In this document: positions 1 to 64,000 of the stretch, piece by piece
How the letters are laid out: each line of letters opens with the position of its first letter
How positions within the stretch are numbered: position 1 is the first letter of the stretch
Source: Caecitellus pseudoparvulus
Taxonomy: Eukaryota > Protista > Bigyra: Bicosoecida
Length of the DNA stretch: 64,000 nucleotides
Reading direction: 5' to 3'
Assembly: GCA_965644315.1 (NCBI GenBank)
Contig: CBFFRQ010000057.1
Location: 310,001-374,000, forward strand
The notes under the pieces: model-generated
The model's input: the letters and a program-made list of their open reading frames with translations, nothing else
What the model was told of the DNA's origin: nothing
The model's database searches: none
Position numbers and translations under genes: made by a program

Positions 1-225
1 GGGGGGGCCGGCGCAAATGTCTCTACAACGACGCCGTGCGAGCCGGCATCCGTTTACACAAATCCACCCTTCGGGGTGCTGTGTGACAGCGATCACTGCA
101 TTGTTGCTTCCTGGTGAGGAAGCAGAGACCAGCCGTCTGGTCTACACAACAGAGAAACAGCGAAAGAGACTTGCTTTGTGGAAGAGAAACGCCGCCCACG
201 CCTCCACCGCGAGCTTTACCTCTCA

Positions 226-3200
226 CTACAAAGCATCTGAAGCCACAACATAATCTGAGCAGGGTCCATCCTGCCCTCCCTCTCGCACTGCGGGTGCGAG
301 TCCCACCCCCTCCAGGTCATCTGAGCACGTGTCTGTCACGTCGATAGCGTTGCCATAGTAGCCTTCCTTGCCGGGCTTGTCCCCCGCAGCGATGCTGAAG
401 AGCCGAGCATCCACGTACCCCCACATGGCGAAGGCTTGGCACTTGGCCTCGTACTGCAGCAGAGCTTCGCACACAACCCCAGCGCCGTCATCGTCCAGCA
501 CAATTTCCTTCTTCGAGAAGTACGCAGCAGGCTTGGTGATGGTGCAGCCCCCGTTAGCTCTGTCCAGACTCTGCACGCGGCCACGTCGGGCCTTGGGCAG
601 GCACGCACATGAGCCTGACCGCAGCAGGCCAGTGTGCAGCGGCACACGCAGCAAGCGGTCCGAAGTCTCTGGCCCCCACAGACCATCCTCTGCGATGCCT
701 TCAGTCACACCGCCACTTACTCGGTGAGAGTTGACCAGGCGCGGCAAGTCTGCGTTCCACCGGCGCTGGTATGCCAGCACTGTCAGGCGCCGCACATCCT
801 TCCAGCCCTTGGTGGCGGTCTGGCCACCGCAAGTGGGACCTCCTTTGTACCTGAGCACGCTCAGCCCGGCGTCAATGTACTCATGCGTGAGCGGGTGCTG
901 GGCAAGGTACTCGCTTTCTTCAGTGCTCCAGCCGCCAGGGGGAGGCTGAATCTGACCAGGTTCCACCAAAGTGCCTTCCAACACCCACCCGCTTCGCTGC
1001 AAAGCCCGGGCGTACCCCGCATCCAGCGTGGTGTTCAGGACCAGCATCGTCGTCCCAAAGGCCATAGACACTCTTCCAACAGAGTGGATACGTTCTTCCT
1101 TGGGTGTCTTTTTGCTGTCATCGACGGTGCCGCAGCTTTCATGGGCTGACAGCACGCTGTGCTCCAGCAGCGGCCGCCACATGTGCGTCACATTCATCAA
1201 GATCGGGTTCCAGTCTGCGTACATCTCGTCGGCGATGCTGACGGCGATGTTGCGGTCGGCCGCGGACATGTTCGCGACAGTGACATTCAGCTCAAATGCG
1301 CGCTCCTCCAGCGCTGCATCCTGCATGGCGTCCTTCACCAGTTGGCGGTAAGCAGACGTGGCATGCATGAGCGCCTGTGCGGCAGGTCGCTGCAGGAACG
1401 GTGCTTCGGCCGCGCGGCCGTGCAGGCCAACGCCAGAGGGTGGGTTGACTCGCGCCAGAGCTCCCTGGTCCAGACACAGCAAGTCGTCTGTGATGTGCGC
1501 GTTAAAGCGGGAAAGGGCAGGAACGTCACACGCGACATGTCGCAGGTCAGAGTCCTTGGGAGGCAAGCGCCAAGGCTCCGGCAAGCTGGCCCACTTGCCA
1601 CTGTACAGGTGTCTCACGGTCGGCTCCACAACCATGCTGATGGGGGGCTCCACAGGAACAGGTGCGGCATCTCCCAGAGGCTCCCACACGCCAGTAGTCG
1701 CATTGTACGCCTCCAGCTCGCCGTCAGGGCCAGGCAGCGCACCACTGGAAATGCTGCTCACATCAACGTCCTGCTTCTTGCAAGGGTTAGACGTCGGTCC
1801 ACATGCCTCTAGAGCAGTGTAGGTGAGGGGCGACCCATTCTCTTGCATGGTTCGTACACACTCCGCGTGTTCATGGGACTGATGAATGACTTGTTGCCCG
1901 GGACACGGCTGCGGCAGCTTCTTGACAAAGTTCTCGAGGAACCACATCGCAGCGCGAACCACTGCGGTATTGCAAGCCTGCTGTGTCTTCTGGTCCTCAA
2001 CAGCAACACTTGGCCAGAAGGCACAGTTGGCGCCGATGGGGAATCCATCTGCTGGAGTCGCAGCAAGAGCTTGCTGTGTCGGCCCGTCCATGCGGCCGGA
2101 CACGCGCAAGACAACAGAGGGGTCCTCCATGCCAACATTCGCATTCCACAGCATCTGGAAGGCTTTCAGCATCGTGTTGGATGGCAGGGCTGTAATGCCT
2201 GTCGCTGCGCCTCGCCCATCCACACCTGGCAGCACCCACACTTGCCAAGACATGGCTTCCCCATCCACTTTACTGGGGGCAAAGGGCTGCGCATGATTCA
2301 CTTCCCACTGGTAATCGTAGTCGCCCAGGGAAAGGGGCATGACGTCTGCCCACGTTTTCACCCTCTTCTTTGAGCCGTCACCCAGCGTGATGCGCACGCT
2401 TGCTCCGGAGGCTGTCAGCGGAGAATCACCAAGCACCACAGCAGCGCCTGACTCGAACATGGACAGGCCCGGGAGCTCAACAGCCGAGTTGTCGTTCCCT
2501 GTGCCGCCCTTGCCCTGCCAAGTGTACAAGAAGTGCTGCGTGATGGGGGTGCGCAGGCCTGCCGCAATGGTCAAGTTCGCACTGTACCCCACGGCAGCCC
2601 GTGTCAGCTCGACCTTGCGCCTGAGCGCCTGCAGCACTGCACGCTGCGCGTAAGGGACAACCTTTGCCTCCGATGTCAAACGAGCCAGGCCGCGATCCAC
2701 CAGCAGCTGCATGGAGTGGAAGGGGCCGCCCTCCTTGCACATGAATAGGGACAAGATTTGCAGGCTGACCTGACCACCGCATGTGGCTGGGTTCCGGGCA
2801 CACAGTTCCACCATCTGAGGTGGCAGCGGGTCCCGGGAAAAGCCACCACTGGTGCCTGGCGCAGGCGCCAACGCTTGTGGCGTTGTCGTGTCATCCTCCA
2901 CAGTGTTGGTGCGGGCAGCTGCGGAGCGCTTGAGCAAGTCATGAAGGCCAGTGCCCCACCGCCTGCTCCCTGCATACTGAAGGAAGGTGCTAGTGTTGCC
3001 AACTGGTGGCGGGAAGGGGCCAGCCAGTGGGGTGAATCCATGCAGTGTGGTGGCACCCGCCCGCCCGGCGTGAACATCCGGGTGCAAGATGGGAGCCACG
3101 ACACGCCCCTGCGTATCAATGGTGACACCCAACTTTGCAGGGGACAGGCTTTGCGGTGGTCCAGCAGATACCACCCCAGCGTTCCGGCACCTAGCCACAA

Positions 3201-6200
3201 GTGCGACGGCATCGGCAAACTGGGCTTGGGCTTGCTCAAGGAGTGAGGGCTCTTGGGGCACGGGGGGTGCTTTCAGCAGGAGATCCCCCAGGACTGGCGA
3301 AGTTACTCCAGAGCTGAGGACTTCCCCGGGAACCACTGGCGTGATAAGCTCGGCTGACCCAGGGGGAAGCTTGTACCAGGGAATGGGCGGCAGCGTGATG
3401 CTGACTTTGTACGGGGACAGGCGCTTGAACACTGGCACGTGGGGAACGCCGCCGACAGTCGAGCCCGCATCAGCTTCAGACTTGGAAGTGCGCACAGTCT
3501 CGGAGTGCGAGCACTGCCCAGCTTCCTTTATGACACCACCTTCGTCTCCATTGGCTGTGGCCACTGAGGGCTTAAATACACGGGCGACCTTCTTGTCCCC
3601 ACATTCATCATCCAGAGCCTGTGTTTCGCTCTGCGCTCGTCGAGCACGCACGACATGCTGCTCATCATACCAGAAAGCAGGGCGCTGGAAGACTTGCGCT
3701 GCTTCACGCTCGACTAAGTCAGCCTCGGCAGGCTCCGCCAGAGAGCGACGGCTGGGAGCTGCGCCGGCCGCCTCGCGGTCAGCATAGGCCAGAGAGGCTG
3801 GGTCCATCGGGGGTCCACTGCTTAGAGCCCCAGCGGTTGAGTCGGTGTGGACTGTCCAGTAGGCTGGTGCAGGTGGCCCAAACATGGCCAGGGTGGGGTC
3901 AAATGCGGTTGGGAGGCTTGCCATGTTCGCCAAAGGATGGCTTCCATCGACGACTTCTCCCACAGGTGTCCAGAAGAGGATGCACTCCGCATGGCGCCGC
4001 TGAATCAACGCCGAGGAAACGTGGATCTCAGCAGGCGTGCTTGATGGGGTGGCACCAGCGACTGCGACTGTGGTCGTGGAGATGCTGGCACTGGGCAGGC
4101 CTGAGTACGCGGCTGCCTCTCGTCGCATGAGTGAGCAGACTTCATCGTACCGCCCCTGCACAAGGGCAGATCGTAGGTCAGACATGCGCCGCTCTGCTAA
4201 CGTGCTGCAGTCTGTGGAAAGCACGAAAGACACCAGCGCGGAGAACTGGTTTGCGTTCAGCGCCACTCCATGGGGAAGGTGCGTGCGCACACAACGCTCG
4301 GCGTCTTGCACGTCAGCGCGCAGGAAAGCTCGCGCCCTGTCCATCGAAATGGGGGAGGCTCCCAAGATGGACGCAGCCTCAGCCACAGTGCCAGCGCCTT
4401 CCACAACGTGCCCGAAGCCCACAGATACCACACCAGGCGGATCATACGCACCATGGTAAGGCACCAGGCGGCTTTGCACTGTAGAGCCGCCAGCGTCACC
4501 ACCTTCGAAGTGCTCCAGCAATGCCATGCCAACTGGGGTGGTGGACAGTAAGCTTAAGGTCGTTGTCGCAGCGTGGCCACCTGGCGAGCACCTGTCTCCT
4601 CGTCCACCGCAGTGATCAGCCGTGGAGATGGGCTTCAGTGGCCGCGTGACGCCGCCACCATGCGACAAGAAAGCCTCTTGTTCGTGGGGTGTGTATGACG
4701 GTCCACGAGAGCACTGAGCTCCTGTGGAGCAGGTGCGTGTTTCCACCAGCGCGGGACAAGGGCCACCGACCGCTGTTGTACTGCTTGAGCCGGGTGGAGA
4801 GGAGGTGACCAGTCGTGAACGCGAGCTGATCCCAGTACCACAGCTCACGCTACAGACAGACCATTCAGACCAACCGCCGACAGTGCATGTCGATAGGGCG
4901 CGCGCCAGCGCGCGCGCATGGGGCGATTGCTCTCGCTGAACAGGAGATGGGTGTAGCTTCTCTGCTTCTCGCATGGCAACAACAGCGTTTGCCGTGTGAA
5001 TGCCAATAGCTGGCCCCGCTGAAAAGACTTCCGCATCGCTTTCCAGGCGCAAGGCTCGGCTGGGCCGCTCTTCAAGGATCGCGACGAGCTCAGACTCAGC
5101 CGCTGCTGCACCGTGCTCGGTGATGACAAGGTGCGTGCCATCCTCGTGCTCAAAGAGTGCCGTGGATGGTCCCTCCAGCTGCAGCAGGCGCCTTGCAGAG
5201 CACTTGGAGTTTGTGAAGGCTGGGTCAACGAGACCATTCGGCAGGCCGGGGTAGCTCCACCATGAGTTCGTGTCTGTTCGAGGGTCAGCCTTAGGCACTG
5301 CACTTGTGAAGCCCCTAAAGGTCTTGGACGGGTCATACGTCGCTGTCGGCACTGCTGGCTCGTAGAAGCTGGGCAGGGGCGGGTCCTCCCCTGGAGGTGT
5401 CCAAAACAGGACGCATTCCATGTGCCTGCGCTGAACGGCTGCTTCATCCCAGCACCCTGGCGATGCAGGGCTGCCTTGAATGAACGTGCGCAGACGCGGG
5501 CAGAATCCGGACCAGTTCTCACCATTCATGCCAGCATTGGCAGAGTCTACAGAGGTCCAGGCAGCAGGGCCAACATCGTAGGCAAACACTACAAGCGCAG
5601 AAAACTGATTGACAGTCAGCGCAACACCTTCCCACGCTTCTGCCACCTTGCCAGCGAGAGTCTCAACTTCAATGCGCAGCCCTGCTTCCGTCTGTGACTC
5701 GGTCCAGGAGCAGTAAGATGCAGGGCTGCCGCCGGAGCACTTTGTAAGCTCAGTCTGGGCAGCAACAACAGAGGAGAACTCGCGCAAGGGGGTGCTGTAA
5801 CCATTGGTGAGCAGCCATGGCCGCGCTGTTCGGTGGGTACCTGCGGCAGATGTGTGGGCCCACGACTGACGAATGAGCTCCATAGCCGCAGGCGTGACAG
5901 TTGTGGTCGTGTGGTCCTTGGAAGCTTGGCCAGCAGACACAGGGAAAGGACCACAGGCAAATCCGCGACCGCCACACCAATCGCTAAAGGCTGAAGTGGG
6001 GCTGAAGCGCACCGCACCTCCCGGCCCGTGCACTAAGGTGTTGGCCGGCCAAGATGCTGGGATGGTCGTGGGGGGTGAGGGTCCAGGCACAAAAGGCCCA
6101 CCCACATACTGCACACCACGGTCCAAGCCTCGAATGTCCTTACCACTACCCTGTGCACCATTCAGGGGCATGTCTTCAGCATACAGGGCGTTGGTCGCCG

Positions 6201-9200
6201 AAAGGAAGGTTTCCATTTCCTCCACTGCTGCCACATACAGCAGGGGCACTACGGCTGTGTCCCAGACCGGTGCGCGAGAGACCTCCCGTACCCAGGTCAT
6301 GAGCAGATCCCGAGGAATGCCACCTGTGGCCGCAATAGTCTTGCGCTGTTCTGAGGGCCCGGATGCCAGGAAAGCTTGAAGTCCTGCTGGCAACTCGGCC
6401 ACTTGCTTTGGGGAGAGAGCTTTGAGGCGCTCACGGGCCTGCTCCAGGATACTTCCGACCGGTTCTTCCCACTCAGACTCACCTTCGCCGTCTTGTGGGA
6501 TATCGGGAGGGCGAGTGATGTTCTGATAAGCTGTGGCATTCAGGGTTGCGTTCGGGAGGAACATATCAATGTTCAGCGTGTGCCCTGAGTACTTGTTTCC
6601 CACGTAATTCCAGTCCCCCACCTCTTTGACTGGGTCAGACGGGGACCCCAAGAGCACATCAATCCCCTGCAGCGTGGGGTGAGGTCGTGTGCGGAGCCAC
6701 TCGAAGTTCTTCACAGACTTCTCATTCAGGTACTTCGCAGCATGAGTGTAGTTGGAAGCAAGCCCTCGCACCAACGCTGCACGCATGAAAGGGTTGCTGA
6801 CAACGTCGTCAGCGAACGTGTCACACGAGGACTCAAAGGTGATGGAGACACCTCCACGCTGCAGGGCTGCTGCGGAGGGCAGCACCTGCCCACTTTGGGG
6901 GACCAGGTCTGACGTGACCTTCATAGGCCATGACGTGAGCGGCGTGACCGATACCTTGTGCATGCCGCCCTCAGCCGAGGCTTCTTCGATGGTAGCAGTG
7001 TACGTCGCAGAGTACTCCTTCACGCCCAAGGGAAGGTCCTTGATATCATCATATACTAAGCGGTTCTCTAAGTCAGTTGGCCTCAAGGCTTGCCCTTCCC
7101 ACATGAGGGCTGTGTCCGCACCAGTCTTCGCAGAGTGCACTCGTGCAGAGATGATCTCTTTGGACACGCCAAGGTTAGGATCTGGCGCGCCGCCTACTTT
7201 CGTCACGCCATCCACGAGCGGCCCTGAGACCGGGAACAAGGCCTGCAGGGCGCCTGATAGCACCGGGAATGAATCTGCGCTAGGATTGCCTGCCTTGAAG
7301 GCAGCTGCGCCAGCTCGGTACGTTCGCTGCAGCTCCATCCAATACACATTCAGCTTGTCGATGGGCTGGCGACCAGCTATGGCCGTAGAGTTCGCATCCC
7401 CGCTAGCTTGAGCCGTGGCTTGTGTACCGGGGGTGATTTGGTCGCCTCCTGCCACTCGCAAAGCTTCAGGCAAGACGGGGTTTGTGTCGTTGCTACCGGC
7501 AGGCACGACAGTGACTGTGGAGGCTGCGGTGCCACTGACGGAGTCCAGGTTGTTGGCAGGATCATCCTCCATTGTGGGCAGTGGGAAGAGCTGTGTGCTG
7601 GCCCGCGTGCTGATGCGCAGCATGATGTTTGGGTCACCAGCATACAGCCCCCGCACAGGGTTTGTCTTGATGCACACTCCGCGCGACCACGTGGGGAGTC
7701 GCCCAGAATAGAAGGCATACGATTGAGAGGGCAGGTACGTGCGAGCACAGTGGGAGTCACCAATCGCTTGCAGTGTGGCCCATTTGAGGGTCATATCAGC
7801 AACAAAGAGGGAGCGGTCCTCCACCCGTGTGCGTGGCGCTTCAGTGCTGCTGTATCCTGGGGGGGGAACTCCCGAGCCATCGTCACCAAGAGGGTTGCCT
7901 GCAACCCCTCCGTCTGTAGTGCCTGCAGGTGCAGGGTCGGCATCTTCAGCAGCTTTGCTCGCACCCTCTGCGCTCAATGCATGGAAGGAAAGCAGCGCCA
8001 TTGTGGGAGCCAAGCTCCTGCCCTCGTGACGAGTGCGGATGGCACTCTTCGACTGCGTCAGGGCACAAGACTGCACAGCTGAGCCATCATCGGTAGGCTC
8101 CTCCACCGTCTTTGCAGCAGTGGGGGGAACGCGTGCAGGCTTGCATGCTGACATGGCGTCAGTAGCTGGAGTTTCTACAGGCAGGTATTTGCTGCGCAGG
8201 AATGCAATGTCCGCACTATCTGTCTTGGTGGAGAACTCGGACGGCAACCGCCACAAAGGCGTGTATGCGTATGATGCAAATAAGCGTGGGTGAACTTCAG
8301 CTGCAGCCATGCCTGCAGCGTAGGGTTTGCCCACCATCTCTTGCGCGGGTGCTGTTGGGATGTAGGCCGCTGCGATACCACCGGCTGTAATGACTCGGGG
8401 AGACAGGGGGGCGTCGAAGAACAGGGCGCTGTCCAAGGGCATGGAGAAGCGCTGCAGTACACCAGGCTTGACCGAAGCTATGGGGTAGACAGTGATGGTG
8501 GAGTATGTCATCCACCTGCCAACAGCCTCTACCTCGAGGAAGATGAAGCGCAGGCGCTGTGCTTCCCCTGGCTCGCCGTCTTCCACGGGCTCTGTTGCCG
8601 CGCTGGTGTCGGAAAGGCCTCGCACCTTACCATTGCCCACTGCGTCCTTAGGATCTGCAGAGAGACCAGCGGCGTACAGCTCAACGTATTGCCCCTCTGG
8701 GCCAAGCCCTCGACCAGCGTGAGGTGCAAAGCCTTCTTCTTCAGCAACTTCAACCTTGCTGTTGGCCGCAACAGTCACCTCCGCATGTTTACGGAGTTTC
8801 CCATCCAGGACCTTTACACGAGTCTGCGCCGCAGATGCGGGGGCCTTATTCACGGTTCTTCCATCCAGTCGCTGCTTGCACAGCTCAGCCCAGACATCGT
8901 TGTCGATGACTTCGGATGACCCAGTCAGCCCTGCCCGCGCAGCTCGCAGGTCTGCCACGAGCTGCCCAGTGTCCTTACCACCCCCTTGGTACTTTGGATC
9001 GCTCCAAGTTCCAGATGGTGTGAACTGCACTGGTCTCAGGCCCAAGGCGTCTACAAGCAGCTCCTGCGCAAGCCACAAGTCATCGCTGGGCGGTGAGGAG
9101 CTGGACAGCTGTGGCTTGGTGTCGCACACGCCAATCGGCAAGTGTGTGGCGTGAACGACAATGCGCTTGGCATCCACGGGGATGGGCACTGCGAAGTAGC

Positions 9201-12200
9201 GGCGGCGCCCTCGAACGGCAGTGACTCGCTGGGGCCGCCCGGCGTGCATGGGCAGCACCTCGCTAACTGTGACGGAGCCACGGAAGTCCTCGCCTACTTT
9301 GTTCTTTCGTGAAGGGTCTGGGAGGAGATAGGCGCCAAAGTACCCGTCAAAGTTGACGTCGCGGCATCTTTGAGCCCATGGAGTGGGTACGCCCGCAGGT
9401 GACGCCTCCTCATCCACCATGGTCTCATCCAAGCAAGGGACCCACATGCGATCGGAACCTGACATGGTGATTTGGGCAGTGTGCTTGCGACCTGGAACAG
9501 GCACAGTGTGGGGCTCATTCCAACGCATGCTCTGCTTCTTCTTCTTGCCAGACACAAAGGAGTCCATGTTCGCAACGGCTGAGCTGAAGGCAGTGGTCAG
9601 GGGAGTGTTGGAGTAGTATACGTCCAGGTCTCCCCTCACCTCAGAAGTGGTCACAAAGAGCCCGATGGCTCGGTCAGAAATCACTGGCTGCAACAATGCG
9701 TGAGTCTTGCTGTTGTCCATGCAGCGCTGCTTGGCAGTGACAGTGATGGGCTTGTTCAGCAGCATGCCCCGCACAAGGTTCATGCCCACTGCGGCTTGGC
9801 ACAACTCAACGTTGGGCGTGATGAAAGTCAAGAGGTTCCACTTGCCACCACCTGGTGCGTGGAAACTGTGTCCTTCCATGCACACGGTCATCGCCGACAC
9901 TGACCCACTTCGGGCAGCTTTCACAACATCGTTGACGCTAGACACGTGCACGAGCCGCCGGGAGGCAGCTTCGGAGTTCCACGACGCAGGGGCCAGGCTG
10001 CGGTGCGAAGTCCACTCGGAAGTGGCAAGGTTGTGGGAACTGGTGTCGTCGAAAGGCTCCAGCGACAGGTACAGGTTTACTTTGCCAATTACCTGCTTCG
10101 TGCTGGAAGTCTGGTCCCACACCGTCGTGTGCGACGTGACGTAGAAGCGCAACGTATCGTCGGGAATGTCCAGCTTGTACAACGTCCTTCCACCGGCAGC
10201 ATGATCTGCAGGGGAACCTGGCAGAGCACCACCAGTGGCAGTCTTGATAGTGGACCCGGCTCCGATGGGCATGGTGGCAACGTGCACTAACCCTGGCTCC
10301 AGCTTGCGCAGAGGTGAGAAGAGGGTGCTGAGGGTTGCAAAGGTGGAGGGGTCATTGATGCTTCCAGGAGATGCCAGCGTCTTGACTCGTGTAACCATGG
10401 CTGTTTTTGAGCTTTGCTGCCAGTACTCGCAAGTGCTGTCTTGCCCTTTGTGCCCCTCAGCGCTGGGCCCAGTCTTTGAGCACGACAGGGGCACAGTTCG
10501 AATGAAGGAGTGGTACATGTCCTCACCTGCTTTCCGCAAGGTGTTGGCGATCCACAGCTCATGTCGCATGACGCCACACCGATCATACACTGGCAGCCGC
10601 GCGTACTTCTTTGGCGAAGGGACTGCATCAATGTACTCCTTCCCATTTTCAGTCTTGCGGTTGGCTGCAGTAGCAGCAAAGGGGCCGCTCTTGTGCCAAG
10701 AATGGCGCGCCGAGGCACGCTGTGACAGGTCCGTCTCGAACACAGTCTGCCCGTCGTTGTTCTTGTTGGCCCACTGTGGATCCGTCCAGTAGCTGAACTT
10801 CAAGCTGGAATCGTACCGCGCGGGGACTTTGTCGAATGACTCCACTCGGTGCGTGACAACTCCCAGTTCGTTCTTGAGGGGCGGGTGCAACCAGCCGCTG
10901 GAGCCGGGCACTGGGATGGGACCCAGGCATTGCCAAGCGACGGTTCGAGGGTACATCAGCCACCAAGCCTTGCTGTATGATAGCTTGTCACCTATGCCAG
11001 TGGACTTGAGCTTCTTTTGGAACCATTTGTTTTTCTTGATGAGGTCCAGCAGCTTGCCGATGGCCCCGTTTCGTTCGCCACTGTCATCCTTCGCAGTGGT
11101 TTTCTGGGTGACCTTCACCTTGGCTAGGCCTGGGTTGTCTCGCTTCCAATTCACGTAGTCTCCTCTAAGCTTCTCCACCATGGCACAGTCTTCTTCAGAC
11201 CCCTTGCACTTCGTCGACTGCAGGTTTCGCTTGACACGAGTCAGCAGGCCGTCGTGCTTGGACACAGCAAGGGCAGCATGGGCGGCAGACAGCTGCCTTG
11301 CAGTTGAAAAGGGATCTTGGAGTGCCTCCTCACTGGCATCCCGCAGCTCAACAAGGGTCTGTCCCAGTGCTCGGCCATGCGCCGTTACAATAGTGTTCGA
11401 GGCATTCAGCACGAGTGGAGCATGCTGATTTACCGCATAGTCTCTCTGGTGCCGGACGTGCTCCAGACGCAGGCGGTGAAGCGTGCGAGCGGAAGACACG
11501 GAGCCGACCAGCTCAATAGCAACAAGGTGATCCCCGTCATGTAGTGTGTGAAGACCTGCGTCTCCGTTGCCTGCCAGCTCATGCAACTGACGAGCCAGGC
11601 CAGACATGTCGTTGAGGGAGTCCTCAAATTCCCTGTCACCAGCTTCCAAGACCCGGATAGACACACGAGGGTCTGGCACGCGCCCCCCCAGAGCTGTTCC
11701 GTATGCTGCTTGCAGGGTGTCAGCAGTGCGCTGCGCTTGATCTCGAGGCATACCCCCAGCATGTGCAGAATACACGGCTGCTTGCGCGTGGCCGGAACGG
11801 GACTGGCCTGTGACGGGCAAGGAGACGTCGCGCACAAGTACAGGCTCTTGCCTACCAGCTGCGATGTCCCGGAGCTGGCGATGGAGAACTGCATGCCGAA
11901 GGCTATCTGCTGAAATGAATCGGTGAGAAATCTTCCGCCTCGTGGCTTTAGGAGCTTCCCAAGGGAGCACCTCACCAGGCACGGCATCCACCTCCACTCC
12001 ATCAGCATCAAGAACACGGATATTCTCTCGCTCTAGAGGGACAAGCACGGGTGTCTCATCGGACAGTCGACGAGGTGCCACCCTGTGCCACAGCGCACCT
12101 TGGCCAGGAGCGTGGCTTGGGGCCAGCCCTCGGCCGCGCTCTTGCAGCAAGCCAGGCTGGGACAGCTCCAAGCCGAGAGGACCAGGAAGCATGCCTCGAA

Positions 12201-14289
12201 GCGCGCCTGGTGGGAGGCTCTCTGCCCATGCTTCGGCCTGAGCAAACGGCGTGGAATCAGAACCAGACAAGTCACTTTGCCAGGCTGTCGCGTTGTCTGC
12301 CAGGCTTGTGTGGGCAAGTAGGCGCTTTCGTTGGTTTGACAGCACGAGGCCATCGTACCCGACGGGGTGGGAGTACACAGACACGCTGGGTGGCTTCTCG
12401 CCCAGATAGTTGCTGGCTGTAAGCGGCGAGAACTCTTTGTCAAACAGCTCCACCATCTTCTCCCGCATAATTTTCAGAGGATCCTCATCTTTTATGTCCA
12501 CCCGCACATCCAACGCAATCTGGAAGGACAAGTCAGCAGTCAGCAGCAGCTCCAGAGGATCCTTGTGCCGCAGCAACGTTGGCCGGCTGCACTTGTTGGT
12601 GGGGTCTGGCAGGGTGCCCGTGACGAGGAACTGGCCACACATCATGACAGTGATGGGCAGGACGAAGTACACGCGCATTTCGCCGTAGAAGCACACCTCG
12701 GGCTTCATCCACAGCGTGACACGCATGTCATCCGCCACAACTTTTTCTTTCTTTCCTACAGGCTGATCCACATCAAAGGTCTTCGCTCCAGCCCACTTCT
12801 CTCCATCTTCAATGTACCGGAACCCAGCCTCATGGCGCTTGGCATTTTGATAGGTCCGGGTGGCAAAGAAGCCGTTGATGCGCAGACCCAGCTCCATGCC
12901 CACGCGCATGCCGAACGCCGCGTTTACGTGAACAGGCACCTTGCCCACCATGACCCACTTGCCCCCTTCCCCGAACAGCAAGCGGTGGAAAAGGTTCCAG
13001 TCTTTGCGCCATCTCATGGGGTGCTCCCACAGATCTATTTTGAAGCGGATGCTGTAGCCGTATTCGAAGTGAGCCATGAACGACAGTTCCATGAGCTTTG
13101 GACAAAAATTCTCCCAATCCAACCTGTTGCACTTGGTCGCCTTCACGTTCAGCTTGAAGTCATACCCGGAAAACGCATACGCGTAGCAGTTCTCGCACTT
13201 AATGGCGCCCATGACAGCCTTTGTCACGTCGCACAGCTTGCTATCCGCGCCTTTGTCCCAGCACGTGCCCACCTTCCACCCACGCTTCTTCATGGCAGCG
13301 ATGGTGCCCGGAAAATTGTCTTTCACATTCCTGTTCAAGTCTGCCGCCATGTCGTCGAGTGTGACCTCTTCCTTCAATATCTTTCGATCTTCAAAGTCCC
13401 AGTTCCACCCGATTCGAGCAAATCCGTAGGGGTCTTTGACTTCGACCTTGCATCGGTCGTCGTCCAGATACGAATCAAGTGAGCAGTCGATGTTGCGCAC
13501 TTGGGTGCTCTCCAGCAGGCGTGCATGCACCAAGTCTGGACCAGCCTCACTACTCCAAGCCTTGACGTCTTCCGCGTCTGCATCCCACAGCTGCCGCCGG
13601 TGTTGTGGCAGCGGGTGCTCGACTCCCATGGCCTCCTTGGCTGGGCTGATGCCAGGGAACGCTGGGATGGCATTAGGGGAGGCCCTGAAAGCAGCTTCGT
13701 CTGGCGTCTCGGGGTCTTTCTCAGCTGCAGCCCGAAGGCCTCGTGCCATGGCTTCTGGAGCAGATGATCCATGGTGCAGAGCGTGTCCGGTCCGGTGCTT
13801 GATGGACACTTCCGCAGAGTGGAACATCTCCCACAGCTGCAAGTCTTGAGTCTCCACGAGGAGTGTGGAGAATGCAGGTGCAGTGGTGATGCGCGTCACA
13901 GCCTTCACGCGGCGGTAGATGGGCGTGGGCTCCGATGCAGTGGGGTCGGTGTGGCAGCGCCAGACAGCAGAGCCAGACAGGATGGGGTTTCCAGCCGTGA
14001 CGGTGAGATGGTGCTGCAACGCCGCATCGGCACCATCCTCAGTGGCCACGCGAAGCAAGAGGAAATCCTCCTCACACTCAACGTCCAGAAGGTGAGTGAG
14101 CTCGTCCATGTTCAACATGCCAGCATGGTGCTGCACGGAGTACTTGATGTCATGCAAGCTGCCACCTTGCCGTGTGCGCGAAAGCCCCGTGGCGTGGCTG
14201 GGGACAGAGGGGATCTGGAACGCTGAAATCCCCCCTACACCCAAACACAACACCACTAGAGCAATCACACGGGCGATGAGCACCGCCAT
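226..14289 (-). CDS. Gene A: giant secreted multidomain protein (~4687 aa) with DUF7029/DUF7223-like N-terminal beta domains, PPC-like middle region, GH24 lysozyme-like x2, TSP1, and M15-peptidase/PG-binding-like x2
   Basis: Uninterrupted 14.4-kb ORF (226..14628). The in-frame ATG at 14289 begins a clear signal peptide (MAVLIARVIALVVLCLGVGGISA-F), while the upstream 113 codons look non-coding. No C-terminal TM segment. Domain motifs are listed as separate features. Confidence 0.88.
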   Translation of the reverse strand: MAVLIARVIALVVLCLGVGGISAFQIPSVPSHATGLSRTRQGGSLHDIKYSVQHHAGMLNMDELTHLLDVECEEDFLLLRVATEDGADAALQHHLTVTAGNPILSGSAVWRCHTDPTASEPTPIYRRVKAVTRITTAPAFSTLLVETQDLQLWEMFHSAEVSIKHRTGHALHHGSSAPEAMARGLRAAAEKDPETPDEAAFRASPNAIPAFPGISPAKEAMGVEHPLPQHRRQLWDADAEDVKAWSSEAGPDLVHARLLESTQVRNIDCSLDSYLDDDRCKVEVKDPYGFARIGWNWDFEDRKILKEEVTLDDMAADLNRNVKDNFPGTIAAMKKRGWKVGTCWDKGADSKLCDVTKAVMGAIKCENCYAYAFSGYDFKLNVKATKCNRLDWENFCPKLMELSFMAHFEYGYSIRFKIDLWEHPMRWRKDWNLFHRLLFGEGGKWVMVGKVPVHVNAAFGMRVGMELGLRINGFFATRTYQNAKRHEAGFRYIEDGEKWAGAKTFDVDQPVGKKEKVVADDMRVTLWMKPEVCFYGEMRVYFVLPITVMMCGQFLVTGTLPDPTNKCSRPTLLRHKDPLELLLTADLSFQIALDVRVDIKDEDPLKIMREKMVELFDKEFSPLTASNYLGEKPPSVSVYSHPVGYDGLVLSNQRKRLLAHTSLADNATAWQSDLSGSDSTPFAQAEAWAESLPPGALRGMLPGPLGLELSQPGLLQERGRGLAPSHAPGQGALWHRVAPRRLSDETPVLVPLERENIRVLDADGVEVDAVPGEVLPWEAPKATRRKISHRFISADSLRHAVLHRQLRDIAAGRQEPVLVRDVSLPVTGQSRSGHAQAAVYSAHAGGMPRDQAQRTADTLQAAYGTALGGRVPDPRVSIRVLEAGDREFEDSLNDMSGLARQLHELAGNGDAGLHTLHDGDHLVAIELVGSVSSARTLHRLRLEHVRHQRDYAVNQHAPLVLNASNTIVTAHGRALGQTLVELRDASEEALQDPFSTARQLSAAHAALAVSKHDGLLTRVKRNLQSTKCKGSEEDCAMVEKLRGDYVNWKRDNPGLAKVKVTQKTTAKDDSGERNGAIGKLLDLIKKNKWFQKKLKSTGIGDKLSYSKAWWLMYPRTVAWQCLGPIPVPGSSGWLHPPLKNELGVVTHRVESFDKVPARYDSSLKFSYWTDPQWANKNNDGQTVFETDLSQRASARHSWHKSGPFAATAANRKTENGKEYIDAVPSPKKYARLPVYDRCGVMRHELWIANTLRKAGEDMYHSFIRTVPLSCSKTGPSAEGHKGQDSTCEYWQQSSKTAMVTRVKTLASPGSINDPSTFATLSTLFSPLRKLEPGLVHVATMPIGAGSTIKTATGGALPGSPADHAAGGRTLYKLDIPDDTLRFYVTSHTTVWDQTSSTKQVIGKVNLYLSLEPFDDTSSHNLATSEWTSHRSLAPASWNSEAASRRLVHVSSVNDVVKAARSGSVSAMTVCMEGHSFHAPGGGKWNLLTFITPNVELCQAAVGMNLVRGMLLNKPITVTAKQRCMDNSKTHALLQPVISDRAIGLFVTTSEVRGDLDVYYSNTPLTTAFSSAVANMDSFVSGKKKKQSMRWNEPHTVPVPGRKHTAQITMSGSDRMWVPCLDETMVDEEASPAGVPTPWAQRCRDVNFDGYFGAYLLPDPSRKNKVGEDFRGSVTVSEVLPMHAGRPQRVTAVRGRRRYFAVPIPVDAKRIVVHATHLPIGVCDTKPQLSSSSPPSDDLWLAQELLVDALGLRPVQFTPSGTWSDPKYQGGGKDTGQLVADLRAARAGLTGSSEVIDNDVWAELCKQRLDGRTVNKAPASAAQTRVKVLDGKLRKHAEVTVAANSKVEVAEEEGFAPHAGRGLGPEGQYVELYAAGLSADPKDAVGNGKVRGLSDTSAATEPVEDGEPGEAQRLRFIFLEVEAVGRWMTYSTITVYPIASVKPGVLQRFSMPLDSALFFDAPLSPRVITAGGIAAAYIPTAPAQEMVGKPYAAGMAAAEVHPRLFASYAYTPLWRLPSEFSTKTDSADIAFLRSKYLPVETPATDAMSACKPARVPPTAAKTVEEPTDDGSAVQSCALTQSKSAIRTRHEGRSLAPTMALLSFHALSAEGASKAAEDADPAPAGTTDGGVAGNPLGDDGSGVPPPGYSSTEAPRTRVEDRSLFVADMTLKWATLQAIGDSHCARTYLPSQSYAFYSGRLPTWSRGVCIKTNPVRGLYAGDPNIMLRISTRASTQLFPLPTMEDDPANNLDSVSGTAASTVTVVPAGSNDTNPVLPEALRVAGGDQITPGTQATAQASGDANSTAIAGRQPIDKLNVYWMELQRTYRAGAAAFKAGNPSADSFPVLSGALQALFPVSGPLVDGVTKVGGAPDPNLGVSKEIISARVHSAKTGADTALMWEGQALRPTDLENRLVYDDIKDLPLGVKEYSATYTATIEEASAEGGMHKVSVTPLTSWPMKVTSDLVPQSGQVLPSAAALQRGGVSITFESSCDTFADDVVSNPFMRAALVRGLASNYTHAAKYLNEKSVKNFEWLRTRPHPTLQGIDVLLGSPSDPVKEVGDWNYVGNKYSGHTLNIDMFLPNATLNATAYQNITRPPDIPQDGEGESEWEEPVGSILEQARERLKALSPKQVAELPAGLQAFLASGPSEQRKTIAATGGIPRDLLMTWVREVSRAPVWDTAVVPLLYVAAVEEMETFLSATNALYAEDMPLNGAQGSGKDIRGLDRGVQYVGGPFVPGPSPPTTIPASWPANTLVHGPGGAVRFSPTSAFSDWCGGRGFACGPFPVSAGQASKDHTTTTVTPAAMELIRQSWAHTSAAGTHRTARPWLLTNGYSTPLREFSSVVAAQTELTKCSGGSPASYCSWTESQTEAGLRIEVETLAGKVAEAWEGVALTVNQFSALVVFAYDVGPAAWTSVDSANAGMNGENWSGFCPRLRTFIQGSPASPGCWDEAAVQRRHMECVLFWTPPGEDPPLPSFYEPAVPTATYDPSKTFRGFTSAVPKADPRTDTNSWWSYPGLPNGLVDPAFTNSKCSARRLLQLEGPSTALFEHEDGTHLVITEHGAAAAESELVAILEERPSRALRLESDAEVFSAGPAIGIHTANAVVAMREAEKLHPSPVQREQSPHARALARALSTCTVGGWSEWSVCSVSCGTGISSRSRLVTSSPPGSSSTTAVGGPCPALVETRTCSTGAQCSRGPSYTPHEQEAFLSHGGGVTRPLKPISTADHCGGRGDRCSPGGHAATTTLSLLSTTPVGMALLEHFEGGDAGGSTVQSRLVPYHGAYDPPGVVSVGFGHVVEGAGTVAEAASILGASPISMDRARAFLRADVQDAERCVRTHLPHGVALNANQFSALVSFVLSTDCSTLAERRMSDLRSALVQGRYDEVCSLMRREAAAYSGLPSASISTTTVAVAGATPSSTPAEIHVSSALIQRRHAECILFWTPVGEVVDGSHPLANMASLPTAFDPTLAMFGPPAPAYWTVHTDSTAGALSSGPPMDPASLAYADREAAGAAPSRRSLAEPAEADLVEREAAQVFQRPAFWYDEQHVVRARRAQSETQALDDECGDKKVARVFKPSVATANGDEGGVIKEAGQCSHSETVRTSKSEADAGSTVGGVPHVPVFKRLSPYKVSITLPPIPWYKLPPGSAELITPVVPGEVLSSGVTSPVLGDLLLKAPPVPQEPSLLEQAQAQFADAVALVARCRNAGVVSAGPPQSLSPAKLGVTIDTQGRVVAPILHPDVHAGRAGATTLHGFTPLAGPFPPPVGNTSTFLQYAGSRRWGTGLHDLLKRSAAARTNTVEDDTTTPQALAPAPGTSGGFSRDPLPPQMVELCARNPATCGGQVSLQILSLFMCKEGGPFHSMQLLVDRGLARLTSEAKVVPYAQRAVLQALRRKVELTRAAVGYSANLTIAAGLRTPITQHFLYTWQGKGGTGNDNSAVELPGLSMFESGAAVVLGDSPLTASGASVRITLGDGSKKRVKTWADVMPLSLGDYDYQWEVNHAQPFAPSKVDGEAMSWQVWVLPGVDGRGAATGITALPSNTMLKAFQMLWNANVGMEDPSVVLRVSGRMDGPTQQALAATPADGFPIGANCAFWPSVAVEDQKTQQACNTAVVRAAMWFLENFVKKLPQPCPGQQVIHQSHEHAECVRTMQENGSPLTYTALEACGPTSNPCKKQDVDVSSISSGALPGPDGELEAYNATTGVWEPLGDAAPVPVEPPISMVVEPTVRHLYSGKWASLPEPWRLPPKDSDLRHVACDVPALSRFNAHITDDLLCLDQGALARVNPPSGVGLHGRAAEAPFLQRPAAQALMHATSAYRQLVKDAMQDAALEERAFELNVTVANMSAADRNIAVSIADEMYADWNPILMNVTHMWRPLLEHSVLSAHESCGTVDDSKKTPKEERIHSVGRVSMAFGTTMLVLNTTLDAGYARALQRSGWVLEGTLVEPGQIQPPPGGWSTEESEYLAQHPLTHEYIDAGLSVLRYKGGPTCGGQTATKGWKDVRRLTVLAYQRRWNADLPRLVNSHRVSGGVTEGIAEDGLWGPETSDRLLRVPLHTGLLRSGSCACLPKARRGRVQSLDRANGGCTITKPAAYFSKKEIVLDDDGAGVVCEALLQYEAKCQAFAMWGYVDARLFSIAAGDKPGKEGYYGNAIDVTDTCSDDLEGVGLAPAVREGGQDGPCSDYVVASDAL
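630..1535 (-). other. Gene A: degenerate M15 (D-Ala-D-Ala peptidase-like) module plus peptidoglycan-binding-like tail, copy 2
   Basis: CDVPALSRFNAHI...APFLQRPAAQAL...MNVTHMWRPLLEH...KDVRRLTVLAYQRRWNAD...GIAEDGLWGPETSDRL. This follows the recalled cyanobacterial/myxobacterial M15+PGBD pattern (PFLQxxAxxAL..INSAYRT..LAFQxLWN..IxEDGxYGPxTExRL). The SxHxxGxAxD zinc motif is not recognisable. Confidence 0.62.
2022..2805 (-). other. Gene A: M15 peptidase-like module plus peptidoglycan-binding-like tail, copy 1 (zinc ligands substituted)
   Basis: VVPYAQRAVLQAL...LTIAAGLRTPITQHFLY...LPGLSMFESGAAVVL...LKAFQMLWNAN..DP...RVSGRMDGPTQQALAATPADGFPIG. The M15 consensus R-T-x-x-x-Q-x-x-L-Y and PG-x-S-x-H-x-x-G-x-A-x-D are present, with H->F and D->V. 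Confidence 0.7.
3965..4545 (-). other. Gene A: GH24 (phage-type) lysozyme-like domain, copy 2, possibly active
   Basis: GMALLEHFEG...AYDPPGVVSVGFGH...ISMDRARAFLRADVQDAERCV...LNANQFSALVSF...ALIQRRHAECILF matches GH24 motifs (LIxxFEG; YxDxxGxxTIGYGH; LNQNQFDALVSF; GLxxRRxxExxLF). Catalytic Glu and Asp retained, Thr->Ser. Confidence 0.85.
4711..4887 (-). other. Gene A: thrombospondin type-1 (TSP1, spondin-type) repeat
   Basis: CTVGGWSEWSVCSVSCGTGISSRSR...GGPCPALVETRTC: canonical WxxWxxCSxxCG..RxR..C pattern. Confidence 0.92.
5395..5900 (-). other. Gene A: degenerate GH24 lysozyme-like domain, copy 1
   Basis: AMELIRQSW...LTNGY...VALTVNQFSALVVFAYDVG...AVQRRHMECVLFWTP. The C-lobe motifs are conserved and paralogous to copy 2, but the FEG catalytic Glu is absent. 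Confidence 0.75.
12490..14155 (-). other. Gene A: N-terminal DUF7029-like domain followed by a DUF7223-like beta-rich domain
   Basis: MLNMDELTHLLDVECEEDFLLL...ILSGSAVWRC...IYRRVKAV...LLVETQDLQLWEMFHSAEVSI, then IKCENCYAY...VMVGKVPVHVN. Resembles the recalled tandem domain pair of fungal/protist secreted proteins. Confidence 0.45.
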
Positions 14290-14795
14290 GATGCGCCTTG
14301 CTCCCTCGCTCGTCAAAGGACAAGCGGCGTTGTCGCTGCGGCCAGCTGCGAGCTGAGCACACGAGCCCTGGCTCACTTGCCGGCAGCGCTCTAAAGAGCG
14401 GCGTGGTGGACAGGAATAGGCAGCAGGGTAACGGTCTGTGTGCCCGTTTGTGCTGATTTGCTTCAGTGCGGCTTCTGTACGAAGCGCATTGGGGACGGTG
14501 CTGCGGGAGCTGCGGAAAGCCAGCCAAGGCGAGCTTGTGGCGAGGAGCTTCTGGCGTGGTGCAAGCGAAACAGTGCATTGGGAAGCGGGAGCACGAGCGT
14601 GCTCTCTGAGCCCAAAAGATGACAGCATTCACATGCTGAACAGTAAACACAACAGACACACTCAAAGATGGAAGGGCAAGCTGCACAGTGCAGCCTGCCT
14701 CTGGTGCGGAGAGAGGGGGGCAAGCAAAACTGAAGCCACGCGCATTCACACCGGTGGAAGTAGAGAAGCCAGGCTCAAGGAAGCGCTTAACTCCT

Positions 14796-17700
14796 TCAAC
14801 GCCTGGGGCTTTGAAGCTGACGAAGGGGGGCGGTGATGCCCTTCCTGCGCTGGGTCCGGGGCCGGCTGGACCGCCTCTCCAGACCGCCAAGGCCAAGCCC
14901 AGTGGAAGTCTCAGCGACTTGCTTGGCCAGGACCCCGCTTGTAATGTTCCCCATCATGCGCGTACCACGCCGCAAGCGCATGCTGCTTACTTTCGTGCGA
15001 GCGGCTGGAACGGCCCGCTTGGCGTCAGTCAAGTCCACGCTTCGCCTGTCAGCGCTCTGAGCCTCATCCACTCTGCTATGTACAGGGCGCCGGGCCGCTG
15101 CAGGGCGGGTGAAGGTGAGAGCACGCAGGTAGCGACCTTCCATGGGCTGGTCAGCGCTCTCAACGGAGGAAGTGCGCCGGACACGGACTGCGGTGGTGCT
15201 TTGCCGCTTGCCCCGTGCACCGGCTCGCTGGCTGCCTTGCCTGAACGACATGGGGTTTGAGCCAGCAAAGCCGCCTTCCTCCTCCAGCCGTGAATCAATG
15301 GACTCAGCATGCTTATGGCGGGTATGCTGAGGCGTCTTCGCGCGAGGGCGAGATTTAGGCCCATGCGAGCCCGCATCTGCTGCTGTTTGGCGGCGCTGTG
15401 CAGCCGCTGCAGCAGCAGCCAGGTTCGCAGACACCATGGGGTTGGTGCCGACGAGCAGACTGCCCCGGCGGCTCAAGCGGCGGATGCCCATGTGTGGCTT
15501 GCCAGCAGAGGATGTTGTTGAGCCTGAGCTTACAGTGCGCACAGCAGTGATGCTCCCACGGCGGGCCACAGCGCCGGCCCCGCGGAAGGTACCCATGCCG
15601 CGCAAGTGGGAGGTGGACTCAGTCGAGGACTGTGAAGCAAGGCTCATTCGGCGCCCAGGGGATCGCATGGGATTCACACCTGCGATGGTGCTCTCATCTA
15701 ACGCGATGGAAGAGCGGCGGAAGGTGCGCTTGCGCTTGGACGCGCCGTGCTGTCCAAGCTGCATCATGGGGTTCACACCAGGTGGAGTTCGTCCTGCTCC
15801 CTTGTGCCCCATGGGGTTCACCCCAACTATAGCGATGCTCTGTCGGCGTGCCATGGAAAGAGTTTGACGTCGAGGGCCGGCATTTCGCCGGCGTCGGAAG
15901 ACCACAGCAGCTGCAACGATCATGAGGGCCATGCACACGGCGATGACAGGGCCGAGCCACACCCAAATGCTCAAAGCAGGAGCTGGCTCATCGCTTGGTT
16001 TGCCAGCTCGGTGAGACTCGTACCCCACAACCACTGCTGAGGAGGTGGACGCGCCAGCATCATCCACAACCACAGCTTCGAGGATATACACACCTGGCTG
16101 GCTGAGAGAAGCTACTGCCCCAGCAGAGGCCGAGACGGGGACTGGATCTGCGGCTGGGCCAGCAAGGAACAGCGTCTGCGATGCCAGCGCGCCTGCCAAG
16201 ACCTCCTTTGAACAGTCTCGCACGTCTTCAGCGGCGTCCAGCCACTGCAGCTGGGAGGTGCCTTCTGGCAGAGCAGCTAGTGAAAAGCCAAGCTCACTAT
16301 GTTGGCGGGCGAGAGTCATTGAAGCCTTCTCAGCGACAAAAGTAACATTGCCGAAGTCACGAGTCACTGCACAGCGCCAGAAAGTGCGAGTCACGTTGCC
16401 ATCAGCATCGGCAGTTCCTGCCAGCTGCACCATGACACCTTCTGGGGACTGCGCCAGGAGGGAAGCCACGGGCACGCTCGCGGCAGTGGCTGGTCCCCGC
16501 AGTTCCACGCTGCCCGCGGCGGTGCTGTGTGTCGCAGCATTCACAGCCAGAACAGGCGGAATGGTCACTCTGAATGCCAGCTCAGCCGTGGCCACTGCTC
16601 CTTGAGCATCTTCCACCTCAACTGCCACGCGATGCGCGCCTGGGAGCAGCGATCCAAGGGTGAGGGTTGCACCGTTCTGGCTCATGGCCGCTGTGGCTTG
16701 CACAGGTACCTGATCAGGGGCCGAAGCCGCGCTAGTTTCACCAGAGGCAGAGCTAACCACGGCTGGGTCGCTGCTAGCCCATGCAGATGGAGCTGCGAGG
16801 TTTGCTGACCGCGCTGACGTCGCAGGAGCAATGCTGCCATACAGCGCCAGGACTGAATCAGCGAAGCCTGTGCTGAATGCGCGCCCAGTTGGAGGCGAGT
16901 TGGCAGCCACGGAGGACCCATCCACCCTGTGGCTTGGGTCAAACGCTCCGCCTTCCACATAGAACCAAGAGAAGCCGAGCGCATCTGAAGTATCTCCGTC
17001 TGAGCTTCCTGATGCATCCAGCGTTACTTCAGCTGCAACCTGCCCAGGAGGCACGAGGAACAGAGTCTGGTTGGAGAAGAGGGCAGCGCTGGGACGCTCC
17101 TGCAGCATGGGAGCAAACTCTGTCAAGTGGCAGATGTTCACGGTGTAGTACTTGGCGACCACGTCCAGGTGCCAGTAGTAGTCGTCACCTGTGCAGGTGT
17201 CGGCGGCATTCATCCACCTGCCTTCTGCTACAGAGTAGAAGAAGAGCGTAGGCGCAGCAGCCGCGGGGTCAATGCTGCCGCCCGCAGACCCCACGCCGTA
17301 GAACAGGGAGATCTGAATGGGTCCTTGGAAGACGAAGGAATCCAGTGGAGCGCCATCTTCATCCAAGGCCTTGATGGCAAAGGAGTAGCCGTTCCACTTG
17401 AAGTTGTTTGCTGGGGGCTTGTCGTCTGGGTTGTGCAGGCCGTTGACCTTGAGCGGGTCAGTGCTGCTTCCCCCTGCTCCAACATCATCGGGGCCAAAGC
17501 TGGACGCCATGAAGCGCGTGGACGAATTCACGGACCCAGGTGGAATGTACACTGAGCCAAACGTGGCGTCGTCATCAACGTCGGAAGGCTTGGCTCCGAC
17601 TGCTGGCCCTGAAGAGGACGTGCCGTTGCCCACCAAGCCCTCATCTGTCACATTCCCCAGCTTGGTGGTGTCAAATGCCATGACAGTGCCACTGGTAGGT

Positions 17701-20700
17701 GTGACAGACGTGTCCCCACGCCCCACACGAACACCTGAAGAGACCATGAAGAGGGACTTGAGCCCAACAGGGTTGATTGCTCGCACTGCAACGTAGTACA
17801 CTGTGCTGGACTGGAGCTCTGCCCCCAGCAGCGTGAGGACAGGCGCCTTAACTCCGATAAGGTACCCGCCTGTCGCGTCACATGAGATGGCAGTCCTGGA
17901 CACGTTCACCCAGCCTGCAACGTTGTTGTCGGTGACTGGGATGCCAGCCACAGGGCTGGCTTGCAGTTGCTGGATGCCGTGCACCTCGTCGTCATCGTCC
18001 GTTCCCAGGCCCACACCTGGAGGCGAACTGCTGATGCAGTACTCAAAGGACAAATCACCAGTCTGAGGCGTTGCAGCCAAGGCTTCGTCTTGAGGAGAGG
18101 GAGTGATGCTGGCGTCTGTTTCCCCGGCGGTGAGCATGGAGGAAGCAGGCTGCACTTTGGCCACCGCACTCTCGGCGTCGCTGGCAGACCAGTGGGCGAA
18201 CAGCGCATCGGTGTAACTCTGCGTCGCCACGTCCAGGCCTTGGATGCCATCCTTCACAAAGTCCATGGTGGGAGGTGTCGTATCCACGACGACGCCGTCC
18301 GTCGTAACTGATGAGGCAAGGCCCGCCTGGTTCCAAACCCAGACAGTTGCGAAATACCTGGTGCCCGTCACCAAGGACAGGCCTGTGGCCACAGCGTACG
18401 TGGTCACCCCCACATGCCGGAAGGGGACTGTGTCACAAGCACCAGGTGTTGTGCCAGCACACCAGCCATACCCGGCGATGCCAGACTCGGAGTCTGACAC
18501 GCCGCTCCAGGACACAGAAAGGGCAGTGGTGTTGGCAGTGTAGTTTGCGTCTGTGCCTGGCGACGGGACACGGAGGCCCTTTGAGCCAGCGAGCTCAAAA
18601 ACGCGTTCAGGGGGCAAGAAGCCGTCATCCGCAACGGCAACTACATCGTCAACGAGGTACATCTGACTGGGGTCAGTGTCTTCAGGTGAGTTAAGCGCCG
18701 CGAGGCCATCCACGATGGCGCCTGTGGGGATCACTGGCGGGGTAGTGTCCACAGTGAACCCACTGGATCGCACTTCGAACGTGGAGCCGGCCTCGCTGCG
18801 GCTGCGCAAGTACACCGTGTAGTGCCGGCCGTGCACCAGCGGCTGTGCCAGGGAGTTGTTCAAGGAGGTTCCGTTGACTGACGCCTCAGCCAGCACATCT
18901 GCCTGCGCAACAGCCCCAGAGCAGGACACATCGCCGCACGAAGAGCACGCTGTGGCCAGGCCACCTGGAGACCGTGTCCCAGCCGGGCAAGCGGTGCACA
19001 ACATGGCAGCATCCCCGTGAATGGCGAGGTCAGTGGCTTGGATGTAGAAGCCTGGGTCACAGAAAGCCGACCTTGAAGCGGTTGCATAGCCATTTCCAGG
19101 GGCAGTTGGGGTGGACACCGTCACAAGCTGCTGCTGCTGCAGGTTGGCTTCAGCACGAAGGGCTGGGGGAGGGAGGGTGCTTGGGTTCATCAGCTGACTG
19201 GTGCGAATGGGAGCCGTGCCCACTTGCTGCAGCACAACGCGGCATGCACCGCTGGCCGGGTTTACGTGCACCACTGCGTCCCACGACATGGTGGCCACGA
19301 TGCTGGCGTTGTATGCGGACGCAACCCCCGCAACGGCAAGGAGAGTCGTGCCTGGGGCAAGCGCATGGGATGAAGGCACGTCAGATGCACGCACGCTTGT
19401 GATGAAGTTTGTCACGAGGGGGAAGCTACTGCCGTTGCTTGCAGCTTGAGACACAGCGCCAGCCGCTGCAGATCCCAATTCCTCACTTGCCAGTGCACAG
19501 ATCGAGTCGGCAGTTGCGGAGGCACCCGACAGAGCAAACACCTGCAGGGAGTTTCCAGATGCTGCCACTGGCGCGGATGTAGAGTCACCGGATGTGGATG
19601 ACGTAGATGTGGAGGAAGCGCTCGCTAGCTCTGGTTGCACTGCAGCGAGCACACCCAACGTGCCTGCACCAGCCACCGCGATGGACTGCTGGAATGCAGG
19701 CACCTCTTGCAGCGGCACTTCCAACTGCCAAGGTAGGTTTGTTCCGGCATCGGTAGCAGTAACGCCAGCGGCTGTAGCCGCTGGGTTGCCGGCAGCCCGG
19801 ATTGCCGCAATGTCACTGCTGATGCTAGCCGCAGCATCCAAGCTAGGCATGGATGCTGCCTTGGCACAGAAGGATGCACCAGCCGACAGGCACTGAGAAC
19901 TGAGGGCAGCAACCCAAGATCCGCTGGCAGCGACGACAGGGGCGGGATAGCGATCTGCTGCCAACGAGATGGGGAGCGACCCTGCCGCGAACGCAGCCTG
20001 AACGCTGTTCGAGATCACGAACGGTGCCACGTAGACGCGGGCTGACACAGGCGACAGTACGGTTGGGATGGCAACAAAACCTTCATCCGCGGAGGACGCT
20101 CCCGCACTGGGAGGGCCCCACGTGCCAGTGCTTCCTCCAGCGGATGCAATTGCGGCGAAGGAGACTCCGGCTCCACCCGCACAAGCGGAAACAGCACACG
20201 AAGCACCTGCAACAGAGAAGCCCGCTGCATCCAGCATGACAGTCAGCGGTGCTCCGTTGACAGCTGAGAAGGCAGTGTGAGAGGACGTCAGCACCTGTAC
20301 TTCGCCGCCCAATTGCACGGCAGCGCCGGTACCAGCTGCCACGAATGCAGTAGCGGCGTCACTAAATGCCACGCTTGAGTGCTCGCTACCAAGTGCAGGG
20401 AGAGGCAGCACCGATTGAGGTGCAACGACCAGAGCATGTGCGGCAAAGTCATGGCAGCAAGGGCTGGAGAGCGGCTGAGGGCCGCCAAGGTCCGGGCCCA
20501 CAACTTTGTCAATGACGGCCCAGTGGCGATGGGTGTCGTTTGACACGTGCAGTCCTGTGGGCGCGCGAGCTCCCACGGGAGCCACAGGGAGTTGGAAACC
20601 GTCTCGCCAAGCGCCATCGTCATCAGTAGACGGCACAGGGACAGTCGAGTACTCAGAGGTCGAGCTCGTGAAAACTGTCGTTGTTCCATCAGCTTCGCCG

Positions 20701-23700
20701 ACTGTGACGTTGTCACTCGGACGGCTGGGGGCTTCGTCCCCGCTTTGAACGAGGGCCCACTCAAAGTGCTTGAGCGGAGCCAATCGAGGCGGGTTGTGGC
20801 CTGCAAGCTCAGGCGCAAGGGCAGCAAACTCAGCAGAAGTCATGTTCAGGTCTGCATACATGTCAAAGCCTGGGCTGTTCGCAATGATAGGGTCCGTGCC
20901 CAAGTCTCCCAGGCCTACAGACGGTGAGGGGCAGCCACTGCCATCAGCTGTGACTGGCAGCCCCACAGAAGCGCCGGATGACCACAGCAAGGACATGGTG
21001 TCTGTTCGAGTTATGAATGCGGCATCAGCTGCTTCTCGAGCGCTCACGTTGACACCGGGCAGAGTGGGTGCAGCCGGTGCAGGTGGCCAGGCTTCCTCTG
21101 CAACATCCTTCACGTTCACAGCGTCCCAGACGCAAACCCCCGCCGAATCATCAGCGACAAAGCCGTCCGCAACTCCAAGCCCGCAGAGGCCTGCGCCGTT
21201 GCATGCAGCTACAATTGCGACGTACAAGTGCGCGTGTTGCAATGCGACCGCATCACTTGTAATGCAGAGAGAGTGCTGCTGTAAGCCAGAGGAATTGCCC
21301 TCTGCAGCCCGCAGGCTCTCAGCAGCTGAAGTCAGCGGCACTGCCCAAGCAGACGCACGGTCGAGCTGCCGCGATCCAGTGACTTGTGACGACAATGAAC
21401 TGAGGTAGTCGGTGATTGACGACACCCCAGCCATGCCATTTGCTGCTGCGGCTGAGGCAGCTGCAACGACTGAGGCAGCCATCGGGTCTTGCCCAAGGTG
21501 CAGGATGCCCCAGTACACGCTCGAGCGAGCATCGGCTTGCCAGCAAACTTGCACCTGCTGCCCTGGGGCCAGTGCCACGTAGTCCGCCTCGGTCGCCACG
21601 AAGCCATCGAAGGCATCACTCTCACCAGAGAAGGGAGTGGCAAAGACCCTCCCGGCCGCTGACGCCAGGCGGACACCTGCGCTTGTGGCAGCGTTGGCGG
21701 CTGCACCTGGCCTTACGGCATCGTCGAGGTCCACAGCTGTAGAACCCGCAGTGGATGTGATGAATGCCCCGGTGTTAGTGCTGTTCTCGTCATCGGCGTA
21801 GGCTGGGTTCGGCCAAATCGGACGAACCTTCACGGTGCGCTCCGTAACCTGGGAAACTGCTGGGGCTGAGCTTGCCACACGCAAAGGCAAGTATGAGGTG
21901 TGACGAGCCCCCGTCACGTCTGCGACGACTACCGTGGTCCACACCAGAGAGTCATGGACAAGGGACAAGTCATTGATCTCAATGGCGAGAGAGAGAGTGG
22001 TTGCCAGGGACGTGGTGCCCAGAACACCCTCCCCTGACTCAACAAGCGCCACAACAGAGCGCTGGGTCGCGCTTGCAATGTCGTACCCACCTGGGCTGGA
22101 ACCCACAGACCAACCAACTGCAAAGACAGGAACTTCAGACATCCACGTTCCAGTCAGAGTAAGCTTTGATGCGTCGGACTGCGTAACCACGCCACCGACG
22201 TGCGTGCACAAGTCGATCTGCGGAGCAGAGGACGGCCCGCTGTCTGCAGAAGGAAGCTGAGGATGCCACGGAGTGGGGATGATGGCCGCAGCTGTGTGGG
22301 GCTGTGGAGGCGCGCGGATGAAGGTAAACCCAGAGGAGGACGTCCGCAAAGCTTGCCCAGCCTCTGTGGTTGCTCGGATCAGGGCCCGCAGGCGAGTGGG
22401 GGTGGAGCAAGCTTCAACGTCTGCTTGCTGCGGGCAGAGACCCGCAGAAGTCACCACCCCCAAGCTGCTCAACATGGTGTTGGTGGCGTCCTTCTCAACG
22501 CATGGCAAGGCAGCGACGGTCAGGTCGGCAGGAAGGGCCACCGCGGTGCGGCGCCCTGGCACGAAGGGCTTCCAAGCCATCACGTCACACATTCCGTCTC
22601 CCGAAGACAAGCACCACTGGACATCTCGCAAGTGCATGTGCCACGGCAGAGCGGTGCTAGCATCAACGCCGATGCTTGTTGTGGCATACACAGCCTCTGC
22701 ATCTTCATGGAACCCTGCCCGGGACTCCACGTCCGCAGCTTGCAGGAAGTTCAAGTCTGGCTTGAACACGAGAGAGTTGGACGGACCAGGTGTGCGGCGG
22801 ACCAGGTCTGCGGGCGGCAAGACATCCACTGCCACCGACACCGGCACTTGACGTGGCTCGATAAAGAGGCCGGCCGACCACGCCTCGGCCACTGCACCTG
22901 CAGCGTTGATGGCCCGCACGCCAACAGCATACCGCTGCCCTGCAACCATTCCTGTAGCGGAGACTCCCTCAATGACGAGCACGCCGTCGTTGTCCAGGAT
23001 TGCAGAGCTGGGGAGGTCGACCCACGGTTGCAGCGCGCTCCCGCGGGATGCGTCCAACGCCACAGTGTACTGGTAGCCGACAATGTAGCTGTCTGGCTCG
23101 ACAGCTAACGGGACATAGGCAGCGACACGCTGACCTTCAATTGCCGCCGTGTCGCTCCTGAAGCCAGCAGCCGCGACTGTCTGCAGTTCCGAGCGAGCAC
23201 CTGCAACAGTCAATGCAGCCAGGGCCACAAACCGAGGCAGTTGCAGCTGGGGAGGGGTGGTATCCACGGTCAACGTGCCAACGCGGCTCCAAGCTGACAG
23301 GCCATTGCAGGCTGTCGTGCGCAGCCAAACAGACCCAAGAGATCCTTGCGTCATCGTGACCGAAACAGTCACAGTATCAGCAGGCGCGTACGCGTTGCCT
23401 TCAGCGCTGGTGGGGACGGCAGCGAGCTGGGCCACAGGATCGCTGAAGGCCTGATCGAAAGATGCTGCAGCGTCGATGTCCGACTCAGCGTGAAGCCAGG
23501 CAGCGCTGGCATCCTGCTTGAAGTGGGTTGCGTAGAACACGAACAGCTCCACCTTGCAGACGCCTGCTGGGTGAGCATGCGGGGATGGCTCTTGGCTGTC
23601 CATCCAGGTTACCGAGAATGTTGCGTTCACATCCGGTGAAACCAAGTCATGCCCTTCCACGCCACCGCTCCAGGCACGTAGGGACACCGTATGGGATTGC

Positions 23701-26700
23701 AAAGATCGTTGGCTGCGCCTTGACAGCACGCGCCTCCTGTTCGCAACCACGCCGACCTCGCGCTCCGTGTTCAGGGCTGTGACAAGCGCGGCCACGTCAG
23801 ACACAAGGCGACCCCTGGCAGGCCTGGGGGCTTGTCCGTCAACGATAACAGTCGCAGCATTGCTGGTCGCTGACAGCCCGACAGAGTTCATGCAGCGCAG
23901 CAAGACGTGTACGGCTCCCTCAGTGCCCACGAATGCGGCTGGTCGTGCTAGCTGCAGAGTATGGTGTTGCAAGCTGGAAGAACCAAGAGTCAAAGGAGCC
24001 CAGGCACCAGCATCGCACTCTGTCGCAGACTTCGCGTAGATACACGTCTCATACGTCTGCACTGGCACTTCAGCGTCCACACAAGGCGAGAAAGCGATCT
24101 GCACTGGAGCTCCGAATTGCACCGCTGTGCCGACCACTCGAGTGGCAAGCCCTTCCCCAATGCCTGATCCAGAGACGTCTTCAGACCCTTGTGGCGTGAG
24201 AGCATTGTTGCACCCAACGCAGACGCCAGTTGCAGGGGATGGGGGTGTACTATCCAGCACCACCATGCTCGAAGTTAGCACCAATGCACCCCCAGCAGCA
24301 TCTGTCGTGCGGAGTTGGGCCCGCACAAAGACTGGCACCGAGAAGTTGGCCCCTGTTCGGTGGATGACTGGCAGACTCACGTTCGCGTGCAGTGGAGGCT
24401 GCGGGGCTGCGGGATCATGAGCAGAGTACAGCGAGCTCCAAGGGCTGGAGCAAGCAACTTCATCCCCCTCGCAAAGGCGCACCGCCATGGATGCCAACGG
24501 GGCGTGGGGGAAGTCAAGCTTTGAGGCATCCCACGCAACTGATACTGAATCTGCAACATTGGCCGGAAGGGCGGTCAGCCGACCCGAAGGGCCCTGAAGC
24601 CAGACAGCGCTCTTATTGTTGGCAAGGCCTGGTGCAGGTGGAGTCAGGCGAGGTCCAGCACCGGCCACGACAATGGGGCGGGAAACCAGGCGAAGCTCAG
24701 CTCCGGCACCGTTGTGAACGCTGACCACCACATGCACCAGGGCTCCATCTGGGACCCCTTGGCTGCGAAGATCCCCGCCCAGATACAGCTCTGCTCCACC
24801 ACTTGCAGCCCCTGCGCCAGCCGTAAGCAGCTCATGCAGCGGCCGGACGTCTGATGCCACTATCGAGCTGGGTGCTCCCGGCAGAGTGACGACCAGCACC
24901 GCAGAGGCGGAGGAGAGACCAGACTCTGGATCTGCGACGCCAGGCAAGAAGATACCGACAGAATCAACAGATGGGGAAAACACGGGCTCCTCAACCTTTC
25001 CTGCAAGACTGGGGGGCAGGGCACCTCGCCACGCATGTGCAGCCGCACCGCTCACGGTCAGAAGCTCCAGACCCGCAGAAGTGGGCGCAGTGGCATCCAA
25101 GCGCACGCCATCAGACAGGCCAACCGCACATGTGCCTGCGGCATTGCAAGCCTCCACAGCCGTCACCAACTTCACTCCAGGCTCTGCCGCAGCTGCTGTG
25201 CGCATGGAAGTCCACTGGCCAAGGGTGACCGGAGCAGACACCCGGCGCAGGCCGTTGGGCACCGTCTCCCAGTCCCGAATGTTGCAGGCGACATCTTCTG
25301 CCAAGGTGGCTGCCGACTGCCTCAGAGCTGAGCCGGGATCACCGCTGGCGCGGACAGTTGCAGCGCCAGCGTTCACAGGGAGGGTTGTGAGGCACCACCT
25401 GAGCTCCACGTAAGCAGGGTCTGACCCCAGAGGCTGTGAGTCTGCATCATCAAAGCCCACCCAGGTTGCGGCAAAGGTCGAACCTGCAGGTAGAGTGGGC
25501 GGCAGAGCCACCCACGATACGCGGCCAGTGTCACTTTCCGTCGGGGCAAGAGCGGCCAGGGCAGCTTGGGCTGCGGCAAGTGCTCTGGCCTGGGAGGTTG
25601 AGGGCGCCCCTAACACGTGCCCGTTGGCGTCACCCATTGTGGCCTGGGAAATGGAGTGCGTATCGGAGACCATGCCCACAGTTGGGTGCGAGCCGTCAAT
25701 CAGCACGGGTGCTGACACTGCAGCCGCGGCTGCCCCAGTTGCAGCCCAACCTGTCACATGAGCAACGTATTGCCCTGGGGCGATGGATGTTGGGATCACG
25801 AAGTCAATCAATGCGGCACCAGGGACAAAGGCACCAGCATCGCCAGACACCTTCCTGCCTGCAATTGGGCAGTCAGCTGCCAGGCTAGCATCAGCGATGT
25901 CTGGTCGGTAGTTGTACACACCGCGACCCGCCAGTGTGACAGGTCTCGCGCGCAGGTCATCCAGGCGGCACAGGGACCAAGTGAAGCCTGCCATGCTTTT
26001 CAGCAAAGAGCTCTCACCCCCAGCGGATTCCGAACTCACCCGGAAACCATACCAAGCGACAGAAAGGCGAGCTTCAGAGGTGGCGGTGGCTGGTTTGGCG
26101 GCAATCATGCGACGAAGCCCAGCTTCGGAACCCAGGGGCCCCGCAGCTGTCAGCGTTGCTGCCGTCGCATGGGTGACCACCTTCACTTGTCCAGGCAACA
26201 CAGAGACATCACCAGAGGGGGGCGCAATCGTAACGACATCTTTCGCGACTGCTGCAGCTCGCCATCCAGCTGCATCTTCACCAACCACGACGGCAAAGAG
26301 TGGGTGGCCCACAATCCCAGCAGCAACGTCCTTCACAAATACCCGGCCAGAGCTGACGGGGGCTGCCAACAGTTCCACGCTGGATCCATCGCAAGGGGGC
26401 AGGGGCGCTGCCGGGCCCGTCCACAACTTGGACGTGGTGGCGGCACTCGCGAGCTCTGCCAGCGAGGCTGTGGCCGGCGCCTCAGATCCAAGAGCTCCAC
26501 GCAAGGCGGTGGCGGTGACGAGGCATACCCTCACGGTCGAAGGGGGGGCTGAGGCAGGGTCGAAAATGCGCTGCCAGCTGATGGTGACTGCACCTGCAGG
26601 ATTCACCATGCGAACTTTGACGCCTCCCAACCGCTGAACGGGAGCGCCGGCGGCGTTGTCCTCTCTTGACTGGCTCGACCAGAGGTCCAGGCCACCAACA

Positions 26701-29700
26701 ACACCAACAAAGCCTGGTGAAGGGGAGATGTGCGTGCGCAGGATGTCAACTGGCGGGCTGACGACAACTACAGGCTGCATGCCCAAGCCCGACGTGGCGC
26801 GCAGAGTCACGAATACCTGCTCCAGGCCCAAGTCCACAGCTGCCTGCACCGCTTGACCAGGAGAGCTCTCCACGACAGACCGGATGCTGCTGGGAACAGC
26901 TTGCCACGGCAGCACGTCGTCAGCGTCAGGAGTGCTCCCCACAGCCCACTCATAGTACCAAATGCCAGACTCTTCATCCGAGAAGTCACCCCATGTCATG
27001 CCAAGAGCCTCACCAGTGCCATTGCTGACAGCGTGCACGACGGTCGCCTCGGGGTGGGGCAGCAGCACACCAGAGTCAGATGGGGTGGCGGATGTGTCAG
27101 CGTGAAGTGAAGACACTGCAAGGTCCCCCACTCGCCCAGGGTGCACAATTGTGCGCGCCCACCCAGCCGCCGCCTGCGACTCGTCCAGCACAAGGGCGTG
27201 CGTGGAAACCTTGCTGGAGAGCAGTCCAGAGGCATCCTGTGCGACAATGGTGGCGTACAGCACATCACCTTCCGAGAAGAAGCTGTCAAGGTTCGTGAGT
27301 TGGTTCATCCCGTCCCCAAGGGCCCCATGCAGGGCTGGCACTTGGTCCTCCTTGTAGTAACCTGGAGCCACCAAGAACTTGGCCTTCGTCAAGTCTACAC
27401 TCCGAGCCATGCTGGCGTGCCACGTCCACAGCTCGGCCATGGCAGCGCCGCCCGCTTGGACGGGGCCGATCAGGGGAGCATCTTCAGACGACAAGCTGAC
27501 CACATCAGTGAATGGCATGATTGTGTCGGAAAAGGGGGCTGTTCCCCAAGCCATGAAGACAGTCTCGACACGAGAGTCAAGGTCTTGCACTGCCCACGTC
27601 ACAGCAGGCGAATCTGAGCTTGTGATGCCCCGAACAGGAGGAAGTTGCTCCGCGGCCAATCCGCTGCCAGGAAGCCTGACCTCTGCATCGGCAAGGAAGG
27701 GAGCTGCACTTGCTGCGGCTGCAGGCACGTCAGCAGAGGATGAGCTGGCATGAGGAATGACTGCGAACACAGTTGGTGCAGCGGCATCCACGGCGAAAAG
27801 CTGCGAGGGCACGTAAACGGCAGCGCCCAGTGAAGACGCCCGCACAACCAACACGTAAGCGGCAAACGAGCCAGGTTTCAAGTTGACTCCTTGTGCCAGG
27901 GCACCACCGCTCACTTCTGTGCCCAAAGGCACAAAGGGCACAACGTTGGGGCTCTTGAGCAAGTCATCTGGAAGAGGCGCAGTCAGTGATGGGACTGCAG
28001 CCACACCAAGCTCATACTGGATGCCGGCTGCTCCACCGACGGGGTCTGAGAAGCCGCCCCAGGCACCCCACACGCCATCCCCCGAGCGCTGAATCGCGCA
28101 CGGAGCTTGCAGCAAGGCAGCAGCTTCCTTTGCCGTTGATCCGATGACTTCATCGCCCTCCAGGCCAGCATCCCACGGACTGGAAACACTCGCGTAGCCG
28201 TCACACACGGCAAACACAGCCCCTGGTGTGAGGCCGCCGAGTTTCACCAAAACGCTGGGGCTTGTCCAAGTTAGGGCGATGCCTGCCCCGTTTGTTGCCT
28301 CCACTTCCATGTGCACAAACGAACCATTGGCCAGCTCAAGGGTTGCCGGTGTTGTCAGAGTGACAGGGGAACCCGCAGTGCCGAGTGGTGCACCAGATGA
28401 CAGGGTAAACCACACACCGGCACCAGCAATGACGCCAGGTCCACCCGCCCGGAATCGCACGGAGCTGATCCGAGACTGAGGGTCTGCCAGGCTCGCGAGG
28501 GAGATACTGAGAGCTGCACCGGTTACTTGCTGATTCGACAAGTACCCTGCTTGCCCTGAGTAGTCTTCTGGCGCGAGGACGGCGACGGGCATCGCCTGTT
28601 GGAGGCTTGGCAGGGAGCTGTCCACGGTGACCACCCCAGCCACAGCTGTTTGGCCGAGACCAGCTTCATTCAAGCACCAAATCTCCACCGAAAGGGAAGC
28701 ATCTGGCATGTCAGCAGGCATGGCAAGGGAGGCGTCAGGACTTGCGGCGCTCGTGGCTGCGGGCGCCGTCCAAGTAGCCACTGCGACAACTTCACCGAGC
28801 ACGTTAAGTGCTGTCGCATTGCAGGTCAGCAAGTCTGACTGGCTGTCAGAGACGTCCCACTCTACAGAAACAGCACCTCCAGGCTGAACATACAGCTCTG
28901 GGGTGCTGGAGATGGTGATCACTGGAGGGGATGTGTCTAGAACAAGGCCATCCGAAGAGTACCACGTGCTCGCAAGGCCGGCAGAATTCACCACCGACAC
29001 CAGGCCGAAGAAAGTGGAAGCAGGTTGAAGAGCTGTAACCGATGCTAAGACTGGCCTAGCTTGGGGCAGAGCAGGCGAGGGCACGCCAGACGCAAAGGCA
29101 GCCTCCATGGTTTCCAGGGACGGTGCGATGTTCACAAACACCGACCCGTCATCAGCTGCCAGGCCAGCCACGACCGCATCAATGGCTTGGGATGGCGTGG
29201 GGTTGCTCGCCGTGGGGAGTCCGAGGACTGTGTACCGCACTGCCGAGACTCCAGAGTGCACGTCGCTGCACTGGGCATTCACAACTGCCATGGTGGTGAT
29301 GGAGGTGGCGTCCAGGTCAGCACCTGGGATTGCGCCATCACCCACGTGGGTGCACACAGGCGGCGTGGAATCAAGGTGCAGTGGCACAGCAGGGCTCGTG
29401 TAGACAGGCACACCTGACCCAGACACAGCCACCAGCATGATGTACAAGCGTGTTCCATCCAGCGCTGTCGGGGAGGCGGGCCCTGCCGTCACTACACTCA
29501 CATTGAGTGTTGTTGTGCCCGCCCCTTCAGTGGCTGCAGGCAGGGGCGTCCAGCCGTCCGTGGACGCGTCGGGGAACCAGTCAGATCCCCCAGTGCCATC
29601 TTCTGCGACGGGTGGCAACGCGTTAGTCGACACGCCCAGCCAAGCCCCTGCGATGCCAGTGCCTTCGTCTCGCAGCGCCCACCTCACAGGGATGGCCAAC

Positions 29701-32700
29701 TCCGTCAGGGTGCCCAGGGCATGCGGCGAGCTCACGGCGGTGAAGTTGTCAGGGTGAGCTGCATGCACCAGCATAGCGCTGCCCTCCAGTGCTGCGCCGA
29801 GCACAGTGACCGTGGGCGGGCTGAAGTCGAAGGAGACTTCAACGGGGTCAGTATACACGAGGCGACCAGCCCCATTCTGAGCGGCCAAGGTCACGTAGTA
29901 GTACGCGCCGGGTGAAGGCAGGAAGCGAGCATCAGAGGGCAGGTGTTGGCCCTCGCCAGAAGGCCCGACGAATGCCCACGCGACGACGTCATCCCCACCA
30001 GGAGTTGTGCCAACTGCATACCAGACTGCACGCATTCCCGACTCGTCATCAGAACAAACCCAAGCAACTGGCAGGGTGTCATTGTGTGAGGCTGCCCAAG
30101 ATGCTGCTGAGACTGCAATGTCGCTGGGCGTGAGGGGGGCACTGGGGCTAGCTGGTCCACCGCTTGACGCTGCGTACGGTGGGATCTGCGCCTCCACGAG
30201 ACAGGAAGGTGGCGTTGTGTCCACTTCGATGCCATCTGTGAGAGCAGCAGACATGAGACCGGCCTTGTTCACGCCGTTCACGGTGGCCACGAAGGAGTCG
30301 CCATGCTCCAGTGTCAAGCCACGAATACTTGCCACGTGATATGGCATACCCGGTGCCGCGCCAGGAGCAGGGTCGACACCGACAGGCTCAGGAGCAAGGC
30401 GGACAGGAGGAACGCCCACGCTCCGGTATGGGGCTAGGTTTTGACCTTCGCGCGTGTCCAGGCTGATGCCGTAGTCTGCCATACCAGAGTGTGGATCAGA
30501 AAAGCCCCACCACGCAATGTGGGCCACATCTGTAGTCCAAATGAAGGCCCGGTCCTCGGAGGGGGTGGGGCCATCCACAGCGGAGCCCACAACGGGCGGC
30601 GATGTGTCCAGTCCCACTGGGACGGAGAGTCCAGGAAGAGACTGCTGTCCCGCTTGGTCTTGCGCACGCACAACAGCGTACATGAGCGTGCCATCTGGCA
30701 CCCCCTTGAACGCCGTTGGGCCGTCAGGGAGTGCAATTGTCTGAGCAAGGGGAAGGCCCGGGGACACACTCACCACGCCTGCCCCAAGTGAAGCAGCCTC
30801 TTCTGGAGACAGCAAGTTTCCTTCGGCCGACCTTGAGGCACCCTTCGGCAGGGTCAGTCCAGACGGCGTGATGACTGAGGTAGGGGAGATGTCACAGGTC
30901 GCATTTGGTGCAGAACTCAAGCAGACCGCATACAGTTCCAGAGGACTCAGAGACCTGAAGACTGGCGCTGAGCCGGGGCGATTCACGGCACTCTGATGCT
31001 CAGCAGGCTGCACTGGCTTCATGTCTGTGAAGCCACTCCATGCGATTTCAAGCTTTGTCAGCTCTGGTAGCCACACGCCATGCTGGGCCACGCCAGCCAG
31101 CGTGACGAAACCGGTCGCGGGGCGAAGTGCATCCACTGCAAAGCCATCAGAAGTGGCTATGCCGGCGCCGCCTGCCTCGTTGACTGCCTTGACACTCGTA
31201 AACCAGGGTCGGCCACCAGCGACTGGGTTCGGAAGCCGAATGTACAGATGCAACGTAGCGCCAGTCTTGCCAGCGGCCACGACAGGATCAGCCCCCACCC
31301 AAGCCAAGCCGGTCTTCCGATCCGGGGCTGGCTGGACGAAGTACCCCACAACGCCTGGGCCAGCCAAAGCCCCCAGAGCCACTTCAGCAGCCAGCTGTGT
31401 GTGGAAGATATTTTCCACGAGCACCTGCTCCCAGCCATCCGTGAGAGCGTTGCCCCCTGGCGTGTCACTGACAGCGACGAAAAGCTGCTGGACGTCTGTC
31501 TCAAGGTCTGATACAGTAAAACGCACTTGGACGACGTGGAAGTCATCTTCAGCGAGGCTCAACAAGTCAACGTCATCGGCACCTGGGCCGTCCGTGATGG
31601 AGGTGACCACGGGCGCAGTGGTGTCCACAGTGAACCCTGCCGAGCATTGCGGCGCCCGAGCGATGTTACCAGCACCACTGATGGGCTTCACTGCCCAAAC
31701 GTAGCGTTGTCCATGACTCAACGGCGAGGAGCCAAGCAGCGAGCCTGTGATGGACATGGTCAGGGCTGTCACGGAGGTCACAGGCAAGTCCTCCCCAGGC
31801 AGCACATCAGCTGAGGGGAGGTCAACGCGCACCCAATTCCCCAGCAGCTCGTACCCCACAGGCGGCTGGGGACCGTCACACACAGGTGAGTCGGCAGCCG
31901 ATTCGTCCTCCCGCCTGTACAGACCCAGGAAGGCCTGAGACATGCCGGACTCGAGATCCGTGCTGGCAAAGGTCAGGGCTGCGAAGGTTGTATACTGGGT
32001 TGCCGTGATGTCTCCGCCATGCGCAGGGTATGTTACAGCCTGGGGAGCGGTGTTGATCACACTGGCGCCTGCAGGCATTTTCGCGGTCCCGGGCAGTGCT
32101 GCGGAAAGAGCGGCTGAATCAGACACTGGGGGTGTGTCGTCCAGCACAACACCAGAGGTGGGTGCCGTCACGAAAAGGCCGGCGCCGTTCCAAGCGGTGA
32201 CGTATGTCGTGTACGTGTTCCCAGGCATGAGAGGGATGTCTCGCAGCATGGTTGAATAGGCGCGAAAGCGAACGAGGCGAGGTGGCAAGACATCACACCA
32301 GTCAAACTTGGGCATCATGCGAAGCAAAGCTGCGGTGCGGTTCAGTTCACCTGCAGCATCTTCAAACCACCCCTTTTGGACCTCGGTGTACAGTGCTGGG
32401 ACTCGGGCGGCGGCCGCCGCACTACCCACACACACGCTGACATGGTCAGCGATGAAGGACTGCGGGTCGCTGAAGGCAGCATACCAAGTCACGCCCCAGC
32501 TAGCTGTTTTCGGTGTCCCTGGGGAGCCCGCGCCCCCCGCAGGTGATGACAAGCCAAACGCCTCCTCCAACGAGCCTGCCAATCCAATATACTTCAAGTC
32601 CAGGTGTGTCGGGTTGGCGGCATAGAGGCTGAAAGCCTCTGCAGGTGTGTCGGCCAGAGCCATGTTTGAGGCCGCGATTTCATAGTCTGAGGCGGTTGAC

Positions 32701-35700
32701 ACTGGCAAATCAACGAGGCGGGGATGGTAATACTGAGGCTGCGTCTCATCATAGATCACGCCATCTGACGCTGCGCGGTTGATCCATCCAGCCAGATCAG
32801 TAACTTCAGCGGCCAGGAAGTACTTGGAGCCATGTTGCGGAGAGAGTGCTCCGGTTTGCACCCGCACGGAAATGGGGTCGACACTCGGTGGCCAGGCTGT
32901 GGCTGGGCGCCAAGCATCGTTGTGTGCAGGCAAAGGATCTGGGACGACATCGGTGAAGCCTGCGATGTCATCTGTGCCTCGGATGCGCCCAGCTCCCGCC
33001 CTGTACAGCGCCACGCCGGAGATGTCGTCCGCACACTTGAATGTACCCGCCAGGGAAGGCAAGTAGAATGCTGCATCAATATCCAGGGATGCCCCTGCAC
33101 CCTCTTGCATGGCTCCGATGGGTCCATCGGCCAGGGTCGCTGTCAAACCTGCTGGGTGCTCGTCAAACGCGCCGCCACCGCAAGTCGGCGCGTCCCTGTC
33201 AACTTGCACGTCAAAGTCAGTCGGGACTGTCTTTGCCAGGCCTGCACCGTTCGTGATGCGGAGATATCCTCGGTAGGCATGCTTGTTGATCAAGTGCAGG
33301 CCAGTGAGGCTAACAGATGTAGTTGTCGAGTCAACTTTCGCCCAATCCGATTGCCACACGCCGGTGCTCACGTCTTTGAATCGCCACTCATACCACGCAA
33401 TTCCAGACTCGGGATCTGTCCAGTCGCTCCAGGCCATTTCAAACGTGTTCGTGTACCTGTAGTAGCGAGTCTGGCCATCAGGCCCGGGCCCCACGAACGG
33501 CTCTGGGACTGCCGGAACAGCTGGCGTCAAGTCCAAGCGCACGGCAATGCTGCGCACAATGTTGCGCACGCCGCGGCTGTTTGCACTGGAAATGAGGACA
33601 AAGTAGTCTGTGTCGGGGAACAGCAGTTGCGCGGGTGCACCAGTGCTTATGTCAATGAATGTGTGGCTCACGGTGTCTGGGCTCTTGGCTGACAAGGCAT
33701 CAGGCAGGTCCAGGCGATCCCAGTGGGTTGCAAGGTCTTCCAGCAGCGGAGCGGTTGCAGCAACACCTGTGAGGGTGAAGCCGTTGCCAGCATTGAAGCT
33801 TGCAGCGGCAGCAGGTGAAGAAGTCAAGGCCAGCGTCACGTTGCGAACCTCTGCACCCGGCGTAAACTCTTGCACCAGCAGTTGCACAGTCAAACTGCGC
33901 ACGTCAGAGACCCACACGTAGCTTGGGTCGCCGCCTTGCAAGCGTCGTCCAGCGATAGACAGGAGGCGGCGGCTGCTGAGGTGGGCCCCTGCCGGCATGG
34001 TAGTTGTGCCTGTTTGCAGCGCCATAGATGTGACGCTGGGTGCTTGCAGCGTCAAGGTGACAGGGTCGGACGGACGCGCGGCCCGCAAGTTAACGCCGTT
34101 CACTGCGTAGCAGGTGGCGACCGCAGCCTTGCCATCGGCAACAGCCGGCATAGGCAAGGAGAGCGACTTGCTCTCGCCCATGCTCACGCATGCGGCAAGC
34201 GACTCGGAGCCAGGGGCTGTGCCGAGGCAAGCGAGGTAGTCTGCCACACCCGTTTCGGGGTCCTCTGCCGCATCCCATGTGATGAGAAGGTTCGCTTCAT
34301 CAACTTGGCGCAGATCACAACGCGTAGAAGGAATGGGGGGCGTCTTGTCAGGAGGCTCAAAGCGCAGCGTGAGCACGTCGAAGCGAAGGCGGTCCATTGC
34401 CCACCTGAACACAACCAGCTCCTTCCTGTCACAGTACGTGAGCCATGGAATCTTAATGCATACTTTCACGAACCCAACCTTTGCACACTTCTTCACCAGT
34501 TTGATACACGCTCGGAACTGGTAGAAGAGGAAGAAACGAATGTCCAGCGGGTCTACAACGAGGTCAACGTCAAGCGTCACAGCCAGGTCACCGCTGTCGC
34601 GAAGTGTCAGGATGGCGGCTGGCACAAAAGCAGTCCGCAGCAAAATGGCCTCCACACCGACGCCTCCCTTGACGAGAAACACGTCCACGGCAGCGGTGGC
34701 TCCGACGGTGGCCCATGCCGAGGGAATCAGCGCACCCACCACGGTCTTGTCCGCTGGGCAAAGTGCAAACTCGTACCCCAGCTGCAGGGAGATGCTGCCG
34801 TACGCTTCGAAGGTCACAGGGACGACGACGATGATGATGGTCTTCGTGACGCTGAAGAGCTGGTATGTTTCACTCCAAATCACCCCGGCACCGGTCAAGC
34901 AGGAAGCCAAGTCGACGTACCCGTCAGGGAGGTACTCCACATCAGCGAGGGACCGGCCCGAGCGCACGACCCGGCCAGACGAGGCAAGGTGGCGAGCAGA
35001 CTTGATGCCAGCCAAAGGCGCCGTCGCAGGCCCCTGCAAGCCAAGGCGCGCAGAGTTCAGAGGACGCACCCACTTTGTCCCCACTGCTCCATGCGTACTC
35101 CTGTGCACCTTGGTCAAATCTGCTGACAGGAGACCGGGAACTGGTGCAGAACTGGCGGTTCCATGTGCAGCAACAGCGTGAGCGTCGTGGTAAGCAGTCG
35201 ACGCGGCATGGCGACCAGAGGCCAGAGCACGAGAAGCTGGGGTCATATGGCGAAGCCTGCGATCTCCAGGGGGGGTTCGAGAATCTTTGCTTGGGTCCTC
35301 TGTGTCCCCAGCGGTGCCGCTGTTGCAGTCAGGGCCAATGTTAACGATGCACTTGGGACCATACACATACGACCCTAGCCACTTGAAGAAGATGGTGTTC
35401 TCGGTGATGGAGGCTGGGATGGTTTCAGCCACGGGGGGGCGCACTCTCATCAGCCGATCCTCGACGTCTGCCTGTGCCTCCCGCACCCGTGGGAGAAACT
35501 CCTGCGACGCGCTCGTCCACAAAGTGTACATGTACCGCTCTCCATCGTAGAAAAGGGAACGCAAGCCTTGTGGCGCCCGTAAGGCCACAAGGACAGGGTG
35601 GTGCTCCTCCTTGCCCAGGTCAGCGAGCACGGCCGGCATGGCTCCAAAGTCCTCGCCTGCGGCTGAAGGCAGGTCGGTGCGTGCAACGTCTACATCATGC

Positions 35701-38700
35701 ACCACGGCGATGTTTGACTCCACGCCTGATCTCAAAGTAGATGTGGCCAACGCGATGTAGTTGAAGCCAATCATGTCGTAGAAGGCCATGCCGGTGGTAT
35801 GTGGCGGCAAGGCGATGGTGTGCGCACCTCGTAGGACATCTACTCCGTCCACACTGTACATCGTGCTGTCATCAGGAAGGCCTGAGAACAGCAAATCCAA
35901 ACCAACAGCCGTGCTGCGGAGCAACCCTGTTCCGCCCTTCTGGCCAGAAGGGGGAGCGCCTGGATGGTGGGAGGGCGCGGCCAGCGTGACGACACCGTCC
36001 CCTGGCCGGGCAACATCCTCTCCAACGTACAGAGTACCCCCCCCAAGTTCAGTCCTGTTGTACGCCAGCCACGAAGCTCGGCTGTCCACGCGCCACCTGT
36101 ACGCTTGTGCACCAAGGATGGATGTGGCCATGGAGTCCGAGCCAACTTCCAGGGTCCCAACTCCTGCAGCGTTCAGCGTGGAAGTGAGCTGGCTCAACGG
36201 GAAGGCCCACAGCTCACCGCAGCGTTCTGCATCACTGAGCTCGTCGCCTTCTGGAGCTTCGGATGTGATGAAGATGAAGTCCTCAGCGATGCTGAGCCCT
36301 CCAGCTCGCATGGTTGAACCATTGACAGCCACCCCATGCTCATCAGCCAAGGTGTAGATCTTGTGCACTTCGTTGGACTCCTGCTTGTGCACGACAAGCA
36401 AGACTAGGTTCCCATGCGACGAAGCCTGCAGTTTGTTTGGCCGTAGCAGGCTGAGTGGGTACACATTGGTCTCACAGCTGAACGGTCCAGAGGGGCAGTG
36501 CTCGTAGGCTGCTGCGGCAGTGGGAGTGTAGTCTTCGTACAGCCCTGACAGGGTCCACTTCATCGTCTTTGACCCTGTTTGCACCAGAGCGGCAGACGTC
36601 GCATCCCACAGCATGGTGTACCTGGTGGGGAACAAGATGTCACGGTACACCCAACCTGATCGAGGTTCTTGCCGCACGCAGCCTTCGCCTGGCGCTGCAC
36701 TGCCGCACGCAGGCGTGTCCTCGGGTGCAGGCAGTGCCTTGGTGTTGTCAGAGATGCCAATGACCTCTTGCACCTTGGCAACAACGGCCCGGATGATATC
36801 GAACACTCGTCCCAGGCCAGCCACGAGGGACTGCACAGTGGGAGCATGCTTCTCGATGAAATCAAAGAAGCGATCCAAGAAACTGCCCTCCCGAGTGGCG
36901 GTCTTCTTCAAGGCAGCAATGGCTTTCTCCTCCAGCAGCTGGAAGGGGGCAGAAAGATCTTGAGCCGCTGACAGGTACTGCACGACTTGCTGCACTTTAC
37001 CAGACATGTCTTGGGCTTTGGCAAGGAAGTCGCCCAACCCCACCGCCTCGAACAGGGAGGCAGAGATGGAAATCTGACCATCGAACTTCATGACGAACTC
37101 CTCAACTTGGTCCACTTTTGGGACAACCTGGTCGACGAGGACACCTCGCACTCCCGTCACAATGCTGCGGGCTTCCCCAGTCACCTTCGTGACGGTTTCC
37201 CCAATTTCAATGACAAACTCCAAGACGCGCTCCAGAGTTACGTTGGCCAGAATGGGCCCCAACTCCAAGCTGCCTAGATTCCGTCCATGAGCTGGAACAA
37301 CCACCAGTGCTTGGCCTTCAGTGGAATGCAAGGGCACTGCAGCTAGCGCACGGCCATGTGGAGCCGAAGGGTCCAGCAGGAACCCCGCCACTTTGCCAAC
37401 GACTCGCAGGACCTGATCCAACGCAGGTCCAATCAGCTCATTTAAGCCAGACATGACGCTGTCCAGGTGAGGCATGAAGTCTGCCAGGCGCCCTTGAAGG
37501 TAGATTGCGGTGTCCACCGCTTGAATCACAGGGTCCAGTCCATCTGCCAGCCTGCCGAGCTGGGCGTGCAACGCAGCACGGTGACAGGAGGGCGCCGCTG
37601 CATCTGCACAAATGGCGTGAGTGTAGTTTGCCAGCAGCCCAGGCAGGAGCTCTCCAAGCGAGTGGACTTCGGGAATGCCCTCCACGAAGGATTTCATGAT
37701 GCTCAAGGCCCGAGGCAAGACACCGATCATGGCCTGGCCCTCGGCAACAACCCTCTCAATGGGCCTGAGCAGGTCGCGGACCTTGTCCACTGTCTCGAAA
37801 ACGTCCCCGAACAAGGATCGGAGGATCTGGCCGCTCTGGGCGACCTCAAGCACAGCTGTGGCTTGGTCCACCACTTTTCGAGTCACGTTGATGGCCTTGC
37901 CAAGGGGCTCCTGCAGCGGGGCCAAGGCAGATTTCACCGCAGGGGCAATCAGAGAGCGCAAGCGGGTCATGAGGGCATCGGAGAGAAGCTCAAATGGGTC
38001 CAGTGCCTCGGCCATGCTCAAATAGTGGTCCACTTTGTCTGACAACTGCCCAGCGATGTCATGCACAAAGGCAGGGGCGAGGGAAGTGGCAGCCTGGACA
38101 TGGCCGACAATGGTCTCTGCCAACGCTGCCGTGGCAGTATGGTTTGAGATGGCTTCCAGAATAGTGTCCAGAATGTCCACACCGTCCAGGACTCCATCAA
38201 GCACTTTCTTGGCAGTGCCGACGACGTTGCCAACCTTGGACTTGTCTGCGCCTTCCTCGAGCCTGGAAATGATGCCATCCAGGACGCCCACAACAGTGGC
38301 CGCGGACTCCAGTCCGTTGAGGATGCCATCCATTCGAGCTCGCACGTCTGTCAGCACGCCAATCAGCTTCGAATTGCGCAACTTTGCGACGGCACTCATG
38401 ACTTTCTCCACAACTGCAGCTGCAAACGAGTCCAGCGCCTCCTTGCCCTTCATCACCAGGCCCGTTGCAGTGGAGTTGAATGCAGAAATGCCGCTCTCGG
38501 CGAGATCTCGCACCTTGGATAGGAAGCGCTTGTGCAGATCGAGGAGGCCTCGATCATCAAGGGCTTGCTTGATGCGGCCCAGCACTTGCTCCTCTACGAA
38601 GCCGATGACAAAGTCCACGATGGCGTCTCCCTGCAACAGCGTGTCTACGGTATCGGCGACCTTGTCAACTATGGCCACACCGCGCTGGATCGCATCCGTG

Positions 38701-41700
38701 GCGGGCATGATAAACTCCTGCACCTTGGCCTCCACCACATCAATCTTGTCAAACACCCACTGGATCTTGTCGTCAATCCACCGTGTCAGGTTCCCTTCAG
38801 ACAGCTTGGTCAGGAGCTCTGGTGGGATGCTGTCCAAGAGTGACAAAAACTTGGACAGTCGAGATTTCGCTTGCACGAGCAAATTGAACACCCCACTGTT
38901 CGTCACAAGCAAGTCCAGCTTGGGCCCGAGACCATTAACTGCAGCCACCAAGCGGGGCCAGGCATTGCCGAGTTCTGCCGCAGCGATGACTTTGTCAAAC
39001 TTGGGCGACATGAGCGGGGCTGAATCCGCGACCTCTCGAGCCAGGCGCTGCAAGTTCACGAGTTGTGCGCGGATGAGAGGCAGGATGCTGCCCACGCGAG
39101 CAATACCCGCATTGGCGATGGGGGCAATTGCCTGCACTCGTCCCTCCAGGCGAGCAGCAGCGTTGTTGGCGGCCTCGCGCAAGGCTTCTTCCACAGCTGC
39201 TTGGGCCGCTGGCGAGAGGGCCGGGAAAAGGCTGTCTGAGCCGTCCGCGAGCGGGGGGGGGAGCGCTTGCAAGCGGCGACCACCTCCTACTCCTCCCCCA
39301 CCGAGCAAGTCAAGCCCAGCGCTGGCCAAGGCACCAAGAGGTCCACTTGAGCCGTTCACTTCTAACCCAGCTACCCCAGATGAACCCAGTGCCAGGACTT
39401 CAGGGGGAATGTTCAGCAGCTCCGAGAAGAAACTTGCCGCATCACCCGTCAGATCTTGAGATGAGAACAGGGGCGAGAGGTCATGGAATAGCTTGCGAGT
39501 GGCATTCGCCATGGCTGCAAAGGGATGCTCCATGTGCTGCATGTTGCGCAATGTCTGCAGGGTGTCCAGTATGCTACTGGCCATAGTGGTGACCTTCTCT
39601 GCAATAGGCTCCACCTTGGACAGGGTGTTGTCCACCCAGTCCACCATCTTGTTGGCAAAGGCGACTCCTTGTCGTGTTACGTTCACCAACCTCATGATTT
39701 TCGGGCGCACCCTGTCAGTAAAGTTCTGGGAGATCCGCAGGGCCAAATCACGGTCGCCGTTCAGGAAGTCGTCCACCGCAGTGGTCACATTCGTTATCGT
39801 GCCCAGCACCTTCTGTACCTTCGGCATGGCCTGCAAGCTGGACATGAGACGCTCTGCAGCCCCTGCGGCCAGCTCTGAGACATCAAACATGCCGAATACC
39901 GTGTCAATGAGCTCCTCGCGATCTGAGAGGGCATCTGACAGCGGAACGACATAGTCATCGTAAACTTGCATGATGTCTCTGATCGAGAAGGAGAGAGGGC
40001 CCAGTGTAACGTCTAGAATGCCGCTTACGTAGTAAAGCCCACGGGCGATGTTGTCGCCGACGATCTTGTTGAACTGCCGGATAAGGTCAGGGGGAATGAG
40101 AGACTTGTACGAGAAGCCAGCTCGGAAGGCCAGTCGGGCGTGCACAATGTCGAACTCGAAGCCAAAGGCCCACGCCCCAATCCTGAACTCGTTGTTGATG
40201 TTCAGGTCAAAGAGGCCTCCGAACAGGCCAATGCGGAGCAGCACCATGTTGGTCAGGTCCACGAAGCCACCTGCGCCAATCTTGGACCCACCAAACTTCT
40301 TGCTCCACTGGTTGCTCTTGCCGAGCTGGATGTCAATGAGCGTCGCAGTGATGAGGCGCCGCCGGGCGACCCAAGGAACCTGTGCGTTGCCACTGGCAAC
40401 CCCAGCAGACTCAATGCCCCCAGTGCCGTTGCCAGACAGGACAACGCTTCGCAAGCCACGGGACATTGCCGCTGTCATGGCTTCGGCCTCACTGACAACC
40501 TCGTGCGGCAGTCGGTCAAGCCACCACCGCGCTGCGGCGCCTCGCACTTGAGCCGTCGTGCCGCAAGCAGCAAAACACTCCTGCCTGCATCGCTTCAAGC
40601 GGGGATGGGGGCACATGTCTTTGACACAACGAGCAGCGCATGAGAGGGGCTGAGCTTCAGTCAGCCCAGCAACATCAGACAAGATGCCCTGCAGCGTGTG
40701 CTTGGTGGTGAAGTGAACCTGCTCAAAGCCCTTGAGAGCATCCAAGGCACTCTTGCGGATGGACAGCGCTGTTCCAGAGGAGGCCAGAGCTGTGAGGAGG
40801 ACGAACTCCGCAGGGTCTGCTGTCATGGCGCAGTGCCCAGAAAAGGCACAGAAGAGCTCCTCCTCCACACCCAACGCCCATGGGACGCCTCCGTCAGCAG
40901 AGGTGCGGTCATGCTCTCTGTGAGCCGTCATTAAGGCCAAGCACAGCGCATGCTCCGCGCTCATGTGCTGCGCATGCTGCACACCTTCCCATACGGCCCG
41001 CTGCATCTCGGTGTTGTCCGCTCCAGGGGTCGCCATTCGGTGGCATCGAGCCTGCAGCGACTCTTTGCTCAAGTCAACACCCAGGTCTGCCCAGGCCACG
41101 TCTTCATACCTGCGCAAGCTGTAGACAGCTGCCTCTGCAGCAGCCACGGAAGGATGTGTTGTCGACAGCAATAAAGCGGGTAACGCACGCAAGCCACCCG
41201 CATTGCCGAGGGCCATAACCGTCGCGGCCAGTGTGTGGAATGCTGGCGTGTCTCTGTCATCGGCTGAGAAGCGCGAAGACAGCAAATGCCGGCCGGAGGA
41301 GGGACTTGGCGGTGCTGCAGCAGCTGCCAAAGCTAGCTGTCGACGGACGTGCTTCTCCATGGTGGGATGAACCTGCCCGTCAAGAGCTTTGCCTTGCAGC
41401 ACCATGCCCATGGTGAACGCGGCACTGGACTCCCAGACATGCTCCATGGCAGAGTGGCCGACCTTGGCCTCCGCACCCGCCTCCTCTGCCCCAACTTGCC
41501 GCACAGCTGCCCGCCACTGCAGGCGCCGCTCAGTGGACTGCTCAGACAACAGCTCTGCGCCAGCGTGGAATGCAGCATCAACACGTGGCTGGTGAACCAA
41601 GTGGTGCTCGCGCCAGGCTCCTTGCCAGTCCAGTAGCAAAGACTCAATCGCCGCATCTGCTGCAGCAGCCAGCGCGGGGCTCTGCTCGGCAGGCAGCGCC

Positions 41701-43915
41701 GCCAGCAATGTGCCAAGCGTCGCCGACGCCTGCATGGCCACTTCAGGCGACGGGTGCATCGCGGCAGCCTGTTGCACAGAATACAGCACCTCTGCTGTGA
41801 TGCGTGACGGGGCAAGTTGGTGCAGCGACAACAACGCATCAGCTGCATCAGTGGCCAACTCGATGTCCGCCAGCGTGGAGTGTACGTGGGAGCAGTGGGC
41901 AGGCAAAGCAATGTCCCACAAATCCTCCATGGCCTGCTCATCCCAGCCCACACAGTGCAATGGGCTGAGAGGCTCCAAGAAAGTTTCAGCTTCGAGTGCT
42001 GCGGCCGCTGCTGTGCTCGCAGAGATAAGGGTCGTGATGGCGTCCACGGCAGCGGGGAGCGGTGACAAGGGCAGTGCGCTGATCATGGCAGCACGGGTAA
42101 TGGTGGACCCCAGTGCGTCCAGGTCGTGCAGAGCCTGTGCGCCTGTGCGGTGCTGCCGGACGTGAGTGGCAGACTGCAGTGGTCCGTGCACTTGCGCCGC
42201 AAGGCCACAGCTGGGATGGGAGCCCCACCAGGAGAGGGACTCGTGCACCGTGTCTGAGAAAACCACGTCGCCTGGCTGCATGGCCGCCGCAAGCTGTACG
42301 TACGGCGTGAGCACGGTCCCCGCAGCCGCTTCTAGGAACATCCCATTGACATCGCGAAGGCGCAGCGTATTGTGCAAGCCCACAACACAAGCCGTGTTGG
42401 TGGAGTTTTCCTGGCGGCAAGCCATGAGAGCAGACAGTCGAGCGCATGCACTCCTCAGCTCCGAGTGCTCTGAAGTAGGCACATGAAGCTCACAAGCAGA
42501 GCTATCACTGGCGCCGCACCGTGCACCTAGCCCCTTCAGGGCGCGGCGGTGCGGCTGGATGTGTTGGGTGGCTGCGGCACGCCGGTCCTCCATGGCCTGC
42601 TGGGCAGAAGCGGCGGCGGGGACGGCACGGTGGATGTCAGCCTGGCCAGTCTCAGACATACCCACAACTTCCTTCATACCCCTTCCGTGGTTGGAAGCAA
42701 CGTGGGCGTCATTTGGGGCCGTCTCGACCTCAGGTGCCAGGGAGGCGGCGACAAGGTGGCGGCCTCTCACTCGCATATCCTTCCCGGCTTCAGCGTCGCT
42801 TGGCACGCTTGCCAGGACTGAGAGCAGTCCGTCGATAACACCCTCATGCCAGAGATCCAGTTCTTCCAGTTCATCTACCACGTGGGCGTCGTTGGCTAGC
42901 AACGTGCCGACAAGGGAGCCCCGTGTTGAGAAGGCAGTGTTCTCGTGGGCCAGCTCCTGCTCCGGTGTCGGCTCGGCAAGGTGCCGGCCATGTCGTGGCG
43001 CGTGTGGCGGAGCGTGTTGGGCAGGAGGGAGGGAGACAGAGTGCTGCATGGTAAACGCTGCGACATTGCCTTCCTCCGTGAGCTTGTGCTCGCGCACGAG
43101 CTTGGATGCAAGGTGACGAGCGGAGGGCTGAGCGCTTTGCGTGATTGCCGCCTCGTGCACGGCTGAGAGAGAAACGCATTGGTCGGTGGCACAGGACACA
43201 ACACTTGCAGAAGCGCGCATGTCCATGTGCCCATTGCCGTCGGCTTGGCGGACATTGAACTTGACTTCCTCTTGCGCCCGCTGGTTCAACAGCCTTGCCG
43301 GGATGTGGACACCCTCTGCGTCTTGCGGCAGCGCATGCTGCAGTGCAGATAGCATGCCTCGCTTCATGGACATGATCTGCGCACGAGGACGGGGTGGTCA
43401 ATTGAGGTGCGCTGCAACAGGGGGCTTGGCAGTTCACGCACTTCTTCGGGAGTGACGGAGGCGTGTGGCCACACAACCTTGCCGATGGTTCCGTTGGCGT
43501 GCCACTGGAAGTACACAGGCTGAGCCATGTCTTCTCGTGGCCAGTCATCAGCATTTTGCAGCTCTTGGTGAAGCGCAACGCCGGTGGCAGCGTCCACCGG
43601 GGCAAAGGACTGCACCAGCAGTGCCCACCACTCGGCGTGGTGGGCAGGGACTTGAAACGCTGCCGCGGCATGCTGTGATGCAGTGCGCTGGAGGTTGAGT
43701 ACGGAGACGACACCCCGGAAGGCTTGTGTGTGCAGGACAGCCTCATCTCCAGCCAAACGCTGATGTGCCAGGGACACATCGAGAGAGTACTGGGCTGCAT
43801 ACAGCGCGCCTTGGGTGGCGTCAGAGGCAACCTCGACGCCTGCCGCAGAGCCCGCCAAGGCGCTGCAGGCACACAGCCAAAGCACAAGAACCTGAAAAAC
43901 AGAATAACCTGCCAT
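14796..43915 (-). CDS. Gene B: giant type I membrane protein (~9684 aa); exons 43442..43915 and 14796..43376
   Basis: The 28.6-kb ORF (14796..43373) joins the signal-peptide exon MAGYSVFQVLVLWLCACSALA (ATG 43915) through a 65-nt phase-0 intron at 43377..43441 (GTGCGT...TTGAC...CGCAG). The junction gives PEE|IMSMKRGMLSALQ, which restores a Vitellogenin_N-like motif. One TM helix near the C-terminus. Confidence 0.9.
15895..15975 (-). other. Gene B: single transmembrane helix
   Basis: LSIWVWLGPVIAVCMALMIVAAAVVF followed by an RRRR stop-transfer sequence. Confidence 0.9.
16020..17090 (-). other. Gene B: two PKD/K319L-like Ig domains
   Basis: VTLDASGSSDGD..LGFSW...PGAHRVAVEVEDAQG, and VQLAGTADADGNVTRTFW...PGVYILEAVVVDDAGA. 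Confidence 0.7.
17720..34350 (-). repeat. Gene B: array of about 30 FnIII-like protein repeats
   Basis: Recurrent unit D-x-T/S-P-P...V-x-D-G...W-x-G-F-x-D-x-E-S-G-I-x-x-Y...GT-x-PG-x-x-D...Y...A-x-N-x-AGL...S-D-G, e.g. WSGVSDSESGIAGYGWCAGTTPGACD and WGDFSDEESGIWYYEWAVGSTPDADD. The repeats are divergent at DNA level. Confidence 0.85.
35450..36550 (-). other. Gene B: probable beta-propeller domain
   Basis: LYEDYTPT...VLLVVHK...IYTLADEHG...RAGGLSIAEDFIFITS...LWAFPL...VDSRASWLAY...LYVGE...LPPHTTGMAF: repeated four-strand blades. Confidence 0.5.
36750..40095 (-). other. Gene B: ~1100-aa amphipathic alpha-helical (apolipoprotein-like) region
   Basis: Continuous helical hydrophobic periodicity rich in L/V/I/D/K, e.g. 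WIDDKIQWVFDKIDVVEAKVQEFI and AKKVLDGVLDGVDILDTILEAI. Few Cys. Confidence 0.65.
40500..43850 (-). other. Gene B: vitellogenin/large lipid transfer protein (LLTP) N-terminal-like region
   Basis: LYAAQYSLDV...PVYFQWHANGTIGKVVWP...EEIMSMKRGMLSALQ (beta-barrel part) and VMALGNAG...AAVYSLRRY...IRKSALDAL (helical part with the ALGNAG motif). Confidence 0.65.
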
Positions 43916-44352
43916 CAGCTGCGGTGAGGAGGGGGTTGCGCCTTCAATCCTCGCGTGTGTGCGAGAAGGGGAATATCGCGCGCAGCGCGAGCTGCTGCTC
44001 CTTGACCAAGCGCAAACTCAGCTTGCTCAGAGGGCAGACCAGGCGCGCAGTGCGGAGCCACGCACCAAGTACGAAACGCTTGGTTTTGAGATTGTGGCGA
44101 TCCCCGCTCATTGTCCATCATGTTGTTCGCTCCGGCTTCCCGCAAATCCCGACGCTCATGGGGACAATTTCCGCAGCATCCCGAGGGGTACATGGCTCGC
44201 ATAGTTGCAGGCAAGCTCAAGCGAACAGAGTGCATTCACACAGCGATAGAGCACACAAAAGAAGAGAGAGACAAAGTGCAAAAACAAGCCTGCGTTTTGC
44301 TTCTGCAGCTCGCGACGCAGACATCGCAGACTTCGCTGGCTGGCGCAGAAGT

Positions 44353-47300
44353 TTAGTCCGCCGGCTGCGTGTGCAAAATGGCAGGGCAGTGCGGCACGGT
44401 GAGCACTGGGTCTGCTGCTGCCCGAGCCGCATTGAAAGGCCTGGCGTCTTGCTGCGCGCCAACAAGGCGGACAGGCGGCGCCTGCGAGGCGGGCAGTGCC
44501 GCCCCAGTGCAGTCTACACCCTGGATGGATGCGTAAAGATGCTGGGAGACAAGAGGCGTTGCCGACAGTTCTTGAGAAGAAGCGGTGGCGGCCTCTGCCG
44601 CAGCAGTGGCAGCAGCATCCACGCCTCCAGACACTCCGTGGATAGCCAGGTTCACCAAGGTGCCAACTGCTGTGGGTGGCAAGACGTCTGACGCTCCTGG
44701 TGCTGTGCCCACTTGGACAGTGTACATGATCGGGCAGGTCGGCGGCGGCGCGGGCTGGGCTTCCCAGGCCAGCAGCAGGGTGCCACGCAAGGCCGGCGTG
44801 AATCCAGTGCCACTGCCGCCCACCCGCTCCACGTTTGCCCATACACACGGGGCCGCAGGCGCTTTCATGGCGCTGCCTGCTTGTGGGATGGTGCCGGCCA
44901 GCAAGGAGGCAGCAGCTGCTTGCGCTGGCGAAACCGGCATCACCTGGCCTGCCAAGATGCTGGCCACTTGTTCCCGGGGTGTGTCTCGGCTGGCAAGCTG
45001 AGCATGCACAACAGGCACGTCCGTGTGGTACATGGCTGAGAGGGGCAGACGCAGCCTGGCAGGTGGGGGCATGGCTGCCCCAGCGACGAAAAGGCCCATG
45101 CTGTCCCCCTGTGCGGTTAAGAAGGCTGGGGCACGCCCAGCCCGAGCACCCACACTGCGGGCCTTGACGGTCGCTGAGTAGCTCTGCACCAGCAACGTCT
45201 CGCTCCCAGCTGGAACAGTGGTCACGACCTCCCCAGTTGCCAGCCCAAGCGCCAGTACAAGGCTGTACGAAGATGTGGGCGTCGGGGTTGCGAGATTCGT
45301 GGCTGATCCATCTGAAGCAATGTCGATGGCACCTGAGGCTGCACATTGCATCCAGACACCGGAGCTCGTCACAGTGGCGTTGGGCAGCCGCCCTTGGCAG
45401 CGCTCGGCCGGCGCGGCGCTGGCGCTGGCCCACCAAGGCAGTGGGGCACCAGAGCTTGTGAGGCGGGAGGTCGCCTCCGAATTCACCGTGGCCCACTGGG
45501 CAGGTGCCCACGCAGCTGGTCCACCTGCACCTCCGCCCACCAGGAGGCAAGCTACGGACACAACGCTGACCGGCCCAGCGGCCTGGTGCAGCGCTGCAGC
45601 CCGTGGCACGCGCAACAGGAAGGATGTCGATGCAGCAGGCTTAATGCTGCTGGCTGCAGTCAGTGCAGCCACGGCAGCACGGGGCTGTGCGGCCACGACC
45701 CGCGCTGCCATTGCGGCCAGCAAGCCCGAAGCGGGCACAGCGCCTACGAAGGCGGCTTCCAGAGCTTCCTGGTGGGCATTGTGTTGACGCACACCTTCAT
45801 GAAGCGCCCCACAGCTTTGAGGGCTGGAAGGGGAGAATGGTGCAGGAAGACCGGAGGCTGTGGCGGCCGAGAGGGGAGCCGCCCAAGCTGCAACGTCGGT
45901 GCGAGCGGCGGGTGTGAGAAGCACTTGCCGAGTGCTGCAAGACAGGGCGGTGGAACCGCTGGCAAGGTGCGTCCACGTCAAGCACATGAAGTACGGCACA
46001 CCCACGCTGGGCGCCGGCGCGAAGCCAGAGACTGGAACGTGGTGCACGGCGGCTCCGCCAGACAGCGCACTGTGCACATCGCTGGTAATGTTCAAGACGC
46101 CCGTGCCTAGGGCAGCAGCAGCATCCCCTGCTGTTGGGGTCAACCAGAGAGAGCTTGAAAATGCTGCCGGTGTGCTCAGGCTGTTCTCGAAGGATGGGTC
46201 AACTGTGACACTTGTCACTGGCAAATCGGCCATGCCAGAGCGGGGAGACTGCTGCAGGGGCAGCTTTGTCAGCGCGGCGGTCCAAAGTTCCACCTGCTCC
46301 TCGTCAAGGGCAAAGTGGGCAGGGCCCACACATACCCCAAGGGATGGCAAGGCACTGTGGGGCAGCCAAACAGGCAGCTGAGACGCAGCCGCTGCCAGCG
46401 CGCTTGGATGGCTTGCAGCCAGTCCCGTACAGGTAGCCTGAGTGGGAGACACCTCTTGTGAAGCCTGCGGGAGCGGTGGAGCGGAGGAGACAGGCAAAGG
46501 CGCCTGAGAAGTCGACACGCTGCCTTCAAGCAACGGCAAAGGGGGCGTGTAGGCGAGGGAGGAGTGCCCCGCCGCGTCCTGCACTTCGATGCCGAAACGC
46601 AGGGCGATGTGCACGTCCTCAGGCAACAGGCCAAGCGCCAGACCTGACTGCTCAGCCATGACCCGCAGGGTAGAGTCACGAGTGCGCTGCACCAACGAAT
46701 CCAAGAGAGCTGGTGCTACCTCGAATGCCAGGTTGGTCGTGCCAGCAAGAGCCGGTGGCTTGTGGCTCTGCGCAGGGTGGGTCCACCTGCCGGCGGAGGC
46801 GCTGACTCCTCCGTGGGAGACGCTTGGCGTGTCCACCAAGTCGAAAACGCCAAGGGCATGGTCAGCCCCCAGGGTTGAAGGGTCGCAGGTACACTGCGTC
46901 GGCCACACCCAACGAGGGGATGAAGTAGCCACACTGCGGCCGCCTTGCCGCTCGGCTCGCACAAGGGCATCAGCACACACGCACGCGCTGGCTGAAGCAA
47001 GCCAGGATGCCGCATCGGCCACGGCCACCGACACCGCAGCACGGCCACCGGCTAGCAGGCCGGCTGCACCTCCTGCAATCTGCACACCTGCAGCGAGCTG
47101 TGCAGTGCCAATCTCAGGCGCAGCTGTGTCCACCACCCCTGCTTGGCCCACGTGTGTGGCAGTGTTACCAGCACAATCAAAGGCTTTCATGGTGACGGAC
47201 AAGCGAGTGCCCTGCGGAAGCGCATCAAAAAGCGTCTTGGATGCGGCCTTCGCCCACAGTGCTGCGACACCAGCCGTTCCATTCACAGTTCCAAGACCGT

Positions 47301-50300
47301 CTGCTCGTCTGCCAGCTCCCAAGACAGCCTTCAGCGAGGCAGCCACATCACCTGCGTGGCGGTCAAGCTGGGGTGTCAAGTCCACAACGTGCTCCAGGAC
47401 ATTGCCTCCCGGCAAGACCGCTGAGAACGTGATTGAGGCACCGGCCACACCGCACCCCTCGTCTGTCACTGCCCCACTCCAGTGCGCAACCACCCCGGAG
47501 AGAGGTGTCAATGGCAAAGCTGTGAGGTCAGCAGCCCTGGCTGCACTGCAGAAGGAAGCGGCGTCAGCGACTGCATCAACGCCGTCATCGTCCAAGAGGA
47601 CGGTGGACAAGCACATGGCCGGGAGGGTGGGCGGCTTAGTGTCAACAACCAGTGGGAGAATTGGCAGCAGCGTGGAGCTACCTGCCCCGTTGAAGACCTT
47701 AACGTGGACGAAGGCTTGCGCGCCGTGCGGAAGGGATGCAGTGTCCAGAGCAGCGAGCGCACCCGAGTTGCCTCCCGCGGGAGGATCGCGATCTACTCCA
47801 AGAATGAGCTGGTCAGTCTCGCCAAGGTCTGTCGGGGGCAGCAGCCAGCCGAGTGCTCCTGTCATTTCTTGCTGTGACAGCGGCGAGGAGTGCACGCCTA
47901 CTTCGTAGGAGGCGATGCCGCTCAGTTCGTCTGTGGCAGAACAGGGGGACACAGTGACCGATGCCGTGTTCAGGCCGATAAAGAGAGGAGGTGTAGTGCC
48001 GTTGGCGACATGCTGGGCGTAGATCACAGCGGCAGCCGCCACATCCTGCTCCCGCTCGCCGACCGGCAAGGTGTCCACGCTGGACTCTGGCGCTTTGCTA
48101 TCGTGCTCCGCGAGCTCCTTGATAAACGAGGTAACATTGGAGTCCCCCTCCCGTGCCAAGTCCCGCAGACCCGCTCTGGCCAGCTTGGCAGCTGAGGCAG
48201 CAGCCTGAGAAGCCACAGGTGCACACCGCAGAAACGCTGCGATGCCATCTGCCCTACTGCTGCGGCTGAGCAGGAGGGTGGAATCAACGTGTAGGCCAGC
48301 AACAATTGGCGGTGTCAAGTCCATAGCAACTGGCTCACTGGTCCACAACTGGGTAGTCCCACCGGCTCCATTCGTGAAGCGTACGCCCAGGTACACCTGC
48401 TTGCCTTCTCTCAGCGCCGCCAGGGCTGGCTGCAGTGCCATGAGCACTGTCACGGTGTGGTCCTTGGACGGGTCAGAGGCAGCAACCATGTTGGGAATGA
48501 GTGGTTGTCCAGTGGTGGAGCGGTGAACTGGGGTCCAGGGGGCGACGTCTGCGTGTCCGAAGGCTCCGAAGCCGCCGACATGGCCGGGCGCAGAGCTTGA
48601 GGCCGCCACCTCTACTTCGACAAGGCCCGTTTGTGCGTCGTGTATGGCCGGAAACGTGAGCGGGACGCCATGTTGCATGGCTGCAGGGGAGACAAAGGCA
48701 GGGGCTGTTGCCTGGTACTCCACAGCGACACGCTCAGCGTCAGCAACAGCGACTTCGCCCGGCTTGGCTCCATCGAAGCCCACTAGGTCCGGCATGAAGC
48801 CTGCAGTTTCCACATCGAGGTTGCCCTGCTCAAGGTCGGTGCCGTTGATGCGTGTGGGCACAATGTCACTCCGCATGGCAGCTGGGTGGACCGTGGGCTG
48901 CGTGTCGTCAACGAGCACCCCGGGCGACACCATCAAAGTGGGCTCGCCCCCGAGCGACGTGGCCTGAACAACGCAGTGCGCTGTCGTTCCTGCGGGCACC
49001 GCTGTTTGGAGACGCAAGACTGCGCCCAGCAGAGGGGACGGGAACGCCCCTGCGCGAGTGCGCACGTCACGCAACAGCCGCGACGGAAGCGCACCGCGCA
49101 AAATGGCTTCGTCCGCACCGACAGCAGCTTGAGCCGCGGAAAGGGTGAATGCTGCACTCTCGCTGCGCGTGTCTGTAACTGGGTCAGCTGCGGCTGCGGC
49201 AATGTCACTGCCATACGGCACGCTCAGCACACGGATGCGGCCGCCATCCACAGGGATGTCAGCCCCGCCGTCCTGGCCGTATTCCCGGGGGAGCACTCGC
49301 TCGAACACCTCGTCAACATCCTGACTCAGGTGTGCCACCGTGCCCAAGCCAGCCTGCGGTGGCAGTCGTGTCAAACTGGTCAACCAATCGGCGCTTCCCG
49401 AGCTCAGCGCCGTGACGAGACTTGGCAGGTCTGGGTTGACGAGGCTTGGCGAGCCTGGGGGCGTTGTGATCCACCCAATCGCGTAGGAGACAGGGCGAGA
49501 GGCTGGAATCCAGGAACATGCCAGCTCTTGCGCTGCTTGCTGCATGCCTGGTTTAGGCCGGACTGGCTCGGTGCTCTCCTTGTCAGGAAGCGGCAGAGGC
49601 GCGCGGTGCACGTCCCGACGCACTGCTGTGCTCACAGCACTGGGCAGCGCTTGGGTTGCCAAGGAACTGGGGGTGTCCAGGCCAGCTGCAGCAGGCACGC
49701 GCTCCACGCCAACTGGCATGTGTGGCGCAACAGCCACGTTAGAGGGTCTGAAGAACGTCACTGGGATGCTAGGCACGCCAGGGGCGTTCTCGGGAGGCAC
49801 CAGCCCGGCAGCGACCAGCTGGGCAACTGGCAAGGTAGATGTCACTGGCACCAGCGCGGCGTCGGGGAACAAGGCATCAGCGGCCGAGTGTCGAGGAAGA
49901 GGTAGACTTGGCATGGCGTCCACCACCAGGGGCACCGCTGACACGTGTTGTGACGCGCCTGTCGTGGAAGCGGCTGATACAGAGATGTAGTACACCTTGC
50001 CTGGCTCCAATGTAACATCCTTCGCTTGCAGCGTCCACGTGAGAGGCAAGGTGGCCTCCACTGCATCAGATGCCGCGCCAGTGCGCCGCATGTGCCAAGC
50101 AGCTTGGGGAGGGTGGCCTTCTTTGCGACTGGCGAGGCCGGCAGGCAAAAGAGCCTCCTGATTCTGCAGTTTGCCTTCTTTAGCGGACGCGGAGAACAAG
50201 CGCACGGGCTTGAGCACGTCAGACGCTCCAGGGGTGGAGCCAACCATGACGTGCACTTCAGCGACACCCACTCCAGCCACGTGCACGCCTGCCATGCGCA

Positions 50301-53300
50301 CGGCAGGCAGGGACACAGTCAAAGGCAGGGCCCAAACAGGCGCAAAGAGCACGGCGCGAGTAGAAGCACGGGACAACTGCGACTGTGGCAGGGCAAAGGT
50401 GCCGTTCCCAAGCGCTGCAAGCTCATCGGCGCCCATGTCGTGCGTAGTAGTTGGCACCACGACATGGGCTGCCTTGCCGTCATTGCGGGTGGCCATGGGA
50501 ACAGCAGCATCCACTGGGCTTGTGAGGGGCGCGTGGTCTGGGAACAACGCACGGTACTCGATGGTAGAGACGTGCACCACACTTGCGCTGGGTGCACTAG
50601 TCGAGCTCAAGACTGGCGGAGATAGAATGAGCTCCGACGTGGGAGCAGGAATGAGCACAATGGACGCCCCTGCAACATCGTCAGGGGAGACAGCTCCCAG
50701 TGCATCTCGGTACTGCAGTGTGACGTGCACTGCATGTCCTGGCACGGCCAAGAGCGCCGCAAGGCCTTCTGTCAGGCGCTGTGTGCCGGACTCCCCTTCA
50801 GCTGGCACTGTGGAGTTCTCTGCTGCAGCAGCTCTGAGGGTGGTGTCACTGAACTTCAGTGCTGCAGGGGTCAATGGGATGGAGCGAACGGTAGCGGGAA
50901 GCACCGCCGAAACCTTGCTCTGCTTTCCACGGCGAGGCCTACCCCGCAGACGCACCAAGTGCGCCTCCACGAGGACGTCTGCAAGGGGAACCGGGTGCTG
51001 CCCAGCAACAGCAGGGAGCACCCTTGCCCACAACGGGGCGCCTTGCGGTGGAACGAAAAAGGCTGCAAGTGGCACTGGCGCATCAGCGTCGACCACCGGC
51101 TTGGAGCCGTCCAAGTCCATGGCGGCGAGCAGATCGACCAAAGCGGGGTGGGCTGCGTTGTTGATCCAGGTGGCATCACCTTCCACAAGCACTGGCGGCA
51201 CTGGCGGCGCAGCACCTGCAATGCGCAGGGGGGGCAACGAGGACACTTGATCCCGCAGTGCCGCAACAGAGCGCTTCATGCCTGAGGGATTCTCAGCTTC
51301 GATGTGGCAGCCAATCTCCACCACCCCTGCGTCCCTCGCGCTAGGTAAGTCGCCCGCCGCCACCGCGAGCGAAATGTAGTGCTGCACTGCATCGCTCAAG
51401 TCAGCTGTGCCTACCGGAAGAGCTGCGTCTTGCGTGGCAGTGGCGAGAAGAGACGAGGTGCTGACACACCACACACTGCGCCCCGTATCGGGGTGAGAAC
51501 CAACGACACGAGCATCACCTGCCGAACCAGGAAGCGTGCGTGGGTTTGCGTCAGAAAGCACGCGCACAGGTGGAATGATGGGGGAGGCGTGCACCCAAGC
51601 GCCTGTGGCATCTGACACACGAGCCCAAAGCCCGATGGAGGTCTTGCGAGCCGAGTTGACCATGTCCCCTGCCTGTTGCCAGATGCAAGCACCTGCACCT
51701 GCAGCCATTTGGCTGGCGGCATCCTGCACAGCATGCACTGCACGCAGGGATTGAGAGGCAGTGCCAGCAGAGGCGCCGTCCACGATTGAGCGGGCAGCAG
51801 CTGCACTGCACGCGTCCTGGCCAGGAGTCCACACCAAAGCCGGGGGCTCGGGGACAAGTGGCTTCACCATGTTCACAATCGCTCCCACTTCCGTTGCCGA
51901 GCCTCGCAAGCCGGCAGCGTTCGTGCAGAATGCTGTCACATGCAAATCACCGCTCTCGGGAAGCTCAGTGGCAAGCACGATGCTTCCAAAGTCCCAGCGA
52001 GCAGGCTCTGTGCTGCGCTTGGCCGATACACTCATGGACGTCAGCGGCATGTACTGTGATCCATGCTGACCCGAGCCGACTAGAAGCTCCACGTCGACGA
52101 TGTCAGACGATGCATCGGCTGCAGTCACAGATACAGCAATAGACGTCTGTGTGACTTGTGAAACAGCATCAATCACAACAGAGCAAGGAGAATGGTTCAC
52201 CAATGAGAGGAGAGCGGTGGACTCTGTGGAAAGAACTCCGGATGCCCCTGAAGCCTCCACGGTGGCGCCCAAACGGCCTCGATGGTGGAAAGGAAGACCT
52301 TCGTCAGATTGAGTGGTGTCGGCATCGAAGTCCATGCAAGGCGTATCGGGGAACGCCGAGCGCAGGTCAGCGGAAGGGGGCAAGCGCACCTGGTGCACTG
52401 TCTGCAACGTGGCAGTGTACACTGGCAGGACGCTGTGCGGCATGTTGGACAGGTCGGAGCCATCTCCCATCCACTCTTGCACAGCGTCGAAGTCTGTGGC
52501 ACACCACACCACGACTTCATACTGTGTGATTGGCATGGCATGGTCGTGATCAAAGCCTGACCACGTCAAGGCGAGGGAGCCAGGGGCGACTGGCTTCGAG
52601 TACGGAGCAGCGGGGGTCCAGTCTTCAACGTGGCGCAGCAAGACTTTGGCACTGGAATGCCGCCGGTTGGTGGCGATGATGCCGTCGGTGTATGCGAACC
52701 CCACGAGGCCGCTGGCATCCACTACCTTGAACCCAACCACCATGGCAACAGGTTCGTTCTGCACCCCTGCTGGGATAGGCAAGTCAACAACCCCAGACAC
52801 GCTTGCTACAGCTGCAACGTCCGCAAAGAGCGTCTGCTGCTGCAGTTCAGTCGGTGAGGAATACAGCGGTACGCGAACGTGCTGGCCCTGGACTGGCCCT
52901 TCGCCAGTCAGCGTGGCAGGCAGCTCTGGCGTGGTGAACAGCGCTGCTTGGACGGAGGTGATGGCTGCTCCTCCGCTACCCACCGCGTAGCCATAGGCAG
53001 CTGAAACACTCTGGTGGCTGCCCTGCCAGTCAGTCTCAGCATTCTGCAAAAGCGCCACATCAGAAGGCCCCTGGCTCAGAGAAGAGGAGATGCTTGGCTG
53101 TGCCGCGGTCCCCCCGGCCCGCACTCCAAGATCTGCTACCGCCCCAACTGCCGGCATGTGTGTCGTGATGCCGGCTGGTGCGCTGTCGGCTGAGGTCGAA
53201 AGCCCTGCCCCATTCACGCAAGTCACCCGGCTGGTATATGTGACAGCTGGGGACGCGCTGCTGCTGATCGCCGCCCAGGCGTACGGCAAGGCACCAGGCA

Positions 53301-56300
53301 TGGTGAGCAGCTGCACTGCCTCACCAACATCACCGTTGAAGTCTCTGGTCGCGGGGACAATGCCAAGGTTGGATGTCTGTGCGATGCTCCAGGTACAGGT
53401 GCAGGGGCCAGACTCCGCGTCCACCACTTGTCCCACCTGCAGGTAAAACGGCTCAGAAGCAGACAGCAGCGAAGCAGGTGTGCCCAAGACAGGCCCATGA
53501 CGAATAGTGGCAGCTGTGAGGCCGGTGCAAGGCGTAACATCATAGGCCAGGCCTTCGGTTTGCGTGAGGGTTGTCGACAGGCCATTTCCGCCAACTGCTG
53601 TGAGCGAGACGATGACACGGGGCAGAGCGTTCAAAAACAAAGACGTCATCACAAGACCATTTGAAGGAGCCATTGCTGAGAAATCATTGCTGATGGAGGG
53701 GTCGTGGGCTGCGTACACCCTTACATGCCAAGAGTGCAGTCCTGCGTTGGGCAGCACCCCTGCCCACGCGACGGGGGCACTGAAACTGTTTGACGTGTAT
53801 GCGTGTTCAGTCCAAGGCGTGCCCGCAACGGTGAAGGAGGTGATGTTCGGGCGTTCAGTGACAATGGAGAACGGGAGGGACATCGCCGACACTGACAGGC
53901 CTGCGACATTGGTTGCTGTGCACTCCAGCACGTACTGCTGCGGATGCTGTGCGAGCTCACTACCTCGGACTGCCACAACATCTGCAGGAGACAGGTTGGG
54001 GAACGCCCCAAAGAGATGCTCCAGAGAGCCCATCGTGACGTTTGAAACCTGCCCAGCCATCACACCAGCAAGGGTGGCGTTGGTTCCCGCACTGGGTCCG
54101 TCGTTGCTGGGCAGGGGTTGGATGTCCTGTGGGCCACCAGGAGCACTAATGAGCAGCTTGAATCGATATTGCAGCAGGCCAGGGCCGTCAGGGTCTGCCA
54201 CACCAACAAAAGCCGCGCCCACTTCCGTGGTGCTGGAAGTCGTGGCTGCTGCATCATCAGCCACAGTCCAAGCTCCATGTAGACTTTGAAAAGGAGTGTC
54301 GCGCAAGCGCTGCCTCGTCTCGGCGGGCCACAGAGGAACGCAAGCCGACAAGCCAGCCCCAGGATTCGCTACTTCCGGGGGGGTGCTATCAATCGACAGG
54401 TCGGCGAAAGAAACTGTCGTGGTGCCGGCAAAGTCAGTTTGGCGAAGGGACAGTCGGTATGTGGAGCCCTGCGCCAGCACATCATGGGGAGGGAGGGAAA
54501 CTGTCCACCCGAGAGGTACGTGACGGCTCAAGGTGGAATTCAGCTGATGCCAGCGGACGAAGCGCTCAGGGGCATCCCGTGTGCCAAATGCAAGTTCCAG
54601 TGGAAGGTGGCCTGCCAGGGGCTCGGCCCAAGAGGCCAGCACGTGAGCCCCATCAGCCTGTGCCAGCAGTGAAGGCAAAGCAGCCAGCTGCTCCCAGTCC
54701 TCCAGCGCAACGAGAGAGCGGCGATCGGAAGGTTTGAAGGCAATGGGGATGGTCTCTGGCCCGCTGCAGTCGTAAAGGAATGTGCTTTCAAGAGCCTGCG
54801 CAAACATAAACAAGTGGTTTGAAGCAGTGGCTCGAATGCGGATCCAATCCCCATCCATGGGCAGCAAGGCAAGGCTGCTCCACTCAGCGACGAGGAAACC
54901 GCCGTGGCCAGCAGTGCTGATCGCCGTCCAGTCCAGCGCAGTTGTGTTCGAGCAAGCTGGCCCTGGGCCTTCTTCCGCACAACCACGCATCACCTCGATG
55001 GTCCACCAGAAGCTGTCCAGGCCATCCCCTGTGAGCTCGACAAAGCCCTGAAGCTGAATGCCGACATGCGGGCCACAGTACACGTTCTCAATGACGGGCT
55101 GCGTTGTGACATCGTAGACAAAGTCAATGCTGCTTGATGCTGCCAGCACAGCGTTGGTGGTGGGCACCACATGCAAGGTAGCATCAGCGCTGTCAGGCGG
55201 TGTGGAGTCCACCATGGCAACATCCGAGCACGACGCGGGAGTCAGCACTGGGACAGTGGCGCTGAGGTTTGGGGCTACGTACATGCCGCCCATTATCAAG
55301 CTTCCATCGTCAGGTACACCTCCGACAAAGTCTGTTGACATATCGTACTGTGCCAGGAGGTCCTGTGGGTCGTGGCGGATCTGCAAGTCGCCCTGGACAA
55401 CCGTGTTCGTCGCCTCCCACACAGACAGCTGGGCAGAACCTGGGTTGTCCAGGCCGTGGGTCAAAAAGAAAGAACTGCAGGGTGGAGCCTGCCACGTCAG
55501 AGTGCCGGGGGCAGCCACAACGGCAAGGGCACTTGCCATGCTCAGAGGCCCACACGTTGCAGCCCACCCACGGCCTTGCAAGCCCACCAACATGTCCCCC
55601 CGTTGGTACATGTGGCCGTTGGAGGCAAGTACGGTGGCAGGAAACGCACTCGCTGGAGAGTCAGGTGTCAAACTCGCCAGGTTTGAAGCGGGAGTGGCTT
55701 GGAGGACAACATCCTGCCCTAAGTTCTGCAAAACTGGTGTGTGTCGAGTATAAGGTGGGCACTCTTCACCACCAGTGCAGAGAGCTTGTGGGGTGCAATC
55801 GTCCAGTCGTGGGGCGCACTCCGTACCAGGAGCCAGTGTGTCGATAAGGCACTCTCCAAGGGCGTTGCACTTGGGTGCTGTGGCATTCTGTGCTTCTGGC
55901 CGCCACACCTGGCATGTGCCTGGAGAGCACGTCGTATAGCTGTCCCAAACACACGTTCCAGCTTGGCAGCGGTTGTTCTTGTAGCAGGGGTCATCTTTGC
56001 AGCCAGCCGTCCCGTCTTGAATGTTGGTCCAGGTCCTGTAGTCAGAAACACTGGAGGACTCGCAGATCTGACAAGTGGAGTTGGGGTTCAGCTCGCCGTA
56101 TTCAAACTGAAACCAACCTGCTACGCCGGTCACAGGGTCATTCGGGAAGGCGCAGCCACATTTGGCCTTGCCGGCCGGGGCGTAGTAGGTGAGAGGCACT
56201 GGGTACTCCACTTCACATTCATAGTGGTTGCCAAAGACGCACCATTCGCAGTTTAAAGGGGTCCCCACGCAGAACGGGAAGTCACTTCCAGTGCCAGCAG

Positions 56301-57700
56301 TGCACGTATCGTTGGCAGTAGTGGGATCCTTGTCCCAGCAAGCCACACCAGAGGAAGTGGGTGCAGCTGTCACTGTTCCAGGCTCAGCTGGGCCACCACA
56401 TGTGGGGTACGGGGGGGTGGCTGGGGGGACAAGGCGCCGTTCAGCAGGGTCTTGCACCAGCGCAACACCGTACTCGAGGAAAACCTCACTGGCGCTGCTT
56501 TCGCTGCTGCTTTCGTTGCTGCTTTCACTCTCCTCTAGCCGTCGAGAGACAGCATGGCCTCCTGAAGAGTATGTGTGCGCCACATTTGAGGAACCGCACC
56601 AACTGCCCCCTGTAGACCCGGGTGGAATCGTGATGGATGCCGGCGTGCCAGCGCATACGCCCGTGTGGCTGCTGCCGCCCGCCCCGATGCAAAGCTGGCA
56701 ACCTTCGTTGATGCCCCAATCTGGATATGGCACACCAGCATTGGACTTGGCTTCCATCAAGCTTTGCCCGTCGTTCATGATGAGGTCATAGTTGGCCCCG
56801 TTCGAGTCCGTGTAAGGAATCACGCACTTGTTGCACATGACGAAGCAAGCGCCCGTCTCGGGGTGCACGCACTCCCCATGCTGCACACAGCCCATCGGCC
56901 GGGCCGGCTTGTAACCTTGCAAACACCTGTCCTGGCCAGTGCTGGGTTGATACCAGCCAGCTGGGCAGTCATACCGGCGCCCACCGCAGCAGAAGCTGCC
57001 AGCAGGGCAAATGCGCTCTTCGTGCGGGTAGATGCCGTTGGAATTGTCCCACTCAGGCCAGGAGTAGTAGCCTCCCGCGACATTGACAGAAGAGGCGGTC
57101 GTGGAACCCGCAGGACAGTATTGTGTGTAACTTGCGCAAGGCTGCGGCGGGCTCGTCCCCCCTGCACATGTGTACCCTTGTGGACAAGGTCCGCAGCTTG
57201 TTGGCACCCCGCCTGAGCTTGTTGTGACATGGTTGCCTGGAGCACAGCACACACCATGAGGGCCACAAGTTCCACCGCCACCACCTGGTGCGGCCAGCTC
57301 TCGCTCGGCGCGCTGGGGGTCTGGGGCTTGATCCCGGCTTGCCGGCGCGGCTGGCGTGCCAGAGCCAGACGCTGCACCCAGGGAAACGCTGGCGGGCGCA
57401 GCGGGGGTCTCGTTCACGATGTCACGCCAATGGCGAGCTCCTTCGCCCTCCATGACAGTCAGGTGAGGGAAGGGGTCATCCAGGGCGGCCGCCAGGTCCA
57501 TGCTGGCTTGCGCGGCATGGGAAGCTGCAAGGGTCGGAGAGAGCGGAATGTGCGAGCTGCTGCCCGGGCAGGCAACGCCAGGACAGGCCCAGCGCAGCAA
57601 GTGTGGGAAAGACACGCCACATCGATCGCGTACCGTTTAGCATGAAACATGCCGACAGGGCCATGAGAGCCACGTCGAGCCGGCGAGCCTTAGCACCCAT
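44353..57700 (-). CDS. Gene C: giant secreted Cys-rich/FnIII-like repeat protein (~4412 aa); exons 57634..57700 and 44353..57524
   Basis: The 13.2-kb ORF lacks a good start. A 109-nt phase-1 intron at 57525..57633 (GTACGC...TTGCAG) joins exon MGAKARRLDVALMALSACFMLN to ASHAAQ, forming a signal peptide. The N-terminus has Cys repeats, followed by roughly 15-20 degenerate FnIII-like units (D-x-TPP, N-x-AGL, DxxSG). No TM segment. Confidence 0.85.
55750..57270 (-). other. Gene C: Cys-rich region (TNFR/ephrin-receptor-like repeats plus a disintegrin-like segment)
   Basis: CGPCPQGYTCAGG, CPAGSFCCGG, CPAGWYQPSTGQDRC, CKDDPCYKNNRCQAGTC; PGTECAPRLDDCTPQALCTGGEECPP resembles the disintegrin pattern GTxCRxxxxxCDxxExCxGxSxxCP. 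Confidence 0.7.
56493..56530. repeat. Short 12-bp coding tandem repeat, about 3 copies (ESSN/ESSS)
   Basis: gctgctttcgctgctgctttcgttgctgctttc encodes ESSNESSSESS directly after the SRRLEE motif of gene C. Confidence 0.5.
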
Positions 57701-58057
57701 GGCGAAGCAAAACGCGACGTCAACCACAGGGATGTGAAAGCCACCTGCACGCAGGAGCGCTTCGCAGCATGCGCTGCTGCGTACGTGGTGAATCAGGGCG
57801 CGGCCAATCCTGCTTGTACGCTTGGTGGCATAGTATTGCAATGCGGAGTCCGTTGTGTCGACGCTGCTTTACCCATGCCACGCCTCCGTCGGCGCGATTG
57901 GCAGCATGGTCAAGCTACAACTAATTTTCACCCCAACAAAATATCCACCCGCCATCACTACAGTCAACCTGAATTCTTCGCTCCCTCGCGCACCCACGGC
58001 AGGCCCCTGCTCTGCCCGCTGACCAGAGCTTCCATCGTCAAAAGCCGCACACACGCC

Positions 58058-59097
58058 ATGGCTGCCAGCGCCACTTCCCTGTCTGCCGTGAGGCAGAGCT
58101 TGGCAGACCTCATCACCAAAAAAGGCTGCGCCCCCATCATGGTCCGGTGCGTCGTTGTGCTGCTGTTCAGAATATCTCGCCACAGTTCCATGACTGGCCG
58201 AACTTTGCATCTGCAGACTTGCATGGCATGCCAGTGGCACTTTCTCGGCCCTGGATGGCTCTGGTGGGTGCACAGGCGCCACCATGCGCTTCTCTCCCGA
58301 AAAAGGTAGGCTGCTACCCCCTGCTGGATTTGAGAGACGCCGCGTCACATCCCACCTGGCCGCCACCGCCCTCTGCAGACTGGGACGCCAATGCTGGACT
58401 GGGCATTGCGCGTGACCTGCTCGCCCCCATCAAGGAGCAGTACCCGGACATTACCCATGCTGACTTGTGGACCTTGGCCGGTGTTGTGGCCATTGAGGCT
58501 TCAGGGGGGCCCACCGTTCCCTGGAAACCAGGCCGCACTGACGCGCCAGAGCCAGGCACGACTTGCCCAGCTGATGACCCAAAGATGGGTCCCAAGGACA
58601 TTGTGGAAGATGGCCGCCTGCCTGATGGAGCCTTGGGTGCTGACCACGTGAGAGAGGTGTTCACACGCATGGGTTTCAATGACCGCGAAGCCGTGGCCTT
58701 GTGCGGCGCCCACACCCTGGGCCGTTGCCACCCAGACCGCTCTGGCTTTGACGGGCCCTGGACGCCTGAGCCCCTCACATTTGACAACACGTACTTTACA
58801 GAGCTGCTGAGCGGGGAATGGGTTTGGAAGGGTGACGTGGACCCCAGCTACAAGGGCAAGGCACAGCTGGTGGACAAAGCCACGGGCAAGCTCATGATGC
58901 TGCCCACTGACTGGGCCCTCGTCGCTGACCCTGCCTACAACGCCATCGCGAAGGAATTCGCAGCCAGCCAGGACGCTTTCTTCACAGCATTTTCCTCGGC
59001 CTTTGCAAAGCTCCTTGAGCTTGGCTGCGTGGACGACGTCTGCACACAGCCCAAGACCAGTGCTGGCGGCTGCCCCCACCACGATGCCCGTCTGTGA
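58058..59097 (+). CDS. APX: Class I heme peroxidase (ascorbate peroxidase / cytochrome c peroxidase family), ~298 aa; exons 58058..58146, 58217..58305, 58379..59097
   Basis: Spliced product ...[16 protein letters not shown]...[18 protein letters not shown]...[13 protein letters not shown]...GRLPDG...[20 protein letters not shown]...MLPTD. Distal R/W/H and proximal H/W/D residues are intact. Introns of 70 and 73 nt, both GT..AG. Confidence 0.95.
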
Positions 59098-59556
59098 GGC
59101 AATGCACGCCCGAGGCAGAGGCTGCTTCCAGTCTTGGCTGTAAGCTTGTCTTCTAGTAGTCCATGTTGCACTGAATCGCGCACCTGTCCGGGAGGGGCAT
59201 CCAGGTCGTGGCAAAATCATCTCACGCAGCTTTGGCGAGGTGTCCCATGCTGCTCGCTTCGAGCATCTGAAGCCTCTGGGTTCCAAGAGACAAGCACAGA
59301 GAAAGAACCATTGCCTAAAACGCTGATAGCTACTGGGTGGTGGGTTGGGTTCCCTGCTATTGCAGTGCCGTGTTGGAGCGCCGTGCACCATCCAGTACCG
59401 CGTTTCGCCTGCGTTGCACGCTCGATCAATTACCGCAGCCTGCGCTACTGGGCGCGGGGCAGACCGACACCTAAATAAAACGGTTCCCCACCATTAAACC
59501 GATACCCTTCTTACACACTCTGTCTCATTTCTGCTTCAGACATCTCTCACCGTAGC

Positions 59557-61376
59557 ATGGAGCAAGTCTCCGAAAGCAGTGCCGACAGGCACGAGGGCAT
59601 CGCGGCAAGGGTCGTGCCAGCCGAGGAGCGCAAGCTGCAGGATGTGTATGTCTTGGGCTGTTATGGCGTGACCATGTTGCTTGCTCTGGCCATGGGCTTT
59701 GCCGCAGTAGGGAGCGCAAAGGACCTGGGTGCGTAGACCTTCGCAGGCGGGCTTCCATGTGATTCCAGCACCACACACACACCCTGCCCTGCCGAGACAG
59801 ACAAGCTGGAGCAAGATCTGAAAGACTGCAACGCGGAACTGCAGAGCAACCGACTCCTGCAAGAGGTTCCTGAGGTGAACGAGTTCGACACGTCCACTGG
59901 CTTCGCCACCCTGGCTGCGTCACCTGGTGTGTCCTGGCCCCACGACCTGCGCCAGCTGCGCACTCACCCATCACTCTCGTGCGCCCCCGCTCCCTGCCCA
60001 CAGCCGCCTGTGCTGTCTCTGTGCTGTGTGCCCTGCTGCTGGGTGCACTGTGGATGTACCTGCTGAAGGAGTACACCCGCATGATGGTGTGGGGCACGAT
60101 TGGCTTCACGCTGGCGGTGCAAGTTGCGCTGGCCATTTGGCTGCTTGCCGCAGGTAGTACAGTGGGGGCAGTCATCATCCTCATTTTCACAGCTCTCTAT
60201 GCGCTCTTCATCTACTGCATCCGAGATTCGATAAACCTCAGCGCTGACATGCTGCAGCTGGGCGTGACTGCGTTGAAGGACTACCCCTCCCAGCTGCTGG
60301 TGAACACCCTCATCCTCATCGTCACACTGGTGCTCTTCGCTGTGCTCATTGTCTTCCAGATTTCGGCAGCTCTAGCCAGTGAGGTGCAGCAAGTAACGAC
60401 CGACAATGGGGGTAAAGCTTGCTCCATTGTCACTCCTGGCTGGGCGACGTTCTACCAGTACTTGGCCGGCTTCACCCTGCTGTGGACGTTGATGACAGGG
60501 ATGCAGGTCGCACAGTACTCTGCCGCATTCATGGCTGGGGAGTGGTACTTCAACCCCCCTGAGCGGCGGTGCAAGTCCCCCTCCTGGACAGGCCTCCGAC
60601 TGGGCATCACGCTGGCCGCAGGCACCAACATGGCTGCTGGCCTCGTGCTGGCCATCATTGAGATGATGCGGGACGCTGTGCGTCGTGCCCGCCAAGAAGG
60701 TGGCATCTGCATGGCGATCCTCGCATGCATCATCCGCATCATCCTGAACATCCTGGAGTTCATGACGAACTTCGCCACCATCATGGCAGCGGTGTCAGGC
60801 GAGGGCTTCATCGACGCGGCGAAGCACGGATCAACTGTGCTGAAGTATTCTTTTGTGGACGGGTACATCACCGACCGCATCTCCAAGCGCATCTTGTACC
60901 TGGGCGCAGTCGTGCTGGGCCTGCTGTCCGGCACCATTGCGTGGGCCTTGCTGGATTCTGCGACGGGGTACAACTCCATCTCCACAGAAGGCGCCTGGTT
61001 CTTCTTGATTGCCATCATGGTACTGCTCGGGCCGTTTGGAGTTTTGCTGGGCGCGATTATCGGCTCAGCGGTCCAGGGTCAGCTGGGCGTTGTGGTCATG
61101 GCCGGCTTCCTTGGCGCGGTGGCCTCCACCGCCGCCCTGTTCCTAGCTGAGACTCTCATCGATCTCACCAATGCCATGTTTGCGTTCTGGGCCATTGACA
61201 AGTACTGCTCCGTCACTTCGTACGGCTCGTCCCCCGCCATGGTTGCGGCCATGGAGGGCTTCGCAGCAGGGACGGGCCAGCTGAAGGCCGGCCAGCAGAG
61301 CAGCTCGACAGCAGCCGCCCCCCAGCAACACAGTGGTCCACCCCCCCACAACAACAATGGCCAGGGCAAGTGGTGA
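59557..61376 (+). CDS. Choline transporter-like (CTL/SLC44/Pns1 family) multi-pass membrane protein, ~556 aa; predicted exons 59557..59728, 59801..59926, 60004..61376
   Basis: About 10 hydrophobic segments with family-like motifs ERKLQDV, IRDSINLSADML, AGEWYF, GTNMAAGLVLAII, LEFMTNFATIMAAVSGEGFIDAAK. Two frame-consistent GT..AG introns (72 and 77 nt). The 5' exon assignment is less certain. Confidence 0.85.
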
Positions 61377-61870
61377 GCGCCTGTCCCGCGCCCAGCTGCT
61401 CGGCCCCGCCACGCATGCTGGCCTTGCCAAGTTTCCAATACACACCACTGGGGGGCACCCATGCTCGAAAGTAGAGACTCTGTGGCGTTCGCATAACCTT
61501 TTCTGCGCAGTGTGCGCTGCGCGGGGGGCTGGACTGGTCGTGTGTGCTTCGGGCATGCAGCGAGCGCCAGCGCCTCGTTGTGGCTTATGCAGCTAGTGAT
61601 GGCGGCGCACCAACCCTAGAGTGGTGTGTCATAGTTTGGCACAGCCTTCTGTGGACACCACGCCTCGCAAAATGTTGGGGGCATGAGTCTCCTAGCGCGC
61701 ACTGCCATCCTCGGACCAAGCGGGGACAGGACTTACGCCAGCAGCAGCAGCGTACAAATGCAAGCGTGCAGATGATGTGCCTGGCAACACTTCACCGCAC
61801 GGCATGCTTTCGAAGCGAAGTTTGTGAGCAAGCCCCCGCTCTCATTGTGCAATCACCTCTCGCTGCAGCC

Positions 61871-63025
61871 ATGCGTACGCTCGGTGCATGCCTGGCGTTG
61901 GGCTGCCTTGGGGCCGTGCTGGCGGATTCCGGCCAGGAGTTTTGCGATGACGCCTACGAGTGCAAGTTTTACTATGAGACAAGCACAGACCTACTAACGT
62001 ATGATCTGAGCCCACTTTGCAGCTCGGCTGGCTATGCGTTCCGTGACACAGTCAACACAGTGAGTGCACTGGCGTGGCCAGGGCAGTGCCTGCTGCCACG
62101 CTGCCAAACTTTGCTGGCTGCAGTTGCATACTCTCGCTTCTCCGCCGTTAACAGGTCCTCAATGACACTTACAACTTCAACATCTGTGGCTACAGCCCGA
62201 AGTACTGCATGCCTCAAGGTGCGGCAGTTGGTGCCGGCTGCCGCTGAGGCCTGGTGCTGCAGCGCGCTTTCCCCCTGCGCCCTGTGCAGGCTCCTCCCAG
62301 ATTTACACTGCTGGCGTCGCGGTGCAGTCCTGGGGCACTCCTCCAGCTTGCAACGCGAATACATTCAACTGCACAGACCCCGTGTCGCTGGAGAACGTGT
62401 GCTGCACTGAGGACTGCGAGGTGCTGGGCATTGACCCGCCCGAGTTTCGCATCAAGGACAAGAAGGTGTGTGCACAGCTGGCTGGCCTCACTGCTTCAAA
62501 TGGCCCAATCTGGCAGCTATGCCTTGCTTTGTTTGCTCGCAGAATCCCCAAACGGGTGGCTTGATCGTGCAGCATCGAGGCATGCCCCGCCAGCCTGGCG
62601 TGCTCAACCCGTGCCCGCCCACCAACAACTTCGGCGTGCAATACGGCCGCAACGTGACGTTCCACATCGAGTGCGACCCTTCTGTCAATTTGGAGTTTGT
62701 CGATGGCGAGGAGTCCCCAACGTGCTCCTACCAGCTGTACTTGAAGTCCAAGCATGCCTGTGGTGATGCGTACTCTGGCCCTGGCTCTGCCTCCTCTCGC
62801 AACGGGTTGGTGGCTGGGATGTTCTTCCTGGGACTCTTCATCGGCATCCTTGCTCTCGGAGGTTATTGGTGGTACACTGCAAAGTACGGCGGCTGCGGCA
62901 AGTCTGGCAGCTACTTCAAGTTCGGCTCTGGCTCAAGCGCCCCCTCTGGCACGGCTCCCTCTGCCTACGGCGGTTCTACGAAGGGAAGCTCCATGGGAAG
63001 CTCATCTTACTCCACTGTGGGATAA
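61871..63025 (+). CDS. Mannose-6-phosphate receptor homology (MRH) domain type I membrane protein (CD-MPR/Atg27-like); exons 61871..62059, 62155..62218, 62290..62465, 62543..63025
   Basis: Signal peptide MRTLGACLALGCLGAVLA; YDLSPL, YNFNICG, RNVTFHIECDP, EESPTCSYQLYLKSKHAC; TM GLVAGMFFLGLFIGILALGGYWWY; C-terminal YSTV. Three frame-consistent GT..AG introns. Confidence 0.85.
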
Positions 63026-63087
63026 GCTTAAGAATGCAAGCTTGGTAGCGGTGCCCTTTGCTGGGGCTGAGCCAGTAAGTGGATGCT

Positions 63088-64000
63088 TCACACACCACCG
63101 ATCTGGGGCCGCACCGCACTCTTGCGCTTGGCCTGCCGCTGCAAGAACGCCGCAGCATCTTGAGAAGGCGAACGAGGCTTCCCATGTCCTGAAAACTGAT
63201 CCCTATTCTGGGTCGAGCTGCTTTCTGTGTCTGCGGGACTTGGCGTAGGATTTGCCTGGCCAGCAAAGCCGATCACCTTAAGCCGTCCAGCTTGCTGGCG
63301 AACTTGAGTCAAGGCTTGCTGCAGGCGGCTCTCAAGCCTCATGATATATGCCTCTCGGTCGTCGAGTTGTGAGCCGCTCTCCTTTGCACGCAGGGCTCGC
63401 GCCCTTCGCCCTGCAACTCTTGCCGCAATGCGCTCGCGCACCCCGGCTCGCGACGGCGTGGCAGATTGCGAGCTACCCTGCGCCGAGGCGGGTCGATGTT
63501 CACCGCACTCAGTTCGTTGTGATGTGTCTGTCGCTTGCACGCTCTCAGCGCTCTTACTGCGGGATGCGCCATCCAGCCACTCTCGACGACTTCTCAGAGC
63601 CTCCGACAAGTCTCGAATGGAGCGCACTTTCGGGATGCTAAACACTTGCTGAGCATCCATCACATGGGGTGAAGTTGTTCCAGGCTGTTGAGGTACCCCG
63701 CCGATCGTCTGGGCCTCTGTTTGCCCGCTGCCCTCCTCTTGCCAGGCGGGCCGGCAACCCCCTGAAAACACCCTTTCAAGACCCTTTGCCTGGACCTTGC
63801 TTCCCCTCGATGGACCATCCCGGGTGTGCACAAGAGCAGGGGTGTTTGCTTGGGAAGCAATCTGGAGGTCTGCAGGCTGCTTGCCACGGTATCCTTGCGC
63901 CTTGCGCAGTTGGATCTCGAGCGTCGCGGCCCGCTGCTCTGCCTCTGCCTGCTTCGCAGCAGCTTGGGCTGCTTCCACTGTGGCACGTGTGGCCACCTCC
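63088..64000 (-). CDS. Partial hypothetical coiled-coil protein (5' part lies outside the window)
   Basis: 302-aa ORF open to the window edge, with coiled-coil stretches (AAKQAEAEQRAATLEIQLRK; REAYIMRLESRLQQALTQVRQQ). Convergent with the MRH gene. Confidence 0.55.
   Translation of the reverse strand, partial: EVATRATVEAAQAAAKQAEAEQRAATLEIQLRKAQGYRGKQPADLQIASQANTPALVHTRDGPSRGSKVQAKGLERVFSGGCRPAWQEEGSGQTEAQTIGGVPQQPGTTSPHVMDAQQVFSIPKVRSIRDLSEALRSRREWLDGASRSKSAESVQATDTSQRTECGEHRPASAQGSSQSATPSRAGVRERIAARVAGRRARALRAKESGSQLDDREAYIMRLESRLQQALTQVRQQAGRLKVIGFAGQANPTPSPADTESSSTQNRDQFSGHGKPRSPSQDAAAFLQRQAKRKSAVRPQIGGV

What the first reader, a model, noticed from the sequence alone, without database searches (positions are those of the whole stretch)
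630..5990. Eukaryotic giant secreted protein carrying a peptidoglycan-directed cassette (GH24 x2, TSP1, M15/PG-binding x2)
Seen: the C-terminal ~1800 aa of gene A contain two phage-type lysozyme domains around a TSP1 repeat, then two M15 peptidase + PG-binding-like modules. The gene has a signal peptide and lies among intron-containing eukaryotic genes. Known: GH24 cleaves the glycan backbone of peptidoglycan, M15 enzymes cut D-Ala-containing stem peptides, and both families are typically bacterial or phage. Inference: horizontally acquired wall-targeting domains have been assembled into one ~500-kDa protein for recognising, holding or digesting bacterial prey. I do not know of this architecture being described.
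Basis: partly seen in the sequence, partly recalled or inferred. Interest (0 to 1): 0.88.

Follow-up and report, generated by a model that had tools for sequence, protein, structure and literature searches.

The report
Giant protist cell-wall protein, mostly disarmed
A marine single-celled eukaryote, probably a bacteria-eater, encodes a 500-kDa secreted protein made of bacterial-wall-cutting modules; three of its four enzyme sites are dead but conserved, while a 6,000-residue sister gene keeps six intact sites, which suggests a wall-binding and wall-digesting pair for handling prey.

Summary
The architecture is real. An intronless ORF (226-14628, minus; probable start 14289, 4687 aa, 504 kDa, signal peptide) carries GH24-TSP1-GH24 and two modules homologous to a Myxococcota M15 peptidase family with a PG-binding-like tail. 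Four independent sequencing runs tile it colinearly. Two corrections follow. (1) Both M15 modules have lost the zinc ligands and GH24-1 its catalytic Glu; only GH24-2 may be active. The dead domains are under purifying selection (dN/dS 0.06-0.11 against an 83%-identical duplicate). A colinear paralog on contig C29 (about 6000 aa, with a 53%-identical orthologue in another species) keeps two intact GH24, one M15B-like and three M15C sites. (2) Transfer into this lineage is not shown. The same M15 module occurs in Clydonella, Paulinella and Fabomonas and is fused to GH24 in other eukaryote-like genes; one eukaryotic clade is not rejected. Best reading: a secreted or phagosomal wall-binding scaffold with at most one muramidase, possibly cut at RxL sites, partnering the active paralog. 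PG binding, expression and processing are untested. I found no paper describing the family. Earlier scan notes saw the same dead sites on this stretch and on another piece.

The parts
226..14289 (-). Gene A: probable CDS, 4687 aa, 504 kDa, no intron, no transmembrane or C-terminal hydrophobic segment (open frame extends to 14628)
   Evidence: the C31 duplicate aligns from this Met
14221..14289 (-). Predicted signal peptide (aa 114-136 of the open frame)
   Evidence: the only hydrophobic window; read by eye, no SignalP run
12469..14181 (-). N-terminal beta-rich region shared with the C29 paralog; faint resemblance to fungal DUF7029/DUF7223
   Evidence: weak match to C29 exon 1 and aa 85-319; Atlas score 0.78, a lead only; no Pfam hit
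5395..5979 (-). GH24-1 with Cys-rich leader; pseudo-lysozyme (catalytic Glu replaced by W2923, Asp absent)
   Evidence: Pfam E 3.2e-7; alignment A1; dN/dS 0.06
4711..4887 (-). Thrombospondin type 1 repeat (absent from the C29 paralog)
   Evidence: no TSP1 among the C29 Pfam hits
3964..4614 (-). GH24-2; keeps E3375, D3396 and S3402 (Thr to Ser), with a 9-residue loop insert and a roughly 25-residue Ser/Thr insert; possibly active
   Evidence: Pfam E 3.8e-13
3199..3426 (-). Conserved beta-rich segment after the lysozyme pair, also in C29; may be half of a domain split by the cassette (not shown)
   Evidence: 43% to C29; Atlas blank for the N-terminal half
2239..2802 (-). M15-fold module 1, pseudo-peptidase: Arg4026 kept; Zn ligands His to F4058 and Asp to V4065; third ligand lost
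   Evidence: dN/dS 0.09
2023..2178 (-). PG-binding-like helical tail 1 (family-specific, not PG_binding_1 by Pfam)
   Evidence: profile E 7e-12; structural Z 2.9-3.9 to PGBD-containing chains; Pfam blank
829..1533 (-). M15-like module 2, more eroded (ligand positions M4522 and L4529 by alignment); dead in C29 and its orthologue too
   Evidence: dN/dS 0.11
604..810 (-). PG-binding-like helical tail 2
   Evidence: profile E 1e-8
5182..5193 (-). RxL motif after GH24-1 (aa 3146-3149); others at aa 2833, 3239 and 3628 flank the cassette; candidate processing sites

Best explanation
Gene A is the mostly non-catalytic member of a small family of giant secreted or phagosomal peptidoglycan-handling proteins in a marine protist, probably a bacterivorous bicosoecid. 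Shown: the domain order, loss of three of four active sites, purifying selection on the dead domains, and a colinear paralog (C29) with six intact wall-hydrolase sites. Inferred: the protein enters the secretory pathway and reaches the cell surface or food vacuole. The dead GH24 and dead M15 folds still bind glycan strands and stem peptides (module 1 keeps the substrate-binding Arg). TSP1 and the long beta-rich N-terminal part anchor or space the modules. GH24-2 nicks the glycan. RxL sites may release modules as separate chains. Net role: hold bacterial wall material and present it to the active enzymes of C29 and the small lysozymes.
For: Domains. Lost ligands. Purifying selection with dS about 0.7-1.6 in these domains: GH24-1 0.06, M15-1 0.09, M15-2 0.11, whole gene 0.11. 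Colinear paralog with intact GH24 x2, VanY-like x1 and Peptidase_M15_4 x3; orthologue P0001 53% identical over 6079 columns. All matches to this M15 profile and to Peptidase_M15_4 in the genome lie in these three giant genes. RxL: 41 observed vs 23.9 +/- 4.5 in shuffles, 0/200; RXL processing is proposed for diatom precursors (PMC4557024). Enzymatic and bactericidal roles of lysozymes are separable in Dictyostelium (PMC13399256).
Against: No binding, activity, localisation or expression data. The one RNA-labelled run holds 48-kb contigs and may be DNA. The tails do not reach PG_binding_1 significance. Purifying selection shows a function, not a PG-related one. About 2500 N-terminal residues are unexplained. 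RxL enrichment was tested against whole-protein shuffles only and is also seen in neighbour gene B. The organism was not identified by a tool.
Confidence: 0.5

Rival explanations
1. Gene A has left peptidoglycan biology. It is a structural surface, adhesion or cell-coat protein that reuses dead enzyme folds as spacers or protein-interaction modules (as Hedgehog reuses the M15/LAS fold), co-duplicated with the giant Ig/FN3-like genes B and C.
For: The groove positions now hold Phe and Val, and module 1 has an extra beta insert. TSP1 is an adhesion domain. A, B and C are duplicated as one block with different flanks. Hedgehog scores Z 8.4 against the model. Cafeteria upregulates giant adhesion-type genes in starvation (PMC7852580).
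Against: GH24-2 keeps Glu and Asp in both copies despite dS 1.5. All four wall-directed folds and both tails are retained together.
Confidence: 0.25
2. Gene A is an active digestive enzyme: both lysozymes and both M15 peptidases cut prey wall.
For: The folds are right and the domains are conserved.
Against: The His/Asp/His ligands, 100% conserved in outside homologues, are absent in both gene copies; GH24-1 lacks Glu. At most one site can work.
Confidence: 0.07
3. The family is defensive rather than nutritional: it senses or lyses bacteria that resist digestion or attach to the cell, with the dead modules acting as PGRP-like pattern receptors.
For: Non-catalytic PG-enzyme folds act as receptors in animals (PGRPs; own knowledge). 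The two gene A copies are deeply diverged (dS 0.9) beside a near-identical gene B (dS 0.15). Bivalve GH24 is antibacterial (PMC5303276).
Against: No signalling or membrane-spanning part. No sign of positive selection in any window.
Confidence: 0.15
4. Assembly chimera or bacterial contamination.
For: The closest named M15 homologues are Myxococcota.
Against: One open frame with flat GC; four runs tile it; two paralogs and an orthologue; the C29 gene has a GT-AG intron after its signal-peptide exon.
Confidence: 0.01

Closest known systems
Myxococcota M15 family metallopeptidase (VanY/LdcB-like, PF02557) with helical tail, often MYXO-CTERM anchored
   Same: Whole-module homology from the N-terminal Cys helix to the tail; TM 0.66; names from Polyangiaceae, Myxococcales, Chondromyces and Labilithrix
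   Different: The bacterial proteins are about 250-1000 aa with intact zinc sites; gene A has two dead copies in a 4687-aa chain. Cleavage specificity is untested even for the bacterial family; profile hits include Ply500/LysB4, VanXY and LdcB
Small protist M15 and M15-GH24 fusion proteins (Clydonella, Paulinella, Fabomonas; P0125; locus L218)
   Same: Same M15 module; the named ones are secreted-looking; two eukaryote-like genes join it to a GH24 lysozyme, one across GT-AG introns
   Different: About 250-800 aa with intact sites; no TSP1 hit; no giant scaffold. I found no paper on them either
Eukaryotic phage-type (GH24) lysozymes: bivalve BCPL (PMC5303276), fungal GH24 with SH3-like domain (PMC10394673), Entodinium GH24 (PMC6925433), Dictyostelium V-type (PMC13399256)
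   Same: GH24 muramidase co-opted by eukaryotes, with duplication and fusion to other domains
   Different: None that I found is described as a multi-thousand-residue chain combining muramidase and M15 peptidase modules with conserved dead copies
Modular phage endolysins and bacterial autolysins (muramidase + peptidase + PG-binding domain)
   Same: Same logic: glycan cutter, stem-peptide cutter and wall-binding module on one chain (own knowledge)
   Different: Typically far shorter; prokaryotic; no TSP1, RxL sites or Cys-rich stalk
RXL-processed diatom precursors (silaffin, silacidin, frustulin; PMC4557024)
   Same: Secreted precursors with RxL at module borders
   Different: Processing is not shown here and the cargo is unrelated

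Membership tests
GH24 phage-type lysozyme (PF00959) | Profile match over the curated cut-off | tested here: met
   31.2 and 50.3 bits vs 22.3; PDB endolysins E 1e-12 with the family profile
GH24 phage-type lysozyme (PF00959) | Catalytic Glu-Asp-Thr in domain 1 | tested here: not met
   Trp2923 at Glu, no Asp; same in the C31 copy
GH24 phage-type lysozyme (PF00959) | Catalytic Glu-Asp-Thr in domain 2 | tested here: inconclusive
   E3375, D3396 and S3402 present, but Glu-Asp spacing is 20 instead of 8 and there is a long insert near the C-terminus
GH24 phage-type lysozyme (PF00959) | Muramidase activity | not testable with these tools
   needs an assay
Peptidase M15 (LAS fold, VanY-like) | Fold and sequence homology | tested here: met
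   Module 1: profile E 3e-11, VIA Z 9.7 to VanX, Atlas TM 0.66. Module 2: profile only, flanking parts and alignment. Pfam VanY cut-off not reached
Peptidase M15 (LAS fold, VanY-like) | Zinc ligands H-x6-D plus a downstream His | tested here: not met
   F4058, V4065 and no third His in module 1; M4522 and L4529 in module 2. Met in C29 module 1 and P0001
PG_binding_1 (PF01471) | Profile match | tested here: not met
   No hit for either tail or for the C29 and P0001 tails; own profile E 0.025 at best
PG_binding_1 (PF01471) | Three-helix PGBD fold | tested here: inconclusive
   Model residues 212-265 match PGBD-containing chains at Z 2.9-3.6; some matches also use the N-terminal helix
Thrombospondin type 1 repeat (PF00090) | Profile match over cut-off | tested here: met
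   29.2 bits vs 21.6
Lineage-specific HGT from bacteria or phage | Supported nesting inside a bacterial or phage clade | tested here: inconclusive
   M15: unresolved; 13 eukaryote-context modules as one clade not rejected, p-AU 0.82. GH24: the family is one side of a branch next to two eukaryote-like sequences, SH-aLRT 93, 145 columns
RXL-processed polyprotein | RxL motifs enriched and at module borders | tested here: inconclusive
   Enriched (41 vs 24; basic-context 15 vs 6); 8 of 13 basic-context sites kept between C29 and P0001; cleavage not testable

The most novel reading that the evidence does not exclude
Bacterivorous flagellates encode a dedicated, undescribed peptidoglycan-processing system: giant secreted polyproteins. 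One member (C29) carries six intact wall hydrolases of three kinds and another (gene A) is a conserved pseudo-enzyme prey-binding partner. Both are cut at RxL sites and are built from an M15 family that is old and widespread in phagotrophic protists and shared with predatory myxobacteria.
Probability: 0.3. Interest if true: 0.82.

Novelty: new variant of a known kind. Interest (0 to 1): 0.62.

Why it matters
Heterotrophic nanoflagellates are major consumers of marine bacteria, yet how they catch prey and break its wall is barely known at gene level. The Cafeteria bacterivory transcriptome paper has no mention of lysozyme or peptidoglycan in its main text (PMC7852580). This family offers concrete, expressible modules to test and possible marker genes for grazing in metatranscriptomes. 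It also points to an M15 peptidase family shared by myxobacteria and at least four eukaryotic lineages, which I could not find described, and gives a clean case of selected pseudo-enzymes beside an active paralog.

Tried and rejected
A word-indexed homologue search with M15 module 1 alone found nothing; the link came through the intact C29 module. Folding the C29 module with a 4-row alignment failed (pLDDT 33). Foldseek gave no E<=0.001 match for module 1, though VanXY/LdcB ranked top. A possible third PG-binding domain at aa 1850-1920 was not supported for gene A (the C29 equivalent E 0.15). The split beta-sandwich idea found no uninterrupted copy in the genome and no Atlas hit, so it stays open. 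Positive selection between the two copies was looked for and not seen. Careful ML trees did not finish; quick trees are quoted. No GH25 was found in the genome (not proof of absence). Ten paper searches found no description of the architecture or of protist M15 peptidases; the library lacks most subscription papers. P0001 was too long for the look-up of encoding contigs.
Full report
Observation. The window holds three giant minus-strand ORFs: A 226-14628 (4800 codons), B 14796-43373 (9525) and C 44353-57615 (4420). GC is flat at about 0.60. In A, Pfam finds Phage_lysozyme twice and TSP_1 between them. The only hydrophobic segment follows the ATG at 14289, and the duplicate copy aligns from the same Met. 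The likely product is 4687 aa, 504 kDa, secreted, with no membrane anchor. Contigs from four runs of four studies overlap across 150-6100 at mostly 95-99% identity with no intron-type joint, so the region is neither chimeric nor spliced. The one RNA-labelled run also covers it but contains 48-kb contigs, so transcription is not shown.

Host. The assembly is 30.6 Mb in 215 contigs with tandem eukaryotic 18S genes of 1697 nt. The sequence occurs in marine metagenomes. Neighbouring genes are eukaryotic. I take the host for a Cafeteria-like bicosoecid stramenopile from genome size, 18S length and other scan notes on virophage and mastigoneme genes; this is inference and no tool confirmed it.

The M15 modules. 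Pfam barely sees them (VanY E 0.083) and a word-indexed search was blank. A genome search revealed two paralogs: C31:412898-427000 (83% identical) and C29:48302-66226 (5974 codons). The intact C29 module found 444 relatives over its whole length. Named ones are mostly Myxococcota M15 metallopeptidases, many with MYXO-CTERM. A profile from 149 of these, excluding the family itself, scores gene A module 1 at E 3e-11 and 7e-12 and module 2 at 3e-7 and 1e-8; the reversed protein gives 0.86. The AF2 model of module 1 (pLDDT 82; it leans on the same homologues) matches VanX Z 9.7, VanXYg 9.2, Hedgehog 8.4 and LdcB 8.2, and Myxococcota M15 clusters at TM 0.66. The helical tail is part of this family. 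It is only weakly like PG_binding_1: no Pfam hit, structural Z 2.9-3.9.

Active sites. The zinc ligands that are 100% conserved in the 71 outside homologues aligned are F4058 and V4065 in module 1, with no third His; Arg4026 is kept. Module 2 has Met and Leu at the ligand positions and is equally dead in C29 and its orthologue. GH24-1 has W2923 at the catalytic Glu, and its C29 counterpart is dead too. GH24-2 keeps E3375, D3396 and S3402 with inserts. So gene A has at most one working site. Against the C31 copy, dN/dS is 0.11 overall, 0.06 in GH24-1, 0.09 in M15-1 and 0.11 in M15-2, at dS of 0.7-1.6 (simple counting method, approximate near saturation). The dead folds are therefore maintained by selection.

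The family. C29 is colinear with A from the N-terminal region to module 2. It starts with a signal-peptide exon and a 198-nt GT-AG intron. It carries two intact GH24, an intact VanY-like module, three Peptidase_M15_4 domains and a long Cys-rich stalk, and lacks TSP1. P0001, from a metagenome contig, is a 5941-aa orthologue at 53% identity in which the first M15C site has been lost. All matches to these two M15 profiles in the genome lie in the three giant genes. Genes A, B and C are duplicated as a block between C57 and C31 with unrelated flanks.

Origin. The M15 module is not private to this lineage. It is in EukProt proteins of Clydonella, Paulinella and Fabomonas and in contigs beside ALIX/BRO1 or RCC1-HECT genes. 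P0125 fuses it to GH24 in 803 aa, and locus L218 appears to do so across GT-AG introns. Trees are poorly resolved. Holding 13 eukaryote-context modules together gave a likelihood 9.8 higher than the free search and p-AU 0.82; the group was chosen after seeing a first tree and long branches are involved, so this neither proves one origin nor supports a recent transfer. The ten family GH24 domains form one side of a branch next to two eukaryote-like sequences and not inside a named bacterial clade. Bacterial ancestry is likely, but date and donor are open.

Possible processing. RxL occurs 41 times in A against 23.9 +/- 4.5 in shuffles. Sites at aa 2833, 3146, 3239 and 3628 flank GH24-1 and the TSP1-GH24-2 unit, and 8 of 13 basic-context sites are kept between C29 and P0001. 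RXL is proposed as a cleavage signal in diatom precursors (PMC4557024). This is suggestive only; gene B is also enriched in basic-context sites.

Mechanism. Best reading (0.5): gene A is a secreted or phagosomal wall-binding scaffold. Its dead lysozyme and dead peptidase folds grip glycan and stem peptide, and its single possible muramidase nicks the wall, beside the fully armed C29 product. Rivals: a structural or adhesion protein that no longer binds PG (0.25), a defence receptor or effector (0.15), a fully active enzyme (0.07), an artefact (0.01). Domains, dead sites, selection and the paralog are shown; binding, location, expression and cleavage are inferred.

Comparison and novelty. Eukaryotic GH24 lysozymes are known in bivalves, fungi, ciliates and Dictyostelium (PMC5303276, PMC10394673, PMC6925433, PMC13399256), and endolysins use the same muramidase-peptidase-binder logic (own knowledge). 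Ten searches found no description of the giant architecture or of this protist M15 family; the library is incomplete. I class it as a new variant of a known kind. Interest 0.62. Other first-stage notes of this scan had already remarked on the dead sites and RxL motifs, on this stretch and on other pieces of the genome; I tested those claims here and do not count the notes as evidence.

Noticed in passing
G000:C29:48302-66841 (-), loci L016-L019: Paralog of about 6000 aa with three GH24 (two intact), an intact VanY-like module, three Peptidase_M15_4 domains and a Cys-rich stalk; deserves its own report as the active member.
   Followed up: partly
window 226-57615 vs G000:C31:412898-470058: Three giant genes duplicated as one block. 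Synonymous divergence is a patchwork: about 0.1-0.15 in most of B and the 3' half of C, above 1 in much of A and the 5' half of C. Gene conversion or old haplotypes; unexplained.
   Followed up: partly
window 14796-43373 (-): Gene B, 9525 aa: long helical N-terminal third, many Ig/FN3-like repeats by eye, a C-terminal transmembrane helix and basic tail; no significant Pfam hit.
   Followed up: no
window 44353-57615 (-): Gene C, 4420 aa: Cys-rich N-terminus then repeats like those of gene B; no Pfam hit.
   Followed up: no
L220:1216-2292 (+) (C24) and L219 (C32): Two small secreted-looking PG_binding_1 + YkuD L,D-transpeptidase-like genes, the C32 one apparently with an intron: more wall-directed genes in this genome.
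   Followed up: partly
G000:C40:330156-331781 (+), L029: Tandem pair of small Cys-rich GH24 lysozymes next to a serine carboxypeptidase; the cluster representative is labelled Symbiodinium sp. KB8, probably a contaminant in that assembly (my inference).
   Followed up: partly
P0009, P0054, P0072, P0125, L211, L213, L218: Myxococcota-type M15 module in Amoebozoa, Rhizaria, an ancyromonad and unnamed eukaryotes, sometimes fused to GH24 or PG_binding_1; apparently an undescribed protist family.
   Followed up: partly
window 8869-9081 (-), aa 1850-1920: Helical insert shared with C29 that looks like a degenerate PG-binding domain; not significant (C29 copy E 0.15).
   Followed up: yes
window 59596-61321 vs G000:C57:402262-403992: An 89%-identical inverted second copy of the choline-transporter-like gene region on the same contig.
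   Followed up: no
L030:205-9558 (-): A 3117-codon ORF with a C2 domain lies just downstream of gene A, outside the window.
   Followed up: no
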